Shown here: positions 1 through 64,000 of the stretch, in pieces
Position numbering within the stretch: position 1 is the stretch's first letter
Layout of the letters: the number at the start of each line of letters is the position of its first letter
From: Candidatus Versatilivorator sp.
Lineage (GTDB): Bacteria; Acidobacteriota; Terriglobia; Versatilivoradales; Versatilivoraceae
Direction of reading: 5' to 3'
NCBI GenBank assembly: GCA_965262635.1
Contig: OZ253547.1
Coordinates: 3,445,514-3,509,513 of the forward strand
Length of the DNA stretch: 64,000 bases
The notes under the pieces: model-generated
What the model saw: the letters and a program-made list of their open reading frames with translations, nothing else
What the model was told of the DNA's origin: nothing
Database searches by the model: none
Position numbers and translations under genes: made by a program

Positions 1-181
1 ACATCCTTGTGATTGGTCAGGAACACCGTAAGAAACCGTCGATCGATCAAAAATCTCATTGGATGGCTCTCGTAATCCAGACCCCGAAATCCTGCCTGAA
101 TTATCTATAGGAGGGGGGTTTTGTCAAGAGTCCCTAAATGTTTGACAGTGCTGAGGAGGTTCCATTATGTTAGCTGAAATC

Positions 182-258
182 GGGCGCGTAGCTCAGTTGG
201 TACGAGCGCTACCTTGACACGGTAGAGGTCATCGGTTCGATCCCGGTCGCGCCCACCA
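182..258 (+). tRNA. tRNA-Val (anticodon GAC), CCA encoded
   Basis: Cloverleaf read by hand: acceptor GGGCGCG/CGCGCCC, D-arm GCTC-AGTTGGTA-GAGC, anticodon stem CTACC/GGTAG with loop TTGACAC (anticodon GAC), T-arm ATCGG-TTCGATC-CCGGT, discriminator A, CCA. Confidence 0.9.
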
Positions 259-477
259 CCGCCACATGCAAAGAAGTCAAGAAAGTCCATTAATCACCTT
301 ATTATCAGATACTTATAATTCCGAATAGTATTGTCTCATGTAATGGTCTGAACCGTTACCGGAGCTGCTATTGGGGCATTCTGTGCCGTCCTGGCAAGAG
401 ATTTGGTGGAATCGCTGCTGTATCATGTGAATGGTATAGACTTCTATGAGGTGACGTCTGGCCAAAGTACAAAGAGC

Positions 478-1275
478 TTAAGTCGCTTGAGCAACGAAGA
501 AACAGTAATCGCCCAGACCGCGATCTGCGCTAGCGCGAACTTCCCACCAAAGGCCCGAGTCCAGGTCTGCCCGCAGTTTTACGAGACCCTCTTCAATCTC
601 CGGGCCCCTGTGTTCCCTGAAGACCGAGATGCCGTTGCGGAATCCCGGATCGAAGTAAAGTTCCGGGCGGTCCTTGCCAGCATAAAGAAACAGATCCGAG
701 AGATCAGACGGCACGTCCCACGTTTCGAAGCCGACAAGGCAAAAGCCCGCGGCGGACAAGGCATGGTCCACTGTTTCTCGGGTGGGGAACACACGCCTTG
801 CGGCTGCCATCATGGCAGGGAAGTATGACGCCAACCAATAGGCTTCGCCCTGCTCTGGCAGTGCAGAAAAGATGACGTAGCGGCCTCGTTCGGCGAGCGC
901 GCGCCGGACATCGGCAAAGACCCGCTCCAGGTCAGCCATGTGGTGTATCGCAAGAGTGGTGACGGCGTGAGCATAGGAACTGTCGGCGAATGGCAGCGCC
1001 GCACCGTCGGCGAGCACCAGGGGGCAGGCCACTTTCTTGGCTCGGGCTTGGGCGAGCATGCCCCAGGACAGATCCACTCCGACCATGACCAGTCCACGGT
1101 CCGAAAGGGCAGATGTGTAGTTGGCAGTGCCGCAGGCTACGTCCAGTACGGGTGCACCGCGAGACGCATCCAGCAACTCGACGAGGCGGTCGGCGATGCC
1201 CGGGTCGGCACGGCGCGTTGCGTCGTAGGTAGTGCCGATGAAGTCATATCTTGCAGTCATCTGAGCTTTTTGCAA
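478..1275 (-). CDS. class I SAM-dependent methyltransferase (Methyltransf_11-like)
   Basis: 265-aa ORF with SAM-binding motif VLDVACGTANYT and acidic loop VGVDLS, typical of small-molecule/rRNA MTases. Confidence 0.75.
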   Translation of the reverse strand: MQKAQMTARYDFIGTTYDATRRADPGIADRLVELLDASRGAPVLDVACGTANYTSALSDRGLVMVGVDLSWGMLAQARAKKVACPLVLADGAALPFADSSYAHAVTTLAIHHMADLERVFADVRRALAERGRYVIFSALPEQGEAYWLASYFPAMMAAARRVFPTRETVDHALSAAGFCLVGFETWDVPSDLSDLFLYAGKDRPELYFDPGFRNGISVFREHRGPEIEEGLVKLRADLDSGLWWEVRASADRGLGDYCFFVAQAT

Positions 1276-1364
1276 AATTCACAACGGGGCAGGTCATTTT
1301 GCCGGCAAACGTGATGTTCTGCCTTTTTCAATATCGGGTGCGACCTGGTGAGAAATGCGGGTTC

Positions 1365-1539
1365 ACCACAAAAAGCACAAAAGTCACAAAGCGAATTTTT
1401 CGTAACCCTTCTCGAGATGCCGGTTGCGAAGAAATCCATGCAGGTCGAAGGTGGTCTGCCGGATCTGATCACACAAAGCCCGCATGCCTTGGTCGTTTCT
1501 CATCGTTCCGCTCTTTTTGTGTTTTTGTGCCTTTTGTGG
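1365..1539. repeat. MITE-like element: 26-bp inverted repeats CCACAAAAAGCACAAAAGTCACAAAG (1365-1390) and reverse complement (1513-1539) around a 122-bp spacer
   Basis: Seen directly in sequence; a second related copy lies at 3462-3583. Confidence 0.6.
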
Positions 1540-1623
1540 CCATTCCCGGCAAAGATCCCGCTGCCGCATTTTGCAAAAGGCTCATCTCTTTCTCTATCTT
1601 GGCGCCATCGGAGAATCTCAAGT

Positions 1624-2253
1624 GTAGAAGTTGGTAGAGAGAAAGAACTCCCGACCAAGAGAGATTTGGGAAAGTGGTACGGCTGGCTCGAGAGCTATGA
1701 ATCTGTGAAGACATACATCGAGAACCACCCTGAACTTGAACGGGAAGCCGTAAGGATTATCAAGTCCCAGTGCCCTGTCTACGATGACATCCCGTCATAC
1801 CCATACGGAAGATTCTCTGCTCCTACCCCGAAACAAGGCAAGCCCCAAGAATGGCATTGCACGTGGAGGCTCTTGCGAAGGGACCGCCACTTCCCCCTGA
1901 CTTGTGGGTTTACTCTTATTGGAGGGGGAGCACCTGGGGAAAGCTGGCACAGGATAGAGCCCACTGTCGAGAAAGCGATTAAGGACTACAAGAAGAAGCT
2001 CAAACTAGCAGAGGGCCAGCACCCCGAGTTGCCGTGTGTTCCTCTAATCCTTTTCGTAGACGGTCGGACGGTTGGTCACAATTTGGATAAAGACGATCTG
2101 GACTTCGCATTTGCACGGGGAGTGTGGAAGGGCGGGCCCTCCAAGAACTATCCTAAGATACCGCTGGGAGTGGTCGTGTTAGGAACTCCTATGCGTGGTT
2201 GGAGCCAAAGTGGTAGGGATATGGTCGGGGACTTCATCCACAACCCCTATTGA
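1624..2253 (+). CDS. hypothetical protein (low-GC, start codon unresolved)
   Basis: Long open frame ending at 2253, GC about 50% against ~63% background. The N-terminal part of the predicted ORF is repeat-derived and no ATG is in frame; candidate TTG/GTG starts lie near 1657-1700. Confidence 0.35.
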   Translation, partial: VEVGREKELPTKRDLGKWYGWLESYESVKTYIENHPELEREAVRIIKSQCPVYDDIPSYPYGRFSAPTPKQGKPQEWHCTWRLLRRDRHFPLTCGFTLIGGGAPGESWHRIEPTVEKAIKDYKKKLKLAEGQHPELPCVPLILFVDGRTVGHNLDKDDLDFAFARGVWKGGPSKNYPKIPLGVVVLGTPMRGWSQSGRDMVGDFIHNPY

Positions 2254-2819
2254 GAGGACTAGTTTTCCTCCTGTTATCAACCCTCTGTTACGAACCCACA
2301 GGCTTCGGGATTGGAGCGTCGTGAATACTCTCCAGCAGGTTGAAAAGGGACCTGAGTAGCAATGAGCTAGTCAGTGTGCCGGAGGGCATCTTCTCCGGCC
2401 TCTCCTCCCTGGAATATCTCGTGCTCAATAACAACCCAGCATCTCCCCTACCTATCAACGTATCGTTGGAATGGGTTGATTCTGGGCGATTCCAGGCCAG
2501 AGTGCCTACTGGTGCGCCCTTTGGGATCCGTCTTCCGATAACTGTAATTACCGGATTTTCTCCGGAAAAAGGGGAGGATGTCGAGGTTTTGACGTTTCTC
2601 TCGGGAGCCGTGGATCTGCCCCCCTTACACTTCTCTATCGGACCCGATCGACTCCGAGATCCCGGCAGATCTTTCGAGCCAGAACGTCGTCGATTTCCCG
2701 GTGGCGCGGAATGGCAGAACGCCGATCACCGCGATCATTTCGCCACCACGAGTGTCGGCCCCCTTCACGGATCAGTTAGCAGCCCTGCCCTCGAAGGTGT
2801 CTCAATAGGTCAATCCGCT

Positions 2820-3029
2820 TCATGCAACAACGACCTTCTCCTCAAAGTAGTCGTCTCCCGCAGCGGCCAAGGCGTCCTGACGGTTGAGTTCAAGTGCTTC
2901 GGAGAGCGTTTCGGCAAGGCTTTGCGTCAACTCCTCATGCGTGCGTTCCTGGCAATTCACGCCGGGGACTTCCTCAATCCAGCCGATCCACCACTTACCG
3001 CGATGCTTCACGATGGCCGTGTATTCCAT
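2820..3029 (-). CDS. hicB: HicB-family antitoxin (UPF0150), apparently orphan
   Basis: 70 aa from internal ATG (rc of 3027-3029): MEYTAIVKHRGKWWIGWIEEVPGVNCQERTHEELTQSLAETLSEALELNRQ... matches the HicB N-terminal fold signature. No intact hicA upstream. Confidence 0.7.
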   Translation of the reverse strand: MEYTAIVKHRGKWWIGWIEEVPGVNCQERTHEELTQSLAETLSEALELNRQDALAAAGDDYFEEKVVVA

Positions 3030-3461
3030 ATTCGCTCCTTCTTTCCCTTTTCCTGCTCGTCCGGGCCAAGACCGACCCGGGCAGGGGTTCCCAGCGACAC
3101 TACGGGCAATGTGGTGAAGATGCCGTTCGCCACATCCATTTCTATGGCGACTCCGGTGAACTTCTGCTGACCTCACGGAGCCGTGCAGCGGGCGTACCCG
3201 GTGAAGTCCGCAGTGAGGCTGTCGCCACACATCTCGTGGATGAACTTGGCATCCTGTCCATTGGCCGGCAGAGCAAGAGTGAACGGCGCGTCGCCCAAGG
3301 CGACTCTTTGGCATCGGAATGTTTCAGTCCAATTCGTTACGAGCCTTTTGCAAAATTCGGAGTCACGCGATCCTTATTCAGATCGAGCGTTTTTTCTCCC
3401 GAGTCCGTCAACGATCAGGTGACACTGAACCCGTTTGCCGTCTGAAACTCAATGGCCACAA

Positions 3462-3583
3462 AAGGCACAACAACACAAAAAGAACCATCCGATCGGCAAG
3501 ACTCGAAATCAAGAAACTCGTTTTGTGACTTTTGTGCTTTTTGTGGTTTCTGTTGCCTCTTGTGCTTTTTGTGGCGAATGCCG
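3462..3583. repeat. Second copy of the CACAAAAAG-type inverted-repeat element (3462-3490 plus strand; 3529-3554 and 3566-3583 reverse complement)
   Basis: Shares terminal motif GAATGGCCACAAAAGGCACAA with the element at 1365-1539. Confidence 0.6.
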
Positions 3584-3743
3584 GAGCCTGCAGCACATCA
3601 CCTTTGCCGCCTCAATCTCATGCCCGATTCCGAATTTTGAAAAACGCTCCGTTACCAATTTAATCCATGTACCAATGCGGAGGGAAGAGATGAATCTCTT
3701 TACTTCAAGAGGATTTTTCCCGTTGCTTTGCCTCTGTATCGGT

Positions 3744-4040
3744 TCACACTGACGGTTGCGGCTGGTATCGCTCGACGTTGATCCGGTCTTCATCCTTGCG
3801 CGCCCGGACGAGATCCCAAGTGGTCTGTCGGCACAGCCAAAACTCGGCATTGGACCAACCCGCCTTCTCAAGCCGAATGGCCATCTCCGGGGAGATGGCC
3901 GCGTGGCCGTTCAGAACCCGCGAGAGGGTGTGACGGGCGACACCCAGCACCTTCGCCGCTTCGGTCACGTTTAAACCGAGCGGGTCCAGGCAGTTCTCGC
4001 GGATACTGCGTCCGGGATGCGGGGGATTGCTCATCGTCAT
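3744..4040 (-). CDS. higA: HigA-family antitoxin (XRE HTH)
   Basis: 98 aa; [65 protein letters not shown] matches the HigA/VapI HTH core. It lies 14 nt downstream of the higB remnant. Confidence 0.8.
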
Positions 4041-4057
4041 GTTGCTGCCTCCTGCTA

Positions 4058-4332
4058 GTGGTAGTCGATCAGGTCGACGTCGTAGGCATCGCCATCTTCG
4101 AAGCGGAAGATCACCCGCCAGTTGCCGGAAATTGAAATGCTCCAGTACCCCTTCAGTCCGCCCTTCAGCGGGTGAAGCCGGTAGCCGGGCAGGTCGAGGT
4201 CCGAGGGCTTGCGGGCATCGTCAAGGTCCGCCAAGGCGAGCGCGACACGATCCGCCAAGGCGGGACCCACTCGCTCGGATCGCCGCGCTCGTACATGCGC
4301 TTCAGGCCTCGATGACGAAACCTTCAGACCAT
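4058..4332 (-). pseudogene. higB: higB toxin (RelE/ParE superfamily) pseudogene: TGA at codon 3 plus frameshift
   Basis: The C-terminal 60 aa ([48 protein letters not shown]) are canonical HigB. The N-terminus MV*RFRHRGLKRMYERGDPSE reads in a different frame and carries an in-frame TGA. The frames switch around 4270-4280. Confidence 0.6.
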
Positions 4333-4845
4333 GAGGCAATGTACCGCATACCGGTACACATGTCAATTGGGGGATCTCGTCGGACCGCAGCACGAGTCTT
4401 TGCCGTCTTTGTCTCAGCCTCCATACCGCCCGCCGACATCTTTCCCCACGCGCCGGTAAGCAACCGCTGGGCGCCACCGAGGGAGTGGTTCCAGCGGAGA
4501 CCCGGCGCATGGACCTGTACACCTTCGAGCCGACGTTCGTCATCCAGATCAAGGGACAGGGGTTGCTGGCGGACCTCACCGGCGAGATCACCGTGTTCGT
4601 CTTCGAGGACAACGAGGAGGAGCTCGAGGGTGATTCACTGGATGCACCGCTGTGTTTCAGCGGCCCGACTGCCGGTGGTCTGCAACCCGGCTCAGTTCAA
4701 TCCAGGTAATGTCCCGCTCCGAGCAGGACGGGGACCCCGAAGGCCAGGACCCTTTTGACGAACGTCACCTTGCGTTCCCACCGGGAGTTGGCGAAATTCT
4801 GGGTCGAGTAGTATTTAGGGACTCTTTAGTGAGGACGGTCGCGCC

Positions 4846-4860
4846 CACCACGTCCTGCCC
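4846..4860 (+). repeat. 15-bp direct repeat of the tRNA-Val 3' end (CGGTCGCGCCCACCA): putative attR of a tRNA-integrated islet
   Basis: Exact match to 244-258; chance expectation is about 1e-4 in this window. Confidence 0.65.
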
Positions 4861-5057
4861 ATTTCCGCCAATTCCCGGCACCTGTTGACAGGCTGGTTCG
4901 AGAACGGTCTCCGCACAGTTGGGAGACTCCCCTCGCAGCCGATTTCCGCACAGCGCCCCGGCCTCGGGCTGCACACACGCCTCCATCTCCAATGGATGAC
5001 AAACCTGAGAACGGCTATAATCTTCTGGTGTAGTCCCAGCCATGGAAGAGCACCACC

Positions 5058-6419
5058 ATGAAACAGAAACTGGCCATTCTGGGCGGCGATCCTGCCATGC
5101 CGGAGGGGATCGAACGGGCCCGTTGGCCGCGCTACAGTCAACCGGAACTCGATGAGCTATGCCGGGTCCTGAGAGAGGAGCAACTCGGCGGATGCGACGC
5201 GCCCCAGATTGCCGCACTGGAGCGGGAGTGGGCCCGGCGCATGGGCGCCCCCTACTGTTGTGCCGTCGGTTCCGGCTCCGATGCTCTGCACATGGCCCTG
5301 TGGGCTGCCGCCGTCGGTCCCGGCGATGAGGTCCTGGTGCCGGCCTATACCTTCCTCTCGGGGGCGCTCACCGTTCTCCAGCAAGGGGCGGTGCCCGTGT
5401 TCGTGGATGTTCAGCCCGACTCCTGCAACATGGACCCCGCCCAGATCGAGAGGCACATCACCTCCAGAACCAAAGCCATCCTGCCGGTCCACCTGTCGGG
5501 GCTTCCTGCCGATATGGACGAGATCAACGCCGTCGCCCGCCAACACGGCCTGGCCGTTATTGAGGACGCGGCCCACGCTCCCGGGGCAACCTACAAGGGC
5601 CGGATGGTCGGAAACCTGGGAGATGCCGCCGCATTCAGCATCAACGCCATGAAGAATCTCCCCGCGGGCGAAGCCGGAATTTTCAGCACCCGCCACCGGC
5701 ACTTTATCGAGCGGGTGGACGGCCTTTGGCTGCGGGTCCGTTTTCACCAGGCTCGGGAGGAGCAAAAGTACCCGTTGGCGACCCTGGGCCACAACTATCG
5801 CTGCAGTGTGGTCTCGGCTGCCCTGGCCCGAGGCCAGTTGGCGCGGCTCGACGACCTGAACGGCGAAAGGCAATCCCTGTGCGAACGCCTGACGCAACAG
5901 ATCCAAGAATTGCCGGGGGTGATCCCGCCGCGTGTTCCTCCCGACCGGAGCCACGTCTACCACCTTTATCGAGTGCGCTTCGACCCTCTGGCAGCCGGTC
6001 TGGACCTGACCCCTTCCGAGTTTCGCGCCAAGGTGGTGGCAGCCCTGGGAGCGGAGGGAGTGCTCTGCCGCTCCTGGATGAACTGGACCATTCCCTCGTT
6101 GCCCCTCTTTACCCGTCCGGAGGAGTTTGAGGCCAACCATCCCTGGCGGCGTCCCTGGTCCGCCGATCGTGTCTACGACCCCCGGGACTACCCGGAGGCC
6201 AGCCGGGTGGTGACGGAGACGTCGCTGGTCATGGAAGCGCCCACCGCGGCCAACCGGCAGATCATCGATTTCATGGCCGAAGGGTTTCGCAAGGTCTTCT
6301 CCCAGATCGACGAGGTAGCCAAGCTGCAACTGCCGGGCCAACTGCTGGACGGCGGGGCGGCCAACCTCGACGAGATCCGGCGCTGGTTGGGCCCTGCCCT
6401 GCCGGTGCAGCACACCTAA
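5058..6419 (+). CDS. DegT/DnrJ/EryC1/StrS-family PLP-dependent sugar aminotransferase
   Basis: 453 aa; family-typical N-terminal region and PLP-lysine region (AFSINAMKNL). Confidence 0.85.
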   Translation: MKQKLAILGGDPAMPEGIERARWPRYSQPELDELCRVLREEQLGGCDAPQIAALEREWARRMGAPYCCAVGSGSDALHMALWAAAVGPGDEVLVPAYTFLSGALTVLQQGAVPVFVDVQPDSCNMDPAQIERHITSRTKAILPVHLSGLPADMDEINAVARQHGLAVIEDAAHAPGATYKGRMVGNLGDAAAFSINAMKNLPAGEAGIFSTRHRHFIERVDGLWLRVRFHQAREEQKYPLATLGHNYRCSVVSAALARGQLARLDDLNGERQSLCERLTQQIQELPGVIPPRVPPDRSHVYHLYRVRFDPLAAGLDLTPSEFRAKVVAALGAEGVLCRSWMNWTIPSLPLFTRPEEFEANHPWRRPWSADRVYDPRDYPEASRVVTETSLVMEAPTAANRQIIDFMAEGFRKVFSQIDEVAKLQLPGQLLDGGAANLDEIRRWLGPALPVQHT

Positions 6420-6433
6420 GGGCCATAGCATCC

Positions 6434-7555
6434 GTGGCGGAATCTCTGCGAGTCGGAATCATCGGAACCGGTCGGGCCGGCCGTTGCCAGGCCAGAGCCT
6501 TTTCACGCCTCTCCGGCGTCAGCGTGACCGCACTCTGGAACCGCACCCGCAGCAAGGCCGAGAGTTTGGCGGCGGCGCTGAAATCCCCGGGATTGCAAGT
6601 ATTCGACGACTGGCGCCGTCTGATCGACAAGAGCCCGGTCGACATCGTCAGCATCGCCACCGATCCTGTTCTCCGTCTGGAGCCCTTTGCCTACGCCCTC
6701 GCCAAACGGCGCCACGTTCTGGTGGAAAAGCCGCTTGCCTGGGGTTTGGTGGAAGCCGAGGCCATGGCGAAGGCCGCCCACCAGTCGGAGACGGTCACGG
6801 CCATCAGCTTCAACTGGCGCTATTCTCCGGCCTGTCTCACCCTGTGGCGCGCCCTCCGGGAGGGCCAGATCGGCAAACTGCTCGACCTCCAGACCGAGTG
6901 GCGACTCTGCTTCAGCCCCGGCCCAAGGCCCTGGACGGCCAACAGCGGCGTGCTCCGGGAGATGGGCAGCCACGAATTCGATCGGGCCTGCCACCTCACC
7001 GGCTGGCGATTCCGGCGCTTGGCCTGCAGGCTGAGGTCGGCCCCCTGCTCTCAGGATACGGCTCAATCCGGGCGGAAGGCGCCGGAGACTTTTGCTTCGG
7101 TGCTGGCGGAGATGTCGGATCGGGCCGTAGGCAACTTTCGCTTGGTGATCACGCCGGGTGAGCCGGAACGAAGTATCGTCCTCGGCGGGGTGGAGGGGAC
7201 GCTGACCTTGACTAGCCAATGGGTCACTGTGTCACGGGACCAGGACAGCCAACGCCGGATGAGGCTGTGCAACGAGCTGCAGGTGGTCAGGCAACGGCCC
7301 CAGGATAAAGATCCGGTCGTTCTGCAAGTGGCCGACTCGGACCGCCAACCTGCCGGGGTTCTTTCGGGGCAGCATACCTGGAACCGGCTGATTGCCGATT
7401 TCGTATCGGCCGTCCGCAATCAAGACCGGCGACACGCCAGCGTGCCTCACCTGCCCCATATCTCAGACGGCCTGGCGGCGCAGCGTTTGATCCAGGCCTG
7501 TGAGCTCTCCCACGCCGAAGGGCGGTGGATCGACCTGACCCCTCCAGGGCATTGA
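6434..7555 (+). CDS. Gfo/Idh/MocA-family NAD(P)-dependent oxidoreductase
   Basis: 373 aa; N-terminal Rossmann motif VGIIGTGRAG and EKP motif (HVLVEKPLA). Confidence 0.85.
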   Translation: MAESLRVGIIGTGRAGRCQARAFSRLSGVSVTALWNRTRSKAESLAAALKSPGLQVFDDWRRLIDKSPVDIVSIATDPVLRLEPFAYALAKRRHVLVEKPLAWGLVEAEAMAKAAHQSETVTAISFNWRYSPACLTLWRALREGQIGKLLDLQTEWRLCFSPGPRPWTANSGVLREMGSHEFDRACHLTGWRFRRLACRLRSAPCSQDTAQSGRKAPETFASVLAEMSDRAVGNFRLVITPGEPERSIVLGGVEGTLTLTSQWVTVSRDQDSQRRMRLCNELQVVRQRPQDKDPVVLQVADSDRQPAGVLSGQHTWNRLIADFVSAVRNQDRRHASVPHLPHISDGLAAQRLIQACELSHAEGRWIDLTPPGH

Positions 7556-7762
7556 CCTGACTGTGCCCGCGGGTAAGAACCCCGGAGGAGATCACCCGGG
7601 CAATCATTGCAAGCGGGCTGCTGGGCTCGTACGGCCACCGATGGGTCCGGTGCGGCCACCGTGGATCGCCAGCGGGATAGAGTGAGTTCCGGGGGCGGGT
7701 TTTGTTTGGATGCTTCCGGGCAGGTCTGCCCAACCTGAGACACCTGCATCTTATCGCACCCT

Positions 7763-10700
7763 ATGGGCAGAGGAGCCTCGCTGATGTGGTTTCGCTTGGC
7801 CTTGGCGCTTTCGTTGCTATTGCTCCTGCCGCGGGGGACTGCCGCGGAGGAGACACCGAGAGAATTCTTCGAGAAAAGAATCCGTCCGGTTTTGGCCACT
7901 CACTGCACCTCCTGCCATGGTCCGGCCAGACAGGAATCGGGGCTCCGCCTGGATACCCGATCCTCCATGCTGAAGGGCGGCAGGTCGGGGCCGGTGGTGA
8001 AGCCCGGCCAACCACTCCAAAGTCGACTCTACCAGGCCGTCACCTATCGGGACCCGCAGTTGAAGATGCCGCCGCCGGGTCGTCTTCCGCCAACGGTTAT
8101 TGAGGACCTCCGGATCTGGATTGAAGCGGGAGCTCCCTGGCCCGAGTCGGAGCCAGCCCCAATTCCCGGAACGTTTCCCGAAGCGTTCGACCTTGCAGCT
8201 CGCAAGCAGCGATACCCCTGGATCTGGGAGACGCCGCGAAGCCAACCGGCGCCCTCCACCCGTAACAAACACTGGCCCCGGGATCCCATCGACCGGTTTC
8301 TGCTGGTCAAACTGGAGCAAAAAGGCCTGCGCCCCGCCCCACCCGTGGACCGCCGGACCTGGCTGCGCCGGGTTTCCTTTGCCTTGACGGGCCTGCCTCC
8401 CACGCCCGAGGAGCTCCAACGGTTCGTCAACGACGAACGACCTGCAGCCCATGCCCGGCAGGTGGATCGACTTCTGGCCTCGCCCCGTTTCGGCGAACGC
8501 TGGGCCCGGCATTGGATGGACTTGGTGCACTACGCCGAATCGCGCGGTCATGAAACAGACTTTCTCATCGCCAATGCCTTCCACTATCGGGACTACCTCA
8601 TCCGGGCCTTCAACCAAGATATTCCCTACCCGCAACTGGTTGCAGAGCACCTCGCGGGCGACCTGCTGCCGGCTCCCCGGCTGGATCCGGCCACCGGCTC
8701 CAATGAATCGGTCCTTGCCACCGGATGGCCCTTCTTCGGTGAGGAGGAGGATTCCCCGGTTGACCTGCGCCAAGATGAAATCGAACGACTCGACAACCGA
8801 ATCGATGTGGTGAGCAAAACCTTTCTTGGATTGACGGTATCCTGCGCCCGCTGCCATGACCACAAGTTCGACGCCATTTCTCAGCGGGACTACTACGCAC
8901 TGTTCGGATTCCTGCTGAGCTCCAGCTACCGACAGGCGCGCTTTCAATCCATGGAGCACAACCGGCAGGTGGCTCTCGAGTTGCAGACGCTCGCCGGAGC
9001 GTACCGGTCCCGGATTGTCAAAGCGGTGGGGCGGGCCCAGAAGCCGTATTTGCAACAAACGGCAGCCTACCTCATGGCAGTCCGGAAACTGATCGAAGCC
9101 GAAAGGGAAACCGGATGCCGCTTCGACGACGGCGGTTCGCTGCTGGAGTCGGTAGCCTGGCCCAGGCGCCTCGAGGTGAAGCTCCTGAGGCATTGGGCCG
9201 AGGCCGTCAAGAGCGCCTTGGGAAACACGGCCGACCCGCTGCATCCCATTGCCCGGGTGGTTCAGGATTGGAACCCCAGCCATCCTCAAGGCGTTTCAGC
9301 CGTCCTGAGGAAGGTGTTCGATCCCTGGAGAAAGCAACCCAGCCTGAAGGAGGTCTTGCAGGCATCGGACGCTCGGATCATTCTGGATTACTCGAAGTTG
9401 GGCCCGCGCGATTGGCGGGTGGACGGACCCGGCTTTGGCAGCGCTCCTCGAAGGGTCGGGGAGGTGCGATTGGGAAGGCGTTTGACCTCTCCCGTCGCCC
9501 GTGTATTCCACCATGCGGGCGCCCACAAGGACCCGGTCTGGGACGTCCTGAAGCTGTTGCCGGGAACCGAACGGGATCCCGAGCGCCTCCGGAACTGGGT
9601 GCGTGCCGGCCGCTCCCTGCGCACGCCCACCTTTACCCTGAAAACAGGTAAACTCTACTATCTGACCAGGGGGACGGGCCGGGTCTACGCCACCGTCGAT
9701 TCCTACACCCTGCAGGAAGGCCCTCTCTACGGGGAGCTGGCTCGCCGCTGGAAAGACGTTTCTGAGCTGCGCTGGATCGAGCAGGACCTGACCGATCACC
9801 GCGGCCATCGGGTTCACCTGGAGTTCAGCCCCGAAGGATCGGATGACCTGGAGATCGCCATGGTCATCGAAGCGGCACGCAAGCCCAATCCCTATGCGCC
9901 TCCCAACCAGCTCCTGATCAGCAGACTGGCAACCTGCCGCTCCCTGCCTTCCCTGGCCCGGACCTATCAAGAGCTGTTGCTGGAAGCTTCCGAGCGCCTG
10001 GCTGGGGACTCCATTGCCGGATCGCCCCAGTCCGCTTCATTTGCCCGGCTGGCCGACTGGTTGGTTCAGCACCCGGAAATCAGCCTGGGTCCACCTTCGG
10101 AACGGAAAAAGCGATTTCAGGCGCTGGACCCATTCTTCTCCGAGCAAAGAGAACTGTTCAGCCGGATTCAAACCGTCTCCGCCACCGCCCCTGCCCTGCT
10201 GGACGGCAATGGAATCGACCAGCCCCTGCTGCATCGGGGACAGGTCCTTCAGCCGGGTCCCCGAGTCCCGCGGAGATTCCTGGAATCCGTCGCCGGACCG
10301 GAACCGCTGGCGTCCAGCGGTGGCAGCGGCCGCCTGCAACTGGCCGAAGCCCTGACCGCTCCCTCCAACCCATTGCTGGCCCGGGTGTGGGTGAACCGGG
10401 TCTGGCACCATCTCTTTGGGCGGGGTATCGTGGCCTCGGTGGATAACTTCGGCTGGTTGGGGGAACGTCCCAGCCACCCGGAACTGCTGGACCATCTCTC
10501 CCACTGGTTCAGGGTAGAAGCAAGCGGTTCCCTCAAACATTTGATTCGCAGAATCCTGCTGTCGCAATCCTATCGAATGTCCAGCAAGCCATCGGGCCGT
10601 CTGGCCGCCCGGCTCGACCCCGAAAACCGGCTGTTGCATCGCATGAACCTGCGGCGGCTGGAGGGAGAAAGCATCCGGGATGCCGTCTTGGCAATCTCGG

Positions 10701-11206
10701 GACGTCTCAATCTGCAGATGTCCGGGCCTCCCGTGCAGGTTCACAAAGACGATGTCGTCCTGTTTCGAGGCGCTCCCAAAGAGCTGGGGCCCCCGGACGG
10801 AGACGGACGCCGCAGCGTTTACCTGGCTGCGCGGCGAAACTTTCTGTCCTCGCTGCTGCTGACCTTTGACGCACCCAAGCCCTTCGCCACGGTGGGACGG
10901 CGCAACGTTTCCAACGTTCCGGCCCAGTCCCTGGCTCTGATGAATCATCCCTTTTTCCAGGAGCAAGCCCGGAGGTGGGCCCGCCGGCTGGAGGAGACGG
11001 TTGGCGATCGATCTCCTGCCCTGCGCATCCGGCGGATGTACCTGGAGGCTTTTGCCAGGCCTCCCACCCCGGCTGAACTGAAGGCCTGCCTGAGATCGCT
11101 CGACCGGATGTCACGGCTGCTGAACCGTCCGACCCCCGGGCTATCGGTCTGGGAGGCGCTGAGCCACGCCCTTTTCAACGTGAAGGAATTGATCTATATT
11201 CGATAG
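7763..11206 (+). CDS. secreted PSCyt1/PSCyt2(DUF1549)/PSD1(DUF1553) multidomain protein
   Basis: 1147 aa; signal peptide; CTSCHGP (PSCyt1 haem-like motif), the DUF1549 block DPIDRFLLVKLEQKGL...LTGLPPTPEE and the DUF1553 block CARCHDHKFD. Confidence 0.9.
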   Translation: MGRGASLMWFRLALALSLLLLLPRGTAAEETPREFFEKRIRPVLATHCTSCHGPARQESGLRLDTRSSMLKGGRSGPVVKPGQPLQSRLYQAVTYRDPQLKMPPPGRLPPTVIEDLRIWIEAGAPWPESEPAPIPGTFPEAFDLAARKQRYPWIWETPRSQPAPSTRNKHWPRDPIDRFLLVKLEQKGLRPAPPVDRRTWLRRVSFALTGLPPTPEELQRFVNDERPAAHARQVDRLLASPRFGERWARHWMDLVHYAESRGHETDFLIANAFHYRDYLIRAFNQDIPYPQLVAEHLAGDLLPAPRLDPATGSNESVLATGWPFFGEEEDSPVDLRQDEIERLDNRIDVVSKTFLGLTVSCARCHDHKFDAISQRDYYALFGFLLSSSYRQARFQSMEHNRQVALELQTLAGAYRSRIVKAVGRAQKPYLQQTAAYLMAVRKLIEAERETGCRFDDGGSLLESVAWPRRLEVKLLRHWAEAVKSALGNTADPLHPIARVVQDWNPSHPQGVSAVLRKVFDPWRKQPSLKEVLQASDARIILDYSKLGPRDWRVDGPGFGSAPRRVGEVRLGRRLTSPVARVFHHAGAHKDPVWDVLKLLPGTERDPERLRNWVRAGRSLRTPTFTLKTGKLYYLTRGTGRVYATVDSYTLQEGPLYGELARRWKDVSELRWIEQDLTDHRGHRVHLEFSPEGSDDLEIAMVIEAARKPNPYAPPNQLLISRLATCRSLPSLARTYQELLLEASERLAGDSIAGSPQSASFARLADWLVQHPEISLGPPSERKKRFQALDPFFSEQRELFSRIQTVSATAPALLDGNGIDQPLLHRGQVLQPGPRVPRRFLESVAGPEPLASSGGSGRLQLAEALTAPSNPLLARVWVNRVWHHLFGRGIVASVDNFGWLGERPSHPELLDHLSHWFRVEASGSLKHLIRRILLSQSYRMSSKPSGRLAARLDPENRLLHRMNLRRLEGESIRDAVLAISGRLNLQMSGPPVQVHKDDVVLFRGAPKELGPPDGDGRRSVYLAARRNFLSSLLLTFDAPKPFATVGRRNVSNVPAQSLALMNHPFFQEQARRWARRLEETVGDRSPALRIRRMYLEAFARPPTPAELKACLRSLDRMSRLLNRPTPGLSVWEALSHALFNVKELIYIR

Positions 11207-11239
11207 TCGCCGACTGAAATCCAGACACAACCTGTCGGG

Positions 11240-12700
11240 GTGAACCTCTCAATGGACACCAGCCCCACACCGCTGTCCCGGCGCCAGATGCTTCGCTGCT
11301 GTTCCACGGGTTTCGGCGCCCTGGCCCTGTCGGCGCTCCTGGCCGATCCCACCTATGGAACCACCCTGCAAACGGGAACCAAGCCGGGCGGTGCCGCGGC
11401 TCCAAGGTTACCCCATTGGCGCCCCCGGGCTCGCAACGTCATCTTCCTCTACATGGAAGGGGGTGTTTCGCAGGTCGACAGCTTTGACTACAAGCCCCTC
11501 CTGAATCGCTACCACGGCCGGGCTCCTCACGAAGTCATCGGAGAGCTGGAGGCAACCCAGTTCCAGGAGGTGGGGTCCATCCTCCAATCGCCCTGGAACT
11601 TTCGCCGCCACGGCCAAAGCGGTCTGTGGGTGAGCGATCTCTTCCCGCACATTTCCCGGCAGGTCGATGACCTCTGCATCATTCACTCCCTCACCTCCAA
11701 GTTCCCGGAACACACCAGCGCCAATTATTTTCTGCACACCGGCGTCGGGATCCAGGGCCGGCCCAGCCTGGGGTCCTGGAGTGTCTACGGACTGGGCAGC
11801 GAAAACCGGAACCTTCCGGGGTTTGTCGTGCTGAACGGGGGCTTGATTCCCTCGGGCGGGATCGACTGTTTCACCAACGGGTTCCTTCCAGCGACGTATC
11901 AGGGCTCGTTGTTTCAGGCCAAGGATCCTCCGGTAGCCAACCTTCGATCCCACCAGAGTTTGCCCCGGCTCCAGTCGGCCAACAGGGACCTGGTGAGGGA
12001 TCTGGACCGGCTTTCGCTGCAGCAGATGGGAGAAACCGACGCCCTGGAGTCGGCCATCGCCAACTATGAGCTGGCTGCCCGCATGCAGATGGAGGTTCCC
12101 GGTCTGATGGACATCAGCCAGGAATCTCCATCGGTGCAACAACAATACGGCCTCGAAGAGGCCTATGAACCCACCCGTCAATTCGGCCGGCAATGCCTGA
12201 TTGCCCGGCGGCTGGTGGAACGGGGCGTCCGCTTTGTGGAGTTGACCTGTCCCAGTATCCCGGGGATCTCACGTTGGGACGCCCACGCTCAGCTCAGGAA
12301 AAACCACAGTCTGAACGCCTTGGCCACCGATCAGCCGATCTCGGCGCTGCTGACCGACTTGAAGCGCTGCGGCCTGCTGGAGGAAACCCTGGTCCTCTGG
12401 TCGGGTGAGTTCGGCCGCACGCCGTTTGCCCAGAAGGAGGACGGACGCGACCACAATGAGTTCGGATTCACCCTGTGGATGGCGGGTGGCGGGGTGCGGG
12501 GCGGACTGACCTACGGCAGGACCGACGAGTGGGGATACAAGGCGGTGGAGAACCGACTGGAGATGCATGACTTCCACGCAACCATCCTGCACCTTCTAGG
12601 GCTGGACCACACCCGACTGACCTATCGTTTTGGCGGACGGGATATGCGCCTGACCGATGTTTACGGAAGAGTTGTCAAGGAAATCCTGGCCTCCGCCTGA
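11240..12700 (+). CDS. DUF1501 domain protein (sulfatase-like fold), Tat-secreted partner of DUF1549/DUF1553 proteins
   Basis: 486 aa; twin-arginine signal SRRQMLRCCSTGFGALAL; conserved DUF1501 blocks. Confidence 0.9.
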   Translation: MNLSMDTSPTPLSRRQMLRCCSTGFGALALSALLADPTYGTTLQTGTKPGGAAAPRLPHWRPRARNVIFLYMEGGVSQVDSFDYKPLLNRYHGRAPHEVIGELEATQFQEVGSILQSPWNFRRHGQSGLWVSDLFPHISRQVDDLCIIHSLTSKFPEHTSANYFLHTGVGIQGRPSLGSWSVYGLGSENRNLPGFVVLNGGLIPSGGIDCFTNGFLPATYQGSLFQAKDPPVANLRSHQSLPRLQSANRDLVRDLDRLSLQQMGETDALESAIANYELAARMQMEVPGLMDISQESPSVQQQYGLEEAYEPTRQFGRQCLIARRLVERGVRFVELTCPSIPGISRWDAHAQLRKNHSLNALATDQPISALLTDLKRCGLLEETLVLWSGEFGRTPFAQKEDGRDHNEFGFTLWMAGGGVRGGLTYGRTDEWGYKAVENRLEMHDFHATILHLLGLDHTRLTYRFGGRDMRLTDVYGRVVKEILASA

Positions 12701-12734
12701 CCAGTGCCCCCTGCTGCTTCATGGCTCGCGACCC

Positions 12735-13145
12735 TGCCCTGCCGTGCGGATGATTCGAGGGAAAAAACCCAATCGTCAATAAAGACGAACCACGAATGAA
12801 CACGAATAAACACAAATAGACAAGAAAACACATGGACCTCCTTCAACGACAAACGGCACCAAAATGCTTCTGCAACTTTGTTACCTTGGTTTGACTTCGT
12901 GTCCTTCTTAGATAACCCCTCGATATCGGTTGTCGCACCCCCCAATCAACAATTCATCAATCAGTTTATTGGTGTTCATTCGTGTCCATTCGTGGTTCGC
13001 CGTTTTCCTTTGTGGATAACTCTTATCGGTCCTTGTTGCGTGTGTGGAAAACTCTTCCCCCTCCACAACCTTTGGCGGATCCCTCTTGAGCCTTCTCCAA
13101 CCCCTTAGTGGCCCTTCGTCGTTCTTCGTGCCCCTTCGTGGATAT
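12735..13145. repeat. Modular noncoding repeat cluster, family A locus 1 (R1 module 12735-12880 in reverse orientation; inverted partial R1 12960-13010; R2/R3 modules 13060-13145)
   Basis: Near-identical to modules at 35722-36620 and 33430-33709. R3 is a 10-13-bp CACGAAGGG(G/C) iteration and R2 is CTAAGGGGTTGGAGAAGGCTCAAGAGGGATCCGCCAAAGG. Confidence 0.7.
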
Positions 13146-13186
13146 CTTTTTTCCTTCATTGCTTGTTGGATTAATGCACGGCCGAC

Positions 13187-14155
13187 TTATTCCTTCTCAG
13201 CCAGGATTTGAGCCAACAACTCGGGATCGACGTTTCCGCCGCTGATCACGGTGACGCTCTGCCTGGCGGGCGGCAACTCGTGTTGATGGTAGAGGAAGGC
13301 GGCAAAGGGCACCGCACCGCTCGGCTCCACAACCAGCCGGGCGTCCAGCACCAGCCTCCTCAAGGCCTTGCGAATCTCCTCCTCGCTGACGGTGATGATA
13401 TCGTCCACGAAGGTCTGAATATGTTCGAAGGTGATGTCGCCGATCCGGGTGGCTCTCATGCCGTCGGCGATCGTTCTGCGGGTCTGTTCGATGGGAAGTT
13501 CCACAATCCGGCCGCTTCGCAAGCTGGCTTGAGCGTCGTTGGCCCACTCCGGCTCCACACCCACCACCTGAATGCCGGGGCGGCTAAGCTTCAAGGCCGC
13601 CGCCACTCCGCTGATGAGGCCCCCGCCGCCTATGGGAACCAGGACCAGTTCCACGTCGGGGAGATCCTGCAGGATCTCGAGACCCACCGTGGCCTGGCCG
13701 GCGATGATGGTCTCATCGTTAAAGGGCGGCACCATGGCCAGCCCCCGCTCGGCCGCCAGAGTTTCGGCTGCAATCCGCCACTCCTCTTCCCCTCCCTCCT
13801 CCACGGTGACGATCTCGGCGCCCAGGTCCAGGGTCTTGGCGCGTTTAATGGCGGGCGCCCGGGCCGGCATGACGATAACCGCCCGAATGCCCATGGCCCG
13901 GGCGGCGTAGGCCACACCTTGGGCGTGATTGCCGCTGGAAAAGGCGATCACGCCCTGCCGCCGCTGGTCCGGAGAGAGCGAGGCGATCTTGTTGTAGGCG
14001 CCGCGAAGCTTGAAGGCTCCCACGGGTTGGAAGCTCTCCGGTTTTGGATACGTCTGCCGGTCGCTGGAGAAGTCGGTATAGTGCACCAGTGGCGTGGTGA
14101 CCGCCACTCCCGCAATCCTGGCTTGGGCTGACTTGATGTCTTCCAGGGTGATCAT
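13187..14155 (-). CDS. threonine/serine dehydratase (PLP-dependent, PALP fold, no ACT regulatory domain)
   Basis: 322 aa; PLP lysine motif SFKLRGA-like (GAFKLRGA), glycine-rich loop GGGGLISG. Confidence 0.9.
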   Translation of the reverse strand: MITLEDIKSAQARIAGVAVTTPLVHYTDFSSDRQTYPKPESFQPVGAFKLRGAYNKIASLSPDQRRQGVIAFSSGNHAQGVAYAARAMGIRAVIVMPARAPAIKRAKTLDLGAEIVTVEEGGEEEWRIAAETLAAERGLAMVPPFNDETIIAGQATVGLEILQDLPDVELVLVPIGGGGLISGVAAALKLSRPGIQVVGVEPEWANDAQASLRSGRIVELPIEQTRRTIADGMRATRIGDITFEHIQTFVDDIITVSEEEIRKALRRLVLDARLVVEPSGAVPFAAFLYHQHELPPARQSVTVISGGNVDPELLAQILAEKE

Positions 14156-14269
14156 GGAGCCGCTTCCTCTTGCGTGTCCCCACTTGCGGCTGTTCGGCTG
14201 GCTGGATGAAGCCGCTACGGCGTTCCCCTGATGTCGGACTCGGGAATCACCAGGGGTGCCCCAGAGTTG

Positions 14270-14944
14270 TCAATCGGCTGCAAAGCAATAGAAATAGCCG
14301 TTGCCTCCGGTACCTTGCAGGTTGGCTTGACTGCAACCCCGAGAACCGTGAGAGGAGTTCCAGGAGGTCGGCTTGGAGCCGCCGCCAATCCGGTCGTGGT
14401 GGCCGACCTGGGCGCTGCCCTCGCCGTTTCCGGTCCAGTTCCGGCAGGTGTGGTCTTCGCCGTCAGTGAAGGCAGTGCCGTCCTCCTGGGTGCCGGTCAG
14501 GATGTCATGCTGGTTGGGAGTGTCCCCCCGGCCGTTGACCGCCTCGCCCTTCTCGCTAAGTGAATTCTCCTTGCTCAGCTTGTTGTTCTCCGAGTGCAAA
14601 TCGGCGACATCCCCGGCAACCTGGACACCCTTGGCGTTGTACCAGGGGCCGGAGCCGATTCGGTCGCGAGCATTGATCGCAGGCTCGTCTCCGGAAGGGC
14701 TGGCGCTCAGGTAGGCCCGCCAGCTCCGGTTGCCTGCTCCCGCGGCTTCAGCCAACTCCTGACAGTGGGCATCGGCGCCGGCCAAGCCGCCCAGGTTGGC
14801 CCCGTCACCAGGACCGCTGCTGGTGATGAAGAAGCTCAATTCCGTTTTCTCCTCGCTTGCCGGCTCTGTTGCCTTGGGCGGTTCCGGAGGGGAGGCACAG
14901 CCCCCTGACATCACCAACGCCATAATCAGCACCGTTTTCTTCAT
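14270..14944 (-). CDS. putative lipoprotein, Gly/Ser/Asn-rich, unknown function
   Basis: 224 aa; signal peptide with lipobox LVMSGGC; conserved Cys/Trp pattern but no recognised family. Confidence 0.5.
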   Translation of the reverse strand: MKKTVLIMALVMSGGCASPPEPPKATEPASEEKTELSFFITSSGPGDGANLGGLAGADAHCQELAEAAGAGNRSWRAYLSASPSGDEPAINARDRIGSGPWYNAKGVQVAGDVADLHSENNKLSKENSLSEKGEAVNGRGDTPNQHDILTGTQEDGTAFTDGEDHTCRNWTGNGEGSAQVGHHDRIGGGSKPTSWNSSHGSRGCSQANLQGTGGNGYFYCFAAD

Positions 14945-15073
14945 GGTCCTCCCCTTTCACTCGCCCGGACGTGGGCGGAATCCATTGTGACTTCAGTTGC
15001 TTACCCTGGATGCATTCTATATGACCTGCCTGTCGCGGCGAAACCCTGCGGCGTGAAAAAGAGGGACCTCCAA

Positions 15074-15119
15074 GTCATTGCCGGCTACAAACCCGTGTCA
15101 TTGCCGGCTACAAACCCGT
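15074..15119. repeat. Perfect 23-bp tandem duplication (GTCATTGCCGGCTACAAACCCGT x2)
   Basis: Seen directly in sequence. Confidence 0.85.
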
Positions 15120-16010
15120 GGGAAGAGGTGGGGCCCGCATTTCCCGCCGGGCGTGGTGCACTCTTGAGAAGAGTGCAGGGAGCGAGGCGAGTGCAACGCT
15201 TGAGAAGAGTGTAGGATGGCGAAGAAATTTCCCCTTCATCAGGCGCTCCCGACCGAAGAACATCGCAGGACACCACGTTCGAGGGGCCCGTGCGGGCCAG
15301 AGACAAGCCAGAGCAGTCGCGGCACCCTCCGTAACCGCAAGACACCAGAACCTGGCCCATAGAGGGCTGAAGAAAAACTGCCTTTACAGCGATGTATCCA
15401 GCGGCTCGCTGAGAAATGCAGGGCACAAGACGACGTTTTTCCAGGGCGCACTGAGTCATCCGGATTAGGCCTGTTTTTCAGGGGCTTTCTCGGATATCAT
15501 CTTTAGTGTTGATTCTGTGTAAATTTGCGAAGATTGCGTGTGCACGCTTTTGCCGTGAGGAAGGGGACGGGGGAAGAGCCCACTGAATAAGTGAACTCAT
15601 GAACTTATATCGATTTTGTCTTGGCTTGAGCGCCCTGCTTGTCTTCTCCAGTCCGCTCGCCGCCCAGAGGTTGGACAACACCCGCTACTATGTTAGCGGG
15701 CACGTCCTCTTCCCACACGCCTCGACCTGTCTAAGGGCAGTGATCGGACGATCATGAGCCCGGACGACTTTCCGTTGGCCAATCGAGGTGTGCCGGTCGC
15801 GTTTTTCTCCCAACTCTACCAATTTTGGTAGGGACTGGGAGGCGCAATTACAATATACTGACCCAGAACGCCTTAACGTCAAAAATACCGTCGCGGCGGC
15901 ATCCAGGTGACCGCAATAAAGCTGCGAGTCATGGTCCTGTGCATCCCGCGGTTGTGGAAAATCAGAGTTAAGGTCCGAGCATGCAAGGAAAATTCACCGA
16001 TTTAATAATT

Positions 16011-16035
16011 TAGTTGCACGTAAGGTAGTTGCACG
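16011..16035 (+). promoter_or_regulatory. Direct repeat TAGTTGCACG x2 (15-bp spacing) ~105-130 bp upstream of the TonB-dependent receptor gene; candidate operator/promoter element
   Basis: Seen in sequence inside an AT-richer stretch of an otherwise gene-free 1.2 kb leader. Confidence 0.3.
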
Positions 16036-16139
16036 AAGGTAAAGTTACCGTATAGTAGATGCAAATTTTTCGGTATGGCAACGTAAACGGGTCTACTGTA
16101 CCGTTCTCGTTTTTTAAACCAACAGTCATCCCAGAGTAG

Positions 16140-19061
16140 GTGGGAAAATCCATGCTGCATAGACTTGGTGTCCTGACGGTTGTGCTACTCCTGGTCGGGG
16201 TTCCCGGCGTTGCCCATGCTCAGGGAACCGCTACCTTGAGAGGCGAGGTGAGCGACAACTACGGCTCGGTCATCCCGGCCGCAGAAGTATTTGTGACCAA
16301 CAATGCCACCGGAGCGGAGGTAACCGTCTCGACGGATGCCGTCGGCGGCTACGCATTGACCCTGCAGCCCGGGACCTACACGGTAACAGTGGAGGCTTCC
16401 GGCTTCGAGCCCGCCAGCGCCAGCGACGTCGAACTGATGGCCGGCCAATCGGTCCTGCGCAACTTCTCGCTGGAATTGGGGGCCGTCACCACCTCCATCG
16501 TGGTGGTGGGAAGCCGGGCCGAGCCAAGGTCGGCGACCGAGTCCACCGTGCCGGTGGACGTCATCCGCCCCGAGGACTTTTCCAACCAGGGAAGCCGGGA
16601 CTTGGCAGCCCAGTTGCGGACGGTGATTCCCTCCTTCAACATCAACACCCAGCCGATCAGCGATGCGGCCACCGTCGTCCGGCCGGCCAACTTGCGCAAC
16701 CTGGCCCCCGACCACACCCTGATCCTGGTCAACGGGAAGCGCCGCCACCGCTCGGCCGTCATCACCTGGCTGGGGAACGGGATCGCCGATGGCTCGCAGG
16801 GGCCCGACATCTCGACGATTCCATCCATTGCCATTCGGCAGGCCGAGGTTCTCCGTGACGGTGCAGCCGCGCAGTACGGCTCGGACGCCATTGCCGGAGT
16901 CATCAACTTCCAGCTGAAGAACGCTCCCTCGGGAGGCAGCCTGGAAGTCCAGACCGGAGGGTTCCTCAATTCAAATCCGGGGGACACGGCGACCTGCGGA
17001 TCTGGGATCATCGGCGACATCAAGCACTCCTGTAACGGGATCGGCGGACACGGCCAGACCTTGTCGGTCGCCGGAAACATCGGGATGCCGCTTGGATCGA
17101 ACGGTTTTGTCAACCTCAGTATGGAATACGGCCACGCCGAACCCACCAACCGCGCCATCCAGCGCGAGGACGCTTCGAGCATCATCAACGCGGGTAACAC
17201 GAATTTGCGCAACACGGCCCAGGTCTGGGGGGCCCCAAGGATCAACCGCGACGTCAAGCTGTTCGGCAACTTCGGCCACATGTTCGAGAACAATTTGCAA
17301 TTCTACGGTCACGCCAACTACGTTACCCGCAAGGTGACCGGCGGCTTTTACTTCCGGAATCCACACACCCGCGGCGGGGTTTTCCGCGGTCCCAAGGTGA
17401 ATGGCCTCCCCACGCTGCTCGTCGGCGACCGGGTCTGGGCCGAGACTGACAGCCGCGAGACTCCTCCCGGACGTGAGCCGGGAGCCGGCGGCTGCCCCAT
17501 CGTCCCGATTGTCGACAACGTGCCCGATCCCGATGCACTCGCGGCCGTCGAGGCCGACCCGAACTGCTTCACCCTCCACAGCCGCTTTCCCGGAGGATTC
17601 ACCCCGCAATTCGGCGGTGACCTGATTGACTACTCGCTGGTCACCGGCCTGCGCGGCTTCGCCAGCAGCGGTTTCACCTGGGACGCCAGCGCCAGCATCG
17701 GCACCAGCGAGATCGATCAGTTCATTTTCGATACGGTCAATGCGTCCCTCGGCTACGACACCCCGACATCCTTCAGGCCAGGCATCTACCGCCAGGACGA
17801 AATCAATTTCAACTTCGACGTTTCCTACCCCCTCCACGAATACGTGCACACGGCCGCCGGCACGGAGTGGCGGCAGGAGAAGTTCACGATTGGCGCCGGC
17901 GGTCCGTCGTCGTGGGAGATCGGTCCCTATGCCGTGCAGGGGTTCAGCTCCGGTTCGAACGGCTTCAACGGCTATCGGGCCGACACCACGGCGGGAGAGT
18001 GGAGCCGCAGCAATGTCGCCGTCTACGGCGACGTCGAGTTTGGCGACCCCGGCAAGAAGTGGACGGTCGGTACGGCCGTCCGGTTTGAGGACTTCGACGA
18101 CTTCGGCACCACCATCAACGGCAAGATCTCGGGGCGCTTCGAGCTGAGCGATCGCGTCGCCCTGCGCGGCGCCATCAGCAGCGGGTTTCGGGCGCCGACA
18201 CCGGGGCAACAGCATGCATTCAACGTGACCACGGCCTTTATCGGCGGGCAGTTGACCAACAACGGCGTGGTTCCCTCCACCTCGGCGGTGGCTGTTACGC
18301 GCGGCGGCGGCCAGCTCCAACCGGAGAAATCACGTAACTACAGCACGGGCATGGTGGTTGAGAAGGGCCCCCTCACCTTCACCGCCGACTATTTCCGGAT
18401 CGACATCGCTGACCGCGTTTCCCTGTCCCAGGAAATCAACTTGTCGGAGGGGGAGATCTTGACGCTGCTGGATGAAGGGATTCCCGAAGCACGCAATTTC
18501 CCCGTGTTCCGGTTCTTCCTGAACGACTTTTCGACGACGACCCAGGGCATCGACCTGATCTCAACGATGGTGTTCGGGAAGACGACCTTCAGTGGGGTCT
18601 ACAATTACACGGATACAGCCGTCAAGGACATTGATTCGTCGGTGATCGACACTTTCCGCATCACTACGCTGGAACGGGGGCTGCCCAACACGCGCTGGAA
18701 CTTCACCGTCAACCACGACGGCGGACGGTGGAACCTGATGGGCCGCTTGAACTACTTCGGTGCGTTCTGGGACAGCGAGGACGGGCGCAACGCGAACGAT
18801 GTGGCTTCGGATGTTGTGACAGAGTCCTGGCTCTACCCCTCCTATGCCGGCAAGGCACTGCTGGATCTGGAGCTGGGTATCCCGTTCGGAGATAACCTCA
18901 AACTGTCCCTGGGGGGTGAAAACGTGCTGAATACCTACCCCGAAGTGAACCAGTATGGCGCCCAAACGGTGGGCAACAAGTACGGGCAGTTCTCGCCCTT
19001 CGGGTTCAACGGCGCCTACTACTACGTACGTCTCAACTACAGTTGGGGTAAGCTTTTCTAG
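16140..19061 (+). CDS. TonB-dependent outer-membrane receptor with N-terminal CarbopepD_reg_2 domain
   Basis: 973 aa; signal peptide; carboxypeptidase-regulatory-like domain (GTYTVTVEASGFEP); plug and beta-barrel blocks; C-terminal ...YVRLNYSWGKLF ending in an aromatic residue. Confidence 0.9.
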   Translation: MGKSMLHRLGVLTVVLLLVGVPGVAHAQGTATLRGEVSDNYGSVIPAAEVFVTNNATGAEVTVSTDAVGGYALTLQPGTYTVTVEASGFEPASASDVELMAGQSVLRNFSLELGAVTTSIVVVGSRAEPRSATESTVPVDVIRPEDFSNQGSRDLAAQLRTVIPSFNINTQPISDAATVVRPANLRNLAPDHTLILVNGKRRHRSAVITWLGNGIADGSQGPDISTIPSIAIRQAEVLRDGAAAQYGSDAIAGVINFQLKNAPSGGSLEVQTGGFLNSNPGDTATCGSGIIGDIKHSCNGIGGHGQTLSVAGNIGMPLGSNGFVNLSMEYGHAEPTNRAIQREDASSIINAGNTNLRNTAQVWGAPRINRDVKLFGNFGHMFENNLQFYGHANYVTRKVTGGFYFRNPHTRGGVFRGPKVNGLPTLLVGDRVWAETDSRETPPGREPGAGGCPIVPIVDNVPDPDALAAVEADPNCFTLHSRFPGGFTPQFGGDLIDYSLVTGLRGFASSGFTWDASASIGTSEIDQFIFDTVNASLGYDTPTSFRPGIYRQDEINFNFDVSYPLHEYVHTAAGTEWRQEKFTIGAGGPSSWEIGPYAVQGFSSGSNGFNGYRADTTAGEWSRSNVAVYGDVEFGDPGKKWTVGTAVRFEDFDDFGTTINGKISGRFELSDRVALRGAISSGFRAPTPGQQHAFNVTTAFIGGQLTNNGVVPSTSAVAVTRGGGQLQPEKSRNYSTGMVVEKGPLTFTADYFRIDIADRVSLSQEINLSEGEILTLLDEGIPEARNFPVFRFFLNDFSTTTQGIDLISTMVFGKTTFSGVYNYTDTAVKDIDSSVIDTFRITTLERGLPNTRWNFTVNHDGGRWNLMGRLNYFGAFWDSEDGRNANDVASDVVTESWLYPSYAGKALLDLELGIPFGDNLKLSLGGENVLNTYPEVNQYGAQTVGNKYGQFSPFGFNGAYYYVRLNYSWGKLF

Positions 19062-19262
19062 CCAGCCAGACGGCCCAGCAGGAGGTCACCAACAGCTATT
19101 CCCTGGCCCCCCCAACCTCAACCCCGGGGCCTCTGCTTGGTTGTGGACAGTCTCAGCGAGCCTGAAGGTCGCTGGAAATCGGTGTTGACGGAACTCGCCG
19201 CCCGAAGGTCCGGACATCGGCCTGTCTGGTTTCGTCCCTTCGGGTTCAACGGCGGTTTTGGG

Positions 19263-19739
19263 CTACCCGCAACTCAACCATTGGGCCAGCGCCTTGTCCG
19301 GGTTGGCCAGTTCCTCGATCGAGTCATACCAACTGGCGTTCCAGCTGCATTCCGGAAGGCCGGTGAACACCATCAGGTTGAGAGGGTAGCCTTCGCTGTC
19401 GGTGCAACGCCGGAAGTCGTCCCGAAACAGGAATACCGGCTTCCCCCAGGCAATCGCCATCCCCAGCTCCACCATCACCCCCTCGTCCGGGGGACAGCCG
19501 TTGACCACTGCAAACAGCCCATCCGCCTCCCGCACGTCGCGAAGGTCAGCCTGACCGATCCGATAGGCCCAGTGCGGGCTGCTCCGGTCGATCTGGTTGT
19601 TGCGGGCAAACGGCTCCCACACCTGGGCGCCCATCGATTCCAGGGCCTCCACCAGATCCTGTAACGGTCCCGCGCGCTGCTGCGCCGAGAATCCGTACGG
19701 ATTGGCCAGATAAAGGGTCTTTTTCGTCAGCATGTTCAT
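19263..19739 (-). CDS. nucleoside 2-deoxyribosyltransferase-like protein
   Basis: About 158 aa from MNMLTKKTLYLANPYGF; fold-typical YLAxP/G motif and conserved acidic residues. Confidence 0.55.
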   Translation of the reverse strand: MNMLTKKTLYLANPYGFSAQQRAGPLQDLVEALESMGAQVWEPFARNNQIDRSSPHWAYRIGQADLRDVREADGLFAVVNGCPPDEGVMVELGMAIAWGKPVFLFRDDFRRCTDSEGYPLNLMVFTGLPECSWNASWYDSIEELANPDKALAQWLSCG

Positions 19740-19823
19740 CTCAGCAAACCTCTCGACCCGAGGGGCAACAAAGGCCCCTAACCACGCCGCCGCCAAGGCG
19801 GGGCGGCCGCTGCCGCTGATATT

Positions 19824-20255
19824 GACTCACGGGGGGCGGTGTTTGCCCCCCACCGGCTCGACTGCGGGCTCCGCCCTGGTCTCGCCGACTCCCCCTTGAG
19901 GGGCGAGTGATCTTGAGGCCTGCACAAGGCGCTCGAGTATCACTCCCCCCTTGAGGGGGAGTCGCAGAAGCCGAGCCATCAGGCGAAGGCTGATGCGGTG
20001 GGGGGGCCAACCAATACCCGCCGCCTTGCCCGGGCCAGCTGACAGTCACTCACGGGACGCCGCGTTTGCCCCCCCCCACCGGCTCGACTGCGGGCTTCGC
20101 CCTGGTCTCACCGACTCCCCCTCCAGGGGGGAGTGATCTTGAGGCTTGCATTAGGCGCTCGGGTACTCCCCCCCTGAGGGGAAATCGCAGAAGCCGAGCC
20201 GCCAGGCGAAGGCTGATGCGGTGGGGGGTGGACGCCGGGCCGCCAGGGTGTTGAA
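19824..20255. repeat. Two tandem copies (~218 bp each) of a GC-rich repeat, family B. Each copy has an internal ~30-bp imperfect palindrome (CGACTCCCCCTTGAGGGG...CCCCTTGAGGGGGAGTCG)
   Basis: Copy 1 is 19824-20041 and copy 2 is 20042-20255. A third partial inverted copy lies at 36140-36215. Confidence 0.75.
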
Positions 20256-20299
20256 GCTATATATTGATCTGTTGAGTATCGAATACTTGCAAGGTAGTG

Positions 20300-20389
20300 T
20301 GGCGGAGAGAGCGGGATTCGAACCCGCGTTAGAGTTTCCCCTAAACACGCTTTCCAAGCGTGCGCCATCAGCCACTCGGCCATCTCTCC
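20300..20389 (-). tRNA. tRNA-Ser (anticodon GGA), type II with long variable arm, CCA encoded
   Basis: Reverse complement reads GGAGAGA-TG-GCCGAGTGGCTGATGGC-G-CACGC-TTGGAAA-GCGTG-(variable arm TTTAGGGGAAACTCTAAC)-GCGGG-TTCGAAT-CCCGC-TCTCTCC-G-CCA. Confidence 0.9.
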
Positions 20390-20541
20390 CCGTTCAATTG
20401 TCGCCCGATTGTAATGAAAACCCGGGGCGGCGTCCAGAGGGCTTCGGATTCAGGCCCGGCGGCGCAGCTACGTGGCCCGGTGGCGTGGGACTGCCCCAAT
20501 CCGCGGGCTGATGCCCACGGCCGGCAACGGCCTTGCCTCCC

Positions 20542-21018
20542 TCACAGAATCCGGACCCGGTCACCCACGGAGATGGAACCTCCCGACTCGACGCTTGCGA
20601 GCATTCCCCTCCGTCCATGCAACTCCCGCTGCAGGCCGGCCCGGATTTCATCCATGCGGCTGCAAGGCCGGCAGGGCGTGGTGATTCGCAGGCGCACCTC
20701 CGAACCGATCTGCAGGATGCGGCCGTGATCGAGGCCATTCAAGGCGATGCCGCGAATGGTCAGGTTTTCCTTGACCTCGCCGATACGCAGGTTCATGGCT
20801 TGCAGCGTTTCTTCCTCGATAAGGAGAACCTGGCGCTCACTCCCTGGCCGAGCGTGGTGATCCTTCTCCAAACCCAAATCCTGAATGAGCCTGGCCGGAT
20901 TGACCGGTTGCATGGGCCGGCGGGACCCGGGACACCGCTGGACGCTGACAAGGACTCCTTCGTGGGAACTCATGGAACATTCCTGGACATTTCCAATTCT
21001 CACCACCGGCCGGGTCAA
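20542..21018 (-). CDS. MOSC domain-containing protein (YiiM-like)
   Basis: C-terminal RITTPCRPCSRMDEIRAG...GGSISVGDRVRIL is the MOSC signature with conserved Cys. Confidence 0.7.
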   Translation of the reverse strand: MTRPVVRIGNVQECSMSSHEGVLVSVQRCPGSRRPMQPVNPARLIQDLGLEKDHHARPGSERQVLLIEEETLQAMNLRIGEVKENLTIRGIALNGLDHGRILQIGSEVRLRITTPCRPCSRMDEIRAGLQRELHGRRGMLASVESGGSISVGDRVRIL

Positions 21019-21177
21019 AGATTCCGCCCCATTTCCAGGCCGGTCCGCAGCCGGAATCCCCGAAGCCGGCCAGATTCCCGCCGTCGCCCGGGCGTTGCCA
21101 ACGTTCCGGCCCTCCGGGCATCCTCAAGTTGACCGGCCCCCGGCCATTCATTAAGATGGGCACCCCGGTCGGCTTCC

Positions 21178-21786
21178 GTGTTCTCCTCGGCGATACCTCT
21201 CGGATCAATGGGACAATCGGCCTCTCAAATTGCCTCTGAACTGGCTTCTCGGACCCCACACAGGCTCGAGGGCCGACATTCGGGGCGAGCGGCCGTTCTG
21301 ATGCCGATCTGGGAACGAAGGGAAGCCTTGTATTTCCTGCTTACCCGGCGTACCGAAACGGTGGAAACCCACAAGGGACAGATTTCCTTTCCCGGAGGCA
21401 TGCGGGATTCGGAGGAGGAGCCCCTGGTTCGGACCGCGCTGAGAGAAACGCAAGAAGAGATCGGACTGCCGGAATCGCAGATACGGATCCTGGGGCAGTT
21501 CGACGACTACCTGTCCTCCACCGACCTGATTGTCACGCCATTTGTCGGCTGGGTCTCCCCGCCTCTGGAGCTGAGTCCCAACCCTGAAGAGGTCGAAGAG
21601 ATTTTGGAGGTCCCCTGGAGCCTCTTCCGAGATCCCAGCTTGTCCAGGACCGAAACCCTCCACCGACTGGGCCGGGACATTCTGGTCTACCACTACGATT
21701 TTCGAGGCCGAGACGTCTGGGGGCTCACGGCCCTGATCATCCGGGATTTCCTGAACCTTATCGATGCGTCCCCGCCCGGAAGTTAA
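21178..21786 (+). CDS. NUDIX hydrolase, CoA pyrophosphatase (NudL-like)
   Basis: LLTRRTETVETHKGQISFPGG NuCoA motif plus the Nudix box REx2EExGL. The start may be at a later ATG, about 21208. Confidence 0.8.
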   Translation: MFSSAIPLGSMGQSASQIASELASRTPHRLEGRHSGRAAVLMPIWERREALYFLLTRRTETVETHKGQISFPGGMRDSEEEPLVRTALRETQEEIGLPESQIRILGQFDDYLSSTDLIVTPFVGWVSPPLELSPNPEEVEEILEVPWSLFRDPSLSRTETLHRLGRDILVYHYDFRGRDVWGLTALIIRDFLNLIDASPPGS

Positions 21787-21802
21787 GGCGAGCCCACATT
21801 TC

Positions 21803-22801
21803 TCACTCCTCTTTCAGACGCCTTTCCATCAAGTCTTTCACGGCGTCCGTCGGGTCCTTGCGGTGGTGGAGCAGCAGGTTCATCTGCTCGGTGATGGGCA
21901 TTTCCACTCCATAGCGTTCAGCCAGCTTCAAGGTGGCCCCGGTGGCGGGAATTCCTTCCGCCACCGTGCGCATTCCCTCCGTGATATCCGCCAACCCGCA
22001 CCCCTGTCCCAACTGGAAGCCAACCCGGCGATTGCGACTGAGTTCGCCGTGGCAGGTCAGTACCAGATCCCCCATGCCGGCCAGACCGGCCATGGTTTCA
22101 GTCCGGCCGCCGCAGGCCACAACCAGACGTGTCATTTCAGCCAGACCGCGCGTCACCACCGCCGCGACGGAGTTGCAACCCAAACCCATTCCGGCACACA
22201 CTCCGGCGGCGATGGCGATCACGTTCTTGACCGCACCGCCCAGTTCCACGCCGATGATGTCGGAATTGGTGTAGAGACGAAGCGAGGGGCCGGAGAACTC
22301 GGTTTGCACCAACCGGTTGACGGTTGGGTCGGGTCCGGCCACGACAATGGCCGTCGGATCGCCCCGAGCCACCTCCCTGGCAAAGGAAGGACCGGAGATC
22401 GCGGCGATTCGAGGCCGAAAAGAGGGTGAGATCACGGCTTCCATCACCTGGGACATCCGCTGCAGGCTGGTGCTTTCGATCCCTTTGGTGGCGCTCACCA
22501 GAACAGACTCGGGACGCAGGTAGGGCAGCATCTCCCGGTAGAGCCGGCGGCAACAATTGGCCGGGACGGCCGTCACCACGATTTCGGCCCCTTCCAGACC
22601 AAATGCCAGCGAATCTGTGGCGACGACTGTTTCGGGGATCGAAAAATCACTGAGGTAAAGAGGGTTGCTCCGCCCCGCATTGATGGCCGGGACCAACTCC
22701 GGCTCATAGACCCAGAGTCGAATCCGGTGTCCCATTCTTGCCAGTGCAATGGATAGGGCTGTACCCCAACCACCCCCGCCAATGATCGCCACCCGCTTCA
22801 T
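21803..22801 (-). CDS. gpsA: NAD(P)H-dependent glycerol-3-phosphate dehydrogenase
   Basis: 333 aa from MKRVAIIGGGGWGTALS; full-length GpsA blocks (KGIE, GPSFA, NxDxIGVExxGAxKN). Confidence 0.9.
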   Translation of the reverse strand: MKRVAIIGGGGWGTALSIALARMGHRIRLWVYEPELVPAINAGRSNPLYLSDFSIPETVVATDSLAFGLEGAEIVVTAVPANCCRRLYREMLPYLRPESVLVSATKGIESTSLQRMSQVMEAVISPSFRPRIAAISGPSFAREVARGDPTAIVVAGPDPTVNRLVQTEFSGPSLRLYTNSDIIGVELGGAVKNVIAIAAGVCAGMGLGCNSVAAVVTRGLAEMTRLVVACGGRTETMAGLAGMGDLVLTCHGELSRNRRVGFQLGQGCGLADITEGMRTVAEGIPATGATLKLAERYGVEMPITEQMNLLLHHRKDPTDAVKDLMERRLKEE

Positions 22802-22893
22802 GGTCCTCGCCCCGTCGGCCGTCCAGCGCTCCAGCCTACCCTCGTGCAGGACTTCCTGTTTGTGGTCTAGCAGCGACCCGGTGAGCACTCCGG

Positions 22894-24129
22894 TTAGAGC
22901 AACCTGCGCCGCACCATGTCCAAGGCCGTCTGGGATGCCCAGAAACGGATCTTCTCCCGATCGCCGCTGAATCGACACTCCCGATGCTCGACCTGGTTTT
23001 CCATGGCGAGGGCCAGATGCACCAGCCCCACTGGCTTTTCCGGGCTGCCGCCGGATGGCCCTGCCACGCCCGTCACTCCAATGCCGATGCTGGCTGCGGT
23101 CCGATCACGAATTCCTTCCGCCAAGGCCTTGGCCACCTCCGCACTGACGGCGCCGCCCATTTCCAAAAGCAGAGGCGGCATCCCGGTAAATTCCACTTTG
23201 GACCGGTTGCTGTAGCAGATGACACCGCCGAGAAAATACCTGGAGCTGCCGGAAACCCTGGTGATTCGTTCGGCAAGCAGACCTCCGGTACAGCTTTCAG
23301 CCACGGCCAGAGTCTTTTTTTTTCGGAGAAGGCATTCCCCGACGACCTGTTCCAGGCTCTCGTCACCGGTGGAGAAAATGAAATCCCCCAGCTCGATCTG
23401 GATCCGATCAGCCACCTTCTGAACCAACGCCATGGCTTCCTGCCTGGATGTGGCCTTGCCGGTCAGGTGAACCTGAATCTCTCCCTTGCCGGCTAAAATA
23501 GTGGTCACGGGGTTCTTGTACCGAGTATAGATCGGAGCAATCTGCTCGTCGAGCTGAGATTCCGCCATCCCGGTAGCCCTCAGGACACGGGTAAACAGAT
23601 GAAAACCCTTCGAACGACGGTTGAGCAACGACAGGCAGGATTCCTCAAAAATCGTCTTCATTTCCGAAGGCACTCCGGGGAGCAGAATAATGACCGCGTC
23701 GCCTTCTTCCAGCCAAAGCCCCGGAGCGGTCCCCAGCCTGTTCTCGAGAACTCGCGCTCCCACGGGAACCAGGGCCTGGCGGGCATTGTTGGCGGGCATC
23801 TCCAGTCCCCGGCTCCGAAAGCGAGTCCGGATGCCCTGGAGAATGTCATCCTGCAGCACCATCTGTCTTTGGAGTACGCGAGCAAATACTTTCCTGGTAA
23901 TGTCGTCTTCGGTCGGTCCCAGACCTCCGGTGGCGATCACCAGCGGGGACCGCTCCACCGCCGACCTCACCACCTGCTCCAGCCGGGATTCATGGTCCCC
24001 GGCAACCACCTTGAGATCGACTTCAATGCCGATGGAGTTGAGTTGCCTGGTCAGATAGAGGGAGTTGGAATCCACCCGGTGAGGAGTCAGCAACTCCGAC
24101 CCAATGGCGATAATCTCTGCGGTTTCCAT
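22894..24129 (-). CDS. cinA: CinA-family competence/damage-inducible protein (MoCF-binding plus nicotinamide-nucleotide amidase domains)
   Basis: 411 aa; N-terminal AEIIAIGSELL...ATGGLGPTEDD and C-terminal CinA domain. Confidence 0.85.
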   Translation of the reverse strand: METAEIIAIGSELLTPHRVDSNSLYLTRQLNSIGIEVDLKVVAGDHESRLEQVVRSAVERSPLVIATGGLGPTEDDITRKVFARVLQRQMVLQDDILQGIRTRFRSRGLEMPANNARQALVPVGARVLENRLGTAPGLWLEEGDAVIILLPGVPSEMKTIFEESCLSLLNRRSKGFHLFTRVLRATGMAESQLDEQIAPIYTRYKNPVTTILAGKGEIQVHLTGKATSRQEAMALVQKVADRIQIELGDFIFSTGDESLEQVVGECLLRKKKTLAVAESCTGGLLAERITRVSGSSRYFLGGVICYSNRSKVEFTGMPPLLLEMGGAVSAEVAKALAEGIRDRTAASIGIGVTGVAGPSGGSPEKPVGLVHLALAMENQVEHRECRFSGDREKIRFWASQTALDMVRRRLL

Positions 24130-24445
24130 AGGATGGGGGAGGGACCTGGCGGGCTAGCCCGCATTTCTCACCGGGGGGCGTGACAATGGCGCAGGATTTT
24201 TCCCTTCAGCGCGTGCTCGCGAGCGAAGAGCGTAGCCGGAACACCGTGCGAGGGAGCATGTGCGCGCTGAAGGGAAAAAGACAAGCCAGAGCGCGCCCAG
24301 CGCCGTCTGTACCCACATGCCCTCAAAACAGGGCCAATAAGGCACTGAAGATAAACGATTTTTCATAATGTCGCCAGCGACCCGGTGAGAAATACGGGCT
24401 TGTGGGCACCAAGGGGCTGTCGCATCCTCCCCGGCCTTGGCTGCG

Positions 24446-25453
24446 TCAGGGCAGCGGCTTACCCTCGACTCCCAGGTGAATCTGATAGATGGAGCTGGTC
24501 GTGGCAAGATACATGTCCTGCCCATATCCGAAAGTCAAGCCGATGAGGTTGGAACCGCTGACAGCCAATGTGGCCTCGGCCTTGGGATCGATCTTCACCA
24601 CCCCTCGCCGACCTGCCAGCGACGCCGCCACATAGAGGTTGCCTTCCGCATCAAAAGCCAATCCCTGAGGACGGCCCAAACCGGTAAAGAAAACTTCGAC
24701 CTCGCCGCTGGCGTTGACCTTGTAAACATGGTCGCAGGTAGATGCGGTTGGTCCGGTCACAAAGAGACTGCCTTCCTGATCGAAGGCGAGGTGATAGGCC
24801 GAGACACTGGGTTCAAGAGTCGCAAAAACAAAGATCTCACGGTTTTTGTCGATCTTGAAAATGGTGCCGCTGCGGTCGCCGACGTAAAGGTTGTCCTCGC
24901 GGTCGAAGACGATATCGGTGGCCACCCCCATGCCCTTGGCATAGATCGCCGTCTCACCCTGGGGGGAAACCCTGAAAATGTTCCCATCCTGGCGGCTGGA
25001 GACAAACAGTTCGTCCCTGCCGTTGAGAGCCAATCCGGTTGGGTTGATGATCTCCGCGCCCAAGGGGTTGACGACCCCGGTCTGACTCACTTTAAAGATC
25101 GAGTTGGGAACCTTCTCGCCCTTGCGCCCGCTCATGGTCGAATAGAGATTGCCGCCCGAATCCAGGGCTGGATTGGCCACAGGGTGCAGATTGTCGGTCA
25201 CCAGATTGGCCACCTCGCAGGTGACGTGATTGCTCTCCTGACCGTCAATGGCAATCCACAGTTTCCCGCTGCAGGCCTCCGACGGCACCTGCGCTACAAT
25301 CAGGTCGGAGGCCACCGAAACCAAATGGCTGGGGGCCCGCTGAATCCTCACCTCGGGGCGCAAGAAGGACTTCAATTCCAAGCCACTGCAGCGAATGAAA
25401 ATCTCTCCACCGGGAATGGCTGCTGCAGGTAACAGATCCAGGATTTTAACCAT
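24446..25453 (-). CDS. NHL-repeat / SMP-30-gluconolactonase-like beta-propeller protein
   Basis: 335 aa with repeated GxLYVxD/NLYVAxxxxG propeller blades. Confidence 0.6.
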   Translation of the reverse strand: MVKILDLLPAAAIPGGEIFIRCSGLELKSFLRPEVRIQRAPSHLVSVASDLIVAQVPSEACSGKLWIAIDGQESNHVTCEVANLVTDNLHPVANPALDSGGNLYSTMSGRKGEKVPNSIFKVSQTGVVNPLGAEIINPTGLALNGRDELFVSSRQDGNIFRVSPQGETAIYAKGMGVATDIVFDREDNLYVGDRSGTIFKIDKNREIFVFATLEPSVSAYHLAFDQEGSLFVTGPTASTCDHVYKVNASGEVEVFFTGLGRPQGLAFDAEGNLYVAASLAGRRGVVKIDPKAEATLAVSGSNLIGLTFGYGQDMYLATTSSIYQIHLGVEGKPLP

Positions 25454-25456
25454 GGG

Positions 25457-26017
25457 TCAGATCGATGGGATGGACGGTGTCTGCAAGCTCTGTGGCATCA
25501 CGCCAAGGAGAGCCAATAGATATTCAATCAGAAACAACAACAAGGAGGCATAAAAGCCGGCCGCCAAATCGTCGAGGACGATTCCGAACCCCAGGGGAAC
25601 TTTCTCCAAGGACCTTATCGGGAAGGGCTTGGCAATGTCGAAGAAGCGAAAGAACAGAAAGCCGAGAAAAAGCAGGGTGAATCGGGGGTTCCTGAAGATC
25701 AAGCCAAAGGTCAGCAACTGACCCACGATCTCATCAATGACGACTTGAGGTGGATCCCGCTTACCCAGGACCGCTTCCGCCCGGGAGCCCGCCCAGATGC
25801 CTACGGCGCTAATGACCGCTACCACCAGCCAATTGACGAAGACCCGCTGTCCCCCGATGAGTTGCCAACGGGAGAGGAGCAAAATCAGCAGAATGCCCAC
25901 AAAGGAACCGACCGTGCCGGGTGCTATCGGGAAATAACCGACACCGAATCCCGTGGCAATAACCAGGGCCAATCGGTCCTTGATGCCTGAAGGTCTGGTG
26001 ACTGTCGGAGCCCCCAT
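25457..26017 (-). CDS. pgpA: phosphatidylglycerophosphatase A
   Basis: 186 aa; membrane protein with the PgpA signature ATGFGVGYFPxAPGTxGS. Confidence 0.8.
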   Translation of the reverse strand: MGAPTVTRPSGIKDRLALVIATGFGVGYFPIAPGTVGSFVGILLILLLSRWQLIGGQRVFVNWLVVAVISAVGIWAGSRAEAVLGKRDPPQVVIDEIVGQLLTFGLIFRNPRFTLLFLGFLFFRFFDIAKPFPIRSLEKVPLGFGIVLDDLAAGFYASLLLFLIEYLLALLGVMPQSLQTPSIPSI

Positions 26018-26218
26018 CTATTCTTCAGCCAGCGCTTCTTCAGCGTCCTCGATTTCGGGTGTGTTCTCCACCGGAACCGTGTAGTGGTCCGTCGCCCAGT
26101 TCCCCAAATCAAGCGTTTGGCAGCGCTCACTGCAAAACGGACGGTGGGTGTTCCCTTCCCACCGAACCGGCTTCCTGCAAATGGGACACTTCAATGCCAT
26201 GCCCTTCTCCACAGGCAA
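26018..26218 (-). CDS. yacG: DNA gyrase inhibitor YacG (zinc ribbon)
   Basis: 66 aa; CPICRKPV...FCSERCQTLDLGNW. Confidence 0.8.
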   Translation of the reverse strand: MPVEKGMALKCPICRKPVRWEGNTHRPFCSERCQTLDLGNWATDHYTVPVENTPEIEDAEEALAEE

Positions 26219-26260
26219 GCGATAGCACCCGCCCGGGCCACTTCCAATACACTCCCCGAG

Positions 26261-27583
26261 CTAAACCAACCGGCCCACCAGATCATATTCCATGGCCTGG
26301 GTAATTTCAACGTTGCCAAATTCTCCTGAATCGGGGGGTGGGCCCTCCAGATCACTGATTAAAACCACGCCATCGATTCTGGGGGCTTGAGACTCCAGCC
26401 GGCCTTGCCAGAGCAGGTCGCTTTCGGCCGATTTTCCCTCCACCAGAACGGGTTGGCGCTCCCCCACCATACCCCGGTTCTTCCGTCGGGAAATTTTCGC
26501 TTGGAGGCCCATCAACCGCCGGCGGCGCCTTTCCACCAGGGATTGGGGCAGCTTCCCTTCCAGGCGGTAGCTGCCGGCCTCTTCCTCATCCGAATAGGCA
26601 AAGGTCCCCAGACGATCGAACTGGATCGTCTCCACAAAGCGGCACAGCTCCGCAAACTCCTCTTCGGTCTCGCCGGGATAACCCAGGATCATGGAGGTCC
26701 GCAACGTAATCCCCGGAACCCGTTCCCGAACCCGATCCAACAGCCGGGAAAGGCTGGAGCTGTTCCCTCCTCGCTTCATCGATCTAAGGATCCTCCCACT
26801 GGCATGCTGGAGCGGCATGTCCAGATACCGGCAGACCTTCTCCTCGTCCCGCATGGCCGCCAGCACATCCTCCCCGAGCTGTGAAGGAAAAGCGTAGAGG
26901 AAGCGAATCCACCCGATGCCCTCCACCCTGGCCAGTTCCCTCAAGAGCCGGGAGAGCCCCTGCTTGATTCCCAAATCGGCCCCGTACAGGGTGGTCTCCT
27001 GAGAAATCAAGACGATCTCCCTTGCTCCGCCGTCGGCCAGAAATCGGGCTTCCTTCAGGACGGAAGCCATGGGACGGCTGCGATGAGGGCCGCGAATCCT
27101 GGGGATGACGCAAAAGGAACAGGGGCGATCGCAACCCTCGGCAATTTTGATGTAGGCCGTGTGGCCGGGAGTCGTCAGCAGGCGGGGGGTTCTTTCGTCG
27201 TAAAGGTAATAGGGGTTCTCGATTCGCGGCCGGGCGCGATTCTCGCAGACGTCGATGATGGATTCCAACTGAGTGGTTCCCAGGACGGCATCCACCTCGG
27301 GAATCTCGGTTTGAATTTCATCCCTGTAGCGCTCTACCAGGCAGCCGGTAACCACCAGCCGGGAGCACTGACCGCTGTTCTTGAACTCGGCCATCTCCAG
27401 GATGGTATCCACGCTCTCTTGCTTGGCCTTGTCGATAAAGCCGCAGGTATTGACCACGATGATGTCTGCCCGTTCGGGTTGCGGCGTGATCTCGTACCCT
27501 CTTCGACGCAGCAGCCCCAGCATGACCTCGCTGTCGACAAGGTTTTTTTCGCAGCCCAGACTCACCAAGCCTATCTTCTTCAT
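26261..27583 (-). CDS. rimO: ribosomal protein S12 methylthiotransferase RimO (radical SAM plus TRAM)
   Basis: Starts MKKIGLVSLGCEKN; radical-SAM CxxxCxxC (CDRPCSFCVIP); C-terminal TRAM domain. Confidence 0.9.
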   Translation of the reverse strand: MKKIGLVSLGCEKNLVDSEVMLGLLRRRGYEITPQPERADIIVVNTCGFIDKAKQESVDTILEMAEFKNSGQCSRLVVTGCLVERYRDEIQTEIPEVDAVLGTTQLESIIDVCENRARPRIENPYYLYDERTPRLLTTPGHTAYIKIAEGCDRPCSFCVIPRIRGPHRSRPMASVLKEARFLADGGAREIVLISQETTLYGADLGIKQGLSRLLRELARVEGIGWIRFLYAFPSQLGEDVLAAMRDEEKVCRYLDMPLQHASGRILRSMKRGGNSSSLSRLLDRVRERVPGITLRTSMILGYPGETEEEFAELCRFVETIQFDRLGTFAYSDEEEAGSYRLEGKLPQSLVERRRRRLMGLQAKISRRKNRGMVGERQPVLVEGKSAESDLLWQGRLESQAPRIDGVVLISDLEGPPPDSGEFGNVEITQAMEYDLVGRLV

Positions 27584-27779
27584 AAAAATACTCTCGGAAC
27601 GAGTTTGCAGGAAGGTCCCGGCCAAAGCTGCCAGGAGCCGACAATTTCTGAGGGGCGGTCGGAGAACCCTGCATGGCTCGCGCTACTCGCGAGGCCGCCT
27701 GTCATTCTAGCACTTGCCCCCAAATCAGCAAGGGGAGTCCGCCCCGTGTTTCTTCCCGGGCCGGTGCATGATCGGGGGG

Positions 27780-28904
27780 TTATCGATATCCCACCTTGTA
27801 GATCGCGTAGTCCTCGTATCCGGTGGTGACGCGGAGGTAACCGCTCAGTTCCCGATTCAGAGATTCGTCGCCGGTGTCAACCAGGAGAGGTCTGCCCCCC
27901 AGGGAAGCCAGCTTTTCTTTGGTGGCTACCACCAGGAGACCCTGCTTCCCGACCTGCCGGAGCACGGTGGGGCTGATTTGCTGGTTTCCCCGACCCAGAA
28001 TATAGCCCTGTCCTCCAATAACGGTGATCACGATTCTGGCACGACGCCCGGCGGTCAGCTCAGTCAGCCGCCGCTCGGAGACGTCGCGGGCAACCAATCG
28101 GCGGTTGCAAACCACATCCACACCCAGCAGCGTGTTTGGAAGCCCCAACCTCTCCATGATGGATCGAGTGGTCGTCCCGGGTCCGATCACAAAAACCTCC
28201 GATTCCTGCATGGAATCGATGACGTCCTCAGCCATCCCGGCCAGAGCCTGAGCTTCGGACGCCATGCCTCCCGCCTTCATTCTTTGGACATACCGGTTTT
28301 CCACGGGTACCCGCAGATAACCGTAGAGCCTGGCGTCGACCACGCCTTGACGATAGGCCTCCTCGTCAATGTCCATGACCTCGCCCTCTCGAACGCCTCT
28401 CAACCGCCCCTCGAGAACCCCACGGGCCACCTCTCCGGCGTCCCGGGGTGTCACGGCGTAGACGGCTGAATGAATCTTGACTCCGGCCGGGATTCCCAGG
28501 GTTACCAGTTGGCGGCCCACGGCCTTGCACACATTCCGGGCGGTCCCGTCACCTCCCGCAAACAGGAGCAGGTCCACCTCTCGCTCCAAGAGCTGTCTGG
28601 CAGCCTGCTCGGTGTCTTCCCAGGTGGTTTCCCTTCCCGGCATGGAATCCAGAATCCGAGGGGCCAGACCGGCCCGACGGCAGACATCCTCCCCCATCTG
28701 CCGGGGACAGGTGATCCATTGCACCGGCTCTTTCATTCCCGCTAAGGCGGCCAGAGTCTGGCTGACCCTCTTCGGGGCTTCCGGAGTCGCACCCAGCTTT
28801 CGGGCCAGGCGCAGGACTTCAGGACCGTCACTGCCCTTGAGCCCGACCTTGCCTCCCATCCCGGCGACGGGGTTGACAATGAGCCCCACGCTCTTCATCG
28901 GCAA
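27780..28904 (-). CDS. ATP-NAD kinase family protein (AcoX-like)
   Basis: 374 aa with GGDGT motif and NAD-kinase fold blocks. Confidence 0.55.
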   Translation of the reverse strand: MPMKSVGLIVNPVAGMGGKVGLKGSDGPEVLRLARKLGATPEAPKRVSQTLAALAGMKEPVQWITCPRQMGEDVCRRAGLAPRILDSMPGRETTWEDTEQAARQLLEREVDLLLFAGGDGTARNVCKAVGRQLVTLGIPAGVKIHSAVYAVTPRDAGEVARGVLEGRLRGVREGEVMDIDEEAYRQGVVDARLYGYLRVPVENRYVQRMKAGGMASEAQALAGMAEDVIDSMQESEVFVIGPGTTTRSIMERLGLPNTLLGVDVVCNRRLVARDVSERRLTELTAGRRARIVITVIGGQGYILGRGNQQISPTVLRQVGKQGLLVVATKEKLASLGGRPLLVDTGDESLNRELSGYLRVTTGYEDYAIYKVGYR

Positions 28905-30482
28905 TTATGGCGACCCGTTGCCGGCACCGGCCTGCTTTTTCCTCCGGTACTGGCGCCAGGTGACGGCGATTCTCTCCGGCTCGTCGATGCCGGGTGAGGG
29001 AACTTTGTGGACCACCGAGTTGTGGGGAGCGTTCTTGACGAATTCCGGATCCCGGTAAGCCTCCCGGGAAATTTGACGGAGGACGGCGATGTACTCGTCC
29101 AGATCGTCCTTGGAATAGGACTCGCAGGGTTCCAGGGTAAAAGGCTCCGGTACAATCCAGGGAGGATGACTCATCCAGTAGTGCTGCAGTCCGAAGTCGG
29201 CCATTCTCCGCATCACGTCTTCGGTCCCGACTCCGGTGTCCTGCTTCAGCTTGTCCCAGGAGTAGCGAACCTGCTCAAGGCGGCGTTTTCCTTCGGCATA
29301 CTGAATGACGACCCCCGGGATCTCGCTCAGCTTCTTGAGCAGATAGTTGTTGTTGAGCACCGAGCACTCGGCGACTTCCCGCAGCCCGTCAGCGCCGTGC
29401 TGCAAGATCCAGGCATAGGCCCGCAGAATCGTGGGCGCATTTCCGAGGAAGCACCGTACTCTGCCAATGCTATCCGGCCGGTCATATTCCAGACGGTACT
29501 TCTTCCCGTCAAATGCCACCCGCGGGATCGGCAGAAACCGGCCCAGTTCCCGGACCACTCCGACGGCCCCGGTGGAATGCCCCATACAGGCATGGGGGGA
29601 GGAGAAGGTCTTGTGAATATTGAAGTGGCACAAGTCGAACCCGGCTTCCCTGGCTCGCGTGATGCCCAGGATCCCGTTGGCGTTGGCCTGATCGTAGGCA
29701 CAGAGCGCCCCCACCCGGTGGGCGGCCTTGACGTACTCATCGATCCTGGGATTGTAGATTCCGGTATCCTCCGGGTTGGTGACAAAAATTCCGGCGGTGC
29801 GCTCGGACAGGGCCGCTTTCATGGCTTCCAGGTCGGGATATCCACTCTCGCCGGGCATGAGCGTGATCACTTTGAATCCGGCGGTGGCCGGACTGGCGGC
29901 ATCACAGGGGTGCGAGAACAGGGTGGTAATGATTTCCGATCTTTTCTCATCCTTCCTGGCCTCGTGATAGGCCCGAACGATGCAAGCATTGGCGTAGACT
30001 CCCTGGGCGCCGCCCCCGGGTTGGAAACTGAAATGGTCCAGCCCCGAGATCTCCTTGAGGAACTCCTCCAACCGGAAATAGATCTCCAGAATGCCCTGAA
30101 TGGTGTCCTCGTCCTGGAGGGGATGAACATCCCGGAGGCCAGGGTTTCCGACCAGTTGTTCGTGAACCTTGGGGCTGTATTTCATGGTACAGGTCCCCTC
30201 ACTGGCATCGACGGTCATGTCCGCGCCCATGGTCTCCTGAGACAATCTCAGAAAGTGGCGGAGGACCCGAACCTGATTCACTTCGGGCAGTGCAGCCGGC
30301 TTCCGTCTTCTGAGGTTTTCCGGAATCCTGGAAACCCCGTCCCCAACCTCAGCCTCTATTTCCGTTTCAATCCTGGGGAGGAGAATTCCTCTTTCGCCGG
30401 GGACACTCATCTCGCAGATGATCTGCTCGTCCCACCTTGCCTGATGAAACTTCCGCAACAGCGTGGTCTTGTTCCTGCCCAT
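28905..30482 (-). CDS. gcvPB: glycine dehydrogenase (decarboxylating) subunit 2
   Basis: 525 aa; PLP-dependent GcvPB blocks, high similarity throughout. Confidence 0.9.
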   Translation of the reverse strand: MGRNKTTLLRKFHQARWDEQIICEMSVPGERGILLPRIETEIEAEVGDGVSRIPENLRRRKPAALPEVNQVRVLRHFLRLSQETMGADMTVDASEGTCTMKYSPKVHEQLVGNPGLRDVHPLQDEDTIQGILEIYFRLEEFLKEISGLDHFSFQPGGGAQGVYANACIVRAYHEARKDEKRSEIITTLFSHPCDAASPATAGFKVITLMPGESGYPDLEAMKAALSERTAGIFVTNPEDTGIYNPRIDEYVKAAHRVGALCAYDQANANGILGITRAREAGFDLCHFNIHKTFSSPHACMGHSTGAVGVVRELGRFLPIPRVAFDGKKYRLEYDRPDSIGRVRCFLGNAPTILRAYAWILQHGADGLREVAECSVLNNNYLLKKLSEIPGVVIQYAEGKRRLEQVRYSWDKLKQDTGVGTEDVMRRMADFGLQHYWMSHPPWIVPEPFTLEPCESYSKDDLDEYIAVLRQISREAYRDPEFVKNAPHNSVVHKVPSPGIDEPERIAVTWRQYRRKKQAGAGNGSP

Positions 30483-30516
30483 CGAATCGTCTCCTGGGGC
30501 AACCGGTCGATGACGC

Positions 30517-31926
30517 TCAACCTTGCCCTGTAACAGTCTCCAAGGCGATGACCAGCCTGTCGATGTCTTCCTTCGTCATGATTTCGGTCACGCAGTAGAG
30601 GGCGCTCCGCCCCAGTTCCGGGAACTCCCGAGAGAGGTCCTTGCCACCGATGATCCGGTGCTCCAGCAGGGACTTGTTGACCTGCTCCACGCTCTGGCCG
30701 GTGTCTCGAAAACTCACCACGAACTCCTTGAAGAAGGGTGTGGGAAAGAGAACGTCGACACCCTCGATCCCGGCAATTCGCTTGGCAGCATACTGGGCCT
30801 TCTGCATGATGACCTGACCCAGCTCCTGCATCCCTTTCGGCCCTAACAGGGCCAGATAGACCCCTGCCGTGATGGCCCACAACCCGGTGGTGGTTCCCGT
30901 GTATTCCTTGCCCTTTTCCCGGGAACCGTAGGAGGTCCGTTCGAAAAGCACCTCTCCAAAGCCATATTCCCCTTCGCGAACCGTTTCGGTGAGACCAAAC
31001 ATCAAATCCTTGAATTCGGCGATATATCTCATGTCGTCATGGGTGGCGATAAAGCCTCCCTGTCCACCACCACAGAGCAGATGCATGCCCAGAGGATGAA
31101 AATCCCCGCAGGCGAAGGTGGCCCCGTAGCTTGCCGGGGGGGCCATCACACCCAGAGCGATGGGGTCGGTGTAGACCACCAGTTCGGCGCCCTGGGCTCG
31201 AACCATCCGGCTGACCTCCTCGGCTTGGGTTTCAATCACACCCAGGTAGGCGGGGTTTTCGATCACCACCGCCGCCGTCCGCTCGGTAAGCTTGGAACTC
31301 AGGTCGCGGATATCCACCAAGCCGGTTGCCGGATCCATCTCGATGAGCCCGATTTCGAGTGTGGGGTCCCTGCTCCCCTTGAGATAGTTCCTGATCACGG
31401 ACAGGGTCTCCCAACCCATGGACCTGGGCAGGAGCACCTGAGGGCGTCCGGTGATCCGGGAGGCCATGCGCAGTGAAGTGGCGGCCGCCTGAGGACCGTC
31501 ATACAGGGGGCAGCTCAGGACATCCATCTCCAGCAGATCCCCCATCAGACTGGCGTACTCGAAAAATGCCTGCCACTTGCCATGATCGGCATAGGACTCC
31601 CCCACGTAAGCCGTGAGGAACTCAGCACGGTTATTGATCTCGTCGCAGACCGCCGGCACGTAGTGCTGAGCACAGCCGGCCCCCAGAAAATTGAGGTGCT
31701 CCGAACAATTCCTGTTCTTCTGCAGCAGCCGCTCCACGTGCCTCTTGATCGACGCCTCGTCCAGAATGGGCTCCGGCAGATTCAGCCTTCTCCCAAGCCG
31801 CAAATGGCTCGGAATCTCGGCATACAGATCCTCGATGCCGGCGGCGCCTATCTCCTCGAGCATCTGCGCCTTGATTTCCGGGACCGAGTTTGGAATATAG
31901 GGATAAACGATTGGGTCGTTGCTCAT
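30517..31926 (-). CDS. gcvPA: glycine dehydrogenase (decarboxylating) subunit 1
   Basis: About 470 aa from MSNDPIVYPYIPNS; canonical GcvPA N-terminus. Confidence 0.9.
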   Translation of the reverse strand: MSNDPIVYPYIPNSVPEIKAQMLEEIGAAGIEDLYAEIPSHLRLGRRLNLPEPILDEASIKRHVERLLQKNRNCSEHLNFLGAGCAQHYVPAVCDEINNRAEFLTAYVGESYADHGKWQAFFEYASLMGDLLEMDVLSCPLYDGPQAAATSLRMASRITGRPQVLLPRSMGWETLSVIRNYLKGSRDPTLEIGLIEMDPATGLVDIRDLSSKLTERTAAVVIENPAYLGVIETQAEEVSRMVRAQGAELVVYTDPIALGVMAPPASYGATFACGDFHPLGMHLLCGGGQGGFIATHDDMRYIAEFKDLMFGLTETVREGEYGFGEVLFERTSYGSREKGKEYTGTTTGLWAITAGVYLALLGPKGMQELGQVIMQKAQYAAKRIAGIEGVDVLFPTPFFKEFVVSFRDTGQSVEQVNKSLLEHRIIGGKDLSREFPELGRSALYCVTEIMTKEDIDRLVIALETVTGQG

Positions 31927-31979
31927 CACCACTCCTGTAGCCCTGCCTGACGGCAAAATGCGGGACAGCGCCGGCAGTT

Positions 31980-33413
31980 CTACCTACTCACTTCACACCA
32001 ATCCATGACCAGCAAGGCATAGGCCTTGGTCGCCACCATCAGCTCGTCGATTTCGACGTACTCGTCGGCAGCGTGTGCGACCAGGATGCTTCCAGGCCCG
32101 TAGACAATGCTCGGAATCCCCTGCGGGTTGAGAAAGGCCGCATCGCAAACCGCGTAAAATCCAGCGAACCTGGCTGGAACGTCGAAGCGCGTTCCCTGCG
32201 CGGCTTCCCCGTGGGCGGCTGCCATGGCTTGACAGATCGCGTGGCCGGGGTCCACCGAAAAGGCCGGCCAGTTGACCTTCCATTCCACCTTGGGCGGATG
32301 GTCCCGGAGCCACTCGTCCAACTCGCAGGCATGGTGGAGATAGTTCTCGAACTCCTGCCGGACCTCCTGGGGGGTATCCTGGGGGTGATACCACAGGCAA
32401 TACTCGATCGTGCAGTAGTCCGAGATGAAAAAGGGCACCTGCACGCCGTGAGGGCCTCCCGAAATGACCCCCGGCAACATGGTGAAATGACCGGGCTTGA
32501 AGAGGGGATGCTTCTTGGTCAACCCCCACTCGTCTTCCAGCTTGCGGATGGCGTTGACCAGGTAGACGCCCTTGTCGATGGCATTGACGGCAACCTCGGC
32601 TCCGAGGCCGCCGGCCCGAAAGGTCTCTCCCCGGGTAGAGGCGTGGCCGGTCTTCCCTTCTACGGTCACACTGACCCACCACAAGCCCGGAGAAACCGGC
32701 ACCACCGCCAGGGGGTGAGGCGGCGCCGAAGGCTCTGAGACCACCGCGGCGTCAGCCCGGTAACCCCTCTTGGGCAGATCGCCGGCGCCGATGGTGGCGC
32801 TGTCCATATTCTCTTCTCCCGCGGTGGCGCTGAGAGTCAGGTCCCCCTTGAGCCTGAGACCCACCGCCTGAATGGCTTTGACCGCCATCATCTGAGAAAC
32901 CAGCGGTCCCTTCATGTCGCAGGAGCCCCGCCCGTAGATTCGGCCTCCCTCGACTTTGCCGCTCAGTGGATGGCCCGACTTCCATTTTTCGGGTAAACCG
33001 GTGGGAACCGTATCGATGTGGCCATTGAAAAGTAGCGACCTGCCTCCGCCGGCACCCTGCCAGACGCCGGCCAGATTGGCCCGTTTGGGCTCCACTTCCC
33101 ATAGATCGACGTTGAGCCCAAGTTGTTGGTAGTGTCCGGCCAGGTACCGATTGGCTTCCGTTTCCCCGCCGACTTCCGCCTGGTAGTCCGTCCCCGGGTA
33201 ACCCGGATTGATGCTGCGAATCTGCACCAGTTCACTGACGGCGTTCACAATTTCATCCTGCATGCCGTCAATGGCGTCCACAACGCTGCGCTTCTCAGCC
33301 TTGGTTGCCACTCCGCCCTCCTGTTTCAGAAAATCCCAATGGTTGGAGTAGTCTAACACCGTTTGTAGTGCTAAGTGGATAGCGCATAGAAGAACACTGA
33401 GGTTGTCCACCAA
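31980..33413 (-). CDS. M20-family metallopeptidase (ArgE/DapE/ACY1-like)
   Basis: LLFNGHIDTVP metal-binding motif and GRGSCDMKG catalytic block. Confidence 0.8.
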   Translation of the reverse strand: MVDNLSVLLCAIHLALQTVLDYSNHWDFLKQEGGVATKAEKRSVVDAIDGMQDEIVNAVSELVQIRSINPGYPGTDYQAEVGGETEANRYLAGHYQQLGLNVDLWEVEPKRANLAGVWQGAGGGRSLLFNGHIDTVPTGLPEKWKSGHPLSGKVEGGRIYGRGSCDMKGPLVSQMMAVKAIQAVGLRLKGDLTLSATAGEENMDSATIGAGDLPKRGYRADAAVVSEPSAPPHPLAVVPVSPGLWWVSVTVEGKTGHASTRGETFRAGGLGAEVAVNAIDKGVYLVNAIRKLEDEWGLTKKHPLFKPGHFTMLPGVISGGPHGVQVPFFISDYCTIEYCLWYHPQDTPQEVRQEFENYLHHACELDEWLRDHPPKVEWKVNWPAFSVDPGHAICQAMAAAHGEAAQGTRFDVPARFAGFYAVCDAAFLNPQGIPSIVYGPGSILVAHAADEYVEIDELMVATKAYALLVMDWCEVSR

Positions 33414-33429
33414 GTCCGCGAGGTCACAC

Positions 33430-33709
33430 CGAGGTCACGAAATTATGTTCCCGGCGTTCGGTCTCGGCGTCGGGTATGAGTAGATTCTTGATTTACATGG
33501 ATGGACAGGATAGACAGGATGTTTTGTCGCCAACCGGCTTCTCCCGAAAGAGTCCTTGCTCCGGAAAAGCCACAACGATCCTCTCGAATGATGCGCTCCG
33601 TCGTGTGGGGCGGGGGCCGGACTTGCCTGAAACACTTGAGCGTTATCCGCAAAGGACAAAAAAAATATCCACGAAGGGGCACGAAGGACCACGAAGGGCC
33701 ACTAAGGGG
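33430..33709. repeat. Family A repeat locus 2 (partial R1 33560-33630; R3 iterations 33664-33709), left half of a repeat array split by the IS1634 insertion
   Basis: CCACGAAGGGGCACGAAGGACCACGAAGGGCCACTAAGGGG matches reverse complement of 13100-13145. Confidence 0.65.
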
Positions 33710-35721
33710 AACTTCATTAAACAAAAAGCGAGCTAACACCAGGTAAGTGCCTGTATTCATGGGACATATACGTATGTCGAGGTGATAAAGGGCTGTATTA
33801 TTGTTGCCATGTATTAAAAGATATGGCATAGTTCATTGAACTTATATACAATATCTTGTGTTGCATATGATGTTGCCATGTACCGGGTGCCGCCATGTCC
33901 ATCCGCGTCCACGTTATCCCCAACCGCTCCAGCCCTCCTGCCGTCCTCCTCAGAAAAACTTGGCGCGAGGGGAAACGAATCCGGCGACAGACCCTCGCCA
34001 ACCTTTCGAAAGTCCCCAAACCGGTCGTCGACGCCATCCGCGCTTTCCTCCAAGGCGGCGTCGTCTTTGAAACCCTCGACGATGCCGCCGCCATCCGAAG
34101 GTCGCTGCCACACGGGCATGTGGCGGCCCTGCTCGGCCTGGCGACCCAACTCGGTCTTCCCCGCATCCTCAACCGAAAGCCCTGCCGCCAACGTGACCTC
34201 GCACTGGCCGCCGTCATCGCACGCCTCATCCACCCGGCCTCGAAGCTCGCCACCGCCAGGGCCTTGTCCCCCGAGACCGCCGACAGCAGCCTCGGGGTCC
34301 TGCTCGGCCTCGGGGGCGTCTCTGGAAACGAGCTGCTCGACATGCTCGACTGGCTCAGCAACCGCCAACCCTGGATCGAACAAAGTCTTTCCCGCAGGCA
34401 TCTTCACAACACCACCCTGATCCTCTACGACGTGACCTCGACCTACCTCGAGGGGCAGCAATGCCCGTTGGCCGCCTTCGGTCACAACCGCGACGGAAAG
34501 AAGGGGAAAAAGCAGATGGTCTTCGGCCTGCTCTGCGCCGCTGACGGCTGTCCGGTCGCGGTCGAAGTCTTCCCCGGCAACACCGCCGACCCGACCACGC
34601 TGGCCGCCCAGGTCCGCAAGATCCGGGACCGCTTCGGGGTCCGCCGGGTGGCCCTGGTGGGCGACCGCGGCATGATCACCTCCGCACGCATCCGCACCGA
34701 TCTGTTACCGGTCGGCCTGGACTGGATCTCGGCCCTGCGCACGGTCGACCTCCGCAAACTGCTGAAGGCCCCCAGGGGTAATCCTGCCGGGGCGCCCCTG
34801 CGTCCCGAGGCACTGGTCCCCGACACGGTGGCCGAAATCCTCAGCCCCGAGTTCCCCGGCGAACGCCTCCTGGTCTGCTTCAACCCGCGGCTGCGCCAGC
34901 AACGCGCCCGCAAGCGCGAGGATCTGCTGCGGGCCACCGAAGCCACCCTCGCAAAGATCGCCGCGGCCGCCCGCAAGCACAGGCCCGGGCCAGAGAACCG
35001 AGACCGGACCCTGCAGTCCCTCGGCAGACAGGCCCACCGGCATAAGGTGGAGAAACACTTCGACCTCACCGTCACCGATGACGATCTGCAGTGGTCCCGC
35101 AACCGGGAGAAGATCAAGGCCGAGGCACGCCTGGACGGTATCTACGTCATCCGGACCAATCTCGACACCGCAGCCATCGACACCCACGCGGCAGTGGCGG
35201 CCTACAAGAGCCTCTCGCAGGTCGAACGGGCCTTTCGTTCGATGAAGATGACCCGGCTCCACGTGCGCCCGGTCTTCGTCTACACCGAACAGCACGTGCT
35301 CGGGCATGTGTTCCTCTGCCTGCTGGCCTGGTACCTGGAATGGCACCTGCGCCGGCGTCTGGCACCCTTGCTGTTCGAGGATGAGGCCCCTCCGGTGCGG
35401 GACTCACCCGTGCAAAAGGCCGAACCGTCGCAGCAAGCCAAGGCGAAGGCCGCCACCAAGAGAACCCCCGACGGCGATCCGGTGCACAGTGTCACGACGC
35501 TGCTCAATGATCTGGCCACCGTGACCCTCAATGAGGTCACGCTCCCCGGACATCCCGACAGTGCCTTCCCCCTGGTGACGAAATCGACGCCACTGCAGGC
35601 CAAGGTGTTCGCTTTACTGAAAATCGATCCCGAGGCAGCTGTTGCCATAAACAGGGCAGGTTGATTTTGAATAAACTCCCTTTTTACAACTAAATACGCC
35701 TATTTTGCTCGTGAAGTTCCG
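33710..35721 (+). mobile_element. IS1634-family insertion sequence (~2.0 kb) with 9-bp target-site duplication ACTAAGGGG (33701-33709 / 35722-35730)
   Basis: Joining the flanks reproduces exactly the uninterrupted paralogous repeat CCACTAAGGGGTTGGAGAAGG found in reverse orientation at 13091-13111. Termini GGAACTTCA.../...TGAAGTTCC(G) are inverted. Confidence 0.8.
33895..35664 (+). CDS. IS1634-family (IS4-like) DDE transposase
   Basis: 589 aa; YDVTSTYLEG...GHNRDGKKGKKQMVFGLL block and DDE region typical of IS1634 transposases. Confidence 0.85.
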   Translation: MSIRVHVIPNRSSPPAVLLRKTWREGKRIRRQTLANLSKVPKPVVDAIRAFLQGGVVFETLDDAAAIRRSLPHGHVAALLGLATQLGLPRILNRKPCRQRDLALAAVIARLIHPASKLATARALSPETADSSLGVLLGLGGVSGNELLDMLDWLSNRQPWIEQSLSRRHLHNTTLILYDVTSTYLEGQQCPLAAFGHNRDGKKGKKQMVFGLLCAADGCPVAVEVFPGNTADPTTLAAQVRKIRDRFGVRRVALVGDRGMITSARIRTDLLPVGLDWISALRTVDLRKLLKAPRGNPAGAPLRPEALVPDTVAEILSPEFPGERLLVCFNPRLRQQRARKREDLLRATEATLAKIAAAARKHRPGPENRDRTLQSLGRQAHRHKVEKHFDLTVTDDDLQWSRNREKIKAEARLDGIYVIRTNLDTAAIDTHAAVAAYKSLSQVERAFRSMKMTRLHVRPVFVYTEQHVLGHVFLCLLAWYLEWHLRRRLAPLLFEDEAPPVRDSPVQKAEPSQQAKAKAATKRTPDGDPVHSVTTLLNDLATVTLNEVTLPGHPDSAFPLVTKSTPLQAKVFALLKIDPEAAVAINRAG

Positions 35722-36620
35722 ACTAAGGGGTTGGAGAAGGCTCAAGAGGGATCCGCCAAAGGTCGGGAAGGGGGAATAGATTTCCACGAAGGGCGCTAAA
35801 GTATCTGTTAAGGGGGCAAGAGATTAATCCGCGAAGGGACTCTAAGGGGTTGGAAAAGACTCGAAAGGGGTCCGTGAAGGGCTACGAAGAAAGACACTAA
35901 GGGGGAAAAGTTATCCACGAAGGGCACGAAGTCACACCCAGGGCGCAAAATTGCAGTAGCATTTTGGCACCGCTTGTCGTTGAAGTAGGTCTATCTGTCT
36001 TCGTGGCTATTCATGTCCATTCGTGGTTCGTCTTCATGAACGATCGGCCGTTTTTCCTCGAATGATCCTCACGGCATGGCGGGGGCCGGCTCGCCGGCAA
36101 ACGGGAGTTTCCCAAAGGGTGCACGTCGGCTTTCTGAGAACTCGCCCGGCGCCCACCCCCCACCGCATCAGCCTTCGCCTGACGGCTCGGCTTCTGCGAC
36201 TCCCCCTCAAGGGGGGAGTGATTGCCCTGGGAGCGCGGGCGTCCCGCCCGCATCCTGTCCCTTTCCCCGCCGCTGAGCTTCAGTGCGATGCTGCAGGCAG
36301 CCACCCTGTCGGCGGGAACAGCAGCGGCTAGGCCGAAGGAGAGCCATGGCGCCGTTCCCGGTTGATCCAAGTGGGGGAGATGGCCCAGGCTGTGCCAGGC
36401 TTGGTGCGGGCGGGACGCCCGCGCTCCCAGGAAGCCTTCATCCCATGACCTCGTCACTCCAAGGGCACCAAATGGCAGACGCATTTTGGTGCCACTTGTC
36501 GTTGAAGGAGGTCCATCTCTCTTCTGGTCTATTTGTGTTTATTCGTGTCCATTCGTGGTTCGTCTTCATAAACAATCGGCCGTTTTTCCTCGAATGATCC
36601 GCACGGCAGGGCGGGGGCGC
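35722..36620. repeat. Family A repeat locus 3: R2/R3 modules 35722-35930; two R1 copies 35925-36075 and 36465-36615; includes a family-B fragment 36140-36215
   Basis: Direct comparison with 12735-13145 and 19824-20255. Confidence 0.7.
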
Positions 36621-36818
36621 CACTAATCACTAGCCACTGCCTGTCAGGGAAGGCTGCTCAACAGCGAGTTGGGATATCATAGGCCGGTATCCGGGAACGG
36701 GACGCACGGCGACAGTCCCTGCACTGCCCGGCCAAGGGTGTACAGCGGGCAGGCGCCCGGCAGGGAGAGCAGCAAAGCTGTCGGAGGGGCCTGCATACGA
36801 AATCCTGAGGGATTTGAG

Positions 36819-37964
36819 ATGAGACCTCCAGAAGGATTGTTGACCGGCCTCCCTCCCGGCTCCAAGATTCTGTTCGTCCGGCTTCGGTCTCTGGGCGATA
36901 CGATTCTGTCAACCCCTCTCTATGCCGCGCTCAAGGACTGGAGGCCGGACCTGCAGCTCTCGGCGCTGGTGGAAGAACCCTATGATGAAGTGCTGCGCCG
37001 TAATCCCAACCTGCAATCGGTGTTCCCTCTGCCGGTCCAGGGGGCCAAACGACGGTCCACCAGCATCGCTCGTTGGCAGACACTCCGGCAAATCCGGCGA
37101 GAGCGCTTCGACTGCTGCATCAACCTGCACGGAGGCACCACCAGCGCCTGGCTCACCGCGATGAGCGGGGCTCGCTATCGTATCGGCCTGCGTGGCTATC
37201 GCAATTCCTTTTGCTACAACGTTCGGACAAAGCGGCCGTCACCGCCCCCCGAGATCCGTTGGCACTCGGCCAGATTCCAATTGGAGTGGCTCTATCATCT
37301 GGGCCTGGAAAAAAGGCCCGCTCCTCCGGCGCGCCTCTTCCCCGACCCTGCGCTCCGGTCCGCCCTGGAGGTTCGCCTGCGGGATGCCGGACTCCCCCCC
37401 TCCCGGCCCCTTTGCGTGATTCAGCCCAGCTCTCGCTTTTATACCAAGGAGTGGACCGATTCCGGATTTGCCGAGATCTCGGATACCCTGCAAAACGAGC
37501 ACGGCTATGCCACCTTGCTGGTCGGTACCGAGGAGGAGGAGCCCAAGATCAGGAGGGTGGCCGGCCTCTGCCGAACCCGGCCTGCTGCGATTTGGGGCCT
37601 TTCGATCTCCGAGCTGACCTGGGTGTTGGATCAGGCCAGTCTGTTCCTGGGAAATGACAGTGGCCCCACCCACCTGGCTGCGGCACTGGGAATTCCCGTG
37701 CTGGTGCTCTTTGGATCCTCCGATTCAAGCCTGTGGCGCCCTTGGCAAACCACCTATGAGATCGTGCAGAATCCCTTTGACTGTAATCCCTGCCCCGGCT
37801 ACCGCTGCCTTGTGTATGACCAACCCCGCTGTATCCTCAGCATTACCCCGCACCAGGTGAAGCAAGCCTTGCAGCGTTTGCTGAAACGGACCCAACGGCC
37901 CGGTGGAAATCGAGAGACTGGCGCACCGGGGTTGGAGTCTCCGGAGGAGTGCAGCCCCCGGTGA
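36819..37964 (+). CDS. glycosyltransferase family 9 (LPS heptosyltransferase-like)
   Basis: About 381 aa from MRPPEGLL; KILFVRLRSLGDTILSTPL N-terminal GT9 signature; C-terminal GNDSGPTHLAAALG. Confidence 0.8.
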   Translation: MRPPEGLLTGLPPGSKILFVRLRSLGDTILSTPLYAALKDWRPDLQLSALVEEPYDEVLRRNPNLQSVFPLPVQGAKRRSTSIARWQTLRQIRRERFDCCINLHGGTTSAWLTAMSGARYRIGLRGYRNSFCYNVRTKRPSPPPEIRWHSARFQLEWLYHLGLEKRPAPPARLFPDPALRSALEVRLRDAGLPPSRPLCVIQPSSRFYTKEWTDSGFAEISDTLQNEHGYATLLVGTEEEEPKIRRVAGLCRTRPAAIWGLSISELTWVLDQASLFLGNDSGPTHLAAALGIPVLVLFGSSDSSLWRPWQTTYEIVQNPFDCNPCPGYRCLVYDQPRCILSITPHQVKQALQRLLKRTQRPGGNRETGAPGLESPEECSPR

Positions 37965-38035
37965 CAAATGCGGGCTTCGGCAGGAAGGGATTGGAGAATC
38001 CACGGGGACCTGGAACGGACGGCGCCTCCAGCAGT

Positions 38036-39148
38036 CTACCGGGGCCGCAGGAACCGGGTTCTCACCGTTACCTGCTCGATGCGTTTCAGGTGGGGCCGGA
38101 AGCCGATACCCGCATCCGGCAGCACATGAATCCTTCCCTGCGGGTCCACTTCCACTTCCGGCTCAATCAAGTCCTTACGAAAATAGCGCTTGCTGGCGGA
38201 AACATCGCCCGGCAGCCTGAAATTCTCCAGGGTGGAGAGGGCGACGTTGTGGGCTCGGCCGATGCCCGATTCCAGCATTCCCCCGCACCAGACGGGGACC
38301 TTCCGATCCCGGCAGACGTCGTGAACCCGGAGGGCTTCGCTGTAGCCGCCGACTCTCCCCAATTTGATGTTGATGATCCGGCAGGCCCCCGCTTCGATGG
38401 CCTTGCGGGCGTCCTCACCATCCAGGATGGATTCATCCAGACAGATGGGTGTGCGCAGGGCCTTCTGGAGTTGGACGTGGTCCAGGATGTCGTTCCAGGC
38501 CAGCGGCTGCTCAATCATCAATAGATCGAAATCATCCAGCGCCTTCAGGTGCTCCAGGTCAGCCAGGCTGTAGGCGGAGTTGGCATCGCACATCAACAGT
38601 ATCTCGGGAAAGCGCCTTCGGACTTCCCTCACTACAGCGACATCCCACCCCGGCTTGATTTTGATCTTGATTCGCCGGTAGCCTGCCAGCAACTCCCTTT
38701 CGATCTTGTCCAGCAAAATGCCGGGGTTCTCTTGAATGCCGATAGAGACCCCGCAATCCAGGGTCTTGCGCCGGCCCCCCAGCAGCTCGTGGAGGGGCTT
38801 CCCCTTCAGGCGCGCATAGAGATCCCAGATGGCTGTCTCCACGGCGGCCTTGGCCATATTGTGACCGCGGATGGGTTTGAGCAAGGGAGCGACATCTCGC
38901 GGATGGGTGATCTCAGAGGCAAAGACCCTGGGGACGACGAAATCCTGGAGCACATGCCAGGCGGTAGCAGTGGATTCGTGATTGTAGAACGGACCCTCGG
39001 GAGCGGTGGATTCGCCATAGCCAACCAATCCCTCGCCAAAGACTCGAACCAGAATCACCCGCCGCAGGGTCGTCCGTCCGAAGCTGGTCTCGAAAAAAGA
39101 GATCAGCGGCATCTGTACTTCACGGAGCTCAATCTGCTCGATCTTCAC
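38036..39148 (-). CDS. enolase-superfamily enzyme, o-succinylbenzoate synthase / N-acylamino-acid racemase / L-Ala-D/L-Glu epimerase-like
   Basis: 370 aa; KIKIKPGWD, MCDANSAY, IEQPL and CLDES metal-ligand blocks of the MR/MLE subgroup. Confidence 0.8.
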   Translation of the reverse strand: MKIEQIELREVQMPLISFFETSFGRTTLRRVILVRVFGEGLVGYGESTAPEGPFYNHESTATAWHVLQDFVVPRVFASEITHPRDVAPLLKPIRGHNMAKAAVETAIWDLYARLKGKPLHELLGGRRKTLDCGVSIGIQENPGILLDKIERELLAGYRRIKIKIKPGWDVAVVREVRRRFPEILLMCDANSAYSLADLEHLKALDDFDLLMIEQPLAWNDILDHVQLQKALRTPICLDESILDGEDARKAIEAGACRIINIKLGRVGGYSEALRVHDVCRDRKVPVWCGGMLESGIGRAHNVALSTLENFRLPGDVSASKRYFRKDLIEPEVEVDPQGRIHVLPDAGIGFRPHLKRIEQVTVRTRFLRPR

Positions 39149-40281
39149 AGGTTCAATGCCAGGTGGGTAAGTAAAGCGGCTCGTGGAACCAGACTCTCCA
39201 CCAGCACATGTTCGTGCAAGGCGTGGGGGCCATCGCCTTCAGGGCCCAGGCCATCCAAAGTAGGAATCCCCAGGGCCGCGGTGAAGCAGCCGTCGCTGGC
39301 TCCACCGGTAGAGCCCTCTTGCAGGTCGATGCCCAGCTCGGCAGCCAGCCCGCGCGCCTGCCGGAACAGTTGAATCACCTGCCCATTGCGTTCCAGGGGC
39401 GGCCGCTTGATGCTTCCCTGGACGGTAAGCCGACTGCCCTTGACCTGGGGCTTGAGCCGGTGGATCTGGTGCATAATCCGCTCTCCCTCGGCTTTGGTGA
39501 CCACTCGCACGTCCACTTCCAGCTCGGCCCGGTCGGCAATTACGTTGGAGCGGGAACCACCGCGGATCACCCCTGGATTCACCGTGGTTCCCAAATCCAG
39601 GTTGTTCAACTTGTAGAGCTCCAGGACCTGGCAGGCCAATTCCCGAATGGCGCTCACCCCTTTTTCATAGTCCACGCCGGCATGGGCAGCCACACCGCTG
39701 GCTGAAATCAAAAAGGTCCCCACCCCTTTGCGGGCGGTCTTGAGCGCGCCCCCGGGCAGGCAGGGCTCCAGTACCAGAACGGCCCGGCAATCCCCGGCTT
39801 CCTTTTCGATCAAGGCCCGTGCCGTCGGAGTGCCCACTTCCTCGTCGGAGTCGAGCAGCAGGGTCAGCGGCCGTTTCAAAGCCGCCCGGCCGCTCGACAG
39901 AAAGTGGGCCAGAGCCAGCATCAGGGTGGTGCCGCCGCGCATGTCAAAGGAGGCCGGACCAAAGATCTTCCCCTCTTCCAGCCTGGCCGGGCGCCTCCCG
40001 GCCTCGCCCATACCCCAGACCGTATCCAGATGGCCCAGCAGGAGCAGGGGTTTCCCTTGGGCTTCGGGACCCGAAAACCTGGCCAGCAGGTGGTCTCCCC
40101 CCTCCGGGTTGGAGACCAATTCCACCGCGGCGCCGTAGCTGCTGAACCGGTCGCCCAGGCGGCGGGCCAACCGGTCCAGCGCCGGCTTGTTGTCCGAAGG
40201 CGAATCCGTGTTGATCAAGTCCATCAGCCACTGGACCATCTGGGGTTCCAGATCGCGAAAATAGGAGAGGAGTGTCGACAT
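39145..40281 (-). CDS. M20-family peptidase/amidohydrolase (carboxypeptidase G2-like)
   Basis: About 379 aa from MSTLLSYF; LLLLGHLDTVW motif; start overlaps the upstream enolase-family gene by 4 nt. Confidence 0.8.
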   Translation of the reverse strand: MSTLLSYFRDLEPQMVQWLMDLINTDSPSDNKPALDRLARRLGDRFSSYGAAVELVSNPEGGDHLLARFSGPEAQGKPLLLLGHLDTVWGMGEAGRRPARLEEGKIFGPASFDMRGGTTLMLALAHFLSSGRAALKRPLTLLLDSDEEVGTPTARALIEKEAGDCRAVLVLEPCLPGGALKTARKGVGTFLISASGVAAHAGVDYEKGVSAIRELACQVLELYKLNNLDLGTTVNPGVIRGGSRSNVIADRAELEVDVRVVTKAEGERIMHQIHRLKPQVKGSRLTVQGSIKRPPLERNGQVIQLFRQARGLAAELGIDLQEGSTGGASDGCFTAALGIPTLDGLGPEGDGPHALHEHVLVESLVPRAALLTHLALNL

Positions 40282-40754
40282 GGAAAGAATGCCAGCCCCG
40301 GCGGGTCCCGACCGGCTCCCTGGCTCGCCAGATCGCGCCGGCCCCGTTTGGTGTCCGGGAGACCTCAAAAGAGGTGGGGCAAACGATTGAAAATTAAACC
40401 AACTTTCATCGTGTATCCGCCGCCCCTTGAGAGCATGCCGGCTGGGACCCGGCGGAGCGAGAACGCCACCCCAAAATACCACAGTTGCCTGGCGGTGGAT
40501 GGCTTTTTTGGCTCCCACCGGCGGTACCGCAACCCAATGCGGCGCAATCCCCGGGAAGATGTCCTACGGCTACTCCACCGGTCGGTTGTATTGGACTTTA
40601 AGATAAATTTACCCGAGCGCCGCTGTGGTTCTTGCTAAGATACAACCGACTCTCAGACTTGGCGCAGATCAAGGTGGGGCCCAAGGAGCCTGGACTTCGA
40701 AACGGCGATTCCGATGGGCCGTTGCCAAGCCGCTCTCAAGAAAGGCAGACCGAC

Positions 40755-42146
40755 ATGCAATCCTCACGAAGATCGTTTCTGAAAGCCTCCGGGGCCTGCA
40801 CCATGGGCTTCCTGGGGCTTCGCTCTCTAACCGACAACGGATTTTCAACGCCCGGTCCCAGACCGAATGCTCCGGCAGGCTATGGGGAGCTACAGCCGGA
40901 CCCGGAGGGGGTGATCGAACTCCCCGCGGGTTTCACCTATCGGATCCTTTCCAGGGTGGGCCAGATGATGGACGACGGGTACAAGGTCCCCGGTCTGCAT
41001 GACGGCATGGCTGCCTTTCCAGGTCCGTCAGGAACCACGATTCTGGTCCGAAACCATGAACTGAGCCTGGATCATCATTCCATCGGGGCCTTCGGGCCCC
41101 TCAACGAACTGATCAGGGAAAAAGACCGGGCAAAACTGTATGACGCCGGTCGCAGGAGGCCCTGCCTGGGGGGAACTTCCACCCTGGTCTACAACACTCG
41201 TGAGATGCGCCTGGAAAAGCACTTCCTGAGCCTGGGAGGGACGGTTCGCAACTGCGCGGGCGGGCCTACTCCCTGGGGAAGCTGGATCACCTGTGAGGAG
41301 ACGGTGCAGAAGGAGGAGGGACTCTACAGCCGGGATCATGGCTACAACTTCGAAGTGCCCGCTAGCAGCGAAGTCCGGCTGACTTCTGCGGTTCCCTTAA
41401 AAGCCATGGGGCGTTTCGTGCATGAAGCTGTCGCCGTCGATCCCAATTCCGGGATCGTCTATGAAACGGAGGACCGAGGTGATGGGCTACTCTACCGCTT
41501 TATCCCCTATAAGCCCGGAAATATGGCGGCAGGCGGGCGCCTGCAGGTTTTGAGGGTAAAGGATCGGCCCGGTCTGGACACGCGAAACTGGAACGCACGC
41601 CAAGTGCTGCCAGGTCACGCTTTCGAGATCGAATGGGTTGAGATGGACGATGTCGAGTCCCCCAATGATGATCTACGCTATCGAGGATTCGAAGATGGGG
41701 GCGCGGCCCGCTTTGCCCGGGGAGAGGGCATGTGGTGGGACAAGGGATGGATCTATTTTGTCTGCACCAACGGGGGCCTGAACAAAAAGGGGCAGGTGTG
41801 GCGCTACGCCCCCAGCTCCGAGGAGGGGAAACCCGGCGAGAACAGCAGGCCGGGCAAACTGGAACTGTTCATTGAGCCCAACGACGGCAACCTGGTCGAG
41901 AACGCCGACAACCTGACGGTGGCGCCTTGGGGGGACCTGGTCCTTTGTGAGGATGGACCGGAGGAGCAATTCGTGGTCGGGGTCACGCCGCGGGGCAATC
42001 TCTACAAGCTCGGCCGGAACGTGTTCAACAACTCCGAGTTTGCCGGTTCGACCTTTTCTCCCGACGGCAGCACCCTTTTCGTCAACATCCAGAATCCAGG
42101 CATCACGCTGGCCATTACCGGTCCCTGGCTGGAGCAAAAGAGCTAG
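40755..42146 (+). CDS. PhoX-family (DUF839) Tat-secreted phosphatase-like protein
   Basis: Tat signal MQSSRRSFLKASGACTMGFLGL; VRNHEL, NCAGGPTPWGSWITCEE and FSPDGSTLFVNIQ blocks. Confidence 0.75.
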   Translation: MQSSRRSFLKASGACTMGFLGLRSLTDNGFSTPGPRPNAPAGYGELQPDPEGVIELPAGFTYRILSRVGQMMDDGYKVPGLHDGMAAFPGPSGTTILVRNHELSLDHHSIGAFGPLNELIREKDRAKLYDAGRRRPCLGGTSTLVYNTREMRLEKHFLSLGGTVRNCAGGPTPWGSWITCEETVQKEEGLYSRDHGYNFEVPASSEVRLTSAVPLKAMGRFVHEAVAVDPNSGIVYETEDRGDGLLYRFIPYKPGNMAAGGRLQVLRVKDRPGLDTRNWNARQVLPGHAFEIEWVEMDDVESPNDDLRYRGFEDGGAARFARGEGMWWDKGWIYFVCTNGGLNKKGQVWRYAPSSEEGKPGENSRPGKLELFIEPNDGNLVENADNLTVAPWGDLVLCEDGPEEQFVVGVTPRGNLYKLGRNVFNNSEFAGSTFSPDGSTLFVNIQNPGITLAITGPWLEQKS

Positions 42147-42992
42147 CCCGCATTTCTCACCAAGTCGCAGCAACCATTGGGAAAGTATCTTTATCTTCAG
42201 GGTCCTGCTCGGCCCCATGCTCAAGACGACTGAGTACATACGGGGATGTGGATCCGGCACACGCGGCCGATGCCGGTGAGGCCGAGCCGGTTCTCTTCGA
42301 CGGCTACGCCCTGCGCGATGAGCCCATGCACGGCCCGGCGTCCCGTCCAGCCGAAGCACTCCAGCGCCTTCTCGCACCCCTTCAGATGGGCGATCATCGC
42401 TGCTGCGTCTCCCTGTGGGCCTGTCCGAGGGCCAGGATCCTGGAGGCGAACCGGATAGCCGGTTCAGGAACCGTCACGGTGTCATACAAACTACTATTGC
42501 GGAGCCCGCTTTTGGCGGTGTCAACAACGGGCGAGGAAGCAATGTCCCAGGGACTCCAGCTAAGTGCAAGAGTGTGACCAAGCTTCGCCGGTTAACGCTC
42601 AAGCCCTCCGGGAAGGCCCACAGCCCTTAATCGCGGCTGGTCGAATTGGGGTCGCTACGGGGCAGTTCACGCACCGCAGCATTTCGCCGAGTATCTTCGT
42701 AGACCTGGAACGGAACGGCGCCAGTGACCAAGCGAGGGTCGAGCACGTGTCCACTGCGACCCGCCTAAAAGGGGTGATCCATTCGTTGGACGCGGAGTAC
42801 GCTAGCCATGAACGCCCGCTCGCTCGCCGACGATCAACGGCTGGCTCGACATGCCCCGTGTCGAGTAGAATGGAGTGCCTCATGGGGTCAAGAAACCTGA
42901 CTGTCTGGCCACAGGACTCTACTTTCGGGCGACCAAGCGCAGAGAGACTCTAACGCGTTGGAGGACCGACTGACCAGGATTCGGATGTCTCC

Positions 42993-43199
42993 ATGATTGT
43001 CGATCCCGGCAAGATCCCGAACGTGCGGGCGAAATCCCCGCAGCACGTTCTACGGCTGGTACCGACGATACAAGAACAGGGATGTGACGGGACTGGCCGA
43101 CTGGCATCCGGCGCCGGCGTACCCTGGAACCGGATTCCCGACACGGTTCGTCAGCGCGTCGTCGACCCAGCGGATGAGGTGGGAACGAGAGCGCCATGA
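42993..43199 (+). pseudogene. fragment of an IS481/IS3-type transposase N-terminus (frameshifted)
   Basis: Two overlapping frames read ...RSTFYGWYRRYKNRDVTGLAD... and ...NRIPDTVRQRVVD..., resembling the HTH/OrfA region of IS481-like transposases. No intact ORF. Confidence 0.45.
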
Positions 43200-46100
43200 C
43201 CGTTCACTCTAAGGGCCGCGAGCTCTTCATCGTCGACAACAGTGTCTCCGGCTGGACCGGGCTCCGGTACTTGGAGGAGTGGTCCAGCATCGCGAAGGCG
43301 TTCGACATCGCGACCGGATACTTCGAGATCGGCGCTCTGCTCACCCTAGAAGGCAAGTGGCAGGAGCTCGACAAGATCCGGATCCTGATGGGGGCGGAGA
43401 CTACCCATCGGACTCGGAAGGCCATTCTCGAAGCGGTCCGGGCGCAAGCGCTCGACAGGCTCGATGAAAGCATGGAGGAGGACAAAGAGCCGAACCCCTT
43501 CCTGCACGGAGTCCATGCGATCCTCGAAGCGCTCCGCTCCGGGCAGATCGAATGCCGTGTCTACGACAAGGACAAATTCCACGCCAAGGCCTACATCACC
43601 CACGCAAGGCTCGAGGTCGTGGGCGCCCAGGGGCTGGTGGGCTCCAGCAACTTCACGCGCCCGGGTCTCACGAAGAACATCGAACTGAACGTCCAGATCC
43701 AGAGTGCGCGCGAGGTCGCGCAGCTCCAGGAGTGGTTCGAGACGCATTGGAACGAAGCGAGGGAGGTCACCGAGGCCGTCATTGAGACGATCTCGCGCCA
43801 TACGCACCTGTATTCGCCGTTCGACGTCTACGCGAAGGCCCTGCAGCAGTTCTTCCGGGGGCACGATCTGAGCGCGACTGAGTGGGACGAGACACGGTCG
43901 CGCATGTTCCCGCACCTCGATCGCTATCAGAAGGAGGCGTACTGGGCGCTCTTGAAGATCGCCCGGCAGCACGGCGGTGCGTTCCTCTGTGATGGCGTGG
44001 GTCTTGGGAAGACCTTCGTCGGTCTGATGCTGATCGAGCGGCTCATCCTTCACGAGGGCAAGCGTGTCGCGCTGTTCGCACCGAAGGCGACCAAGGAGGG
44101 CGTATGGGAGCCTCACCTGCGTCGGTGGCTTCCGCACATCGGCGGCGTCGGCGGTGGCGCGGACTTCAGCAACCTGGCCGTCTTCAGCCACACTGACCTG
44201 GGACGCAAGGGCGACTACCCGGAGCGTTTCCAGCGCATCGCGGAACTGGCCGACATCGTCGTCATCGACGAAGCGCACCACTTCCGCAATCCGGGTCGCC
44301 GGGGTGACCCGGACAGGGGAATCGAACCGTCGCGCTACTACCGCCTGTTCGAGTTGCTCGACAACGCGGAACGCCCCAAGACAGTGATCATGCTGACCGC
44401 CACCCCCATCAACAACCGCCTGAGCGACTTCCGTCACATGACCGAGCTCTTCACCCGTTGCGACGAGGCCTACTTCGCGCGCACGATCGGCGTGAACAAC
44501 CTGCGGGCGCACTTCAACCAGATGGAAAAGACGCTTCGCAGCCGTGTGGGGCAGGACGAGGCGGATGCCGCGGAGCACATGACCGAAGCCCAGCAGATCC
44601 TCTTCACCGACGCATTCTTCCGCCAGCTCGTCGTCCAGCGGAGCCGCGATTACGCCCGCGAGAGCCAGATTCGGGAGTACGGCAAAGCAGCCGCCTTTCC
44701 CGAGCGGAGGGACCCTCAGGTAGCGGCGTACTCGATCCGCAAGACCTACGGGGGGATGCTCAAGCTGATCGAGAAGGCCTTCGCGAAGCAGAGCCCCCTC
44801 TTCACGCTCGCGATGTACTACCCCCTGCATTGGTACAGGGGGCCGGACAAGGACATCGACCCGTTCGAGGAGAACCGCCAGAGACAGGTGGTCGGCCTCA
44901 TCCGGACCAACTTCCTCAAGCGCTTCGAGAGCTCCGTCGCCGCCTTCGAACTCTCCTGCGACCGCCTCCTCCAGAAACTGCTCGCCTTCCTTGAGGTTCA
45001 CAGCGAGAGCGACGCCGAGAAGAAGCGCCTCGAGCGCTGGAAGGCGCAGAACGCCGACGTCCTGGGCTACGCGGTCCAGCGCCAGCGCGAGCTCTGGGGC
45101 GAAGAAGGCAAGGAAGCGGACGACGAAGACATCGTCCCCCAGGAAATGCTCGACGCGGTCGAGCGCCTCGAGCGGGCCGAGTACGACGTAGAGGAGATGA
45201 TAGCCGAGACCTTCCTCGACCTCGACCAGATCGTGCAGTTCCTGGACGAGGCCCGGAAGTTCGAGCCGAAGCACGACGATAAGCTCAAGAAGCTCATCCG
45301 CCTACTCAATTCAAAGGCGCTGGCCGACCAGAAGATCCTGATCTTCACAGAGTTCGCCGACACGGCCCGCTACCTCAAGCGTCACCTGGACGAGGCCGGT
45401 ATCGAGGGTGTCGAGCAGGTGGACAGTGCCACGAAGAAGAACCGTTCAGACGTCATCCAGCGCTTCGCGCCCTACTACAACGGCCTCTCGTCCCCGGAAC
45501 TCGCCGAGCAGGGCCGCGAGGAGATCCGCGTCCTGATCTCCACCGATGTCCTCTCCGAGGGTCTCAACCTTCAGGACGCCTCGCGGATGACCAACTATGA
45601 CATCCACTGGAACCCGGTCCGCCTCATGCAGCGCATCGGCCGGGTGGACCGGCGCATGAATCCCGCAATCGAGAAGCGGCTCGTCGCCGACCATCCCGAG
45701 GCGGCCGCCTCGCGCGACACGGTCTGGTTCTGGAACTTTCTCCCGCCCGAGGAGCTGAACGAGATCCTCTCGCTCTACAGGAAGGTCACGCAGAAGGCGC
45801 TTCTGATCTCCAAGACCCTCGGGATCGAGGGCAAGAAGCTCCTCACCCCGGAGGACGATTACGAGGCGCTGAAGGAGTTCCACCACGCCTACGAGGGCAC
45901 GCGCACGGCCATGGAGGACATGCACCTCGAGTACCAGGCGCTGCTCCAAGCCGACCCGGAGCTGGAGGCGCGCCTCGCTCGCTTCCCCGGTGCGATCTTC
46001 AGCGGCCGCAAGCGCCCGGCAAGGGGCGTACGCGGTGTCTTCTTCTGCTACGCGCTCCCCGCCCTCGACAAGGAGAAGAACGAGTTCACCGAGGAGGCCG

Positions 46101-46345
46101 GCACCACCCGCTGGTACCTCTACGACCTCGACCGCGAGACCATCATCGAGGAGCCGGGCGAGATCGTCGCGAGCGTCCGCTCGAAGCCCGAGACGCCCCG
46201 GCACTGCACCACGGAGGAGAAGACGCTCCTCGACATCCGCAAGCGGATCGACAAGCACATCAAGAACAGTTACCTGAAGCGCGTGGACGCACCCGTCGGC
46301 GTCAAGCCGCGGCTGCACAGCTGGATGGAACTGAACGAGGGCTGA
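43196..46345 (+). CDS. PLD-family nuclease domain fused to SNF2-family helicase/translocase
   Basis: 1049 aa. N-terminus has [10 protein letters not shown]...GSSNFT (HxK...GSxN PLD motif). SNF2 motifs: GLGKTF (Walker A), [11 protein letters not shown] (DEAH box), [17 protein letters not shown]...QRIGRVDR (helicase C). Confidence 0.85.
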
Positions 46346-46349
46346 ACCG

Positions 46350-49300
46350 ATGCCGACCGACCACCGCGAACGCCTCGCCCGCATCCGCCGCTTCGACCAA
46401 CTCGTGGCATACCTGCGCGACGAGCTGGGCTGGCCGATCGACTCGGACGACTTTGAGGAGTTGACCTTCGAGTACACCCCGGAGGAGCTCGGGATCGACG
46501 CGAAGAACGCGGCCAAGATCCAGGAGATCAAGCGCCTGCGCCCGCTCGTGCCGGGCCAGCCCTGGGGCATCTTCTTCGTCAAGTTCGAGCCGAAACGGCT
46601 GCCCGTGGTGGCGCTGCGCCGCATCCTCAGCCAGGTGGCGCTCAAAAAGCGCGCCACGGCCAACAAGTCCGAGCGCCAGGCTTGGGCCGCCGACGACCTG
46701 CTCTTCGTCTCCAACTACGGTGAGGGCGAGGAGCGACGCATCGCCTTCGCGCACTTCTCGAAGCCCCGGGACAGCCACGACCTGCCCACCCTCAAGGTAC
46801 TCGGCTGGGACAACCTCGACACGCCGCTCCACCTCGACGCCGTCGCCCGCGAGCTGAGCGCGCACCTCGCCTGGCCCGACGACGAGGACGACCCCGACGC
46901 CTGGCGCGAGCGCTGGCGTGCTGCCTTTACACTGCGCCACCGCGAGGTCATCACGACCTCGAAGGAGCTCTCCGAGCGCCTGGCCGAGCTGGCCCGCTCG
47001 ATCCGCGACCGTATCCAGACGGCGCTCGCCATCGAGACCCAGGCCGGCCCGCTCACCCATCTCATGAAGGCGTTCCAGACCGCACTCGTCCACGACCTGG
47101 ACGAGGCCGGCTTCGCCGACATGTATGCCCAGACCATCGCCTACGGCCTGCTCTCGGCCCGCATCACCGACCCCACGCGGCGAACGGCCGACGACCTCGT
47201 CGCCCACGTGCGGACGAACCCATTCCTAAAGGAGCTGTTGGAGACCTTCCGCCACGTGGGTGGGCGCCGCGGCAAGGCCGGCGGTCCAGGCATCGACTTC
47301 GACGAGCTGGGCGTCTCCGAGGTGGTGGAGATGCTCGACCAGGCCAACATGGAGGCGGTGGTCCACGACTTCGGCGACCGGAACCCCCAGGAAGACCCGG
47401 TCATTCACTTCTACGAGCACTTCCTTGCCGCCTACGACAAGAAGCAGAAGGTGAGCCGGGGCGTCTTTTACACCCCGCGCCCGGTGGTCTCCTACATCGT
47501 GCGCTCGGTGGACCAGCTCTTGCGTAGCGAGTTCGGCCTCACCGACGGCCTCGCTGACAACACCACCTGGGGCGAGATGGCGAAGCGCCACAAGGAACTG
47601 AAGATCCCGGAAGGCACCTCGCCGGCGCAGGCCTTCGTCCAGATCCTCGACCCGGCCACCGGCACGGGCACCTTCCTCGTCGAGGTGATCGACCTCATCC
47701 ACAAGACGATGGTCGAGGAGTGGAAAGCCCAGGGCCACGGCGACAAAAAGATCGATGCGCTCTGGAACGACTACGTCCCCAAGCACCTCCTGCCGCGCCT
47801 GCACGGCTACGAGTTGCTAATGGCGCCTTACGCCATCGCGCACCTCAAGATCGGCCTCAAGCTCTTCGAGACCGGCTACCGGTTCGAGAGCGACGAGCGA
47901 GCGCAGGTGTACCTGACGAATGCGCTCGAGCCGCCGGTCGACGGGCAGCTCACCCTCGACTTCATGCCTGCGCTGGCGCATGAGGCTGAAGCGGTCAACA
48001 AGATCAAACGGAAGCAGCGGTTCACGGTGGTGATTGGGAATCCGCCCTACTCAGGCCTTTCCTCGAACATGGGTCCCTGGATCGACGGTCTTCTCAAGGG
48101 CCGCCTGCCAGATGGAAAGGCAACCTCCAGCTACTACCACGTAAACGGCAAGCCTCTCGGTGAGCGCAAGGTGTGGCTTCAGGACGACTACGTGAAGTTC
48201 ATTCGCCTCTCGCAGTGGCTCCTCGACGGCACGGGTGCGGGCGTTCACGGCTACATCACCAACCACGGCTACCTCGACAACCCCACGTTTCGAGGAATGC
48301 GCTGGTCGCTCATGGAGTCCTTCCGCCGGATCCGTGTGCTCGACCTTCACGGGAACCTCAAGAAGAAGGAGGCTCCGCCGGGGGGCAGCCGCGATGTCAA
48401 CGTGTTCGACATCCAGCAGGGCGTGGCTATCGGGCTTTTCACAAAGTCTGCCGCCGCCAGATCTGTCCACCACGCAGATCTGTGGGGCGAACGGGAAAGC
48501 AAGTACAGATGGCTACTGGAGCATGGGTCCTTAACCACCGAATGGGCGCAACTGGAACCAGCTCCACCGTTCTATCTGTTCGAGCCCTTCGACGACGCAG
48601 GAACGGACGCCTACTACGGCTGGCCTGCAATCAGCGAGGTGATGGCCGTCAACGTGACCGGCATCGTCACGGCGCGCGATGATTTCGTCATCGATTTCGA
48701 CCGGGAGGCCCTCCGAGGCCGGATCGCCGACCTGCGCTCGAAGTCACTGTCCGATGATGCAATCCGGAAGAAATACTTCGTCGGGAAGGGTTCGAAGAAG
48801 TATCCGCCCGGGGACTCGCGCGGATGGAAGCTGCCTGCGGCCCGGCGGAAGATCCGTGAAGATGATCAGTGGGATGAGCGGTACGCGCCTGTGCTGTATC
48901 GCCCGTTAGACGTCCGGGAGATGTACTACGTGCCGTGGATGGTGGACTGGCCTCGGACCGAAGCCATGCCACACATGCTCGCGGGGGAGAATGTCGCCCT
49001 GATGGCATGTAGGCAAGCAATCGGTAACGGCTGGAAACACTTACTGGCCACGCGATTGATTACCGATGACTCGATGGTTTCCAATCGAACACGCGAGCGA
49101 GGTTATCTTTTCCCCGTTTACCTCTATCCGGGGGTTGGAAGTGCAGATACATCACTGTTCAGCCGCTGGGCCGAGGGCAAGGACGGCCGCACGCCAAATC
49201 TGGACTCGGGGTTCGTCGAGCAGATTGCAGCCGCCACCGAACTGCGATTCGTCAGCGACGGCCGCGGCGATCTCTGGAAGACCTTCGGCCCCGAGGACGT

Positions 49301-50369
49301 CTTCGCCTACATCTACATGGTGTTCCACAGCCCCGGCTACCGCGGCCGCTACGAGGCCCATCTCAAGCTTGACTTCCCCCGCGTGCCGGTGCCCGGAAGT
49401 GTCGACCTCGTCCGAAAGCTGGCGGAGGCCGGCCATGACCTGCTGGCCCTCCACCTGCTCGAATCCCCGAAGCTCGGTAAGCCCATCACCGCCTACACCG
49501 GCCCCAGGAACCCAGAAGTCGGCCGTGTCGGCTGGTCGGACGGCACGGTCTGGCTCGACGCCGGCAAGACCAACGCCCGCGCGGGCCACCGTGCGACGAA
49601 ACGCGGCACCATCGGGTTCCAAGGCATACCCGAGGAAGTCTGGGACTTCCAAATCGGCGGCTACCAAGTTTGCCACAAGTGGCTCAAGGATCGGAAGGGA
49701 CGCACGCTCTCCGACGAGGACATCGCCCACTACCAGAAAATCGTCGTCGCCCTGAACGAGACCATCCGCGTCATGGCCGAAATTGACGAGGTCATCGAAG
49801 CCCACGGCGGCTGGCCCGCCGCATTCCATACGGCGTCGGAGGCGGATGCCGTATCGGAGTGGACGGCGAAGGTGGTGGCGTTCCGGCCACGCACGGTCGA
49901 GCCCGCGCCCGAGGACCGCTACGTCACCTGCGTGCCGCTCGTCGCGCTAAGAGCAGCAGCCGGCGACTTTGGCGATCCGCAGCATATCGAAGACGACGAT
50001 TTCGAGTGGGTCGCTGTCCAGTCCCGCCATCGTCTGCGCAAGGGCATGTTCGTCGCCCAGGTCGTCGGCAAGTCCATGGAACCCGCAGTCGCCGACGGCG
50101 CTTGGTGCCTATTTCGCGCTCCGGTCGAGGGCACACGCCAGAGCAAGACCGTTCTCGTCCAGCTCCGCGACGCCACCGACCCGGAGACCGGTCAGCGCTA
50201 CACGGTCAAGCGCTACAAGAGCCTAAAGGCGACAGAGGGCGACTCCTGGCGCCACGAGAAGATCACCCTTGAGCCCGTCAACCCGGACTTCGAGCCGATA
50301 GTGCTCACCGGTGTGGACGAAGGCGAGCTGCAGGTAATCGCGGAACTAGTCGACGTGTTGGGGGGCTGA
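46350..50369 (+). CDS. gamma-class N6-adenine DNA methyltransferase (BREX PglX / type IIG-like giant MTase) with C-terminal LexA-type S24 peptidase domain
   Basis: 1339 aa; FYTPRPVV (motif X), [11 protein letters not shown] (motif I), VIGNPPYSG (motif IV). The last ~149 aa (from nt 49920) align with the LexA C-terminal domain: [21 protein letters not shown] (Ser) and TVKRYK (Lys). Confidence 0.85.
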
Positions 50370-50372
50370 GGT

Positions 50373-53300
50373 ATGGTTCCGGAACAGCTCGAACCGCACC
50401 TGGAGCTGCTCCGCGAGGAGTACGTCCTCGTTCAGGCCTGGAAGAAGACCGCGTCCTACATCCGCTACCACAACTGGTTCTCCGACACGCTCGCCCTCGA
50501 CCGCGCGGCCGTGAACCTGCCGGCGTTTATCGGCGAAATCCGTGAACGTCTGCGGTCTTCGGAGAGATGGCAGAACGATCCTCTGCGAATCGTGCCAGCA
50601 CCCAAGAGCCAGCGCTGGAGAGCGCGTGAAGGCGTGTGGGAGCCCGTCGAGAAAAGGGCCGCCTCAGTACGACTTCGACCGCTCGCACACGTCAGTCTGG
50701 CCGACCAGGTGGTAGCGACGGCGCTGATGCTTTGTCTCGCCGACCGTGTCGAAACGCTGCAGGGGGATCCGCGGCGGCCGCTACGTGATCAAGAGTCGCG
50801 ACGGCAGGTGGTCTCCTACGGGAACCGACTGTTCTGCGACGCGATGGGAGGCGAACTGCGCCATCGGTGGGGATCCGCCAAGCTCTACCGTGCCTACTAC
50901 CAGGACTACCGCGCGTTCCTCTCCCGTCCGGAAGTTGCGGCCGAGTCGATTCTCGCAGCCCACGGAAAGCGGGTGTACGTCCTCCATGCGGACCTTCGAC
51001 AATTCTATGACCGCGTGCGCCCAGATCTGCTTGCCGAAGCGATCGACCGGGTCCGCCGCGACGGCGATGATCCGGCGTTCTTCTCTTTGGTGGCGTCCGT
51101 GCTCGATTGGGGTTGGCATCAGCGTGACGAAAGAGACGTCCGAATCTACGCAGAGCAGGCGGAGCTGGAGGACTTCACGCGGGTGGCACTGCCACAGGGA
51201 CTCGTCGCCTCCGGCTTCTTCGCGAACGTCGTGCTTCTTTCGTTCGACGAGGCGCTGCGCGTGGCGATCGGGACCGAGATCGCCCCCGGGATCCTGCTGG
51301 CGGATTCGTGCCGATACGTCGACGACTTACGGATCCTGGTTGCGGTTGCCCCGAACACGGATGGCTCCTCGAATGACCTTGAGAAGACCGTCGCAAGATG
51401 GCTAAATCAGGTACTGGAAGAGAATGCGACCGGCCTAGCCCTGGCCCCCGAGAAGACCCAGGTCGCAGCGCTCGGAGGCGACGAACGACCGCTGGTGCGG
51501 CAGAGCGCGAAGATGAACCGCATCCAGTCGGCGGTGTCGGGGGGATTCGACGGGCTCGGGGGCGAGGAGATCCTCGATGCCATCCAGGGCCTGATGCGCG
51601 CGCAGGAAGCCCTGAGCGTGGGCGACGACAGCGGCTGGCGATATTCCCCGGTCCCGGATGTGCGGGACGAGACGGTCGCCAGATTCGGCGCTGCCCGATA
51701 TCGAACCACGTTCCGTTCCATCAGGCCACTGCTCCAAGACAACGACACACCGGACGAGTCTGAGGTTGGAAGAGGCGATACCCCGCCCGGCGGGCGACTG
51801 CGCGTGGCGCGTACGCGGCGCGAGCTGGACGAGGATGCGAGGGCGTTTGCGCTCGGACTGCTTCAACGGTGGATCGACGACCCCTCGAACGTTCGATTGC
51901 TCCGGATCGGCCTCGATCTCTGGCCGGATGTCGAGTTGTTGCGGGAAGTTCTTTCACTGCTCCGCCCATTCACGGAAACGGGAGGTCGGCGAAAAGCGCC
52001 GAGGCGAGTCGCCTGGTACTGCCTCGCTGAAGTCTTGCGCGCGGGAGCCACGGAGACGGGCCTCGTGGCAGACACCGAATCGCTTCCATCAGAGATCGAC
52101 CTTGAATCCTACCGAGAGGAGCTTGGCAGGGAGGCCGCTCGCCTAGTGGGTTTGCCCGGGCCGACGATTCCCTGGTATCTCCGACAGCAGGCGCTGTTGT
52201 TTCTAGCAGCATGCGATCCCGCCGGAGCGCCCGTTACCCGCACGGGAACCGGATCGGAGACCCGGCACTACCGGGAGCTGATTCGATTTCTGCGCGGTGA
52301 AGGAGAACGCCTCAGGAGTTCGGATTTCGCGACCCTCGCGGTTCTCGCCAGACGTGCGTTCGTAGATCGAGTGCGGGCCGTTGAGTTGGCGCGGCCCGGC
52401 CTCAATCCGTCGCGGAAGCGGCAGCTTGCTCAGAGGGACCCGTCGTTTCTTCTTGAGCTCATCGACACCGAGACGGACGCTCTCCTCGTCGACGACCTTC
52501 CGGCGCGCATCCGTGAGGACTTCTGCCGGGCTTCGGAGAGTCCTGACGGAGACCACGACACGCTGGCCATGGCGGTCCTGAACACGCACCCGAGCGGTTC
52601 TCTTCGCAACGAGCTCTCTCTTCTGCGCTTCGCGATGGCTTTTCTCAGCCAGTGGGAGCAGCAGGAGTTTCCGCCCGAGGTGATCACGCCAGGGCACGTC
52701 ACGCTGATGCTCGGCGAGGACCAGGGGATCGCTGACGTAGAAAGCCTACGGATCCTGGGGAGTCGGGCCGACGCATCGGGCTCCCTGTACGAGGTGGCCG
52801 CGTGGTGCCAAGCCGGTGATCGGTGGCGCTTCCAGCTCGGTTTCCTGTTGCGGTTCATCTTGTCGGGGCAGCCGGACTTCACGCGCCCTGTCTGCAGGAC
52901 GGGCTGGAGAGAGACTGAGTCTTGCTATCGGCCTGCCGAGAGCCACTGGTACCAGCGGTTGTACGGCCTTTACAACGGGCAGCCGGCCTTCGGAGACGAC
53001 TGGCTTCCGATCACGGATTGGGTAGAAGGATTCCTCCTGGCCCTCCTGCGCTGGCCAGGATGCCTTGCTCCGGAAGGGTTCAGTTGGGTCGAGCAGGGCA
53101 TCGAAGAGGCGAGGACGCAGATTGGCCAGAGGATCGCTGATCTCGAGCAGCGCCGCGGTAGCGCTACCCGTGCACTGATCCTGCCGCTGCTGGCCAAACG
53201 ACCGACTGCGACGAACACGAAGAGGCCGTTACGTGCCTGCGTGGTACAGACAGCGATCCCGGCGGCCGACGACTTCCAGCACACAGATTTGGCACTCAAC

Positions 53301-53537
53301 GATTCCGCAATTCGGCGAAGACACCGCAATCACCTGTCGGCAGCGCTCGCGGCCGTGGAACGCATGTTGGCGTTGCGGGAGACGCACAAGGGGAGCGTAG
53401 GGCGGCTCGATTGGCTGATTCTGCCCGAGCTTGCCGTCCATCCGAATGACGTTCGTACTCATCTGGTCCCTTTCGCACGGGCTCACAGGGCAATGATTCT
53501 CACCGGGCTGACCTACGAAGAGATTCTAGTGTACTGA
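50373..53537 (+). CDS. reverse transcriptase domain protein, 5' part of an RT-nitrilase fusion (DRT1/UG1-like), truncated by IS630 insertion
   Basis: RT motifs: VLHADLRQFYDRVRPDLL (motif 2), ALPQGLVASGFFANVVLLSFD (motif 4), CRYVDDLRIL (YxDD) and LAPEKTQV (motif 6). C-terminal LRACVVQTAIP...WLILPELA begins a CN-hydrolase domain. The stop codon is supplied by the IS terminus. Confidence 0.85.
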   Translation: MVPEQLEPHLELLREEYVLVQAWKKTASYIRYHNWFSDTLALDRAAVNLPAFIGEIRERLRSSERWQNDPLRIVPAPKSQRWRAREGVWEPVEKRAASVRLRPLAHVSLADQVVATALMLCLADRVETLQGDPRRPLRDQESRRQVVSYGNRLFCDAMGGELRHRWGSAKLYRAYYQDYRAFLSRPEVAAESILAAHGKRVYVLHADLRQFYDRVRPDLLAEAIDRVRRDGDDPAFFSLVASVLDWGWHQRDERDVRIYAEQAELEDFTRVALPQGLVASGFFANVVLLSFDEALRVAIGTEIAPGILLADSCRYVDDLRILVAVAPNTDGSSNDLEKTVARWLNQVLEENATGLALAPEKTQVAALGGDERPLVRQSAKMNRIQSAVSGGFDGLGGEEILDAIQGLMRAQEALSVGDDSGWRYSPVPDVRDETVARFGAARYRTTFRSIRPLLQDNDTPDESEVGRGDTPPGGRLRVARTRRELDEDARAFALGLLQRWIDDPSNVRLLRIGLDLWPDVELLREVLSLLRPFTETGGRRKAPRRVAWYCLAEVLRAGATETGLVADTESLPSEIDLESYREELGREAARLVGLPGPTIPWYLRQQALLFLAACDPAGAPVTRTGTGSETRHYRELIRFLRGEGERLRSSDFATLAVLARRAFVDRVRAVELARPGLNPSRKRQLAQRDPSFLLELIDTETDALLVDDLPARIREDFCRASESPDGDHDTLAMAVLNTHPSGSLRNELSLLRFAMAFLSQWEQQEFPPEVITPGHVTLMLGEDQGIADVESLRILGSRADASGSLYEVAAWCQAGDRWRFQLGFLLRFILSGQPDFTRPVCRTGWRETESCYRPAESHWYQRLYGLYNGQPAFGDDWLPITDWVEGFLLALLRWPGCLAPEGFSWVEQGIEEARTQIGQRIADLEQRRGSATRALILPLLAKRPTATNTKRPLRACVVQTAIPAADDFQHTDLALNDSAIRRRHRNHLSAALAAVERMLALRETHKGSVGRLDWLILPELAVHPNDVRTHLVPFARAHRAMILTGLTYEEILVY

Positions 53538-54690
53538 CATCTAATTAATATTTAATAATGATGATTCGATGCTATAGTATGGGGCATGGCCCGTCCGATT
53601 ACAGTCCTCAAGCTCACAGCCGGTGAACGTCGAGAGTTACAGCGCCGGGTTAGTTCCAGCACGAGTTCGAAGCGCGATAGCTTGCGCGCCGAGATTGTCC
53701 TGCTCCGGAGCGAAGGGGTCAAGGTCGAGGAAGTGGCTGAACGATTGAACGTCAGCTTGCCGTGCGTCAGCAAGTGGTCGAGGCGCTTCCAGCACGCCGG
53801 CCTGGACGGCTTGAACGACAAAGCGGGACGGGGACGCAAACCGTGGGTGCCCATGGAGACAGTCGAACAAATCATCGTGAAAGTGACCCAGCCGCCACCG
53901 GGACGGACGCGATGGAGTTTGCGCAGCATGGCGAAGGAAGTCGGCGTCTCGCGCCACACGGTCCACACGATCTGGAAGCGTAACGACTTGAAGCCTCATC
54001 GCACGCGTACATTCAAGCTGTCGAAAGATCCGAAGTTCGAGCAGAAATTCTGGGATGTCATCGGTCTCTACCTCCATCCTCCCGAGAAAGCGCTCGTGCT
54101 CTGCTGTGACGAGAAAACCCAGTGTCAGGCTCTGGAACGCAGTCAGCCGGGATTGCCCTTAGGAATCGGCCACATTCGCACCCGAACTCATGACTACAAG
54201 CGACACGGCACCATCACCTTGTTTGCGGCTCTCAACTACCTGGACGGCAAGCTGATCTCCCGGACTGAACAGCGGCACACCCATGTGGAGTGGTTGCGTT
54301 TCCTCAAGCAGATCGAACGGGAAACACCCAAGTCGCTGGCCATTCACCTCATTGTCGACAACTACAGTACTCATAAGCATGAACGTGTCCGCCGTTGGGT
54401 CGACCGTCATCCACGCATCCACTACCACTTCACGCCGACCGGGAGCTCCTGGCTGAATCTTGTCGAACGCTTCTTCGCCGATCTCACCAGCGATGTGATT
54501 CGCGACGGCAGCTTTCGCAGCGTCCCCGAACTGGTTCGCGCCATCGAATCCTATCTGGCCGACCGCAACGCGGATCCTCAACGCTACACATGGCATACAA
54601 AAGGCGAAGCAATCCTCGCCAAGATTCAACGAGCCAAAGAGGCTCTGGCCAACGTTAATTAATTAAACCCATTTCAATGTCAGGACACTA
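53529..54690 (+). mobile_element. IS630-family insertion sequence (1162 bp) with imperfect terminal inverted repeats GTGTACTGACAT / ATGTCAGGACAC and TA target duplication (53527-28 / 54689-90)
   Basis: TIRs match 11/12 positions. Excising 53529-54690 restores one continuous reading frame across the nitrilase domain. Confidence 0.85.
53586..54662 (+). CDS. IS630-family (Tc1/mariner-like) DDE transposase
   Basis: 358 aa; N-terminal HTH, DDE triad region ...DNYSTHKHE... and IS630-typical C-terminus. Confidence 0.9.
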   Translation: MARPITVLKLTAGERRELQRRVSSSTSSKRDSLRAEIVLLRSEGVKVEEVAERLNVSLPCVSKWSRRFQHAGLDGLNDKAGRGRKPWVPMETVEQIIVKVTQPPPGRTRWSLRSMAKEVGVSRHTVHTIWKRNDLKPHRTRTFKLSKDPKFEQKFWDVIGLYLHPPEKALVLCCDEKTQCQALERSQPGLPLGIGHIRTRTHDYKRHGTITLFAALNYLDGKLISRTEQRHTHVEWLRFLKQIERETPKSLAIHLIVDNYSTHKHERVRRWVDRHPRIHYHFTPTGSSWLNLVERFFADLTSDVIRDGSFRSVPELVRAIESYLADRNADPQRYTWHTKGEAILAKIQRAKEALANVN

Positions 54691-55287
54691 GCGGGGCAAC
54701 CGCTCGTCAACTCAGCCCTGTGGGTCATTCCGGAGTGGTCGGACGCCTACGGGCTGCAGATCAAGACTCGCCGTCAGGGGAAGGCCCATCTCGCCCCGAA
54801 TGAGCAAGCGTTCAACGGTGGTGGGGCGCACGTTCTTCAGGGATTCCGGCCCTGCCAGTGGTTGATCGGCTATCCGTGGTCGAGTGCGGACGGTACCCAG
54901 CCCGTCTGGCTCACGGCAGCGGTGTGCTACGACGCGACGGACCTCGGCTTGGCTGCGGATCTCAGGGATGTGTCGGATGTCTTGGCGATCCCGGCGCTCA
55001 ACAAGGACGTGAAGACGTTCGACCAAATGGCGTTGGCGCTGCACTACCATATGTTCCAGCTCGTGGTCGTCGCCAATAACGGCCAGTACGGCGGGAGCAA
55101 CGCATACTGGCCCCGGAGCAATGCTCACATCAGGCAGGTCTTCCACACCCACGGGCAGCCGCAGGCTTCGATCGCGTTCCTCGAAATCGACGACATCGGC
55201 GCGTTCCTGAAGCGCCACGACGTGTCGGGAGCCAACGCCGACAACTGGAAGCATCCCCCCGCAGGTCTGAACATAGCATCGCCGTGA
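54691..55287 (+). pseudogene. 3' remnant of the RT-nitrilase gene: C-terminal half of the CN-hydrolase (nitrilase) domain
   Basis: In frame with 50373..53528 once the IS is removed. Contains catalytic-Lys block RRQGKAHLAP and catalytic-Cys block AAVCYDATD. Confidence 0.75.
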
Positions 55288-55647
55288 GGTTGGTAGTGAC
55301 AGGCTTCGCCGCCGGTGCCCGCCGCCTACCGGCCCACCACGTCACCATCCGCGTTCCGTGGCACCACAGGGGCTGGGCCGGAACGGTGTGTGCGCGGCCG
55401 CTGGACAACTCGAGCTGCCTCATCCTGCCCCGCATCGACGCGGGGGGATATGCCGCTTAATGGGGGCGGCTTCGTGCAGGGACTTGATGGAGTATCGCCG
55501 GTCTGGCTGGTAGGGTTTTGCAACACCCTTGAGGCTCACGGACTATGCCCGACATCCTGCGCCGGCGCAATGAACCATGCGGGTTAACTTATCGACACGA
55601 CTTGAAACACCCCCCTCCCCGCGCGCTGAGAGGGGGATAGCGGAAAA

Positions 55648-55675
55648 GCAAGCGTGTCTCCCTCTCCACGCTTGC
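55648..55675 (+). terminator. candidate stem-loop (GCAAGCGTG-N10-CACGCTTGC) downstream of the RT-nitrilase gene
   Basis: Perfect 9-bp inverted repeat; no obvious U-tract. Confidence 0.25.
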
Positions 55676-56230
55676 CCGTCCACACCGTTGAAAGCCTGAG
55701 AGGCATTGGCCCGACCCACCACACCTGGTAGGCATTTGCCTTCTCCCGGCCTTGCAAATCCGTTTGATCCAAGCCGACATTTGGGCCGAATCCAACCTTA
55801 GGCATTGCCCAAATACCTCGCTTGCCATAAAATTTCCACCAAAAGGGCCCTGCACGGCAGCCTATGAAATTGACCCCTATGCGGGCCAAAGGGCAATTGT
55901 CAGAGCATCCTTTTTCCCAGTAACCTCAGTCTGTCGAACCCACACGCCCTAGGTGGACACAGCCAGTAGGCTATCCCGCTCAGGCGACTGTGTAAAAAGG
56001 AGTCTAACATAAAGCTACCGCATGTCAAGCGTTTTTGTACCGTATATGCAAAATAAACCTGACCCCTGAGCGATGAGTTCTAGCTACAATTCTGAACTCG
56101 GCTGAAGCCGCCATGGTGGACGGGAGCCTGACAATTCTGCGAGGCTCTCGTAGCGCTCCCGTGGAGTCCGTCCTGAAATATCTCCTGCGGGCCTGGGAAG
56201 AAATACTTTGGGACGAAAACCCCGAGCCGG

Positions 56231-59173
56231 TTGAACGACGGGATGAATCCAAAAGTGTCCCGGGTTTCTGAGCCACTCCCGACCCGGGTGTTGCCAGGAC
56301 GCCCTCCCCCATCCCAACCAGTTGCCAAGACATCATCCATGGCCTCACCCGTACCAGGCAATTCCGTTCCAACCCAATGGGTAAGCTCCACCCTCGACCG
56401 GCTCCCCCTGGAGGCCAAGCTCGGCCAACTCATCATGCCGGCTATGCGTGGGATTCACCTGAATGAAGCCAGTGCCGAATACAAGCAACTGAAGCATCAG
56501 ACACAGCAACTCGGCGTGGGCGGTTTCATTCTATTCGAGGGAGATATTTACGAGTCAGCCGTCCTCATCCACCGACTGCAGTCCCAGGCGCCGATTCCCT
56601 TGCTGATTGGATCCGACTTCGAGCGCGGAGCCGCCTTCCGCATTCGCCACACCCTCCCCCTGCCCTGGAACATGGCCGTGGGAGCCACCCGATCGGAGCA
56701 ATGGGCCTGCTGGCAGGGACGGGTCACCGCCCAGGAAGCCCGAAGCCTGGGGGTCAACTGGGTGTTTGCGCCGGTGGTGGATGTCAACAACAATCCGGCC
56801 AACCCGGTCATCAACATTCGATCCTACGGAGAGGACCCTCAAACAGTGGGCCGTCTGGGTGCGGCATTTGTCACGGGAGCCCAGCAGGCCGGGGTGCTGG
56901 CAACGGCCAAGCATTTTCCGGGTCACGGCGATACCGAGGTGGATTCCCATCTGTCTTTGCCGGTGATTTCCGTGCGGCGCCCACGGTTGGAACGGATCGA
57001 GTGGGTTCCCTATCGGGAGGTGATCGGGGCCGGTGTCATGGCGATCATGACGGCTCATGTAGCCATCCCGGCCTTGGAGAAAGACCCCACCCGACCGGCC
57101 TCGCTTTCGGCCGCGGTACTGGAACAGGCCTTGAGGAACGAACTGGGGTTTCGGGGCTTGATCGTAACGGACTCCATGAAGATGCGGGGACTGACCCGAG
57201 GATACTGGAGCGGCGAAGCGGCGGTTCAGGCTATTCAGGCCGGTGTCGACGTGCTCCTGGACCCACCCGATGCCCAGGTCATCTTTGGCGCACTGCTGGA
57301 GGCGGTGAAGAATGGCCGCCTTTCCGAGGCCCGCGTGGACCGATCGGTAGAGCGGGTCCTGCAAGCCAAGGCCTGGCTGGGCCTGAGCCGCAGGAAGCGG
57401 ATCGACTTCCGGCGCCTGGCTCGGACAATGAATGCTCCCGCAATCCACGCTCAAGCCCAACATTTGGCCGATGCTTCCGTCACTCTGGTGAGAGACGCCG
57501 TGTCTCGGGTTCCGGTGGATGTCCGTGGAATCCGCTCGGCCCATTTGATTGTCGTTTCCGCCAGCCCATCGCCGGGGGCTGCCGCCGAACTGGAAGGTCA
57601 ACTGAGGACTCGACTCGATGCTGTGACCGTGGATCGCCTCTCCTCTGAAGCTGCTCCCTCCCTGCTGAACCAGGCCAGATCCAGGGCCAGGAAGGCGGAT
57701 CTCTGTCTGGTGGCCCTGTTTGTTCCGCTTGTGACCGGGACCGGCCGCCTCGGACTGCCAACTCCTCTGGCGGATTGGTTGAAGGGGCTGGTCCGGGCCA
57801 ATCCCTCCGCGCTTTTGATTTCCCTGGGCGACCCCTACCGGATTCAGCAGCTTTCGTTCTTCCCAACCTACCTGTGCACCTACAGCCACGTAGCCACTTC
57901 CCAGAGGGCGGCAGTCAAGGCGCTCTTTGGAGAAATTCCGCTGGCAGGCGAGCTGCCGGTGTCCATTCCGGGCGTGGCCGCACGGGCTACCGGTCTCAAG
58001 CGGGAAGCGTTGCCGATGGTCCTGGGAAAACCCCGGCTGGTCGGAGCGAACCAGGCCCGACAGGGCATCCTGGTCCTTCGAAAACAGCTCCAGCAGATTG
58101 TCCGGCAATTCATCGCCCTTCAAGCCTTTCCGGGAGCCTCCTTGGCCGTGGGCTACCAGGACAACCTGCTGGTGCGTCAAGGCTACGGCAGGTTGGATTA
58201 CGGATCGACCAGTCCTTCGGCAAAGCCGCATACCATTTACGACCTGGCATCGCTCACCAAGGTGGTGTGCACCACCACCTTGGTCATGCAGGCCTGCGAG
58301 CGGGGGGATATAGACCTGGAAGACCCCCTCGGCCGCTACTTTCCGGAGTTCCGGGTGGGCGGAAAACACGAGGTCACACTCAAGCATCTGTTGACCCATT
58401 CCTCGGGACTTCCGGCACACTTTCCCCTTTACGCACACACCAGCGGAAAGGAACACATTCTTCGACGGATTCTGGAAATTCCCCTGGAGCACCGGCCGGG
58501 AAGTCGCAGCCTCTACAGCGACCTGGGCTTCATTCTGCTGGGGGGCGTCCTGGAAAGGGTTTGTGGACAGAGCCTCGACAACCTGGCTCGCGAGCGGATC
58601 TTCCAACCCCTGGGAATGCGTCGCACCGGCTTTCAACCCCCTTCCGCCTGGAGGCCCCGCATCGCTCCCACGGAAATCGACCCCTGGAGAAAACGCCTGC
58701 TCCGGGGTGAAGTTCATGATGAAAACGCCTATGCGATGGGAGGAGTGGCTCCCCACGCCGGACTGTTCGGCACAGCAACAGACCTGGGAGTCTTTTGTCA
58801 GACTCTCCTGAACGGCGGCGTCTACAATCATCGCCGAATCGTGAAGCAGAGCACGTTGGAAGCTTTCACCCGACGTCAGGCCCAGCCATCCGGCAGCACT
58901 CGAGCCCTCGGTTGGGACACCCCTTCGCCCAAGGGCTCCTCGGGTGACAAGCTGTCGAGGCAGTCCTATGGTCATACGGGATTTACCGGAACCTCCCTTT
59001 GGATCGATCCCCAGCGCCGGCTCTTCATCGTTTTCCTGACCAATCGGGTGCACCCCTCCCGGGAGAACGGCGCCATCCAGTCAGCCCGGCGTCAGGTGGC
59101 CGATACCGTGGCGGAGGCTGTGGATAAAATGGGGATGATTCAGACAGATACCGGACAGGGTGACGGGACATGA
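56231..59173 (+). CDS. bifunctional glycoside hydrolase family 3 (NagZ-like beta-N-acetylhexosaminidase) / beta-lactamase-family serine hydrolase
   Basis: 980 aa; GH3 N-terminal domain (KHFPGHGDT, catalytic D in TDSM); C-terminal class-C beta-lactamase/PBP motifs ASLTK (SxxK), YSD. The true start may be downstream of 56231. Confidence 0.85.
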   Translation: MNDGMNPKVSRVSEPLPTRVLPGRPPPSQPVAKTSSMASPVPGNSVPTQWVSSTLDRLPLEAKLGQLIMPAMRGIHLNEASAEYKQLKHQTQQLGVGGFILFEGDIYESAVLIHRLQSQAPIPLLIGSDFERGAAFRIRHTLPLPWNMAVGATRSEQWACWQGRVTAQEARSLGVNWVFAPVVDVNNNPANPVINIRSYGEDPQTVGRLGAAFVTGAQQAGVLATAKHFPGHGDTEVDSHLSLPVISVRRPRLERIEWVPYREVIGAGVMAIMTAHVAIPALEKDPTRPASLSAAVLEQALRNELGFRGLIVTDSMKMRGLTRGYWSGEAAVQAIQAGVDVLLDPPDAQVIFGALLEAVKNGRLSEARVDRSVERVLQAKAWLGLSRRKRIDFRRLARTMNAPAIHAQAQHLADASVTLVRDAVSRVPVDVRGIRSAHLIVVSASPSPGAAAELEGQLRTRLDAVTVDRLSSEAAPSLLNQARSRARKADLCLVALFVPLVTGTGRLGLPTPLADWLKGLVRANPSALLISLGDPYRIQQLSFFPTYLCTYSHVATSQRAAVKALFGEIPLAGELPVSIPGVAARATGLKREALPMVLGKPRLVGANQARQGILVLRKQLQQIVRQFIALQAFPGASLAVGYQDNLLVRQGYGRLDYGSTSPSAKPHTIYDLASLTKVVCTTTLVMQACERGDIDLEDPLGRYFPEFRVGGKHEVTLKHLLTHSSGLPAHFPLYAHTSGKEHILRRILEIPLEHRPGSRSLYSDLGFILLGGVLERVCGQSLDNLARERIFQPLGMRRTGFQPPSAWRPRIAPTEIDPWRKRLLRGEVHDENAYAMGGVAPHAGLFGTATDLGVFCQTLLNGGVYNHRRIVKQSTLEAFTRRQAQPSGSTRALGWDTPSPKGSSGDKLSRQSYGHTGFTGTSLWIDPQRRLFIVFLTNRVHPSRENGAIQSARRQVADTVAEAVDKMGMIQTDTGQGDGT

Positions 59174-60339
59174 AGCGACTTGCAGTGACCGCCGGCAGAG
59201 TGATGACTCCCGACCGGGTGATTCTGGATGGCGTGGTTCTGGTGGAAGGTCCCAAGATCCTGGAAGTCGGGAGCCGGCGGGCCGTGCGATTTTCCCGGGA
59301 CGAATTCCAGGTTGTGGGCCACTCCCAACAACTGCTGGCTCCAGGTTTCATCGATGTGCACACCCACGGTGCGATGGGGCGAGACGTGATGGAGGGAACG
59401 GACGAGGCGCTTGAGGTGATTTCCCGGTTCCTGGCCGCCCACGGCACCACATCCTTCCTGGCAACTACGGTCACGGCTTCTCCCATTGCGACCCTGCAAG
59501 CCGTGGAAGCCCTGGGCAGCCAGGTGGATCGACCCTTGCCGGGCGCCCGCATGCTGGGTCTTCACCTGGAAGGGCCATTCATCAATCCCGAAAAGCGGGG
59601 GGCCCATACCGCCAAGTACATTCGCCGTCCTTCTACGCTCATCTTTGACCAGTTGCTGGCCTGCTCCAGCCATCAGATCAAACTGATAACGGTGGCTCCG
59701 GAAGTCGAGGGTGGCCTGGAATTGATCCGGTTTGCCCGTGCCAAAGGGGTCGTCGTCTCTCTGGGCCATTCCAACGCCACCCTGGAAGAAACCATGGCAG
59801 CCATCGCTTTGGGCGCCGGCAACGCCACCCACACCTTCAATGCCATGAGACCCTTCAGCCATCGCGACCCGGGAATCCTTGGCGCCGTCCTGACCGCTCC
59901 GGAGATCTGGGCCGAGTTGATTGCCGATGGGGTACACGTTTCGCCCGCCGCCATCAAGCTTTGCATTCAGTGCAAGAGCGCCCGAAGGATCCTGTTGATC
60001 AGTGACGCCGTCAGCGCTACCGGCATGCCGGAGGGACAGTACCGGCTGTCCGATATCGAAATCACGCTTTCAGGAGGCATTTGTCGAACCCGGGAGGGGC
60101 AGCTGGCGGGCAGCACTCTGACTCAGGATCAAGCCCTGCGAAACATGGTCCGCTGGAGCCATCTGCCGCTGGAAGCCGTGCTCGGCATGCTTACCCGCAA
60201 TCCGGCCCAATCCCTGGGAATTGCCGAAAGCAAAGGAACCCTGGCAGAGGGCCGAGACGCCGACATGGTGCTTCTCGACCGGAACCTCAGGGTACACACC
60301 ACCATCATCCAAGGGGAGGTGAGCCACACCGTTGGATAA
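59170..60339 (+). CDS. nagA: N-acetylglucosamine-6-phosphate deacetylase
   Basis: 389 aa; APGFIDVHTHG metal-binding motif; 4-nt overlap with the upstream GH3 gene. Confidence 0.9.
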   Translation: MKRLAVTAGRVMTPDRVILDGVVLVEGPKILEVGSRRAVRFSRDEFQVVGHSQQLLAPGFIDVHTHGAMGRDVMEGTDEALEVISRFLAAHGTTSFLATTVTASPIATLQAVEALGSQVDRPLPGARMLGLHLEGPFINPEKRGAHTAKYIRRPSTLIFDQLLACSSHQIKLITVAPEVEGGLELIRFARAKGVVVSLGHSNATLEETMAAIALGAGNATHTFNAMRPFSHRDPGILGAVLTAPEIWAELIADGVHVSPAAIKLCIQCKSARRILLISDAVSATGMPEGQYRLSDIEITLSGGICRTREGQLAGSTLTQDQALRNMVRWSHLPLEAVLGMLTRNPAQSLGIAESKGTLAEGRDADMVLLDRNLRVHTTIIQGEVSHTVG

Positions 60340-61600
60340 GATCCTGGTCAAAGGAGGTACCGCGCTGAGGGGTCGGGTCACCGTCAGCGGCGCCAAGAAC
60401 GCGGCCCTGCCGGCCATGGCGGCATCCCTGCTGACCGACGAGCCCGTCAGACTGCGCAATTTGCCCAAGGTCCGCGACATTCAAACCACCGGTCGTCTCC
60501 TTCAGGAAATGGGCTGTCAGGTCGATTTGAAAGACCTGCAGGAGAGCCATGGCTGTGAATTGATTGCCCGACATCCGATCTCCTGCGTAGCCCCTTACGA
60601 GAGGGTCAAGACCATGCGTTCTTCGGTGCTGGTCCTGGGGCCTCTGCTGGCCCGCTTCGGCCGGGCCCGCGTGTCTCTGCCCGGAGGGTGCGCCATTGGA
60701 GCCCGTCCCATAGACCTCCACATCAAGGGGTTGAAGAAACTTGGCGCCAGCCTGACCATCCAGCATGGATACGTCGAGGCCAAGGCGCCCCGACTGAAGG
60801 GAGATAAGGTGGTCTTCGACCGGGTCACGGTCACCGGGACCGAAAACCTGATGATGGCGGCTTGCCTGGCGAAAGGCGAGACGATCCTGCACAACGCCGC
60901 CCGCGAACCCGAGGTGGCCGATCTGGCCGATCTGCTGCGCTCGATGGGCGCCCGGATCGAGGGAGACGGCAGCAGCACCATCCGAATTCAGGGCAGGCCG
61001 CAGTTGGGCGGGGCCGACCACACCATTATTCCCGACCGCATCGAGGCGGGGACCTTCATGGTGGCTGGAGCCATCACCGGCGGTGCCGTCGAGCTGGTCG
61101 ATTGTCGTCCCGACCATCTGACGGCCGTAATCGAGAAGCTGGAAGAAACCGGCATCACCATCGAACGCACCCGGCCGGACGCCTGCCGGGTCACGGCCCC
61201 CCGACGACTTCAGCCCAGGGATGTCACCACCATGGAGTACCCGGGGTTCGCTACGGATATGCAGGCCCAATACATGGCGCTGATGACCCAGGCTCACGGG
61301 GCTTCCATTATCACCGAGACCATCTTCGAGAGTCGTTTTTTGCATGCCAGCGAGCTGGTGCGGATGGGGGCCAGCATCAGGATCGAGGGCAACCGGGCCG
61401 TCATCTCAGGTCGCCGGGATCTGACGGGGGCCAAAGTGCTGGCCTCCGACCTGAGAGCCAGCGCCTCCCTGATCCTGGCAGGACTGGTTGCCAGAGGAGA
61501 AACTCTGGTTCACCGGGTATACCATCTGGACCGTGGCTATGAAGCCATCGAGGAAAAGTTGAGGAAACTGGGGGCAAGGATTCAGCGAATCACCGATTGA
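60332..61600 (+). CDS. murA: UDP-N-acetylglucosamine 1-carboxyvinyltransferase
   Basis: 422 aa; MDKILVKGGTALRGRVTVSGAKNAALP canonical MurA N-terminus and active-site Cys region. Confidence 0.95.
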   Translation: MDKILVKGGTALRGRVTVSGAKNAALPAMAASLLTDEPVRLRNLPKVRDIQTTGRLLQEMGCQVDLKDLQESHGCELIARHPISCVAPYERVKTMRSSVLVLGPLLARFGRARVSLPGGCAIGARPIDLHIKGLKKLGASLTIQHGYVEAKAPRLKGDKVVFDRVTVTGTENLMMAACLAKGETILHNAAREPEVADLADLLRSMGARIEGDGSSTIRIQGRPQLGGADHTIIPDRIEAGTFMVAGAITGGAVELVDCRPDHLTAVIEKLEETGITIERTRPDACRVTAPRRLQPRDVTTMEYPGFATDMQAQYMALMTQAHGASIITETIFESRFLHASELVRMGASIRIEGNRAVISGRRDLTGAKVLASDLRASASLILAGLVARGETLVHRVYHLDRGYEAIEEKLRKLGARIQRITD

Positions 61601-61652
61601 GACCCAATCGGCCCGTGCGGCTTGATCGGCTGGGGTATAATCCGAGGGTTTC

Positions 61653-62180
61653 TTGGGTGACTTGACTAAAAAGGGGCTTGGTACCATGCCAGATCGCGGA
61701 GATGGGATATTGTCGGCCTTGTCGGACTTCGTTAAGGAATACAACTGCCCGGCGTGTGGCTCGGCAATGAAGGTGGCGCCCGTTTGGGATTTCGTTCTCG
61801 GCAAGGGGTGGTCAGCCTGTGGGCACTGCTGGAAAACCTTCCGGCTCAAGGAAGGCGCCCAACTCGAAGGCTATAGCGTCAGGGTCGAGGACCTCGAGCC
61901 GGCTTCCCAGGAGGCGGACGCCAACAACGCCAGCAGCTTTGTGTGGAACGTCGTCAAACTGGAGAGCAGCCGGGTAGCGGCTGTGGACTTCTTCGTGAGC
62001 GTTGCCTTTACCGCATTTTTTGACGGCCTGGAGCGAAACTACCCGGTCCTCAACCAGCAGGACTTCGACGTCACCTGGCGGTACCTTTCCCAAGCTGGAG
62101 CCTTCGCCGTCGACAGTCTCGACACCCGCATCATCGCCGACGCCTTCGAAAAGGTGGAACGCTACAAACCGACGAGTTGA
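61653..62180 (+). CDS. hypothetical protein with CxxC...CxxC zinc-ribbon
   Basis: 175 aa; CPACGS...CGHC. Confidence 0.45.
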   Translation: MGDLTKKGLGTMPDRGDGILSALSDFVKEYNCPACGSAMKVAPVWDFVLGKGWSACGHCWKTFRLKEGAQLEGYSVRVEDLEPASQEADANNASSFVWNVVKLESSRVAAVDFFVSVAFTAFFDGLERNYPVLNQQDFDVTWRYLSQAGAFAVDSLDTRIIADAFEKVERYKPTS

Positions 62181-62557
62181 TCTCCAGTCCAACCGTCTGG
62201 CGAAAGCAAGGTGCCTGCCCTGAGAGGTGCCGCCAGGCTCGCTCAGCCAGGCTCGACCCATGCCACCGATCCTCTTCCGAAGTCGCCGAGTTTCCAGGAA
62301 AAGCCTGTGCCGGGTCGGCAGGATGCAAACAGAAAGAGACCGGCTTCATGACGGCTCGTGAACAAAGCGGCTGGCCGGCCCAAGAGAAGGGCGCTTTCTC
62401 GGCTCTCCCCAGGATCTCCGGCAACCGCAACCCTGTGAAGGGGCCAGCACTGCCCCGGGGACACCATCCATCCTTGTTTCACCCGCCACGAATCTCATAA
62501 CTCCTCCACCATCTCCAGCCGTTGCCCGGTTCCCGTACCTGCCGAGGCCCCATTCCG

Positions 62558-62776
62558 TCAGGGTCCAGTCTCGCTGTCATTACCCTCGGGTCTGGAGGTA
62601 GCCGCCGGCCAAACCCAAGCCGGAGGCAGCATCACCTTCGCGGTTGCCAACGGTTCCTATCGCCTCTCGGTAGCCGCTTCAGGCTTTGCGACCTTCCAGG
62701 GGGAACTGGCGCTCCATTCGGCCGAGACGCCAGACCTGGTGATGGAAATGCAGCTTGGCTCCCTTTTGAGCACCTG
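62558..62776 (+). pseudogene. remnant encoding a CarbopepD_reg-like domain (N-terminal fragment of a TonB-dependent receptor)
   Basis: ...PSGLEVAAGQTQAGGSITFAVANGSYRLSVAASGFATFQGELALHSAETPDLVMEMQ resembles the N-terminal domain of the receptor at 16140. No start, and it ends inside the 21-bp direct repeat. Confidence 0.45.
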
Positions 62777-62790
62777 AATTCCCTATTTGT

Positions 62791-63168
62791 CTACACGCTA
62801 ACCTTGAGGTTGCGCCGCAGCCATGGTTCCAGATTGTCAAAGCGGAACGTTCCTGCTTCGTACAGCCGGAGAATGAAGGCGTAGGCCTCTTCCGCCTCGG
62901 TAGTGAGTTGTGCATCGTTGATCGCCAGAAACGTGTAGGTGGCGGCAAAGGCCGTGCGCTTGTTGCCGTCGAGGAACGGATGGTTTTGGGAAAGACTCTC
63001 CCACAGCGCGGCGGCTTCCTCGACGAGATCGGCATAGTAGCCGGTTTGCGGTCGATAGAGTGCCGCCTCCAAAAGGCCCGCATCCCGGACGCCGTGCGAT
63101 CCTCCGTATCGCTCGATCTGATCGGCGTGAATGGCGAGAACTTCCGCCAGCGTGAGGTAGTCCGTCAT
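62791..63168 (-). CDS. doc: Doc (death-on-curing) Fic-fold toxin
   Basis: 125 aa; HPFLDGNKRTA Doc/Fic motif. Confidence 0.8.
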   Translation of the reverse strand: MTDYLTLAEVLAIHADQIERYGGSHGVRDAGLLEAALYRPQTGYYADLVEEAAALWESLSQNHPFLDGNKRTAFAATYTFLAINDAQLTTEAEEAYAFILRLYEAGTFRFDNLEPWLRRNLKVSV

Positions 63169-63392
63169 TTCGCGAGCTTCTTGTAGAGCTCGTCGTACTT
63201 GTCATGGCTGGCGAGATAGGCGGCCATGACGTGCGGCCGTGGTCGGGCCTGTTTGCGCTTCTCGATCAGGTCGGTCAGCGCCTCGTCCACGAGCGCTTGC
63301 AGCAGGCGGCCCTCCTTCTCCGCGATGGCGCGGATAGTGGCTAGAATCTCAGCGTTGACCTGGGTGGCGAATTTCTCACGAGTCTGGGGCAT
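63165..63392 (-). CDS. Phd/RHH-type antitoxin partner of Doc
   Basis: About 75 aa from MPQTREKF; 4-nt overlap with doc; small acidic C-terminus. Confidence 0.6.
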   Translation of the reverse strand: MPQTREKFATQVNAEILATIRAIAEKEGRLLQALVDEALTDLIEKRKQARPRPHVMAAYLASHDKYDELYKKLAK

Positions 63393-63716
63393 GGGACATC
63401 CTTCCTTAACGAACCCCAGAGTACCATGATAAATCATGATATATCAAGATATGCGTCTTCCTGCCTGGACTCCATCAGGAATAAACTCTTTGCGGGTCTA
63501 TTTTCGGTACACTCCCAGGAGTATCCGGATCAGATTGCGCGCTGCCCTGCAGTTTGCACCTTTTCGGGGCCGTCTCCGGGAGGGAAACGGGACCGTCTCT
63601 GGGAGCCCGTCAGGCAGAGTAGGAGACATCGAGGTCCATTAACGGTTGGGTATAACTGTAATTCCATCGACCCGAAACTTGGTGCTTGTTTCCTTATCTG
63701 CTTCATTTCCGGTTGA

Positions 63717-63908
63717 TTACCGTATAGAACGAAAATTACTCCATACATGACACTAGCTGTACTCACGAGGCGAGTGCAGCTAGCGGGGATAGAAAACCTG
63801 GGCGACAAGTTCTATTTTGAGCACCTGAATTCCCTGAATCCCTTCACCCGTGAGAGAATTTCGGAGTTGGGCCGTAATGTCTTTGTGGGTGTGACCAAGC
63901 ATTGGTAA
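63717..63908 (+). pseudogene. C-terminal remnant of a TonB-dependent receptor barrel
   Basis: ...IENLGDKFYFEHLNSLNPFTRERISELGRNVFVGVTKHW* has the xNLxDKxYxxHLS...GRNxxVGVxxxW C-terminal signature ending in an aromatic residue. No upstream barrel. Confidence 0.5.
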
Positions 63909-64000
63909 AACCGAGGGGCAGGGGCTTTTTGGTTGGCGCCCCCCGGGATGCCGTGAGGTTGCGATGGTTCGGCCAGGAATTCTCTCAGGTCTATGGATTT

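Follow-up and report, generated by a model that had tools for sequence, protein, structure and literature searches.

The DNA that we analysed is a stretch of 64 kb (the window) from the acidobacterium Candidatus Versatilivorator, a sponge symbiont. Between a gene for tRNA-Val and the first backbone gene, which encodes an aminotransferase of the DegT/DnrJ/EryC1 family, lies an islet of about 4.6 kb (260-4835) that is bounded by two copies of a 16-bp sequence. The features of this locus are:

142-171, upstream of tRNA-Val: promoter-like TTGACA-18-TATGTT (promoter scan)
182-258, + strand: tRNA-Val, anticodon GAC (ARAGORN; Rfam RF00005, 65.3 bits)
244-259, + strand: repeat copy 1, attL-like core CGGTCGCGCCCACCAC, the tRNA 3' end plus 1 nt
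260-477, no strand: AT-rich spacer from the tRNA to the methyltransferase (alignment, blastn)
478-1260, - strand: class I SAM-dependent methyltransferase, intact, 260 aa (Pfam Methyltransf_11, 6.5e-18)
1263-1583, no strand: MITE copy 1, 321 bp, with terminal inverted repeats GAGCTTTTTGCAAAATTC / GCATTTTGCAAAAGGCTC and ATCT flanks
1584-1633, no strand: end of the module shared with sister genomes, tctatcttggcgcc...gaagttg (blastn, 94% to L001)
1630-2404, + strand: pseudogene fragment from an uncharacterised gene family (P0002, 284 aa)
2349-2435, + strand: fragment of a leucine-rich-repeat gene (Pfam LRR_8, 6e-6, under the family cut-off)
2635-2823, - strand: hicA toxin pseudogene, 62 codons (Pfam HicA_toxin, 38.9 bits across the stop)
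2820-3029, - strand: possible hicB-like antitoxin, intact 69-aa ORF (UPF0150-like, 18.4 bits, cut-off 27.3)
3341-3649: MITE copy 2, 309 bp, inverted relative to copy 1
3744-4040, - strand: higA antitoxin, intact, 98 aa (TIGR02607, 90.7 bits, cut-off 47.7; Pfam HTH_3)
4055-4332, - strand: higB toxin pseudogene (Pfam HigB-like, profile positions 19-91 only)
4366-4338, - strand: promoter-like TTGACA-17-TACATT before higB (promoter scan)
4333-4835, no strand: uncharacterised 0.5 kb, in this genome only
4836-4851, + strand: repeat copy 2, attR-like core CGGTCGCGCCCACCAC
4852-5057, no strand: 206-bp spacer from repeat copy 2 to the DegT gene
5058-6419, + strand: DegT/DnrJ/EryC1-family aminotransferase (Pfam, 2.8e-82)

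The 15-mer at the tRNA's 3' end, CGGTCGCGCCCACCA, has just two exact copies in the window (244-258 and 4836-4850), and the identity runs on for one more base to give an exact repeat of 16 bp (244-259 and 4836-4851) in the orientation expected for attL and attR. The initial annotation had reported this repeat but placed the second copy 10 bases off, at 4846-4860. It had also considered that the 15-mer might belong to a widespread repeat; this is not so, as it has no copies other than those of the tRNA and the second repeat. As repeat cores go, 16 bp is short.

The islet has a GC content of 0.559, as compared to 0.615 for the rest of the window, a comparison that the initial annotation had proposed. 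It is the lowest GC in the window: across the rest, 4.6-kb windows have a standard deviation of 0.016 and a minimum of 0.583. The absence of an integrase, also claimed at the outset, is upheld. A six-frame search against Pfam (E ≤ 1) found no integrase, excisionase, or fragments of these, and tblastn with the integrases of L218 and L220 (see below) gave a best E of 0.03 and no integrase remnant. There is no P4-type integrase in the 64 kb window.

At least two modules of different ages make up the islet: 260-1633 is common to sister genomes, and 1634-4835 is found in this genome only. In the left module, the first ~30 nt of the spacer (ccgccacatgcaaagaagtcaag...) are homologous to the sequences that trail the tRNA in L007, L020, and L003, and the rest of the spacer is common only to the sisters L001, L224, and L237. 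The methyltransferase matches NCBIfam families only under their cut-offs. Its synonymous and non-synonymous codon differences number 31 and 23 relative to L220, and 7 and 6 relative to L224, and it is probably still functional. The site of the first MITE is empty in L001, L224, and L236. The second MITE, in the right module, is flanked by direct copies of CGTTAC (3335-3340 and 3650-3655).

The right module holds gene fragments and the remains of two toxin-antitoxin loci. What the initial annotation described as a low-GC orphan ORF is there but is no orphan: it is a fragment of the P0002 family, with its 5' end cut at the module junction (1630-1633) and a stop or frameshift at 2251-2253. It is 85.7% identical in DNA to positions 1597-2374 of L218, which has a full-length copy including the C-terminus, and the homology between L217 and L218 in this family reaches further 5' than the islet's fragment. 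A left junction that cuts a gene whose homologues run further 5' is expected of a secondary deletion.

The methyltransferase, the MITE-like repeats, higA, and the decayed higB were all recognised from the start, and higB is indeed dead, with a TGA at codon 3 (4324-4326) and a frameshift near 4270-4282. If it is conceptually repaired, it matches positions 2-91 of Pfam's HigB-like profile at 67.6 bits. The region of higA has weak DNA matches to plasmid higBA loci. In contrast, the supposed orphan hicB is directly followed by a hicA pseudogene, which has an in-frame TAA at codon 16 (2776-2778) and whose ATG overlaps the stop of hicB (ATGA). The assignment of 2820-3029 as hicB-like is tentative, from a sub-threshold match and from its position upstream of hicA. 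Both toxin genes are inactivated and both antitoxin ORFs are open. These are otherwise much like other decaying type II loci of the higBA and hicAB types: the gene order and overlaps are typical, the toxins are dead, the antitoxin ORFs are intact, and nothing is unusual except that hicB was assigned on a sub-threshold match. The last 0.5 kb of the module (4333-4835) has no Pfam match and no match in any fetched locus; within it, ATTTAGGGACTCTT at 4813-4826 is the reverse complement of 126-139, forming an inverted repeat.

The backbone was said to resume immediately after the second repeat, but the 206-bp spacer intervenes, and only its last ~80 bp (4978-5057) are common to relatives beyond this clade. 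These ~80 bp are present in all of the non-empty relatives and carry a conserved TATAAT box, which we infer to be the DegT promoter. Positions 4852-4916 are common only to the sister genomes.

We located relatives by using the DegT aminotransferase as a marker. The five sisters (L001, L224, L236, L237, and L240) share 1-1261 and 1584-1633 with the window, at ~97% identity, and differ in the right module. Homology to them restarts with the very first base of repeat copy 2; the 100 nt to the left of it align to the sisters with a score that is no better than for shuffled sequence. This exact restart is the expectation for an att junction. The second repeat is found in this clade only, and relatives outside the clade have no degenerate copy of the core between tRNA-Val and DegT.

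The cargo also has homologues that are linked to integrases. The full-length P0002-family copy in L218 (MAG RHO1_bin_34) lies ~2 kb from a P4-type integrase (423-450 aa), next to tRNA-Ser(TGA). This island resembles the islet in its position at a tRNA 3' end, its low GC, its cargo of toxin-antitoxin and hypothetical genes, and the one gene family that is shared. It differs in that it has an integrase, which the islet does not, and in its target (tRNA-Ser instead of tRNA-Val), and the islet's repeat is only 16 bp. For the methyltransferase, the copy in L220 has 92.8% DNA identity and abuts a truncated P4-type integrase along with other toxin-antitoxin and transposase genes.

A contig of a temperate phage in IMG/VR (IMGVR_UViG_3300014884_000009; L080/L225) encodes a tyrosine integrase, and directly after it come the last 52 nt of a tRNA-Val that is identical (window 207-258) and lacks its 5' half. 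This arrangement is an attP, so the end of tRNA-Val is a real integrase target. The phage has structural genes and no gene or flank in common with the islet, and its block of identity is 52 nt instead of 16 nt. A search of the viral collection for an attP that matches the core together with one of its flanks found none.

We propose that 260-4835 is the decaying remnant, now lacking an integrase, of one or more integrative elements that were inserted by a tyrosine recombinase at the 3' end of tRNA-Val(GAC) (probability about 60%). The two 16-bp copies would represent the cores of attL and attR. The older module (260-1633: AT-rich spacer and methyltransferase) would have come first, and the younger one (1634-4835: gene fragments, hicBA, higBA, and a MITE) may have been added by accretion, when a second element integrated into the attR core. 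A later deletion could then have taken the left part of the new element, including its integrase and the middle core, and halved a cargo gene. MITE insertions and point mutations would have killed both toxins while the antitoxins stayed open, and the element would by now be immobile. In L239, two cores lie 5 nt apart at the attR position, which fits with repeated use of the core.

The initial annotation had proposed an old integrative element in decay, and the repeat of the tRNA end, the GC content, the lack of a recombinase, the absence of the islet from relatives, the junction, and the integrase-linked cargo are consistent with this. Less in line with this proposal are the composite of modules, the empty alleles that are not a simple attB, and the trailer that is shared with islet-free relatives.

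The islet is a known, ordinary kind of genomic islet. CIMEs (cis-mobilisable elements) are what remains of ICEs or IMEs that have decayed but retain attL and attR, and the route of accretion and decay was described previously for streptococcal elements (PMC5704250). Like these, the islet lies between att-like direct repeats at the 3' end of its target gene, lacks genes for integration and transfer, and is composite, with a younger module that stops precisely at the attR core, as if a second element had entered attR and then decayed. Unlike these, it lies in an uncultured acidobacterial symbiont of a sponge, its mobilisation is putative, and its attL-side flank is common to genomes without the islet. 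We did not find a related functional ICE or IME with the same att site.

Alternatively, the gap between tRNA-Val and DegT might be a hypervariable dumping ground, shaped by illegitimate recombination, insertion of MITEs and IS elements, arrival of toxin-antitoxin genes, and swapping of alleles by homologous recombination. The second 16-mer would then stem from a partial duplication of the tRNA end or from an imported fragment, and would never have been an integrase site here. We consider this unlikely, although several observations would fit it. The gap is hypervariable among relatives, at 12-15 bp, ~0.4 kb, ~1 kb (one with vapBC), or 1.5-4.8 kb, and strains differ at the locus by IS1595 or IS1380-like insertions and by gains and losses of MITEs. 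Unrelated inserts without a second repeat are found in L003, L020, and L004 (a small ORF), L022 (vapBC), and L007 (a deleted vapBC).

The islet is missing from the same locus in most relatives; L235 and L236 are from the same sample, and L235 has an identical DegT protein and no islet while L236 has the islet. However, the "empty" alleles have just 12-15 bp between the tRNA and DegT and also lack the spacer of 206-215 bp and its TATAAT box. They are therefore not a simple empty attB, and the comparison of empty and occupied sites that the initial annotation had proposed does not close. The empty alleles of L235 and L006 are alike and the DegT tree places these two in different clades, which suggests allele exchange. 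An excised state (tRNA, then gtcctgcc... and the 206-bp spacer) was not seen in any genome or assembly.

The left flank points the same way. In a simple attL, 259-288 should be derived from the element, yet L007, L020, and L003 have a similar trailer (18/19 identical in L007) without the islet or the second repeat, which speaks against this. The sequence after the second repeat matches the trailers of L005 and L022 at only ~9/10 nt with a gap, and lineage-specific DNA runs for 126 bp past the second repeat (4852-4977). The lack of an integrase also fits a dumping ground. What such a history leaves unexplained is why the repeat is the exact 3' end of the tRNA, direct and downstream; why the boundary between variable and conserved sequence is at the first base of the second repeat (~1/100 for a random breakpoint); and why homologues of the cargo sit in integrase-bearing islands linked to tRNAs.

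It is distinctly improbable that the islet is still alive, that is, mobilisable in cis or in trans, with its cores recognised by an integrase that is elsewhere or incoming, so that it can excise or accrete. The window and at least 9 related contigs have two perfect cores, but at 3% divergence a neutral 16-bp site would remain unchanged with probability ~0.6, so selection does not follow from this. In L238, the second core carries a substitution, so it is not under visible constraint. The exchange of the right module, which postdates the split from genomes with 97% identity, the double core of L239, the intact methyltransferase with its synonymous excess, and the precedent of CIMEs (PMC5704250) would all suit a live islet; the lack of a P4-type integrase in the window and of an excised form in any assembly do not.

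Finally, it is very unlikely that coincidence in a GC-rich genome produced the repeat. Of random 83-nt segments taken from the window, 2.2% contain a stretch of at least 16 nt that recurs exactly elsewhere in it (an empirical figure that disregards the position at the tRNA 3' end, the direct orientation, and the distance of ≤5 kb downstream) and the 16-mer alone has 56 chance matches in the viral collection, but base composition predicts just 1.1e-4 chance copies on the same strand of the 64 kb, and this direct repeat reaches to the tRNA 3' end, bounds a low-GC segment, and is the exact junction between variable and conserved sequence in the sister genomes.

The islet (260-4835) starts directly at the 3' end of a tRNA-Val(GAC) gene (182-258, + strand; ARAGORN and Rfam agree). 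The window has just two exact copies of the last 15 nt of this tRNA, at 244-258 and 4836-4850, and the identity goes one base further. The islet is thus flanked by a 16-bp direct repeat of the tRNA 3' end, CGGTCGCGCCCACCAC, at 244-259 (repeat 1) and 4836-4851 (repeat 2); we refer to the repeated 16-mer as the core. The exact 15-mer pair was reported in the initial annotation, but the second copy was placed at 4846-4860, and its actual position is ten bases further left. A search of positions 1-6000 with Rfam gave, besides the tRNA, just a noise match to gntR-DTE (E = 0.12). The islet and its surroundings contain the following features.

Features of the islet and its flanks
182-258, + strand: tRNA-Val(GAC)
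478-1260, - strand: intact class I SAM-dependent methyltransferase
1263-1583 and 3341-3649: two MITE copies of one family, with no further copies in the 64 kb window
1630-2404: fragment of a 284-aa uncharacterised gene
after this fragment: short leucine-rich-repeat fragment
adjoining the hicB-like ORF: hicA, 62 codons, with an in-frame TAA at codon 16; it starts at the hicB stop codon
within the islet: higA, intact (90.7 bits)
within the islet: higB, with a TGA at codon 3 and a frameshift
5058-6419, + strand: DegT aminotransferase

We propose that the islet is what remains of site-specific integration at tRNA-Val, with later accretion of a second module; we give this a probability of about 0.6. 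The islet belongs to a well-known kind. It fits a CIME, in which attL and attR are kept and the genes for integration and transfer are lost, if the two cores are taken as putative att sites. The original picture of a decaying, tRNA-linked islet without an integrase was largely right about the kind of element, but the islet consists of two modules and has no clean empty site.

The contents are consistent with decay. The fragment at 1630-2404 is 85.7% identical (DNA) to the 3' two-thirds of a gene in L218, which comes from a MAG of the same group. The 5' third is missing, and there is a stop and a frameshift at 2251-2253, so what had been described as an orphan ORF is a pseudogene fragment. Similarly, hicB had been called an orphan, but its dead partner hicA directly adjoins it. 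The hicB-like ORF matches UPF0150-like below the cut-off, and given the stop in hicA, HicAB is not an intact toxin-antitoxin pair. HigBA is not an intact operon either: higA is intact and higB is broken, although higB matches the whole HigB profile once it is repaired on paper. The toxin-antitoxin "debris" is therefore indeed decayed, but it comprises two operons, in each of which the toxin is dead and the antitoxin open, and it is a clear example of toxin genes that died before their antitoxins. Useful for annotation are that the orphan ORF is a pseudogene fragment and that hicA is present but dead. The methyltransferase is intact, and comparisons to its close homologues give an excess of synonymous changes (31 synonymous and 23 non-synonymous codons against the copy in the locus L220).

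The GC content of the islet is 0.559, as compared to 0.615 in the rest of the window, and is under the minimum of all other 4.6-kb windows, so its composition does differ from that of its flanks. The absence of an integrase was borne out: we found no remnant of a recombinase or transposase in the islet by a six-frame search of Pfam (E ≤ 1), and tblastn with the P4-type integrases of L218 and L220 gave no remnant in the islet or elsewhere in the window (best E = 0.03). Transfer genes, like recombinases, are missing from the islet (Pfam), and both cores are intact. With blastn, the islet had no match in a phage collection, and its matches to plasmids were weak ones to higBA alone (65-75% identity). 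There were no exact-protein matches for the window's DegT, for the methyltransferase (which has a TTG start), or for the protein P0001.

The two MITEs are 321 and 309 bp long, with terminal inverted repeats of 18-24 nt (GAGCCTTTTGCAAAATTCGGAGTC) and internal motifs CCACAAAARGCACAAAA; the family comes in 165-bp and ~310-bp versions. Further copies are at L224 9425-9586, at L001 8025-8737 and 17931-18094 (L001 and L224 are sister loci), and in L006, a relative. Relatives have empty sites for the first copy (L001, L224, and L236) and for the copy in L224 (L236 and L238). Being short, present in several copies, bounded by terminal inverted repeats, free of a transposase, and missing from the corresponding sites in relatives, these are MITEs. 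Their flanking duplications are of 4 or 6 bp and are not uniform, and we noticed one deletion footprint of a MITE among the strains. Because the sisters lack the first copy, it was inserted in the window's lineage.

Comparison to the sister loci (L001, L224, L236, L237, and L240) divides the islet into two modules. Positions 1-1261 and 1584-1633 are common to the window and the sisters (~97% identity). To the right of this, the sisters have a different and shorter module (cgacctgatctg...gtagtag), with or without a MITE of its own, that reaches repeat 2. Sister homology restarts at the first base of repeat 2, and in the 100 nt to the left of repeat 2, local alignments of the window to the sisters scored within the distribution for shuffled sequences. 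Since L236 (95% identity for DegT) and the group at 98% have the right module in common, it is probably ancestral, and 1634-4835 would be its replacement. On its left, the window-specific module begins inside a truncated gene, which suggests an illegitimate deletion; on its right, it stops at the core. This combination is the pattern predicted by an accretion route with integration of a second element into attR, followed by decay (PMC5704250).

Homologues of the islet's cargo are linked to integrases. In L218, the full-length homologue of the gene fragment is ~2 kb from a P4-type integrase, beside tRNA-Ser(TGA). In L220 (8001-9867), from another genome, the methyltransferase copy is 92.8% identical, with the homology confined to the ORF, and adjoins a truncated P4-type integrase, HepT/MNT, a PIN gene, and a Y1 transposase; the methyltransferase looks as if it moves as a gene-sized unit. 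The locus L217 (6201-7274) encodes a 357-aa homologue of the islet's gene fragment (P0006), whose N-terminus matches an IS110-family transposase at its start (NCBIfam, 3.5e-18). P0006 probably arose by fusion of two fragments and lies in another region rich in mobile DNA.

For the tRNA itself, there is a phage contig from IMG/VR (L080/L225). It encodes a tyrosine integrase (L225 2521-3873), after which come the final 52 nt of a tRNA-Val(GAC) identical to the window's, whose 5' half is absent (L080 369-420). This attP implies that the end of tRNA-Val is a genuine integrase target. Elsewhere in the viral collection, the core 16-mer had 56 matches, all in unrelated coding contexts and none reaching into tRNA sequence or the window's flanks, and the core with the post-tRNA trailer had 9 matches, all due to chance.

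The integrase-linked homologues of the cargo are at another tRNA or have no tRNA nearby, and we did not find a parent element at tRNA-Val among the lineage's loci that we compared. A junkyard that was built up without site-specific integration and in which the repeat is incidental seems rather unlikely; the restart of homology exactly at the core does not fit it well.

By its DegT gene, to the right of the islet, the source is Candidatus Versatilivorator (Acidobacteriota), which is represented by sponge-associated MAGs; a literature search for the genus name yielded no paper. In its relatives, tRNA-Val and DegT adjoin, and the length of the gap varies.

Gap between tRNA-Val and DegT in the compared loci
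12-15 bp: L002, L081, L005, L006, L235
315-394 bp: L008, L003, L007
~1 kb: L020, L004, L022
2.7-3.4 kb: L001, L224, L237, L238, L240
4.8 kb: the window

The shortest version of the islet is in L236, whose contig does not include the tRNA. A second core is limited to the window's own clade: in the gaps of the other relatives, we found no degenerate core with fewer than 5 mismatches of 16. We scanned metagenomes with DegT and obtained a single close relative, L081, which is again an empty allele. L235 and L236 are from one sample and have the same DegT protein, yet L235 is empty and L236 has the methyltransferase and the second repeat, so presence and absence of the islet coexist at essentially zero divergence. 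Toxin-antitoxin cargo recurs at this locus across lineages, as there is a vapBC (PIN) at the same spot in L022 (7997-8676) and an internally deleted fusion remnant in L007 (9801-9962). We view the locus as one variable hot spot, from tRNA-Val to DegT, in sponge-symbiont Acidobacteriota, with little import beyond this genome.

An empty tRNA-Val site in related genomes had been expected, but there is no clean empty attB. The islet-free alleles (L235, L002, L081, L005, and L006) also lack 206-215 bp between repeat 2 and DegT; the missing stretch has a TATAAT box, which is kept in all of the non-empty relatives and in the outgroup L008. The predicted excised state was not seen in any genome that we compared. 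The empty alleles are more likely to be secondary deletions that fused DegT to the tRNA. In these relatives, DegT begins 12-15 bp past the CCA end of tRNA-Val (for instance, at L002 9985-10001 and L235 9987-10001); with its own TATAAT box lost, its transcription would have to come from the tRNA promoter. The empty alleles fall in clades that are separated by the DegT tree, which suggests that alleles are exchanged among strains. L235 and L006 have similar junction sequences, though their DegT genes sit in different clades. More generally, empty-looking sites can be secondary deletions and should not be read as attB before both flanks have been examined.

In a simple attL, the stretch just past the tRNA should be derived from the element. 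The first ~30 nt that follow the window's tRNA share homology with the trailers of the islet-free loci L007 (18/19), L020, and L003. Either these trailers are scars of related elements, or the trailer is native and the simple model falls short. To the right of repeat 2, the flank has a weak likeness to the trailers of L005 and L022.

It is conceivable, though we think it improbable, that the core is a live and repeatedly used landing pad in Versatilivorator populations, with a CIME-like islet that is still swapping modules via an integrase that acts in trans. If so, the 3.2-kb right module was acquired after the split from the 97%-identical sisters, and we would have a case of turnover of islets without an integrase in a sponge symbiont that is uncultured and host-restricted. 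A double core in L239, a strain of the window's clade, would then be left from this activity. There, two 16-bp cores lie 5 nt apart (1034-1070, with gcacg between them) at the position of repeat 2, adjoining an IS1595 copy, and the spacer differs from what is expected for a simple tandem duplication.

That the islet itself can still be mobilised seems quite unlikely. In L238 the core already has one substitution, and as the core is also short, its conservation is not evidence of function. Finally, a chance repeat is very improbable, as just 1.1e-4 copies of the core are expected (same strand, 64 kb, from base composition) and the repeat lies at a tRNA 3' end in direct orientation, even though, of 83-nt segments drawn at random from the window, 2.2% share an exact repeat of at least 16 nt with another part of it. 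Given this empirical control, the length of the repeat is not overwhelming by itself; the repeat is non-trivial because it ends with the tRNA, because its copies are direct, and because of what lies between them.

We also considered a transposon at 126-4826, because a perfect 14-nt inverted repeat lies at 126-139 and 4813-4826 (AAGAGTCCCTAAAT / ATTTAGGGACTCTT). The left copy is between divergent -35 boxes upstream of tRNA-Val, and the right copy is 9 nt to the left of repeat 2. We rejected this candidate: the tRNA is in the same place in the relatives, where the equivalent of 126-139 has the same length and a different sequence, and the right copy occurs in this genome alone among the loci compared.

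Elsewhere in the window, a GC-rich hairpin repeat (cccccaccgcatcagcc...) is present at 19850-20225 in two copies of ~155 bp. ARAGORN's tRNA-Leu(CAA) at 19901-19985 (- strand) lies within a copy of this repeat and is probably a false call, as the Rfam tRNA model does not match it, though it does match the neighbouring tRNA-Ser. In the sisters L001 and L224, the right side of repeat 2 has an extra 1.1 kb, much of which consists of hairpin repeats of this family.

Follow-up and report, generated by a model that had tools for sequence, protein, structure and literature searches.

A mosaic family of intergenic repeats bounded by decamer arrays in Candidatus Versatilivorator

Related noncoding segments recur between the genes of this part of the Candidatus Versatilivorator chromosome, and they raise the question of whether they are REP/BIME-like elements, small RNA genes or protein-binding arrays. 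We refer to these repeats as family A and to the whole 64-kb stretch of DNA that was analyzed as the window. The repeats occur beyond chance and genome-wide, they are noncoding and mosaic, and their host belongs to a sponge-type lineage of Acidobacteria.

Modules of family A in the window

Pairwise matches placed the three modules, R1, R2 and R3, at the positions given in the original prediction. R1 was 168 nt long, with 84% identity between the copy at 12728-12895 on the minus strand and that at 36453-36620 on the plus strand, and a third copy (35931-36086) was about 80-82% identical. R2 matched at 92% over 66 nt between 13044-13109 and 35722-35787, with a second copy at 35842-35881 (80%), and R3 matched at 94% over 52 nt between 13101-13152 and 33658-33709. 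The pattern CACGAAGGN{1,2}CACGAAG, which describes two adjacent CACGAAGG units, was observed 4 times in the window, with 0.00 expected. The features of the loci were as follows.

12730-12761, minus strand: R1 tail of locus 1, a degenerate forward-type unit CCTCGAATCATCC and then the GC-rich hairpin CCGCAC-GGCA-GGGCAG
12774-12789, minus strand: small hairpin TCGTC-TTTATT-GACGA at the boundary of array and tail in locus 1, without covariation support
12784-12821, minus strand: reverse-type decamer array of R1 in locus 1, minus-strand reading GTCTATTTGTGTTTATTCGTGTTCATTCGTGGTTCGTC, with the terminus GGTTC
12822-12895, minus strand: R1 head of locus 1, a lineage-specific inner segment with the potential hairpin GGCACCAAA...TTTGGTGCC
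12896-12916, minus strand: two forward-type units TTATCTAAGAAGGACACGAAG that open R1 in locus 1, with an identical junction in block L055 and at 35911-35931
12964-13004, minus strand: forward-type decamer array of locus 1, minus-strand reading CGAACCACGAATGGACACGAATGAACACCAATAAAC, the inverted partner of 12784-12821
13044-13100, minus strand: R2 module of locus 1 (92% match), with about 16 copies in the fetched blocks
13101-13152, minus strand: R3 of locus 1, the forward-type array ATATCCACGAAGGGGCACGAAGAACGACGAAGGGCCACTAAGGGG plus an A-run (94% match), with about 60 copies in the fetched blocks
33580-33620, plus strand: solo R1 tail of locus 2, the last ~40 nt of R1
33658-33709, plus strand: A-run and R3 forward array of locus 2, in which 33701-33709 is the left copy of the insertion sequence (IS) target duplication
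33710-35721, plus strand: IS1634-family insertion sequence, foreign to family A, with the transposase open reading frame (ORF) at 33895-35664
35722-35762, plus strand: R2 module of locus 3, which abuts R3 after removal of the IS; 35722-35730 is the right copy of the target duplication
35785-35931, plus strand: more forward-type units and the second R2 (35842-35881), ending in TTATCCACGAAGGGCACGAAG, which opens R1b
35931-36086, plus strand: R1b, with head, reverse array, small hairpin and tail; its array is one 10-bp unit shorter
36453-36620, plus strand: R1a, an R1 copy with head, reverse array (36526-36564), small hairpin and tail

Locus 2 had been counted among the R1 carriers, but it held just the solo tail. 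The tail also stood alone elsewhere (24 tail-only matches) and was repeated in tandem in L055, with a perfect 60-bp period, and its hairpin took the form CCGCCC-GGCA-GGGCGG or variants such as CTGCCC...GGGCAG. The tandem arrays were 100% identical over the full period and had no unique spacers, which rules out a CRISPR array, as the original prediction had held. A protein-coding R1 was ruled out as well: indels of 10-bp units break the frame, the sequence matched no protein family, and no ORF with a family match lay inside the family A copies.

Locus 1 had been described as an inverted pair of R1 copies. The whole R1 was not inverted, but its array part was, with 41-nt arms at 12781-12821 and 12964-13004 that were 85% identical and 142 nt apart; the locus holds a second, nested forward array. 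The long hairpin foreseen at this site was borne out by the predicted DNA fold (-42.6 kcal/mol, z = -5.5). The intergenic setting was also as described: the genes flanking locus 1 converge (DUF1501 and a PLP enzyme), and those on either side of the restored locus 2+3 diverge (an M20 peptidase and a family-9 glycosyltransferase).

The three independent loci that had been proposed were two, since an IS1634-family element interrupts a single locus whose two parts had been counted as loci 2 and 3. The ORF at 33895-35664 encodes a DDE transposase (Pfam DDE_Tnp_1) of the IS1634 family (NF033559, 313 bits). The left junction of the element reads ...CCACTAAGGGG|AACTTCATT... and the right junction ...GTGAAGTTCCG|ACTAAGGGGTTGGAG..., and from these junction sequences ACTAAGG(GG) was recognized as a duplication, present at 33701-33709 and again at 35722-35730. 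R3 passes directly into R2 in locus 1, as CCACTAAGGGGTTGGAGAAGGCTC, and when 33710-35721 was removed in silico, locus 1 aligned over the restored junction (118 nt, 85.6%). The IS was missing at the orthologous site in L018, a relative that is about 97.5% identical in the flanking genes, and no copy of it was found in any of the fetched Versatilivoraceae blocks. Without the IS, both loci show the sequence R3-R2-...-R1; the module order was therefore constant, and not variable as had been claimed.

Dispersal and turnover across genomes

Counting and mapping of copies revealed a dispersed family. The R1 search pattern (CATTCGTGGTTCGTC, 15-35 nt, CCTCGAAT), which includes the lineage-specific tail, was run against a species-representative genome collection and in its strict form matched 86 blocks in about 10 genomes; for the bare array, the taxonomic range was drawn from metagenome contigs and from the names of GxxExxY homologues. 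All 86 blocks came from metagenome-assembled genomes named Candidatus Versatilivorator, Versatilivoraceae or unclassified Acidobacteriota/Terriglobia, and one 5.99-Mb contig supplied at least 28 of the 80 blocks listed. We found no paper that names the genus Candidatus Versatilivorator.

A profile search of the blocks gave 163 R1 matches, including 62 full, 24 tail-only and 21 array-only copies. The family avoids genes, with 151 of the 163 copies outside called genes, and it is indifferent to strand: R1 copies use tandem, convergent and divergent intergenic regions alike, and in tandem regions 19 copies lay on the strand of the genes versus 15 on the opposite one. Array-only matches usually preceded a full R1 by about 70 nt, in inverted orientation, as they do in locus 1; the layout of locus 1 is therefore a recurrent architecture. 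Additionally, forward and reverse arrays were paired at a spacing of about 190 nt in at least 15 further blocks.

Between genomes with 85-92% gene identity, many R1 copies occupied orthologous positions, which argues that recent movement has been rare. The identity of orthologous R1 copies (78-91%) was close to that of third codon positions (77-91%), and the decay of R1 is therefore roughly neutral. The content of the loci differed between relatives at the level of modules. The L018 ortholog of locus 2+3 had another set and number of inner modules, and at two other orthologous sites either R3 with the head or an inverted-repeat module of unrelated sequence preceded AAGGAGGTCCATC and the array. 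At orthologous sites the head also varied by an indel of its 43-nt hairpin segment, which lies between AAGG direct repeats, and one orthologous site showed an internal deletion. A unit of ~165 nt (linker, A-run, R3, R2-like segment and tail) was present in one genome and absent from another, with no duplication visible at this indel. Tandem amplification was represented by the perfect 60-bp tail-unit array in L055, by a ~240-bp unit repeated twice in L018 and by six units of ~490 bp in L037. Comparison of filled and empty sites thus revealed presence or absence of modules and no clean gain or loss of one array-bounded unit.

The repeat loci also gather other elements, namely, the IS1634 element here and a MITE in a relative. 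The latter, a 162-nt element that we call MITE-B, has the terminal inverted repeat GAGCCTTTTGCAAAATTCG and a TGGT duplication, interrupts the array of a locus-1 ortholog and left a clean filled/empty site.

Decamer arrays and the cassettes that share them

R1 and R3 share a core made of tandem 10-bp units, CACGAA[T/G]NNN, and the resulting array ends in GAACC/GGTTC. R3 reads CCACGAAGGGG CACGAAGGAC CACGAAGGGC and the center of R1 reads TATTCGTGTC CATTCGTGG TTCG, which is the same 10-bp unit in the opposite orientation, and length differences among copies amounted to whole 10-bp units. Part of the array served to collect the blocks, which exaggerates its apparent invariance among the aligned R1 copies; in 17 copies outside the search pattern, however, CATTCGTGGTTC was ~100% conserved versus 60-90% elsewhere.

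The array extends well beyond this lineage. The bare array reads TTCGTGTYCATTCGTGGTTC, and among the matches listed for the 21-mer TTCGTGTYCATTCGTGGTTCG there were more than 120 metagenome contigs, with GC contents of 42-73% and with flanks that were unrelated on both sides. These contigs share the array alone, and R1 as a whole is therefore lineage-specific. The same holds for the head, since its anchor had no matches in the JGI metagenomes. In a check for carriage by phages or plasmids, the array had no matches in viral contigs, and in the literature the array strings matched just unrelated primers.

The arrays face outward. Among the metagenome matches listed, the forward terminus AACCACGAA was followed by the reverse terminus TTCGTGGTT 38 times versus 4 times for the opposite order, at spacings of 41-480 nt. 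Forward units were enriched on the upstream side of the reverse terminus and there alone, with ~1.8 units per terminus in the Versatilivoraceae blocks versus ~0.1, and ~1.3 versus ~0.25 in the metagenome contigs listed. Thus, each R1 makes up one outward-facing pair with the R3-type units ahead of it. In the lineage blocks the forward/reverse pairs were 109-370 nt apart, with additional spacings of 1.5 and 6 kb that contained no transposase.

The arms of a pair were no more complementary at the three variable unit positions than the arms of different elements, so the arm comparison gave no sign of selection for hairpin complementarity at these positions. In the Versatilivoraceae, moreover, the left and right arms consistently differed from each other. 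Together, these two observations favor a recognition of the single units, with a left and a right end that differ, over a selected perfect hairpin; ends of this kind, recognized by a protein, would fit the asymmetry of the arm sequences better than such a hairpin.

Clustering of ORFs near the arrays of the metagenome contigs gave one recurrent family, found on six unrelated contigs. This family is GxxExxY (TIGR04256, 128 bits; Pfam PDDEXK_3), which has a PD-(D/E)XK fold; its gene encodes 123-127 amino acids and is enclosed by the longer array pairs. The arrays of family A are identical to those that bound these cassettes, which measure about 420-490 bp. In L145 and L187 a 123-amino-acid GxxExxY gene lies between forward and reverse arrays, and the forward array of locus 1 shares its first 22 nt, CGAACCACGAATGGACACGAAT, with the L145 cassette. 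Close homologues of the gene, in L210 and L220, were enclosed by arrays in the same way. The L210 cassette follows the stop codon of a methylase gene and precedes the ribosome-binding site of the gene after it, and the L220 cassette lies between two genes for B12-binding domains. In L218, an intact cassette stands in a row with several others that have internal deletions, each bounded by arrays, an arrangement that reads as the classic route from an ORF-bearing to a miniature element.

There were 7,439 GxxExxY homologues at E<=1e-20. The top ones were 75-80% identical and carried names from Pseudomonadota, Kiritimatiellia, Verrucomicrobiota, Desulfuromonas and Francisellaceae. In 77 of the best 120 of these 7,439 homologues the protein opens with M[DN]TNxHE or a close version of it, a start that the array encodes; EPRMDTNKHE, for example, is the translation of GAACCACGAATGGACACGAATAAACACGAA. 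The gene was absent from the window and from the 86 lineage blocks (~690 kb; tblastn), and no ORF-bearing cassette of any kind was found in the window or in these ~690 kb of Versatilivoraceae sequence. Previous work lists the activity of GxxExxY as "Unknown" and reports multiple transfers (PMC3424549). None of the titles and abstracts listed for the word GxxExxY dealt with repeats. The protein could be a cargo of the cassettes and not the mobilizing enzyme.

Explanations for family A

We consider it probable that family A arose from such cassettes as MITE-like derivatives that lack an ORF and were extended with lineage-specific filler, and that it is selfish noncoding DNA of the Versatilivoraceae. 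R3 and the array inside R1 would then be the two end types of one element: a forward array, (CACGAA[T/G]NNN)n from GAACC, and a reverse array, its complement, that ends in GGTTC, with the termini outward. The window copies would be gene-less derivatives of GxxExxY-type cassettes that gained the head, R2 and the tail as filler; they would have been remodeled by slippage of units, tandem amplification and exchange of modules at short repeats, and later insertions (the IS1634 element here and another MITE in a relative) would have followed. The arrays may thus act as protein-recognized ends that serve the spread of the element, and the protein-binding arrays of the original prediction would probably serve a mobile cassette as its recognized ends, and not the nucleoid. 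The family A elements may be moved in trans by an enzyme, for which GxxExxY is a candidate, and they would have no function for the host. No target-site duplication was seen at the flanks of the array-bounded elements that were read, whose ends were placed to within 1-2 nt, so that a duplication of 1-2 bp might have escaped notice, and no clean filled-versus-empty site was found for a single array-bounded unit; the insertion mechanism of family A is one that we infer.

Family A resembles MITEs such as the Correia/NEMIS elements of Neisseria in being short (<~600 bp), noncoding, dispersed and intergenic, in having terminal inverted repeats (the 41-nt arms at 85% and the recurrent forward/reverse pairs), in having longer ORF-bearing relatives with shared ends and internally deleted copies alongside, and in its nested insertions. 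However, its ends are 2-4 tandem 10-bp units and not unique sequence, target-site duplications are not visible, the associated gene encodes a ~125-amino-acid PD-(D/E)XK protein and no known transposase, and the Versatilivoraceae blocks contain no ORF-bearing copy. The REP/BIME comparison came closest of the three ideas in the original prediction and was upheld by the dispersal, the extragenic position and modular build, the indifference to strand and the varying copy number of the repeats; hairpin pairing across 60 copies was no better than in shuffled sequences. As in REP, BIME and REPIN sequences, there are extragenic mosaics of short motifs in both orientations, strain-variable copy numbers, tandem amplification and, in the tail, a GC-rich hairpin. 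A REP unit, in contrast, is a single imperfect palindrome of ~35 nt and is species-specific, whereas the key motif of family A is a phased decamer array common to several phyla; no RAYT-type gene was seen among the ~10 window ORFs scanned. The BOX elements of Streptococcus pneumoniae (boxA-boxB(n)-boxC) are likewise modular, with a variable number of middle units and inverse-related ends, and they share the intergenic position and the lack of an ORF. Their sequence is unrelated, however, and their grammar is fixed at three modules, while family A mixes at least 6 module types and nests other repeats. Cyanobacterial STRR sequences also consist of short tandem units (7 nt, versus 10 nt in family A) in many intergenic copies, but as plain tandem runs, unlike the outward-facing inverted pairs with a defined terminus described here.

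Among the alternatives, we regard it as unlikely, but the best surviving of them, that the arrays are host DNA-binding sites (nucleoid-associated, replication-related or of the response-regulator type) kept for chromosome organization or regulation. With their exact 10-bp period, the CACGAA cores would all face the same side of the helix, and the number of units varies. The core was conserved both in copies outside the search pattern and across very different genomes, and a host DNA-binding protein would fit the phasing and the conservation across phyla equally well. Furthermore, complementarity of the arms was not selected, and the forward arrays often open with TTATCCAC(A/G), a string that we take to be one base off the DnaA-box consensus and that occurs 3 times in the window versus 0.39 expected. 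However, the arrays bound a small-gene cassette that has spread horizontally, and they encode the start of its ORF, which would be awkward for a chromosomal operator. Even genomes with 97% identity differ in how many copies they carry and in which modules, decay is near neutral, and the repeats have no tie to gene class or orientation.

An element acting at the RNA level, in the manner of REP or of the intervening sequences (IVS) of rRNA, appears quite improbable to us. Cotranscribed arrays would pair into a long stem that is cut by RNase III or blocks exonucleases, by which the insert would be tolerated in operons or mRNA stability modulated. The Coxiella 23S rRNA IVS is 428 nt long, has a 28-bp terminal stem and a small ORF, is excised by RNase III and is viewed as selfish (PMC4990558), and this architecture is matched here. 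The GxxExxY cassettes resemble the IVS with S23p ORFs of Coxiella and Leptospira in size (~430-490 nt), in their stem of ~28-30 bp, in an ORF of ~120 amino acids, in their horizontal spread and in being viewed as selfish. The IVS are the closest described architecture, and an RNA-level role in tolerance or processing is therefore a live rival. Locus 1 folds into a stem of ~30 bp with the low z score given above, cassettes occur inside operons, after the stop codon of one gene and ahead of the ribosome-binding site that follows, and a near-palindrome would function either way round, in agreement with strand indifference. Nevertheless, compensatory changes were not found, the arms of a pair are no more complementary at the variable positions than unrelated arms and differ systematically in the lineage, and most R1 copies have a diverged R3-type partner at best, or none. 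In addition, a stem alone cannot account for one sequence kept across phyla. The IVS also differ in that they sit in rRNA helices and encode a four-helix bundle, an ORF family other than that of the GxxExxY cassettes, whereas family A is intergenic with ORF-less window copies; no rRNA is present in the window, and family A sits there between protein-coding genes.

The small RNA genes suggested in the original prediction fared worse, and it is very improbable that R1 is a multicopy small-RNA gene, even though its ~170 nt, its several potential hairpins, its intergenic position and its many copies would suit one. In 60 distinct R1 copies, the three hairpins (head, small and tail) paired at 74.7% versus 74.6% in shuffles, covariation measures were below the shuffle means, and double changes were rarer than in shuffles. 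The RNAalifold consensus of 61 full copies was weak (-6.1 kcal/mol, with a covariation term of -0.31), and a conserved secondary structure of R1 had no support from covariation; the family is free of RNA-structure constraint. Rfam gave no match at the gathering threshold or at E<=1, and promoter and terminator scans were at background apart from one weak 5-bp stem. In the absence of covariation, of an Rfam match and of an excess of promoters or terminators, an RNA gene is unsupported; R1 also has no fixed orientation to genes, and its head is an indel at orthologous sites. Finally, a simple local segmental duplication inside the 64-kb region, which the few copies visible in the window might suggest and which the original prediction held open for the case of only three copies, is refuted by the 86 blocks in ~10 genomes that carry family A, by conservation at orthologous sites and by copies just 80-85% alike, and has practically no probability left.

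The reading of family A as gene-less derivatives of array-bounded cassettes bears on more than this chromosome. For the genome itself, it means that ~1.4 kb of intergenic sequence is repeat DNA, that one locus is broken by an IS and that there is no RNA gene to annotate. Mosaic extragenic repeats of the MITE, REP/BIME and BOX kinds are known; the link between arrays and cassettes is the more novel part if it is connected with mobility, as one 21-mer, in phased 10-bp units and outward pairs, recurs in very different bacteria. GxxExxY is a very common, uncharacterized family of small proteins, and its link to the arrays leads to a concrete hypothesis on its role. The same link may explain a large class of intergenic repeats and the spurious "hypothetical proteins" that begin with MNTNKHE... 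or end in ...IRVHSWF. Tentatively, and with more doubt than confidence, we propose that the array-bounded cassettes are a widespread, undescribed class of small mobile elements, similar to IVS, with a forward array, an optional gene for GxxExxY of ~125 amino acids and a reverse array, in which this protein reads the 10-bp units and drives a spread without target duplication. If so, the sibling arrays (CACAAAAGG, CACAGGAT, ATCTGTG and ATCCGTG) would be parallel specificities of one system, and family A would have come from a burst, confined to this lineage of sponge-associated Acidobacteria, of copies that lack the gene; the intergenic regions of such symbionts turn over fast.

Insertions and repeats accompanying family A

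The intergenic mosaic repeats of family A, built from modules R1 (head, reverse decamer array and tail), R2 and R3 (forward decamer array), are accompanied in the window by an insertion sequence, a short inverted-repeat element and a tandem repeat.

33710-35721: IS1634-family insertion sequence, target duplication ACTAAGG(GG), 7-9 bp
33895-35664: its transposase, 589 aa
36226-36431: 206-nt element whose 27-nt terminal inverted repeats (CCTGGGAGCGCGGGCGTCCCGCCCGCA) match perfectly
19815-20240: tandem duplicate of a ~225-bp unit, adjoining tRNA-Ser

The IS1634-family element was inserted precisely at the R3/R2 junction, and it was found neither in the ortholog nor in any fetched sequence block. 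Each arm of the 206-nt element is itself a small hairpin, and the fetched blocks contain approximately 100 copies of these arms. Upstream of the R1 array, orthologous sites carry either the module of this element or R3 and the head. Part of the ~225-bp unit was found again within locus 3 (36144-36222). ARAGORN predicted a tRNA-Leu(caa) inside this tandem repeat (19901-19985), a position at which the Rfam tRNA model made no call; the prediction probably reflects a tRNA-like fold in the repeat rather than a gene.

A second MITE family

Three copies of another MITE family, MITE-B, which is distinct from family A, share the TIR GAGCCTTTTGCAAAATTCG.

Window 1263-1583: MITE-B copy
Window 3341-3649: MITE-B copy
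L002 (Versatilivoraceae-type Acidobacteriota) 2097-2258: MITE-B copy, 162 nt

The two window copies lie in opposite orientation to one another, and in each of them CACAAAAGG decamer arrays occur as a forward/reverse pair. The L002 copy, which is without arrays, is a fresh insertion with a TGGT duplication at the site that corresponds to locus 1 in a close relative. The 1.76 kb separating the window copies (1584-3340) has a GC content of ~54-55% versus ~62%; its ORFs gave no match or at most a weak LRR match, and a codon-based gene caller found no genes there. This segment is possibly foreign DNA transported between the two MITE-B repeats.

Array starts, neighboring genes and sibling arrays

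Forward arrays tend to begin with TTATCCAC(A/G), which equals the DnaA-box consensus or differs from it by one base (13011-13019 and 35911-35919; with one mismatch at 33644-33652), and the window holds three exact matches versus 0.39 expected. In four related soil contigs (L093, L098, L138, and L162), a gap of 4 nt separates the end of the reverse array from the ATG of the same orthologous gene, and this gap shows no obvious ribosome-binding site. Arrays also bound genes for GxxExxY, a small PD-(D/E)XK-fold protein.

L218 (3.5-Mb contig) 560-1784: tandem row of GxxExxY cassettes
Window 33490-33525 and L026 about 5640-5680: decamer arrays of another type (GGATGGACAGGATAGACAGGATG; units CACAGGATG)

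The L218 row comprises one intact GxxExxY gene and several ~180-nt copies with internal deletions, spaced 5-20 nt apart and each flanked by forward and reverse arrays. The core of the other array type, ACAGGAUG, presumably resembles the GGA repeats of CsrA-binding RNAs. Near the ATTCGTG arrays, metagenome contigs L087-L206 (e.g., L107, L137, L156, and L178) contain sibling arrays that share their 10-bp build and their ...GTGGTT terminus but have the cores ATCTGTG, ATCCGTG, and TTTCGCG; one of these siblings precedes a GxxExxY gene in L143. This suggests that sibling and ATTCGTG arrays form a superfamily with several specificities.

Follow-up and report, generated by a model that had tools for sequence, protein, structure and literature searches.

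The window (the whole 64,000-nucleotide stretch of DNA analysed, from Candidatus Versatilivorator sp.) contains an insertion sequence (IS) in the spacer between the genes for an M20-family peptidase and a GT9 heptosyltransferase-family protein. The relevant features are listed below.

12732–13152, minus strand: uninterrupted paralogous copy of the repeat, between two convergent genes
31980–33311, minus strand: M20-family peptidase gene (Pfam Peptidase_M20, 111 bits), start about 395 bp from the left end of the IS
33658–33706, plus strand: left part of the interrupted dispersed repeat ("family A"), with four tandem 10-bp CCACGAAGGG units
33701–33706: left copy of the 6-bp target-site duplication (TSD), ACTAAG, identical to 35722–35727; the empty sites hold one ACTAAG
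33707–35721, plus strand: complete IS of the IS1634 family, 2015 bp (copies aligned in register)
33707–33716, plus strand: left terminal inverted repeat, GGGAACTTCA in the window copy and CGGAACTTCA in 17 of 17 sibling copies
33804–33852, plus strand: a pair of overlapping sigma-70-like promoter matches that precede the transposase start (weak evidence)
33895–35664, plus strand: transposase gene, full length, a single open reading frame of 589 aa (NCBIfam and Pfam profiles)
35712–35721, minus strand: right terminal inverted repeat, CGGAACTTCA on the minus strand (pattern search and copy comparison)
35722–35727: right copy of the 6-bp TSD, ACTAAG (empty-site comparison)
35722–36084, plus strand: right part of the interrupted dispersed repeat
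36819–37964, plus strand: GT9 heptosyltransferase-family gene (Pfam Glyco_transf_9, 129 bits), start about 1.1 kb from the right end of the IS

The orthologs of the M20 peptidase are called as 443-aa proteins, and an exact-protein look-up with this start gave no match; the exact 381-aa GT9 product is encoded on 13 contigs. A gathering scan of the whole window with Rfam detects two tRNAs only; none of the curated RNA families thus covers the surrounding repeats. The spacer that received the IS is non-coding and rich in repeats, and there is no evident disruption of a gene.

A search with the transposase identifies the NCBIfam profile NF033559 (IS1634 family) with 313 bits (cutoff 100), over positions 4–482 of 483, and the Pfam domain DDE_Tnp_1 (PF01609) with 54 bits (cutoff 23); with the NCBIfam IS4 model, the protein reaches only 15 bits (cutoff 115). 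In an alignment of eight sequences, including relatives down to 30–36% identity, the catalytic residues D179, D257 and E444 are invariant; the spacer from D257 to E444 comprises 186 aa, and the motif is Y437-x2-L440-x3-E444-x6-K451, with L440 in place of the YREK arginine. Annotated "IS1634 family transposases" on plasmids of Bradyrhizobium, Paraburkholderia, Acidiphilium, Rhodococcus and Mycobacterium are 43–53% identical to this protein. The IS1634 family, formerly the IS1549 group, was defined by De Palmenaer, Siguier and Mahillon in 2008 ("IS4 family goes genomic", PMC2266710); its members usually lack the YREK arginine and have a long N3–C1 spacer, the end consensus C-----YT, an AT-rich TSD of 5–6 bp and a typical length of 1500–2000 bp (PMC2266710). 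The family profile, the DDE triad, the incomplete YREK motif with its long spacer, the end consensus and the AT-rich TSD of 5–6 bp are all found in the present element, and the leucine in place of arginine and the 6-bp TSD set it apart from IS4 sensu stricto. The misfits are the first base of the window copy and the size: with 2015 bp and one open reading frame, the element is 15 bp over a range that is described only as "typical". Thus, the element belongs to the IS1634 family, as the first-pass annotation had proposed and as the NCBIfam, Pfam, motif and plasmid-relative evidence bears out, and, compared with the annotated plasmid elements (53% identity at best), is probably a new, still nameless member of it. 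The left end is AT-rich (40% GC), and the promoter consensus scan that produced the two matches listed above would be expected to yield 0.8.

The IS is located inside the fourth 10-bp unit of the repeat, CCACTAAGGG. When the two repeat parts (33658–33706 and 35722–36084) are joined and compared with the paralog read from 13152 to 12732, about 438 nt align with 70.5% identity (E=2e-52), in agreement with the earlier claim that the element was inserted into a dispersed repeat. That claim also held that removal of the IS reconstructs exactly the reverse complement of 13091–13140; the match stands, and a stretch of 52 nt that includes the junction is exact, but the claimed exactness over the whole segment does not hold, 48 of 50 positions being identical. 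Orthologous empty sites are present in four strains (L031, L033, L034 and L036; 98.5–99.4% identical), where they read GGGCCACTAAGGGGTTGGAG; in L036, every base agrees over a junction-spanning stretch of at least 120 nt. The four IS-free orthologous contigs are collinear with the window over 29798–33709 and 35722–42200, in line with the proposal that the two flanks once belonged to an unbroken repeat array that preceded the GT9 gene. These are empty sites for the insertion. Precise excision of the IS from the other strains was considered and rejected: the old paralog, with an overall identity of 70%, likewise lacks an interruption at this point.

The extent of the IS is defined by its other copies. 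Six copies of the same IS are each exactly 2015 bp long, align with zero indels and 98.2–99.7% identity, and share the sequence from 33707 to 35721. All 17 sibling copies (these six and eleven relatives) start with CGGAACTTCA and finish with TGAAGTTCCG. The motif CGGAACTT occurs at both ends of all 17 siblings; in the window copy, the right end has it too, and the left end reads GGGAACTT. For CGGAACTT to agree with the published consensus C-----YT, the element has to start at 33707. A weaker similarity between the left and right ends extends some 12–15 bases past the left terminal repeat. The G at 33707 is private to the window copy, which carries about four further private substitutions, and leaves only 9 perfectly complementary bases, so that an inverted-repeat search with a minimum length of 10 did not list the terminal repeat of this copy. 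The boundaries of the IS are therefore 33707 and 35721. The C-to-G change at the first base may have arisen by mutation, in which case cleavage at the left end could be impaired, or it may be an error of the consensus. Near-identical copies were found only in metagenome-assembled genomes (MAGs) and metagenome contigs; one MAG (CBDAOQ010000003) holds three, 1.7% different from the window copy. A scan of JGI metagenomes with the 26-nt left end as the query yielded no match; the 19-nt right end yielded 8, none of which encodes the transposase or has a matching left end, so that these are chance matches.

The TSDs are equally regular. The same-IS copies are flanked by ACTAAT, CTTAAG, ATTAAT and TTTAAG, each in the pattern TSD, C..G, TSD; the duplicated flank is exactly 6 bp in L003, L004 and L005 and at most 7 bp in L001. 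A relative from Ca. Multivorans (63% identical) contributes seven further clean 6-bp TSDs, the plasmid copies from Bradyrhizobium and Acidiphilium three, and a 36%-identical relative six. Altogether, 21 of 21 clean duplications (12 from this IS and the 63%-identical relative, 3 from Bradyrhizobium/Acidiphilium and 6 from the 36%-identical relative) are 6 bp long, and the terminal C is present in all 21. The palindromic target N-Y-T-A-R-N is fitted by the 12 TSDs and by the three from cultured Proteobacteria (15 of 15 clean cases); the 36%-identical clade has the same 6-bp stagger and takes only generic AT-rich sites. Five copies (L035, L006, L007, L012 and L013) have flanks that mismatch each other, yet every single flank is N-Y-T-A-R-N; copy L002, which counts against this pattern, has no TSD and its flanks are off the motif. 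The TSD is thus 6 bp long and the target motif is N-Y-T-A-R-N. Target-type sites are rare in the GC-rich DNA of the window and about fourfold commoner in the repeat-rich spacer (YTAR occurs 1.9 times per kb in the whole window versus 7.4 per kb in the IS-bearing spacer); among the four 10-bp units, only the fourth contains an N-Y-T-A-R-N site.

The first-pass annotation had drawn the left boundary differently. The left flank that it quoted, ...CCACGAAGGGCCACTAAGGGG, does end at 33709, the right flank, ACTAAGGGGTTGGAGAAGG..., does resume at 35722, and ACTAAGGGG is present on both sides of the element, as it claimed; accordingly, it described an IS at 33710–35721, "fixed to the nucleotide" and starting with AACTTCA, with ACTAAGGGG as a 9-bp duplication. 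This sequence occurs once in the empty site and is the maximal direct repeat if the window alone is considered. However, where the target happens to carry the same bases as the end of the IS, comparison of a filled with an empty site cannot tell the two apart, so that sibling copies are needed to place the boundary, and the apparent 9 bp arise because the 6-bp TSD is followed by the first IS bases, GGG (normally CGG), which equal the next three bases of the target, GGG. In all 17 other copies, CGG precedes AACTTCA, whatever the flanks, so that the comparison of termini that the annotation itself had suggested assigns 33707–33709 to the IS; its right edge, 35721, holds, and its left edge is three bases off. 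The duplicated flanks that stop at 6 bp, or at 7 at most, in the four same-IS copies and the uniform 6 bp of the clean duplications in this and related elements also contradict a 9-bp TSD, and both a start with A and a length of 9 bp conflict with the C-----YT ends and the 5–6-bp TSD of the family (PMC2266710). The probability that the 9-bp delimitation is right is close to negligible. A 7-bp duplication, ACTAAGG, combined with the loss of the terminal C (IS at 33708–35721, 2014 bp) is unlikely as well. It would yield the observed sequence exactly, with no need for a substitution, and L001 is compatible with 7 bp too, but it presupposes both an abnormal stagger and trimming of the end, each of them unusual, and is therefore less parsimonious; each of the 21 other clean insertions combines 6 bp with a terminal C, and one changed base at 33707, by substitution or by an error of the consensus, is the simpler account. 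The window copy also carries about four other substitutions of its own.

An assembly artefact, with the IS misjoined at this locus or collapsed into a multi-copy consensus, has to be weighed because the contigs were assembled from long metagenomic reads of strain mixtures. In L035 (4x coverage), the right flank is 100% identical to the window over 7243 bp, the IS differs at 16 sites and the left flank is unrelated; this mosaic indicates that chimeric or recombinant joins through this IS occur in these data. Moreover, 33707 is the sole position where the empty (GGG) and the canonical filled (CGG) alleles differ, and polishing with mixed reads could have produced the G there. Against this stand the same 6-bp duplication at both junctions, at a site that fits the target motif of the element, and the collinearity of both flanks with the four IS-free orthologous contigs; a perfect TSD is not expected from a random misjoin. 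An artefact is thus very unlikely, and the intact TSD together with the empty-site alleles suggests that the assembly is correct at both junctions.

Taken together, these observations make it highly probable that 33707–35721 is a 2015-bp autonomous IS of the IS1634 family, with the TSD ACTAAG in a target of the form N-Y-T-A-R-N. The target of its transposition was the spacer that separates the M20 peptidase gene from the GT9 glycosyltransferase gene in a Ca. Versatilivorator-like acidobacterium: a single DDE transposase is predicted to bind the terminal inverted repeats, canonically CGGAACTTCA...TGAAGTTCCG, and to join the 3' ends of the element to target phosphates staggered by 6 bp, and gap repair would then produce the 6-bp duplication ACTAAG. 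Should the change from C to G at the terminal base be real, it might have immobilised the window copy at its left end. The element is an ordinary one, of recent insertion; the insertion is polymorphic among strains that are about 99% identical, and the IS is active in Ca. Versatilivorator-type Acidobacteriota.

The main use of these results is in annotation, namely exact coordinates, termini, TSD length and a target motif for a nameless IS1634-family element. The methodological lesson is that a single filled/empty comparison overestimates the TSD whenever the end of the element happens to match the target, and that fixing a boundary requires independent copies. Whether one clade of the IS1634 family, comprising the window IS, the Ca. 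Multivorans relative and the Bradyrhizobium and Acidiphilium elements (transposase identity at least 48%), chooses the strict palindromic hexamer N-Y-T-A-R-N with 6-bp staggered joining is an evenly balanced question. If this rule is true and unrecorded, it would be a sequence-specific target for a family described only as preferring "AT-rich tracts", and it would explain build-up in the AT-richer intergenic repeats of GC-rich genomes.

Compared with known systems, the element resembles the IS1634 family in its one large DDE transposase, the long spacer between the second D and E, the YREK motif without arginine, the size of about 2 kb, ends that start with C and fit C-----YT, and the AT-rich TSD of 5–6 bp. 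In contrast to the family description, which says only "AT-rich" (PMC2266710), its clade uses a strictly palindromic N-Y-T-A-R-N target. IS1634 and IS1549 themselves produce long variable duplications of 8–514 bp (PMC2266710), which are not seen in the clade of the window IS. IS4 members have the full YREK motif and 8–13-bp duplications (PMC2266710); IS4 proper (the IS10, IS50 and IS231 groups) shares the DDE_Tnp_1 domain and the E-x6-K signature with the window IS and, presumably, the cut-and-paste chemistry. The elements of Bradyrhizobium sp. 186 (NZ_CP082165) and Acidiphilium multivorum (NC_015179 and NZ_CP041720) are 48–53% identical at the amino acid level over 97–98% of the protein and have 6-bp TSDs with a YTAR core (CTTAGA, TCTAGC and TCTAGA). 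Their termini, CCGAACTTCC and CTGAAGTTTT versus CGGAACTTCA, likewise have C as their first base and include AACTTC or GAAGTT. With identities far below the same-IS threshold of roughly 95%, they are different IS species, and their hosts are Alphaproteobacteria rather than Acidobacteriota.

The window holds one copy of this IS, so sibling copies were sought in other sequences. An exact look-up of the transposase protein identifies two metagenome contigs, L001 and L002, and a scan of species-representative genomes finds three copies of the IS in a MAG of Candidatus Versatilivorator (Acidobacteriota, Terriglobia). The same scan also detects relatives: some, at 82% identity, in another Versatilivorator and in a Terriglobia MAG, and one, at 63% identity, with nine copies in MAGs of Ca. 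Multivorans. Each of the six copies of the IS itself measures exactly 2015 bp, contains no indels and is in register from window position 33707 to 35721, so that the boundaries proposed in the first-pass annotation (33710-35721) are off by three bases. The sequences quoted there are present as given: the left flank, up to 33709, closes with ...CCACGAAGGGCCACTAAGGGG, the AT-rich segment that follows starts with AACTTCATTAAAC, and the right side reads ...GCTCGTGAAGTTCCG and then ACTAAGGGGTTGGAGAAGG from 35722. The corrected features are as follows.

33707-35721, the IS element
33701-33706 and 35722-35727, target-site duplication (TSD) ACTAAG on both sides of the IS
33895-35664, + strand, transposase ORF of 589 aa, the one long ORF between the flanks

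The flanks of four sibling copies fix the length of the TSD at 6 bp and the first base of the element as C.

Flanks of sibling copies
L003: ACTAAT, then CGGAACTTCA...TGAAGTTCCG, then ACTAAT-T
L004: CTTAAG, then C...G, then CTTAAG-G
L005: ATTAAT, then C...G, then ATTAAT-A
L001: TTTAAG, then C...G, then TTTAAG-C

In these copies, the element starts with C and ends with G. The C-start register produces a perfect 10-bp terminal inverted repeat, and only in this register does CGGAACTT agree with the published C-----YT consensus. The Ca. Multivorans relative has clean 6-bp TSDs in seven copies; elements on Bradyrhizobium and Acidiphilium plasmids have CTTAGA, TCTAGC and TCTAGA, and a deltaproteobacterial element at 36% identity has, in six copies, TTATAA, TTTTAG, TTACAG, ATATAA, CTTCAA and TTGAAA. 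Overall, clean duplications measure 6 bp in 21 of 21 cases, and the 9-bp TSD originally assigned to the window copy does not stand. The arrangement in the window is ACTAAG, then GGGAACTTCA...TGAAGTTCCG, then ACTAAG-GGG; the first three bases of the IS (G followed by GG) are the same GGG that follows the TSD in the target, and the apparent 9-bp duplication is therefore an illusion.

The G at 33707, the first base of the IS, is found in the window copy alone. As this copy carries about four other private substitutions, the G may reflect a genuine base change. Alternatively, it may be a consensus error due to co-assembled empty-site reads: 33707 is the sole position near the junction that distinguishes the empty allele from the canonical filled one, so that such reads could have introduced it. 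An identical string would result if a 7-bp duplication had been made and the terminal C lost, but this requires two anomalies and is very improbable.

When the flanks are joined and one copy of the duplication is removed, the product aligns to the 13,1xx region in reverse complement. The reported exact reconstruction of 13091-13140 holds only in part, with 48 of 50 positions matched, but a 52-nt exact run crosses the junction, and the homology of the repeat extends over 438 nt (33658...36084 versus 13152-12732; 70.5% identity, E=2e-52). The 52-nt run and this homology show that both the dispersed repeat interrupted by the IS and the paralogue of that repeat are real. The exact protein of the flanking heptosyltransferase-family gene (GT9) is present on 13 contigs, four of which (L031, L033, L034 and L036, from near-identical strains) are 98.5-99.4% identical to the window; in these four, the M20 peptidase gene, the spacer and GT9 are present but the IS is absent, and the contigs run collinear with the window segments 29798-33709 and 35722-42200. 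Their empty site reads ...GGGCCACTAAGGGGTTGGAG...; L036 is identical to the window across the junction over at least 120 nt, and the L031 spacer, at 1486 bp, is shorter than that of the window by exactly 2015+6 bp. These IS-free sites and the L031 spacer length mark the insertion as a recent, derived one that is polymorphic between strains. The same contigs bear out the proposal that both flanks once formed a single array beside GT9, and the empty-site logic of the first-pass annotation was right apart from the nucleotide-level boundaries. Pfam matches confirm the identity of the flanking genes (M20 peptidase and Glyco_transf_9); their starts lie 395 bp (peptidase) and 1.1 kb (GT9) from the IS, and the insertion disrupts no coding sequence.

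The same hexamer on both sides and the collinear flanks argue for a simple, correctly assembled insertion in the window. Contig L035 (ENA ERZ25068833, 4x coverage; 1-3903) shares the right junction, and the 7243 bp of its right flank are 100% identical to the window. Its IS differs from that of the window at 16 sites scattered over the length of the element; the left flank of L035 consists of bactofilin genes, ends in TCTAAG and is unrelated to that of the window. L035 is either an IS-mediated recombinant between two IS copies or a chimeric assembly join through the repeat or the IS. In contig L002 (ENA ERZ25071132, 9x coverage; 1-3087), a family-A repeat adjoins the IS copy on the left, 95.6% identical to window 13152-13085, with the junction after ...GGCTCAAGG; this copy has no TSD, and its flanks fall outside the N-Y-T-A-R-N motif. 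In L001 (4480-10416), the neighbours of the IS copy are a transposase fragment of the IS1595 type and two phage-type integrase genes; the copy thus lies in an island rich in mobile elements.

The M20-GT9 spacer (1.49 kb; window 33500-33706 and 35722-36650) is itself a mosaic of dispersed repeats, for which no Rfam family match was found. One strand is purine-rich, with AAGGG motifs about every 10 nt.

Repeats of the spacer
Spacer, with paralogue at 13152-12732 (minus strand): repeat unit of ~430 nt
35931-36086, 36453-36618 and 12895-12728 (minus strand): 166-nt sub-unit, 82-84% identical
36144-36222; 19939-20005 and 20165-20240 (minus strand); L002 2088-2122: ~70-nt repeat, 93-98% identical
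36226-36252 and 36405-36431: perfect 27-nt inverted repeat, arms ~150 nt apart, between two 166-nt sub-units

The ~70-nt repeat occurs in the spacer, and twice beside the tRNA gene 20303-20389, and forms the right flank of the L002 IS copy; the 27-nt inverted repeat may represent a small foldback or MITE-like insert. The L033 spacer has 389 extra bp in two blocks (3698-3836 and 4276-4510), that of L036 contains a perfect 47-bp tandem duplication (3733-3824), and in L032, around 4825, all that lies left of window 36644 gives way to SbcC/SbcD genes. Variable between strains, the spacer is a rearrangement hot spot.

Target choice was analyzed with the 15 clean TSDs of the clade at 48% identity or higher: ACTAAG, TTTAAG, ACTAAT, CTTAAG, ATTAAT, GCTAGC (x2), ACTAGC, TCTAGC (x2), CTTAGG, GCTAGA, CCTAAC, CTTAGA and TCTAGA. 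All 15 fit N-Y-T-A-R-N, a motif with a palindromic core expected by chance at about 1/64 per site, far below this frequency. The TSDs of the 36%-identical clade (six copies) lack this YTAR core. That element, from a deltaproteobacterial MAG (L018-L021, L025 and L026), has ends CGGATGTTCACCCCT...AGGGGTGAACATCCG and at least seven copies, ~99.9% identical, all of them flanked by an AT-rich TSD of 6 bp. The density of YTAR is 1.9 per kb in the window versus 9.5 per kb expected from base composition (about five-fold under-represented) and 7.4 per kb in the M20-GT9 spacer, a scarcity that confines sites for this IS clade mostly to intergenic DNA. The 10-bp unit CCACGAAGGG is repeated four times in tandem, and the IS occupies the fourth unit, the only one of the four in which a G-to-T difference creates ACTAAG, which gives a simple reason for the element landing in the repeat.

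The present analysis shows the ends of the element, its TSD and target motif, and an intact transposase with its catalytic residues; the steps joining them are inferred from general knowledge of DDE transposases and from PMC2266710. The transposase would bind the terminal repeats, expose 3'-OH ends and attack the target on both strands, at positions 6 bp apart with the YTAR core between them; repair of the gaps would then duplicate the hexamer.

The IS1634-family assignment made at first pass is borne out. The ORF matches NCBIfam NF033559, "IS1634 family transposase", with 313 bits (cutoff 100), compared with ~15 bits each for the IS4 and IS1182 models; a Pfam search identifies DDE_Tnp_1, and plasmid genes annotated as IS1634 family transposases from Bradyrhizobium, Paraburkholderia, Acidiphilium, Rhodococcus and Mycobacterium are 43-53% identical. 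Two promoter-like matches, a weak indication, lie upstream of the ORF in the 40%-GC left end of the IS. Aligned with seven relatives, the most distant at ~30% identity, the ORF product shares D179, D257 and E444 with all of them; its C-terminal signature, Y437-x2-L-x3-E444-x6-K451, lacks the arginine of YREK, and 186 residues separate D257 from E444. These are the traits that separate IS1634 from IS4, a split made by De Palmenaer et al. on such features of the transposase (PMC2266710); the same work gives the family an end consensus of C-----YT, an AT-rich duplication of 5-6 bp and a typical size of 1500-2000 bp. The element is thus an ordinary IS of a known family, IS1634, of which it is a new, unnamed member.

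Follow-up and report, generated by a model that had tools for sequence, protein, structure and literature searches.

The window analysed here, a 64,000-nt stretch of DNA, carries three giant genes in close succession, and the question is whether they form one composite defence system, as a sequence-only reading had proposed, or a set of separable ones. ORF coordinates agreed with that reading on the layout: three genes (g1, g2, and g3), all on the + strand, form one tightly spaced array with gaps of 4 nt (g1/g2) and 3 nt (g2/g3). The features are as follows.

About 42993-43195, + strand: remnant of the N-terminal helix-turn-helix of a transposase, with a frameshift
43196-46345, + strand: g1, ORF of 1049 aa
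46350-50369, + strand: g2, ORF of 1339 aa
49950-50348, + strand: C-terminal S24 autoproteolysis domain of g2, LexA-like (Pfam Peptidase_S24, hhalign to LexA)
49959-49964, 50073-50075, and 50208-50210, + strand: predicted S24 sites from the LexA alignment (scissile Ala1204-Gly1205, Ser1242, and Lys1287, respectively)
50373-53537, + strand: g3 as found, split by IS630, ORF of 1054 aa
50373-53528, + strand: 5' part of g3 (codons 1-1052), covering the DRT1/UG1 RT, the central region, and the beginning of the nitrilase (Drt1a, RVT_1)
53529-54688, + strand: IS630-family insertion sequence (DDE_3, inverted ends, TA duplication)
54691-55287, + strand: 3' part of g3 (codons 1053-1250) with the remaining nitrilase domain (Drt1a, RTasNitrilase)
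54781-54783 and 54925-54927, + strand: nitrilase Lys1083 and Cys1131, in the 3' part of g3
55296-55460, + strand: PDC-S68 relic, first ~50 codons followed by a stop (tblastn)

The domains previously assigned to the three proteins were confirmed, with Pfam and PADLOC matches far past chance. In g1, Pfam detected PLDc_2 (3.5e-12, aa 36-185), ResIII/SNF2-rel_dom (aa 241-415), and Helicase_C (2.6e-18, aa 696-819); the best PADLOC label was 'HKD+Snf2' (1.3e-58). Residues H129, K131, N152, Walker A K272, D358/E359, R816, and R819 were invariant (66/66 homologues), and conservation was even along the whole length of the protein. We propose g1—a single-HKD PLD nuclease joined to an SNF2-type ATPase—as a motor-nuclease ('Res') subunit.

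Pfam matches of g2 comprised Type_ISP_C (1.2e-77, aa 763-1143), N6_Mtase, Eco57I, and Peptidase_S24, while REase_MTase_IIG was its top PADLOC model (2e-202). The motifs DPATGTG (434-440) and NPPY (564-567) were invariant in 36/36 homologues. DrdV (7lo5, 1e-30) was the best solved relative, followed by LlaBIII (5e-26) and LlaGI (6e-24); homology to the latter two runs from the segment directly preceding their methyltransferase, matched by residues 276-397 of g2, through the specificity domain. Residues 721-1000 were hypervariable among homologues; set beside the conserved methyltransferase part and the uniform g1, this is the pattern classically seen where the specificity of restriction-modification (R-M) systems diversifies. 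The BREX-PglX class suggested earlier for g2 was not upheld: PglX and DrmMI matched only at 1e-3 to 1e-4, and a Type ISP/IIL-like methyltransferase with a target-recognition domain fits better. We propose g2—a gamma-class N6-adenine methyltransferase with a target-recognition domain and a LexA-like tail—as the 'Mod/S' subunit.

Taken jointly, g1 and g2 follow the order of the Type ISP enzymes LlaGI and LlaBIII: nuclease, SF2 ATPase motor, pre-methyltransferase segment, gamma N6-adenine methyltransferase, and C-terminal specificity domain, the last reflected in the Type_ISP_C match. Unlike Type ISP, the pair consists of two polypeptides, its nuclease is PLD/HKD rather than Mrr-type PD-(D/E)xK, and its motor is SNF2-like; g2 also has an additional N-terminal domain of 275 residues, which is unassigned, and about one member in three carries the S24 tail. 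The methyltransferase-specificity core of g2 is also homologous to Type IIL enzymes of the MmeI/DrdV kind. MmeI-like methyltransferases without the PD-ExK motif and flanked by a helicase gene have been predicted to work as ATP-dependent systems of several subunits that modify a single strand (Morgan et al. 2009, PMC2731913). In YeeA-YeeB-YeeC of that work, a DEAD-type helicase and a GIY-YIG nuclease are separate, whereas here PLD is fused to SNF2; no biochemical characterisation of the Yee or PLD-SNF2 groups was found in the literature searched.

PLD/HKD nuclease, SNF2-type helicase, and N6-adenine methyltransferase also occur in DISARM class 1 and the DUF499-centred BR systems, where the Type-2 BR effector is an HKD-SNF2 fusion as well (PMC12839542). 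The comparison with DISARM nevertheless fails, as noted before: DrmA/DrmB (DUF1998), DUF499/BrxC, and PglZ genes were absent from the locus, the match of g1 to DrmD was confined to the helicase C-lobe (2e-31), and g2 matched DrmMI/PglX at ~1e-3 only. In keeping with the earlier reading, no PADLOC or NCBIfam model names g1-g2-DRT1.

Both the DRT1/UG1-type RT-nitrilase nature of g3 and its interruption by IS630 held. PADLOC Drt1a matched the 5' part (1.4e-294) and the 3' part (3.5e-59, fragment 54862-55287); RVT_1 (2.7e-8, aa 191-365), YVDD (315-318), and nitrilase Glu1019 were found in the former and RTasNitrilase (1e-37) in the latter. Glu and Lys of the nitrilase triad were invariant in 71/71 homologues and Cys in 70/71. 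Within the nitrilase domain, the insertion separates the catalytic Glu from the catalytic Lys. It encodes a transposase (53586-54662; DDE_3, 5.5e-21) and has inverted ends (GTGTMCTGACAT) present nowhere else in the window and a TA target duplication (53527-8 / 54689-90). Its in silico removal restored a g3 ORF of 1250 aa, and contig L163 of a near-identical strain (98.4-100% nucleotide identity) showed precisely this site unoccupied and a DRT1 uninterrupted over 1250 aa. Judging by these data, DRT1 is inactivated here by IS630.

With its restored length, YVDD, and Glu-Lys-Cys, g3 is a bona fide DRT1/UG1 member (Gao 2020; PMC9226505; PMC13275509). DRT1 has been described as a single gene or, in 18-19% of cases, together with a membrane protein, Drt1b (Gao 2020; PMC9226505; PMC13275509); g3 differs in its IS630 inactivation and its position between an S24-tailed methyltransferase and a RecD-like helicase. 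In the published mechanism, protein-primed, template-free ssDNA adducts keep the nitrilase filament dormant, and phage factors including Dda release it (PMC13275509).

The relic downstream of g3, absent from the gene list of the sequence-only reading, had, at 55296-55445, 68% identity over 50 aa with the PDC-S68 protein of locus L084 (tblastn, E 2e-17). Intact PDC-S68 (hereafter S68) is a ~1270-aa RecD-like SF1B helicase located 3' of DRT1 in intact arrays; it was full-length after DRT1 in L002, L004, L006, L010, L011, L019, L026, L027, L031, L034, and L053. The conserved array comprises four genes: g1-g2-DRT1-PDC-S68. The helicase core matched RecD2 (3e-23) and T4 Dda (3e-8); a Dda-class helicase gene adjoining the 3' end of DRT1, for whose activation phage Dda is needed, is a new observation.

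The transposase remnant upstream of g1, previously called IS481-like, proved to be only a frameshifted helix-turn-helix relic. Its uncorrected ORFs gave no profile match, and the frameshift-corrected translation matched HTH_32 (E 1.8e-4) and HTH_29 (3.6e-3), both under Pfam thresholds; the IS family is not assignable. As read from the sequence, the cargo of this genome has decayed, and g1-g2 alone look intact.

The LexA domain reported for g2 was supported by Peptidase_S24 at the Pfam threshold (5e-5) and strengthened by hhalign against E. coli LexA (probability 94.9%, E 4e-8), which placed AAA|G opposite A84-G85, Ser opposite S119, and Lys opposite K156. Ser and Lys were invariant across all S24-bearing homologues. 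In common with peptidase family S24 (LexA, UmuD, and lambda CI), the tail has a Ser-Lys dyad and, following a VPL(V/I) strand, an Ala-Gly site, each aligning with E. coli LexA; in that family S24 is joined to a small helix-turn-helix DNA-binding domain, whereas here it ends a ~1200-residue methyltransferase. S24 was commoner on g2 linked to DRT1 (12/14 versus 10/31, Fisher p = 0.0012, with shared ancestry not corrected for) and occurred next to DRT1 on two unrelated upstream proteins—a DruE-like helicase and an Eco57I-type methyltransferase; this enrichment and this presence are likewise new.

The search of other genomes suggested by the earlier reading recovered the g1-g2-DRT1 triplet, with order and spacing kept, in at least 10 other species-level genomes of Binatia, Acidobacteriota, Vicinamibacterales, and Alpha- and Gammaproteobacteria, as well as in contigs L082, L163, and L166. 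Spacing was 3-10 nt in all copies and DRT1 identities were 57-90%. Pairwise identities correlated between g1 and DRT1 (Spearman 0.79, 12 loci) and between g1 and g2 (0.68), and weakly between g1 and S68 (0.32). Among 80 DRT1 loci, sampled with a bias towards close relatives and short contigs, g2 was the sole recurrent upstream neighbour and S68 the sole recurrent downstream one (13/80, relics counted); other loci retained g2 relics upstream of DRT1. Array-flanking genes varied from genome to genome, and other copies bore repeated IS insertions, deletions, and frameshifts.

At the same time, ~80% of sampled DRT1 relatives lacked g1-g2, and DRT1 followed g2 in only 1/32 non-redundant metagenome loci with a visible g2 3' end. 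In the other 31, g2 was followed by PDC-S68, Avs2-like, PDC-S37-like, GmrSD/BrxU-like, or PDC-M33A-like genes or by nothing defence-related; the third-position types overall were PDC-S68, Avs2-like, PDC-S37-like, HEC-05/BrxU-like, GmrSD-like, and PDC-M33A-like, often with 4-nt overlaps. The pairwise combinations g1-g2+DRT1, g1-g2+S68, and DRT1+S68 were all seen, g2 started ~8 nt past g1 in nearly all metagenome loci long enough to show it, and in five loci an embedded YhcG nuclease gene separated g1 from g2. The g1-g2 pair is a widespread autonomous module. Since, in addition, DRT1 defends as a lone gene in experiments (PMC13275509), there is no obligate three-gene system; the array of the original proposal is co-conserved.

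That the array is a chance, unselected juxtaposition of unrelated genes in a defence island is hardly credible. Defence genes do cluster generally, and the variable flanks and many decaying copies would suit this explanation; it is largely refuted by the same order, strand, and few-nt spacing in different phyla, by co-divergence, and by the recurrence of g2 and S68 alone beside DRT1. It is also improbable that g2 alone is a complete Type IIL/IIG enzyme of the MmeI/DrdV kind, with g1 an accessory or an independent Type IV-like nuclease-helicase. Besides REase_MTase_IIG as top model and DrdV as best solved relative, an invariant E80-x-K82 of g2 occupies the positions of catalytic E80 and K82 of MmeI, and a low-confidence model of the N-terminus gave low-Z resemblance to restriction-endonuclease folds including DrdV, HsdR, and BpuSI. 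However, an invariant Gln stands at the position of essential MmeI D70, g2 gave no nuclease-domain match at the sequence level, this g2 clade directly follows g1 in essentially every long-enough locus, unlike solitary Type IIL enzymes, and motif-lacking MmeI-like proteins were found by Morgan et al. (2009, PMC2731913) to have no nuclease activity and helicases alongside.

An integrated system, in which g1, g2 (via its S24 tail), DRT1, and PDC-S68 are mutually dependent, is a more serious alternative, which we still regard as rather unlikely. For example, RecA-stimulated S24 cleavage could signal failed or excessive restriction, after which S68, as a host-encoded Dda-class helicase, could strip the ssDNA adducts locking DRT1 filaments and so license the nitrilase. 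Constant order and spacing, the S24 tails on three kinds of upstream protein, and the recurrent S68 with its RecD2- and Dda-like core speak for such integration; co-divergence, the DRT1 association down to 57% identity with the g2 relics left upstream of DRT1 elsewhere, S24 enrichment, and the S24 tails on the two unrelated proteins fit it better than independent modules. Against it, each component is also found without the rest, S24-tailed g2 precedes non-DRT1 cargo too, another C-terminal domain replaces S24 on g2 in the intact four-gene arrays L011 and L034, g1 and S68 correlate weakly, the Fisher test is blind to shared ancestry, and characterised DRT1 needs no partner (PMC13275509).

We therefore favour, with reasonable but not strong confidence, a layered defence operon of separable modules—a split Type ISP-like R-M pair with embedded second-line cargo, decayed here. 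Intact catalytic motifs, homology to LlaGI/LlaBIII and DrdV, and hypervariable residues 721-1000 argue for the pair; variable third-position genes, all pairwise combinations, DRT1 autonomy, and documented embedding argue for the cargo slot. In this operon, g2 would read an asymmetric DNA site via its hypervariable specificity domain, shield host DNA by N6-adenine methylation, and at unmodified sites probably call in g1, whose SNF2 motor would then translocate along double-stranded DNA and whose PLD domain would cut, dimerisation being needed to form one active site from single-HKD domains. Under RecA/ssDNA (SOS) conditions the S24 tail may cleave itself, detaching a dimerisation module, most likely as a safety valve relaxing restriction during chromosome damage. 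The slot 3' of g2 would hold presumably co-transcribed, start/stop-coupled, second-line abortive-infection genes: in the present lineage DRT1, acting as published, then the helicase PDC-S68.

Such embedding of known and candidate defence genes at operonic positions of DNA-modification systems was documented for Hma, BREX, DISARM, and Type I R-M (Payne et al., bioRxiv 10.1101/2024.01.29.577857), and the PDC-S68, PDC-S37, PDC-M33A, and HEC-05/BrxU-like cargo families come from that catalogue. In contrast to those host systems, the present one, which that study's set did not include, pairs PLD-SNF2 with a Type ISP-like methyltransferase, its cargo mostly comes behind the final core gene instead of being nested, and DRT1 is a recurrent co-diverging passenger, which was not reported there. 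The recurrence of this arrangement in distant bacteria suggests layered, possibly communicating, defences.

Three long open reading frames, 4 and 3 nt apart, were found on the forward strand of the window. Their coordinates and profile matches bear out the sequence-only reading both in its gene arrangement (three adjoining giant genes) and in its domain calls: Pfam and PADLOC profiles recognized a PLD-SNF2 protein, an adenine methyltransferase with a LexA-like domain, and an RT-nitrilase. The array and its neighbours were as follows:

40632–42146, upstream neighbour: Tat-signal PhoX phosphatase
43196–46345, forward strand: g1, PLD-SNF2 gene
46350–50369, forward strand: g2, N6-adenine methyltransferase (MTase) with specificity domain and S24 tail
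50373–53537, forward strand: g3, DRT1-type RT-nitrilase, interrupted reading frame
53529–54688: IS630-family element with intact DDE_3 transposase, inverted ends, and TA target duplication
54691–55287: remainder of g3
55296–55445: relic (50 codons, stop shortly after) of PDC-S68, a PADLOC candidate helicase gene
56231–59173, downstream neighbour: 980-aa fusion of glycoside hydrolase family 3 and a beta-lactamase fold

The G+C content of the window DNA was 62–66%, at which long reading frames are possible by chance, and a 642-aa antisense frame overlapped g1; judged by their profile matches, g1, g2, and g3 are real genes. They and the IS were the only genes between the PhoX gene (ending at 42146) and the GH3 gene (starting at 56231). 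Since both neighbours are ordinary metabolic genes, the array is an isolated insertion and not part of a larger defence island. The approximately 770 nt from the PDC-S68 relic to the next gene (55461–56230) contained no convincing reading frame and no Rfam match and probably mark where a deletion scarred the island's right end. The upstream piece previously called IS481-like was merely a frameshifted relic of a transposase helix-turn-helix, of uncertain family. No RNA family was matched by the Rfam scan of window positions 40–58 kb, hence no DRT-type ncRNA was present, and the promoter and terminator scan gave nothing informative within the operon. Across genomes, the genes flanking the array differed, and no mobility genes common to the flanks were found within 5 kb.

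The g1 product comprised PLDc_2 (aa 36–185), ResIII/SNF2 (241–415), and Helicase_C (696–819) domains by Pfam, its nuclease domain being of the PLDc_2/RE_NgoFVII HKD type; the top PADLOC model was "HKD+Snf2" (1.3e-58). It retained H129 and K131 of the HKD motif, N152 of GSSN, the Walker A lysine K272, the DEAH box, and the motif VI arginines, all invariant in 66/66 homologues. The family is large: the 90%-identity cluster of g1 had 414 members, and approximately 1,570 cluster representatives were related at E ≤1e-30. A scan of viral contigs with g1 yielded nothing closely related; at this level of similarity, then, phages do not carry the module.

In g2, Pfam placed N6_Mtase/Eco57I/MmeI_Mtase at aa 349–666, Type_ISP_C at 763–1143 (1.2e-77), and Peptidase_S24 at 1201–1333 (5e-5, at the threshold). 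The DPATGTG and NPPY motifs were kept in 36 of 36 homologues. Among solved structures, the nearest were DrdV (Type IIL; 1e-30), LlaBIII (Type ISP; 5e-26), and LlaGI (Type ISP; 6e-24); g2 is better described as Type ISP/IIL-like than as PglX-like, PglX matching at E 4e-4 or weaker. A profile of the N-terminal family aligned residues 276–397 with the segment just before the MTase in LlaGI/LlaBIII; together with the Type ISP relatives, this makes g2 colinear with the C-terminal part of Type ISP enzymes from about residue 276 to about 1143. Plasmid proteins 35–47% identical to g2 are annotated by NCBI as "type ISP restriction/modification enzyme", and the two such plasmid genes inspected were solitary and encoded about 1,060–1,100 aa. 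No contigs encoding the exact g2 protein were returned by the search.

Among g2 homologues the MTase part was conserved (~0.8) and residues 721–1000 were hypervariable (~0.3), while conservation of g1 was uniform (0.79), a pattern typical of restriction–modification (R-M) systems that diversify in specificity. The N-terminal 275 residues of g2 contained invariant Q70 and E80-x-K82; the catalytic residues of MmeI are D70, E80, and K82 (PMC2731913). This segment may serve for docking or be a degenerate nuclease-like domain. Morgan et al. 2009 described MmeI-like MTases devoid of the nuclease motif and flanked by helicase genes, and predicted multi-subunit action for them (PMC2731913).

A stop codon divided g1 from g2 in every homologous locus, and in the metagenome scan with g1 (80 loci returned) g2 followed about 8 nt after g1 almost everywhere the contig permitted. 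The order of nuclease and then SF2 motor in g1 is that of the N-terminal half of a Type ISP enzyme. Five of the homologous loci (loci and contigs bear L numbers) had a YhcG/DUF1016 PD-(D/E)xK nuclease gene between g1 and g2 (L085, 3801–4919; L095, 4321–5439; L108, 13146–14312; L143, 2689–3819; L147, 13149–14300), and one had a KilA-N gene there (L104, 4009–4845). Distant relatives of the PLD-SNF2 protein (25–29% identity) were likewise paired with methyltransferases on plasmids: pUL021B of Lactococcus lactis (L161, 6920–12986) encoded a helicase-related protein, DUF4391, and an MTase, in that order, and pRadio5 of Deinococcus radiophilus (L162, 730–10153) carried a DUF262 (GmrSD-like) gene nested between those for the MTase and helicase.

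The g2 protein resembles Type ISP enzymes in that a gamma-class N6-adenine MTase is followed by the Type ISP C-terminal specificity domain. However, Type ISP enzymes carry nuclease, motor, MTase, and specificity in one polypeptide, which here are divided between g1 and g2, and their nuclease is an N-terminal Mrr-like PD-(D/E)xK domain, whereas that of g1 is of the PLD/HKD type. Type IIL/IIG enzymes (MmeI, DrdV) are stand-alone genes, unlike g2, which directly followed g1 in nearly all informative loci. The statement that the locus is not DISARM class 1, with drmA/drmB absent and PLD fused to SNF2, was upheld: no DUF1998/MZB match to DrmA/DrmB was found at the locus, g2 matched DrmMI at E 8e-4 only, and there was no separate DrmC. 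BREX and DUF499-centred BR systems were also rejected, PglZ and BrxC/DUF499 reading frames being missing from the operon and its flanks. None of the PADLOC and NCBIfam models names the g1–g2 pair or the three-gene combination, which the sequence-only reading did not recognize as a named system either, and in the literature on PDC-S68, DUF4391, and S24-methyltransferase fusions no description of this architecture was found.

The third gene matched PADLOC Drt1a at 1.4e-294 and RVT_1 at 2.7e-8, and the fragment at 54862–55287 matched the Drt1a C-terminus (3.5e-59) and RTasNitrilase (1e-37). It shares with DRT type 1 the YxDD reverse transcriptase, the C-terminal nitrilase with a Glu-Lys-Cys triad, and the total length of 1200–1300 aa. 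YVDD (aa 315–318) was invariant in 71/71 relatives, and the triad was kept as E1019, K1083, and C1131. The inserted element has the DDE_3 transposase, terminal inverted repeats, and TA duplication of the IS630 family, and its inverted ends occurred nowhere else in the window. Excision in silico restored a 1250-aa DRT1 reading frame. The same flanks, with 98.4–100% nucleotide identity over 14.8 kb, were present in a contig of a near-identical sister strain (L163), where the target site was exactly empty and DRT1 intact at 1250 aa; the insertion is thus a recent strain-level event. The excised frame and the empty site confirm the proposed IS630 insertion and RT-nitrilase of about 1250 aa. The DRT1 of the window is not intact: the element lies between E1019 and the other two triad residues, K1083 and C1131, and so destroys the effector domain of this strain.

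A fourth gene had been overlooked: the order and identity of the three genes were right, but 8 nt past the DRT1 stop the PDC-S68 relic begins, 68% identical to the PDC-S68 N-terminus (E 2e-17). Only these homologous codons remain in the window; full-length copies in related loci encode about 1250–1270 aa with a RecD-like SF1B helicase core, matching RecD2 (3e-23) and T4 Dda (3e-8).

The DRT1 scan with one genome per species returned 80 loci. By tblastn, g1-g2-DRT1 was found in the same order with 6–9 nt gaps in ten of them (L001, L002, L006, L010, L011, L019, L026, L029, L031, L034), in Binatia, Acidobacteriota, Vicinamibacterales, Alpha- and Gammaproteobacteria, Woeseiaceae, and Acidobacteriia, so the genes are co-conserved elsewhere and their chance juxtaposition is essentially excluded. 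The g2-DRT1 pair was visible in L032 and L058. Full-length PDC-S68 followed DRT1 in 8/10 triplet loci and in L004, L027, and L053, and relics followed it in L001, L008, L009, L014, and the window. Counting relics, g2 was the sole recurrent upstream neighbour of DRT1 among the 80 loci (16) and PDC-S68 the sole recurrent downstream one (13). Four genes were intact in L010, L011, L019, L026, and L034, and three in the sister strain. Identities of 89–92% across phyla indicate horizontal transfer of the array as a unit. Spearman correlations of pairwise identities were 0.79 for g1 and DRT1 (12 loci), 0.77 for g2 and DRT1 (12 loci), 0.68 for g1 and g2 (42 loci), 0.58 for DRT1 and PDC-S68 (12 loci), and 0.32 for g1 and PDC-S68 (13 loci). 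In the NJ tree, linked or relic-bearing DRT1 copies were scattered in one large subclade, 57–90% identical to the window copy; the basal, mostly alphaproteobacterial clades contained none.

The composite three-gene system proposed earlier therefore stands as a recurring array, but a modular one: DRT1 followed g2 in 1/32 non-redundant metagenome loci with a visible g2 3' end, and most DRT1 relatives lacked g1-g2, some adjoining other DNA-modification systems. The third position otherwise held ordinary housekeeping genes or defence cargo, often with a 4-nt overlap: PDC-S68 (L084/L136, L087, L106, L147; relics in L090 and L109), an Avs2-like STAND protein (L109), UDG with a PDC-S37-like helicase (L093), a BrxU/HEC-05-like protein (L122), GmrSD-like proteins (L132, L137), and a PDC-M33A-like protein (L115). 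As a general rule, DRT1 may move with DNA-modification systems as their cargo. The "guilt by embedding" study (bioRxiv 10.1101/2024.01.29.577857) likewise deals with DNA-modification systems carrying variable defence cargo; the host modules analyzed there did not include one of the g1-g2 type.

Other genes were also observed beside DRT1. A DUF499 (BrxC-like) protein was encoded next to it in L015 (7156–9948) and L021 (7026–9950), with an SNF2-like helicase further upstream, and a Type I HsdM in L003 (13991–15628). In four Rhodobacterales genomes, a gene for an SbcB-like exonuclease I (RNase_T + Exonuc_X-T_C) lay directly upstream of DRT1, which starts at about 10001 (L050, 8386–9783; L051, 8413–9837; L076, 8552–9940; L079, 9276–9785), placing a 3'–5' ssDNA exonuclease beside an enzyme making ssDNA adducts. 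The UG/Abi paper ties SbcB essentiality to another UG reverse transcriptase, UG17.

Decay was frequent. IS630-family insertions were found in g2 of L002 (~7507–8735) and L166 (4121–5069), and DDE-transposase insertions in g2 and DRT1 of L031 (~7379–8715 and ~10789–12108); they are independent of one another and mirror the IS630 hit in the window. An internal deletion affected g2 of L006, a g1 relic was fused next to a frameshifted DRT1 in L053, and broken-frame relics of the g2 tail lay upstream of DRT1 in L003, L028, and L063. Inactivation that recurs independently is in keeping with immunity genes that are costly and self-toxic, and the window copy is a decayed, partly dead example.

The S24 tail shares with LexA-like S24 peptidases the Ser nucleophile, the Lys general base, and the Ala-Gly site, and autoproteolysis is predicted from its sequence. 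Single-sequence phmmer of the region against PDB sequences gave nothing relevant, a 12-sequence profile gave weak LexA matches (E 0.03–1), and the AlphaFold2 model was unusable (pLDDT 36); the assignment was settled by hhalign. Against E. coli LexA, hhalign gave a probability of 94.9% (E 4e-8) and paired VPLV..AAA|G (A1204-G1205) with the A84-G85 site, S1242 (GKSMEP) with S119, and K1287 (TVKRY) with K156. Both Ser and Lys were invariant in every S24-bearing homologue. LexA-like peptidases cleave themselves at Ala-Gly or Cys-Gly some 35 residues before the Ser, a place taken here by the predicted site A1204-G1205, which reads Ala-Ser in a few homologues.

Only about one third of g2 proteins carried this tail; the others ended at ~1110–1170 aa or bore an unannotated two-repeat domain of about 150 aa. 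This alternative C-terminus, with two similar repeats (...RIxEELxxAxRxAVRRGI...) and no Pfam match, was seen in L106 (13161–17177), L109, L132, L137, and L034, and g2 of L011 had yet another extension. The S24 tail was enriched in DRT1-linked g2 (12/14 vs 10/31; Fisher p = 0.0012, uncorrected for phylogeny). Related tails ended two other proteins directly upstream of DRT1: a DruE/YprA-like helicase with the MrfA Zn-binding domain (63% identity; L040, 126–4136) and an Eco57I-type MTase (43%; L018, 1–2718). S24-tailed g2 also preceded S68, S37-like, and M33A-like cargo without DRT1, and two intact four-gene arrays (L011, L034) lacked the tail. Stand-alone S24 proteins were rejected as DRT1 partners, the short ones being mostly gene-call fragments of decayed arrays.

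On balance, we favour a split Type ISP-like R-M pair with DRT1 and S68 as co-transcribed second-line cargo and the S24 tail as SOS-coupled relief. The g2 protein would recognize the site and methylate it, and g1 would translocate and cut as a PLD dimer; DRT1 and S68, co-transcribed, would act as a second line, while the tail would relieve restriction upon SOS induction. The main rival, that the parts are functionally wired together, appears rather unlikely. DRT1 suffices alone in experiments (PMC13275509), and the membrane protein Drt1b is the one partner described for it. The rival is nonetheless attractive: a Dda-class helicase is needed to activate DRT1, other activators being an open question of the 2026 structure paper (PMC13275509), and a Dda-class helicase gene, S68, is its sole recurrent downstream neighbour here. 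A specific form of wiring, which we regard as quite improbable, would make the S24 tail, DRT1, and the RecD/Dda-class S68 one damage-sensing circuit mounted on DNA-surveillance heads: the Type ISP-like MTase here, the DruE-like helicase and Eco57I-type MTase elsewhere. Self-cleavage of the head, triggered by RecA-ssDNA, would report failed or runaway restriction, and the host-encoded S68 helicase would free DRT1 from an ssDNA-locked dormant filament.

The finding varies on known kinds and is not a categorically new system. If the favoured split R-M reading is right, a PLD nuclease-SNF2 motor with a Type ISP-like MTase is an uncharacterized R-M architecture common in environmental bacteria, which current defence finders would break into "Type IIG R-M" and an unassigned helicase. 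In E. coli Type I systems, relief of self-targeting is performed by ClpXP; a self-cleaving LexA-type tail would be a built-in relaxation of self-targeting immunity during DNA damage, an SOS switch that would apply to the g2 methyltransferase and to other DNA-targeting defence proteins. The recurrent order of S24 tail, DRT1, and Dda-class helicase would also be a lead on what besides phage Dda activates DRT1. Were the circuit real, restriction and abortive infection would form a wired two-stage system rather than mere neighbours.
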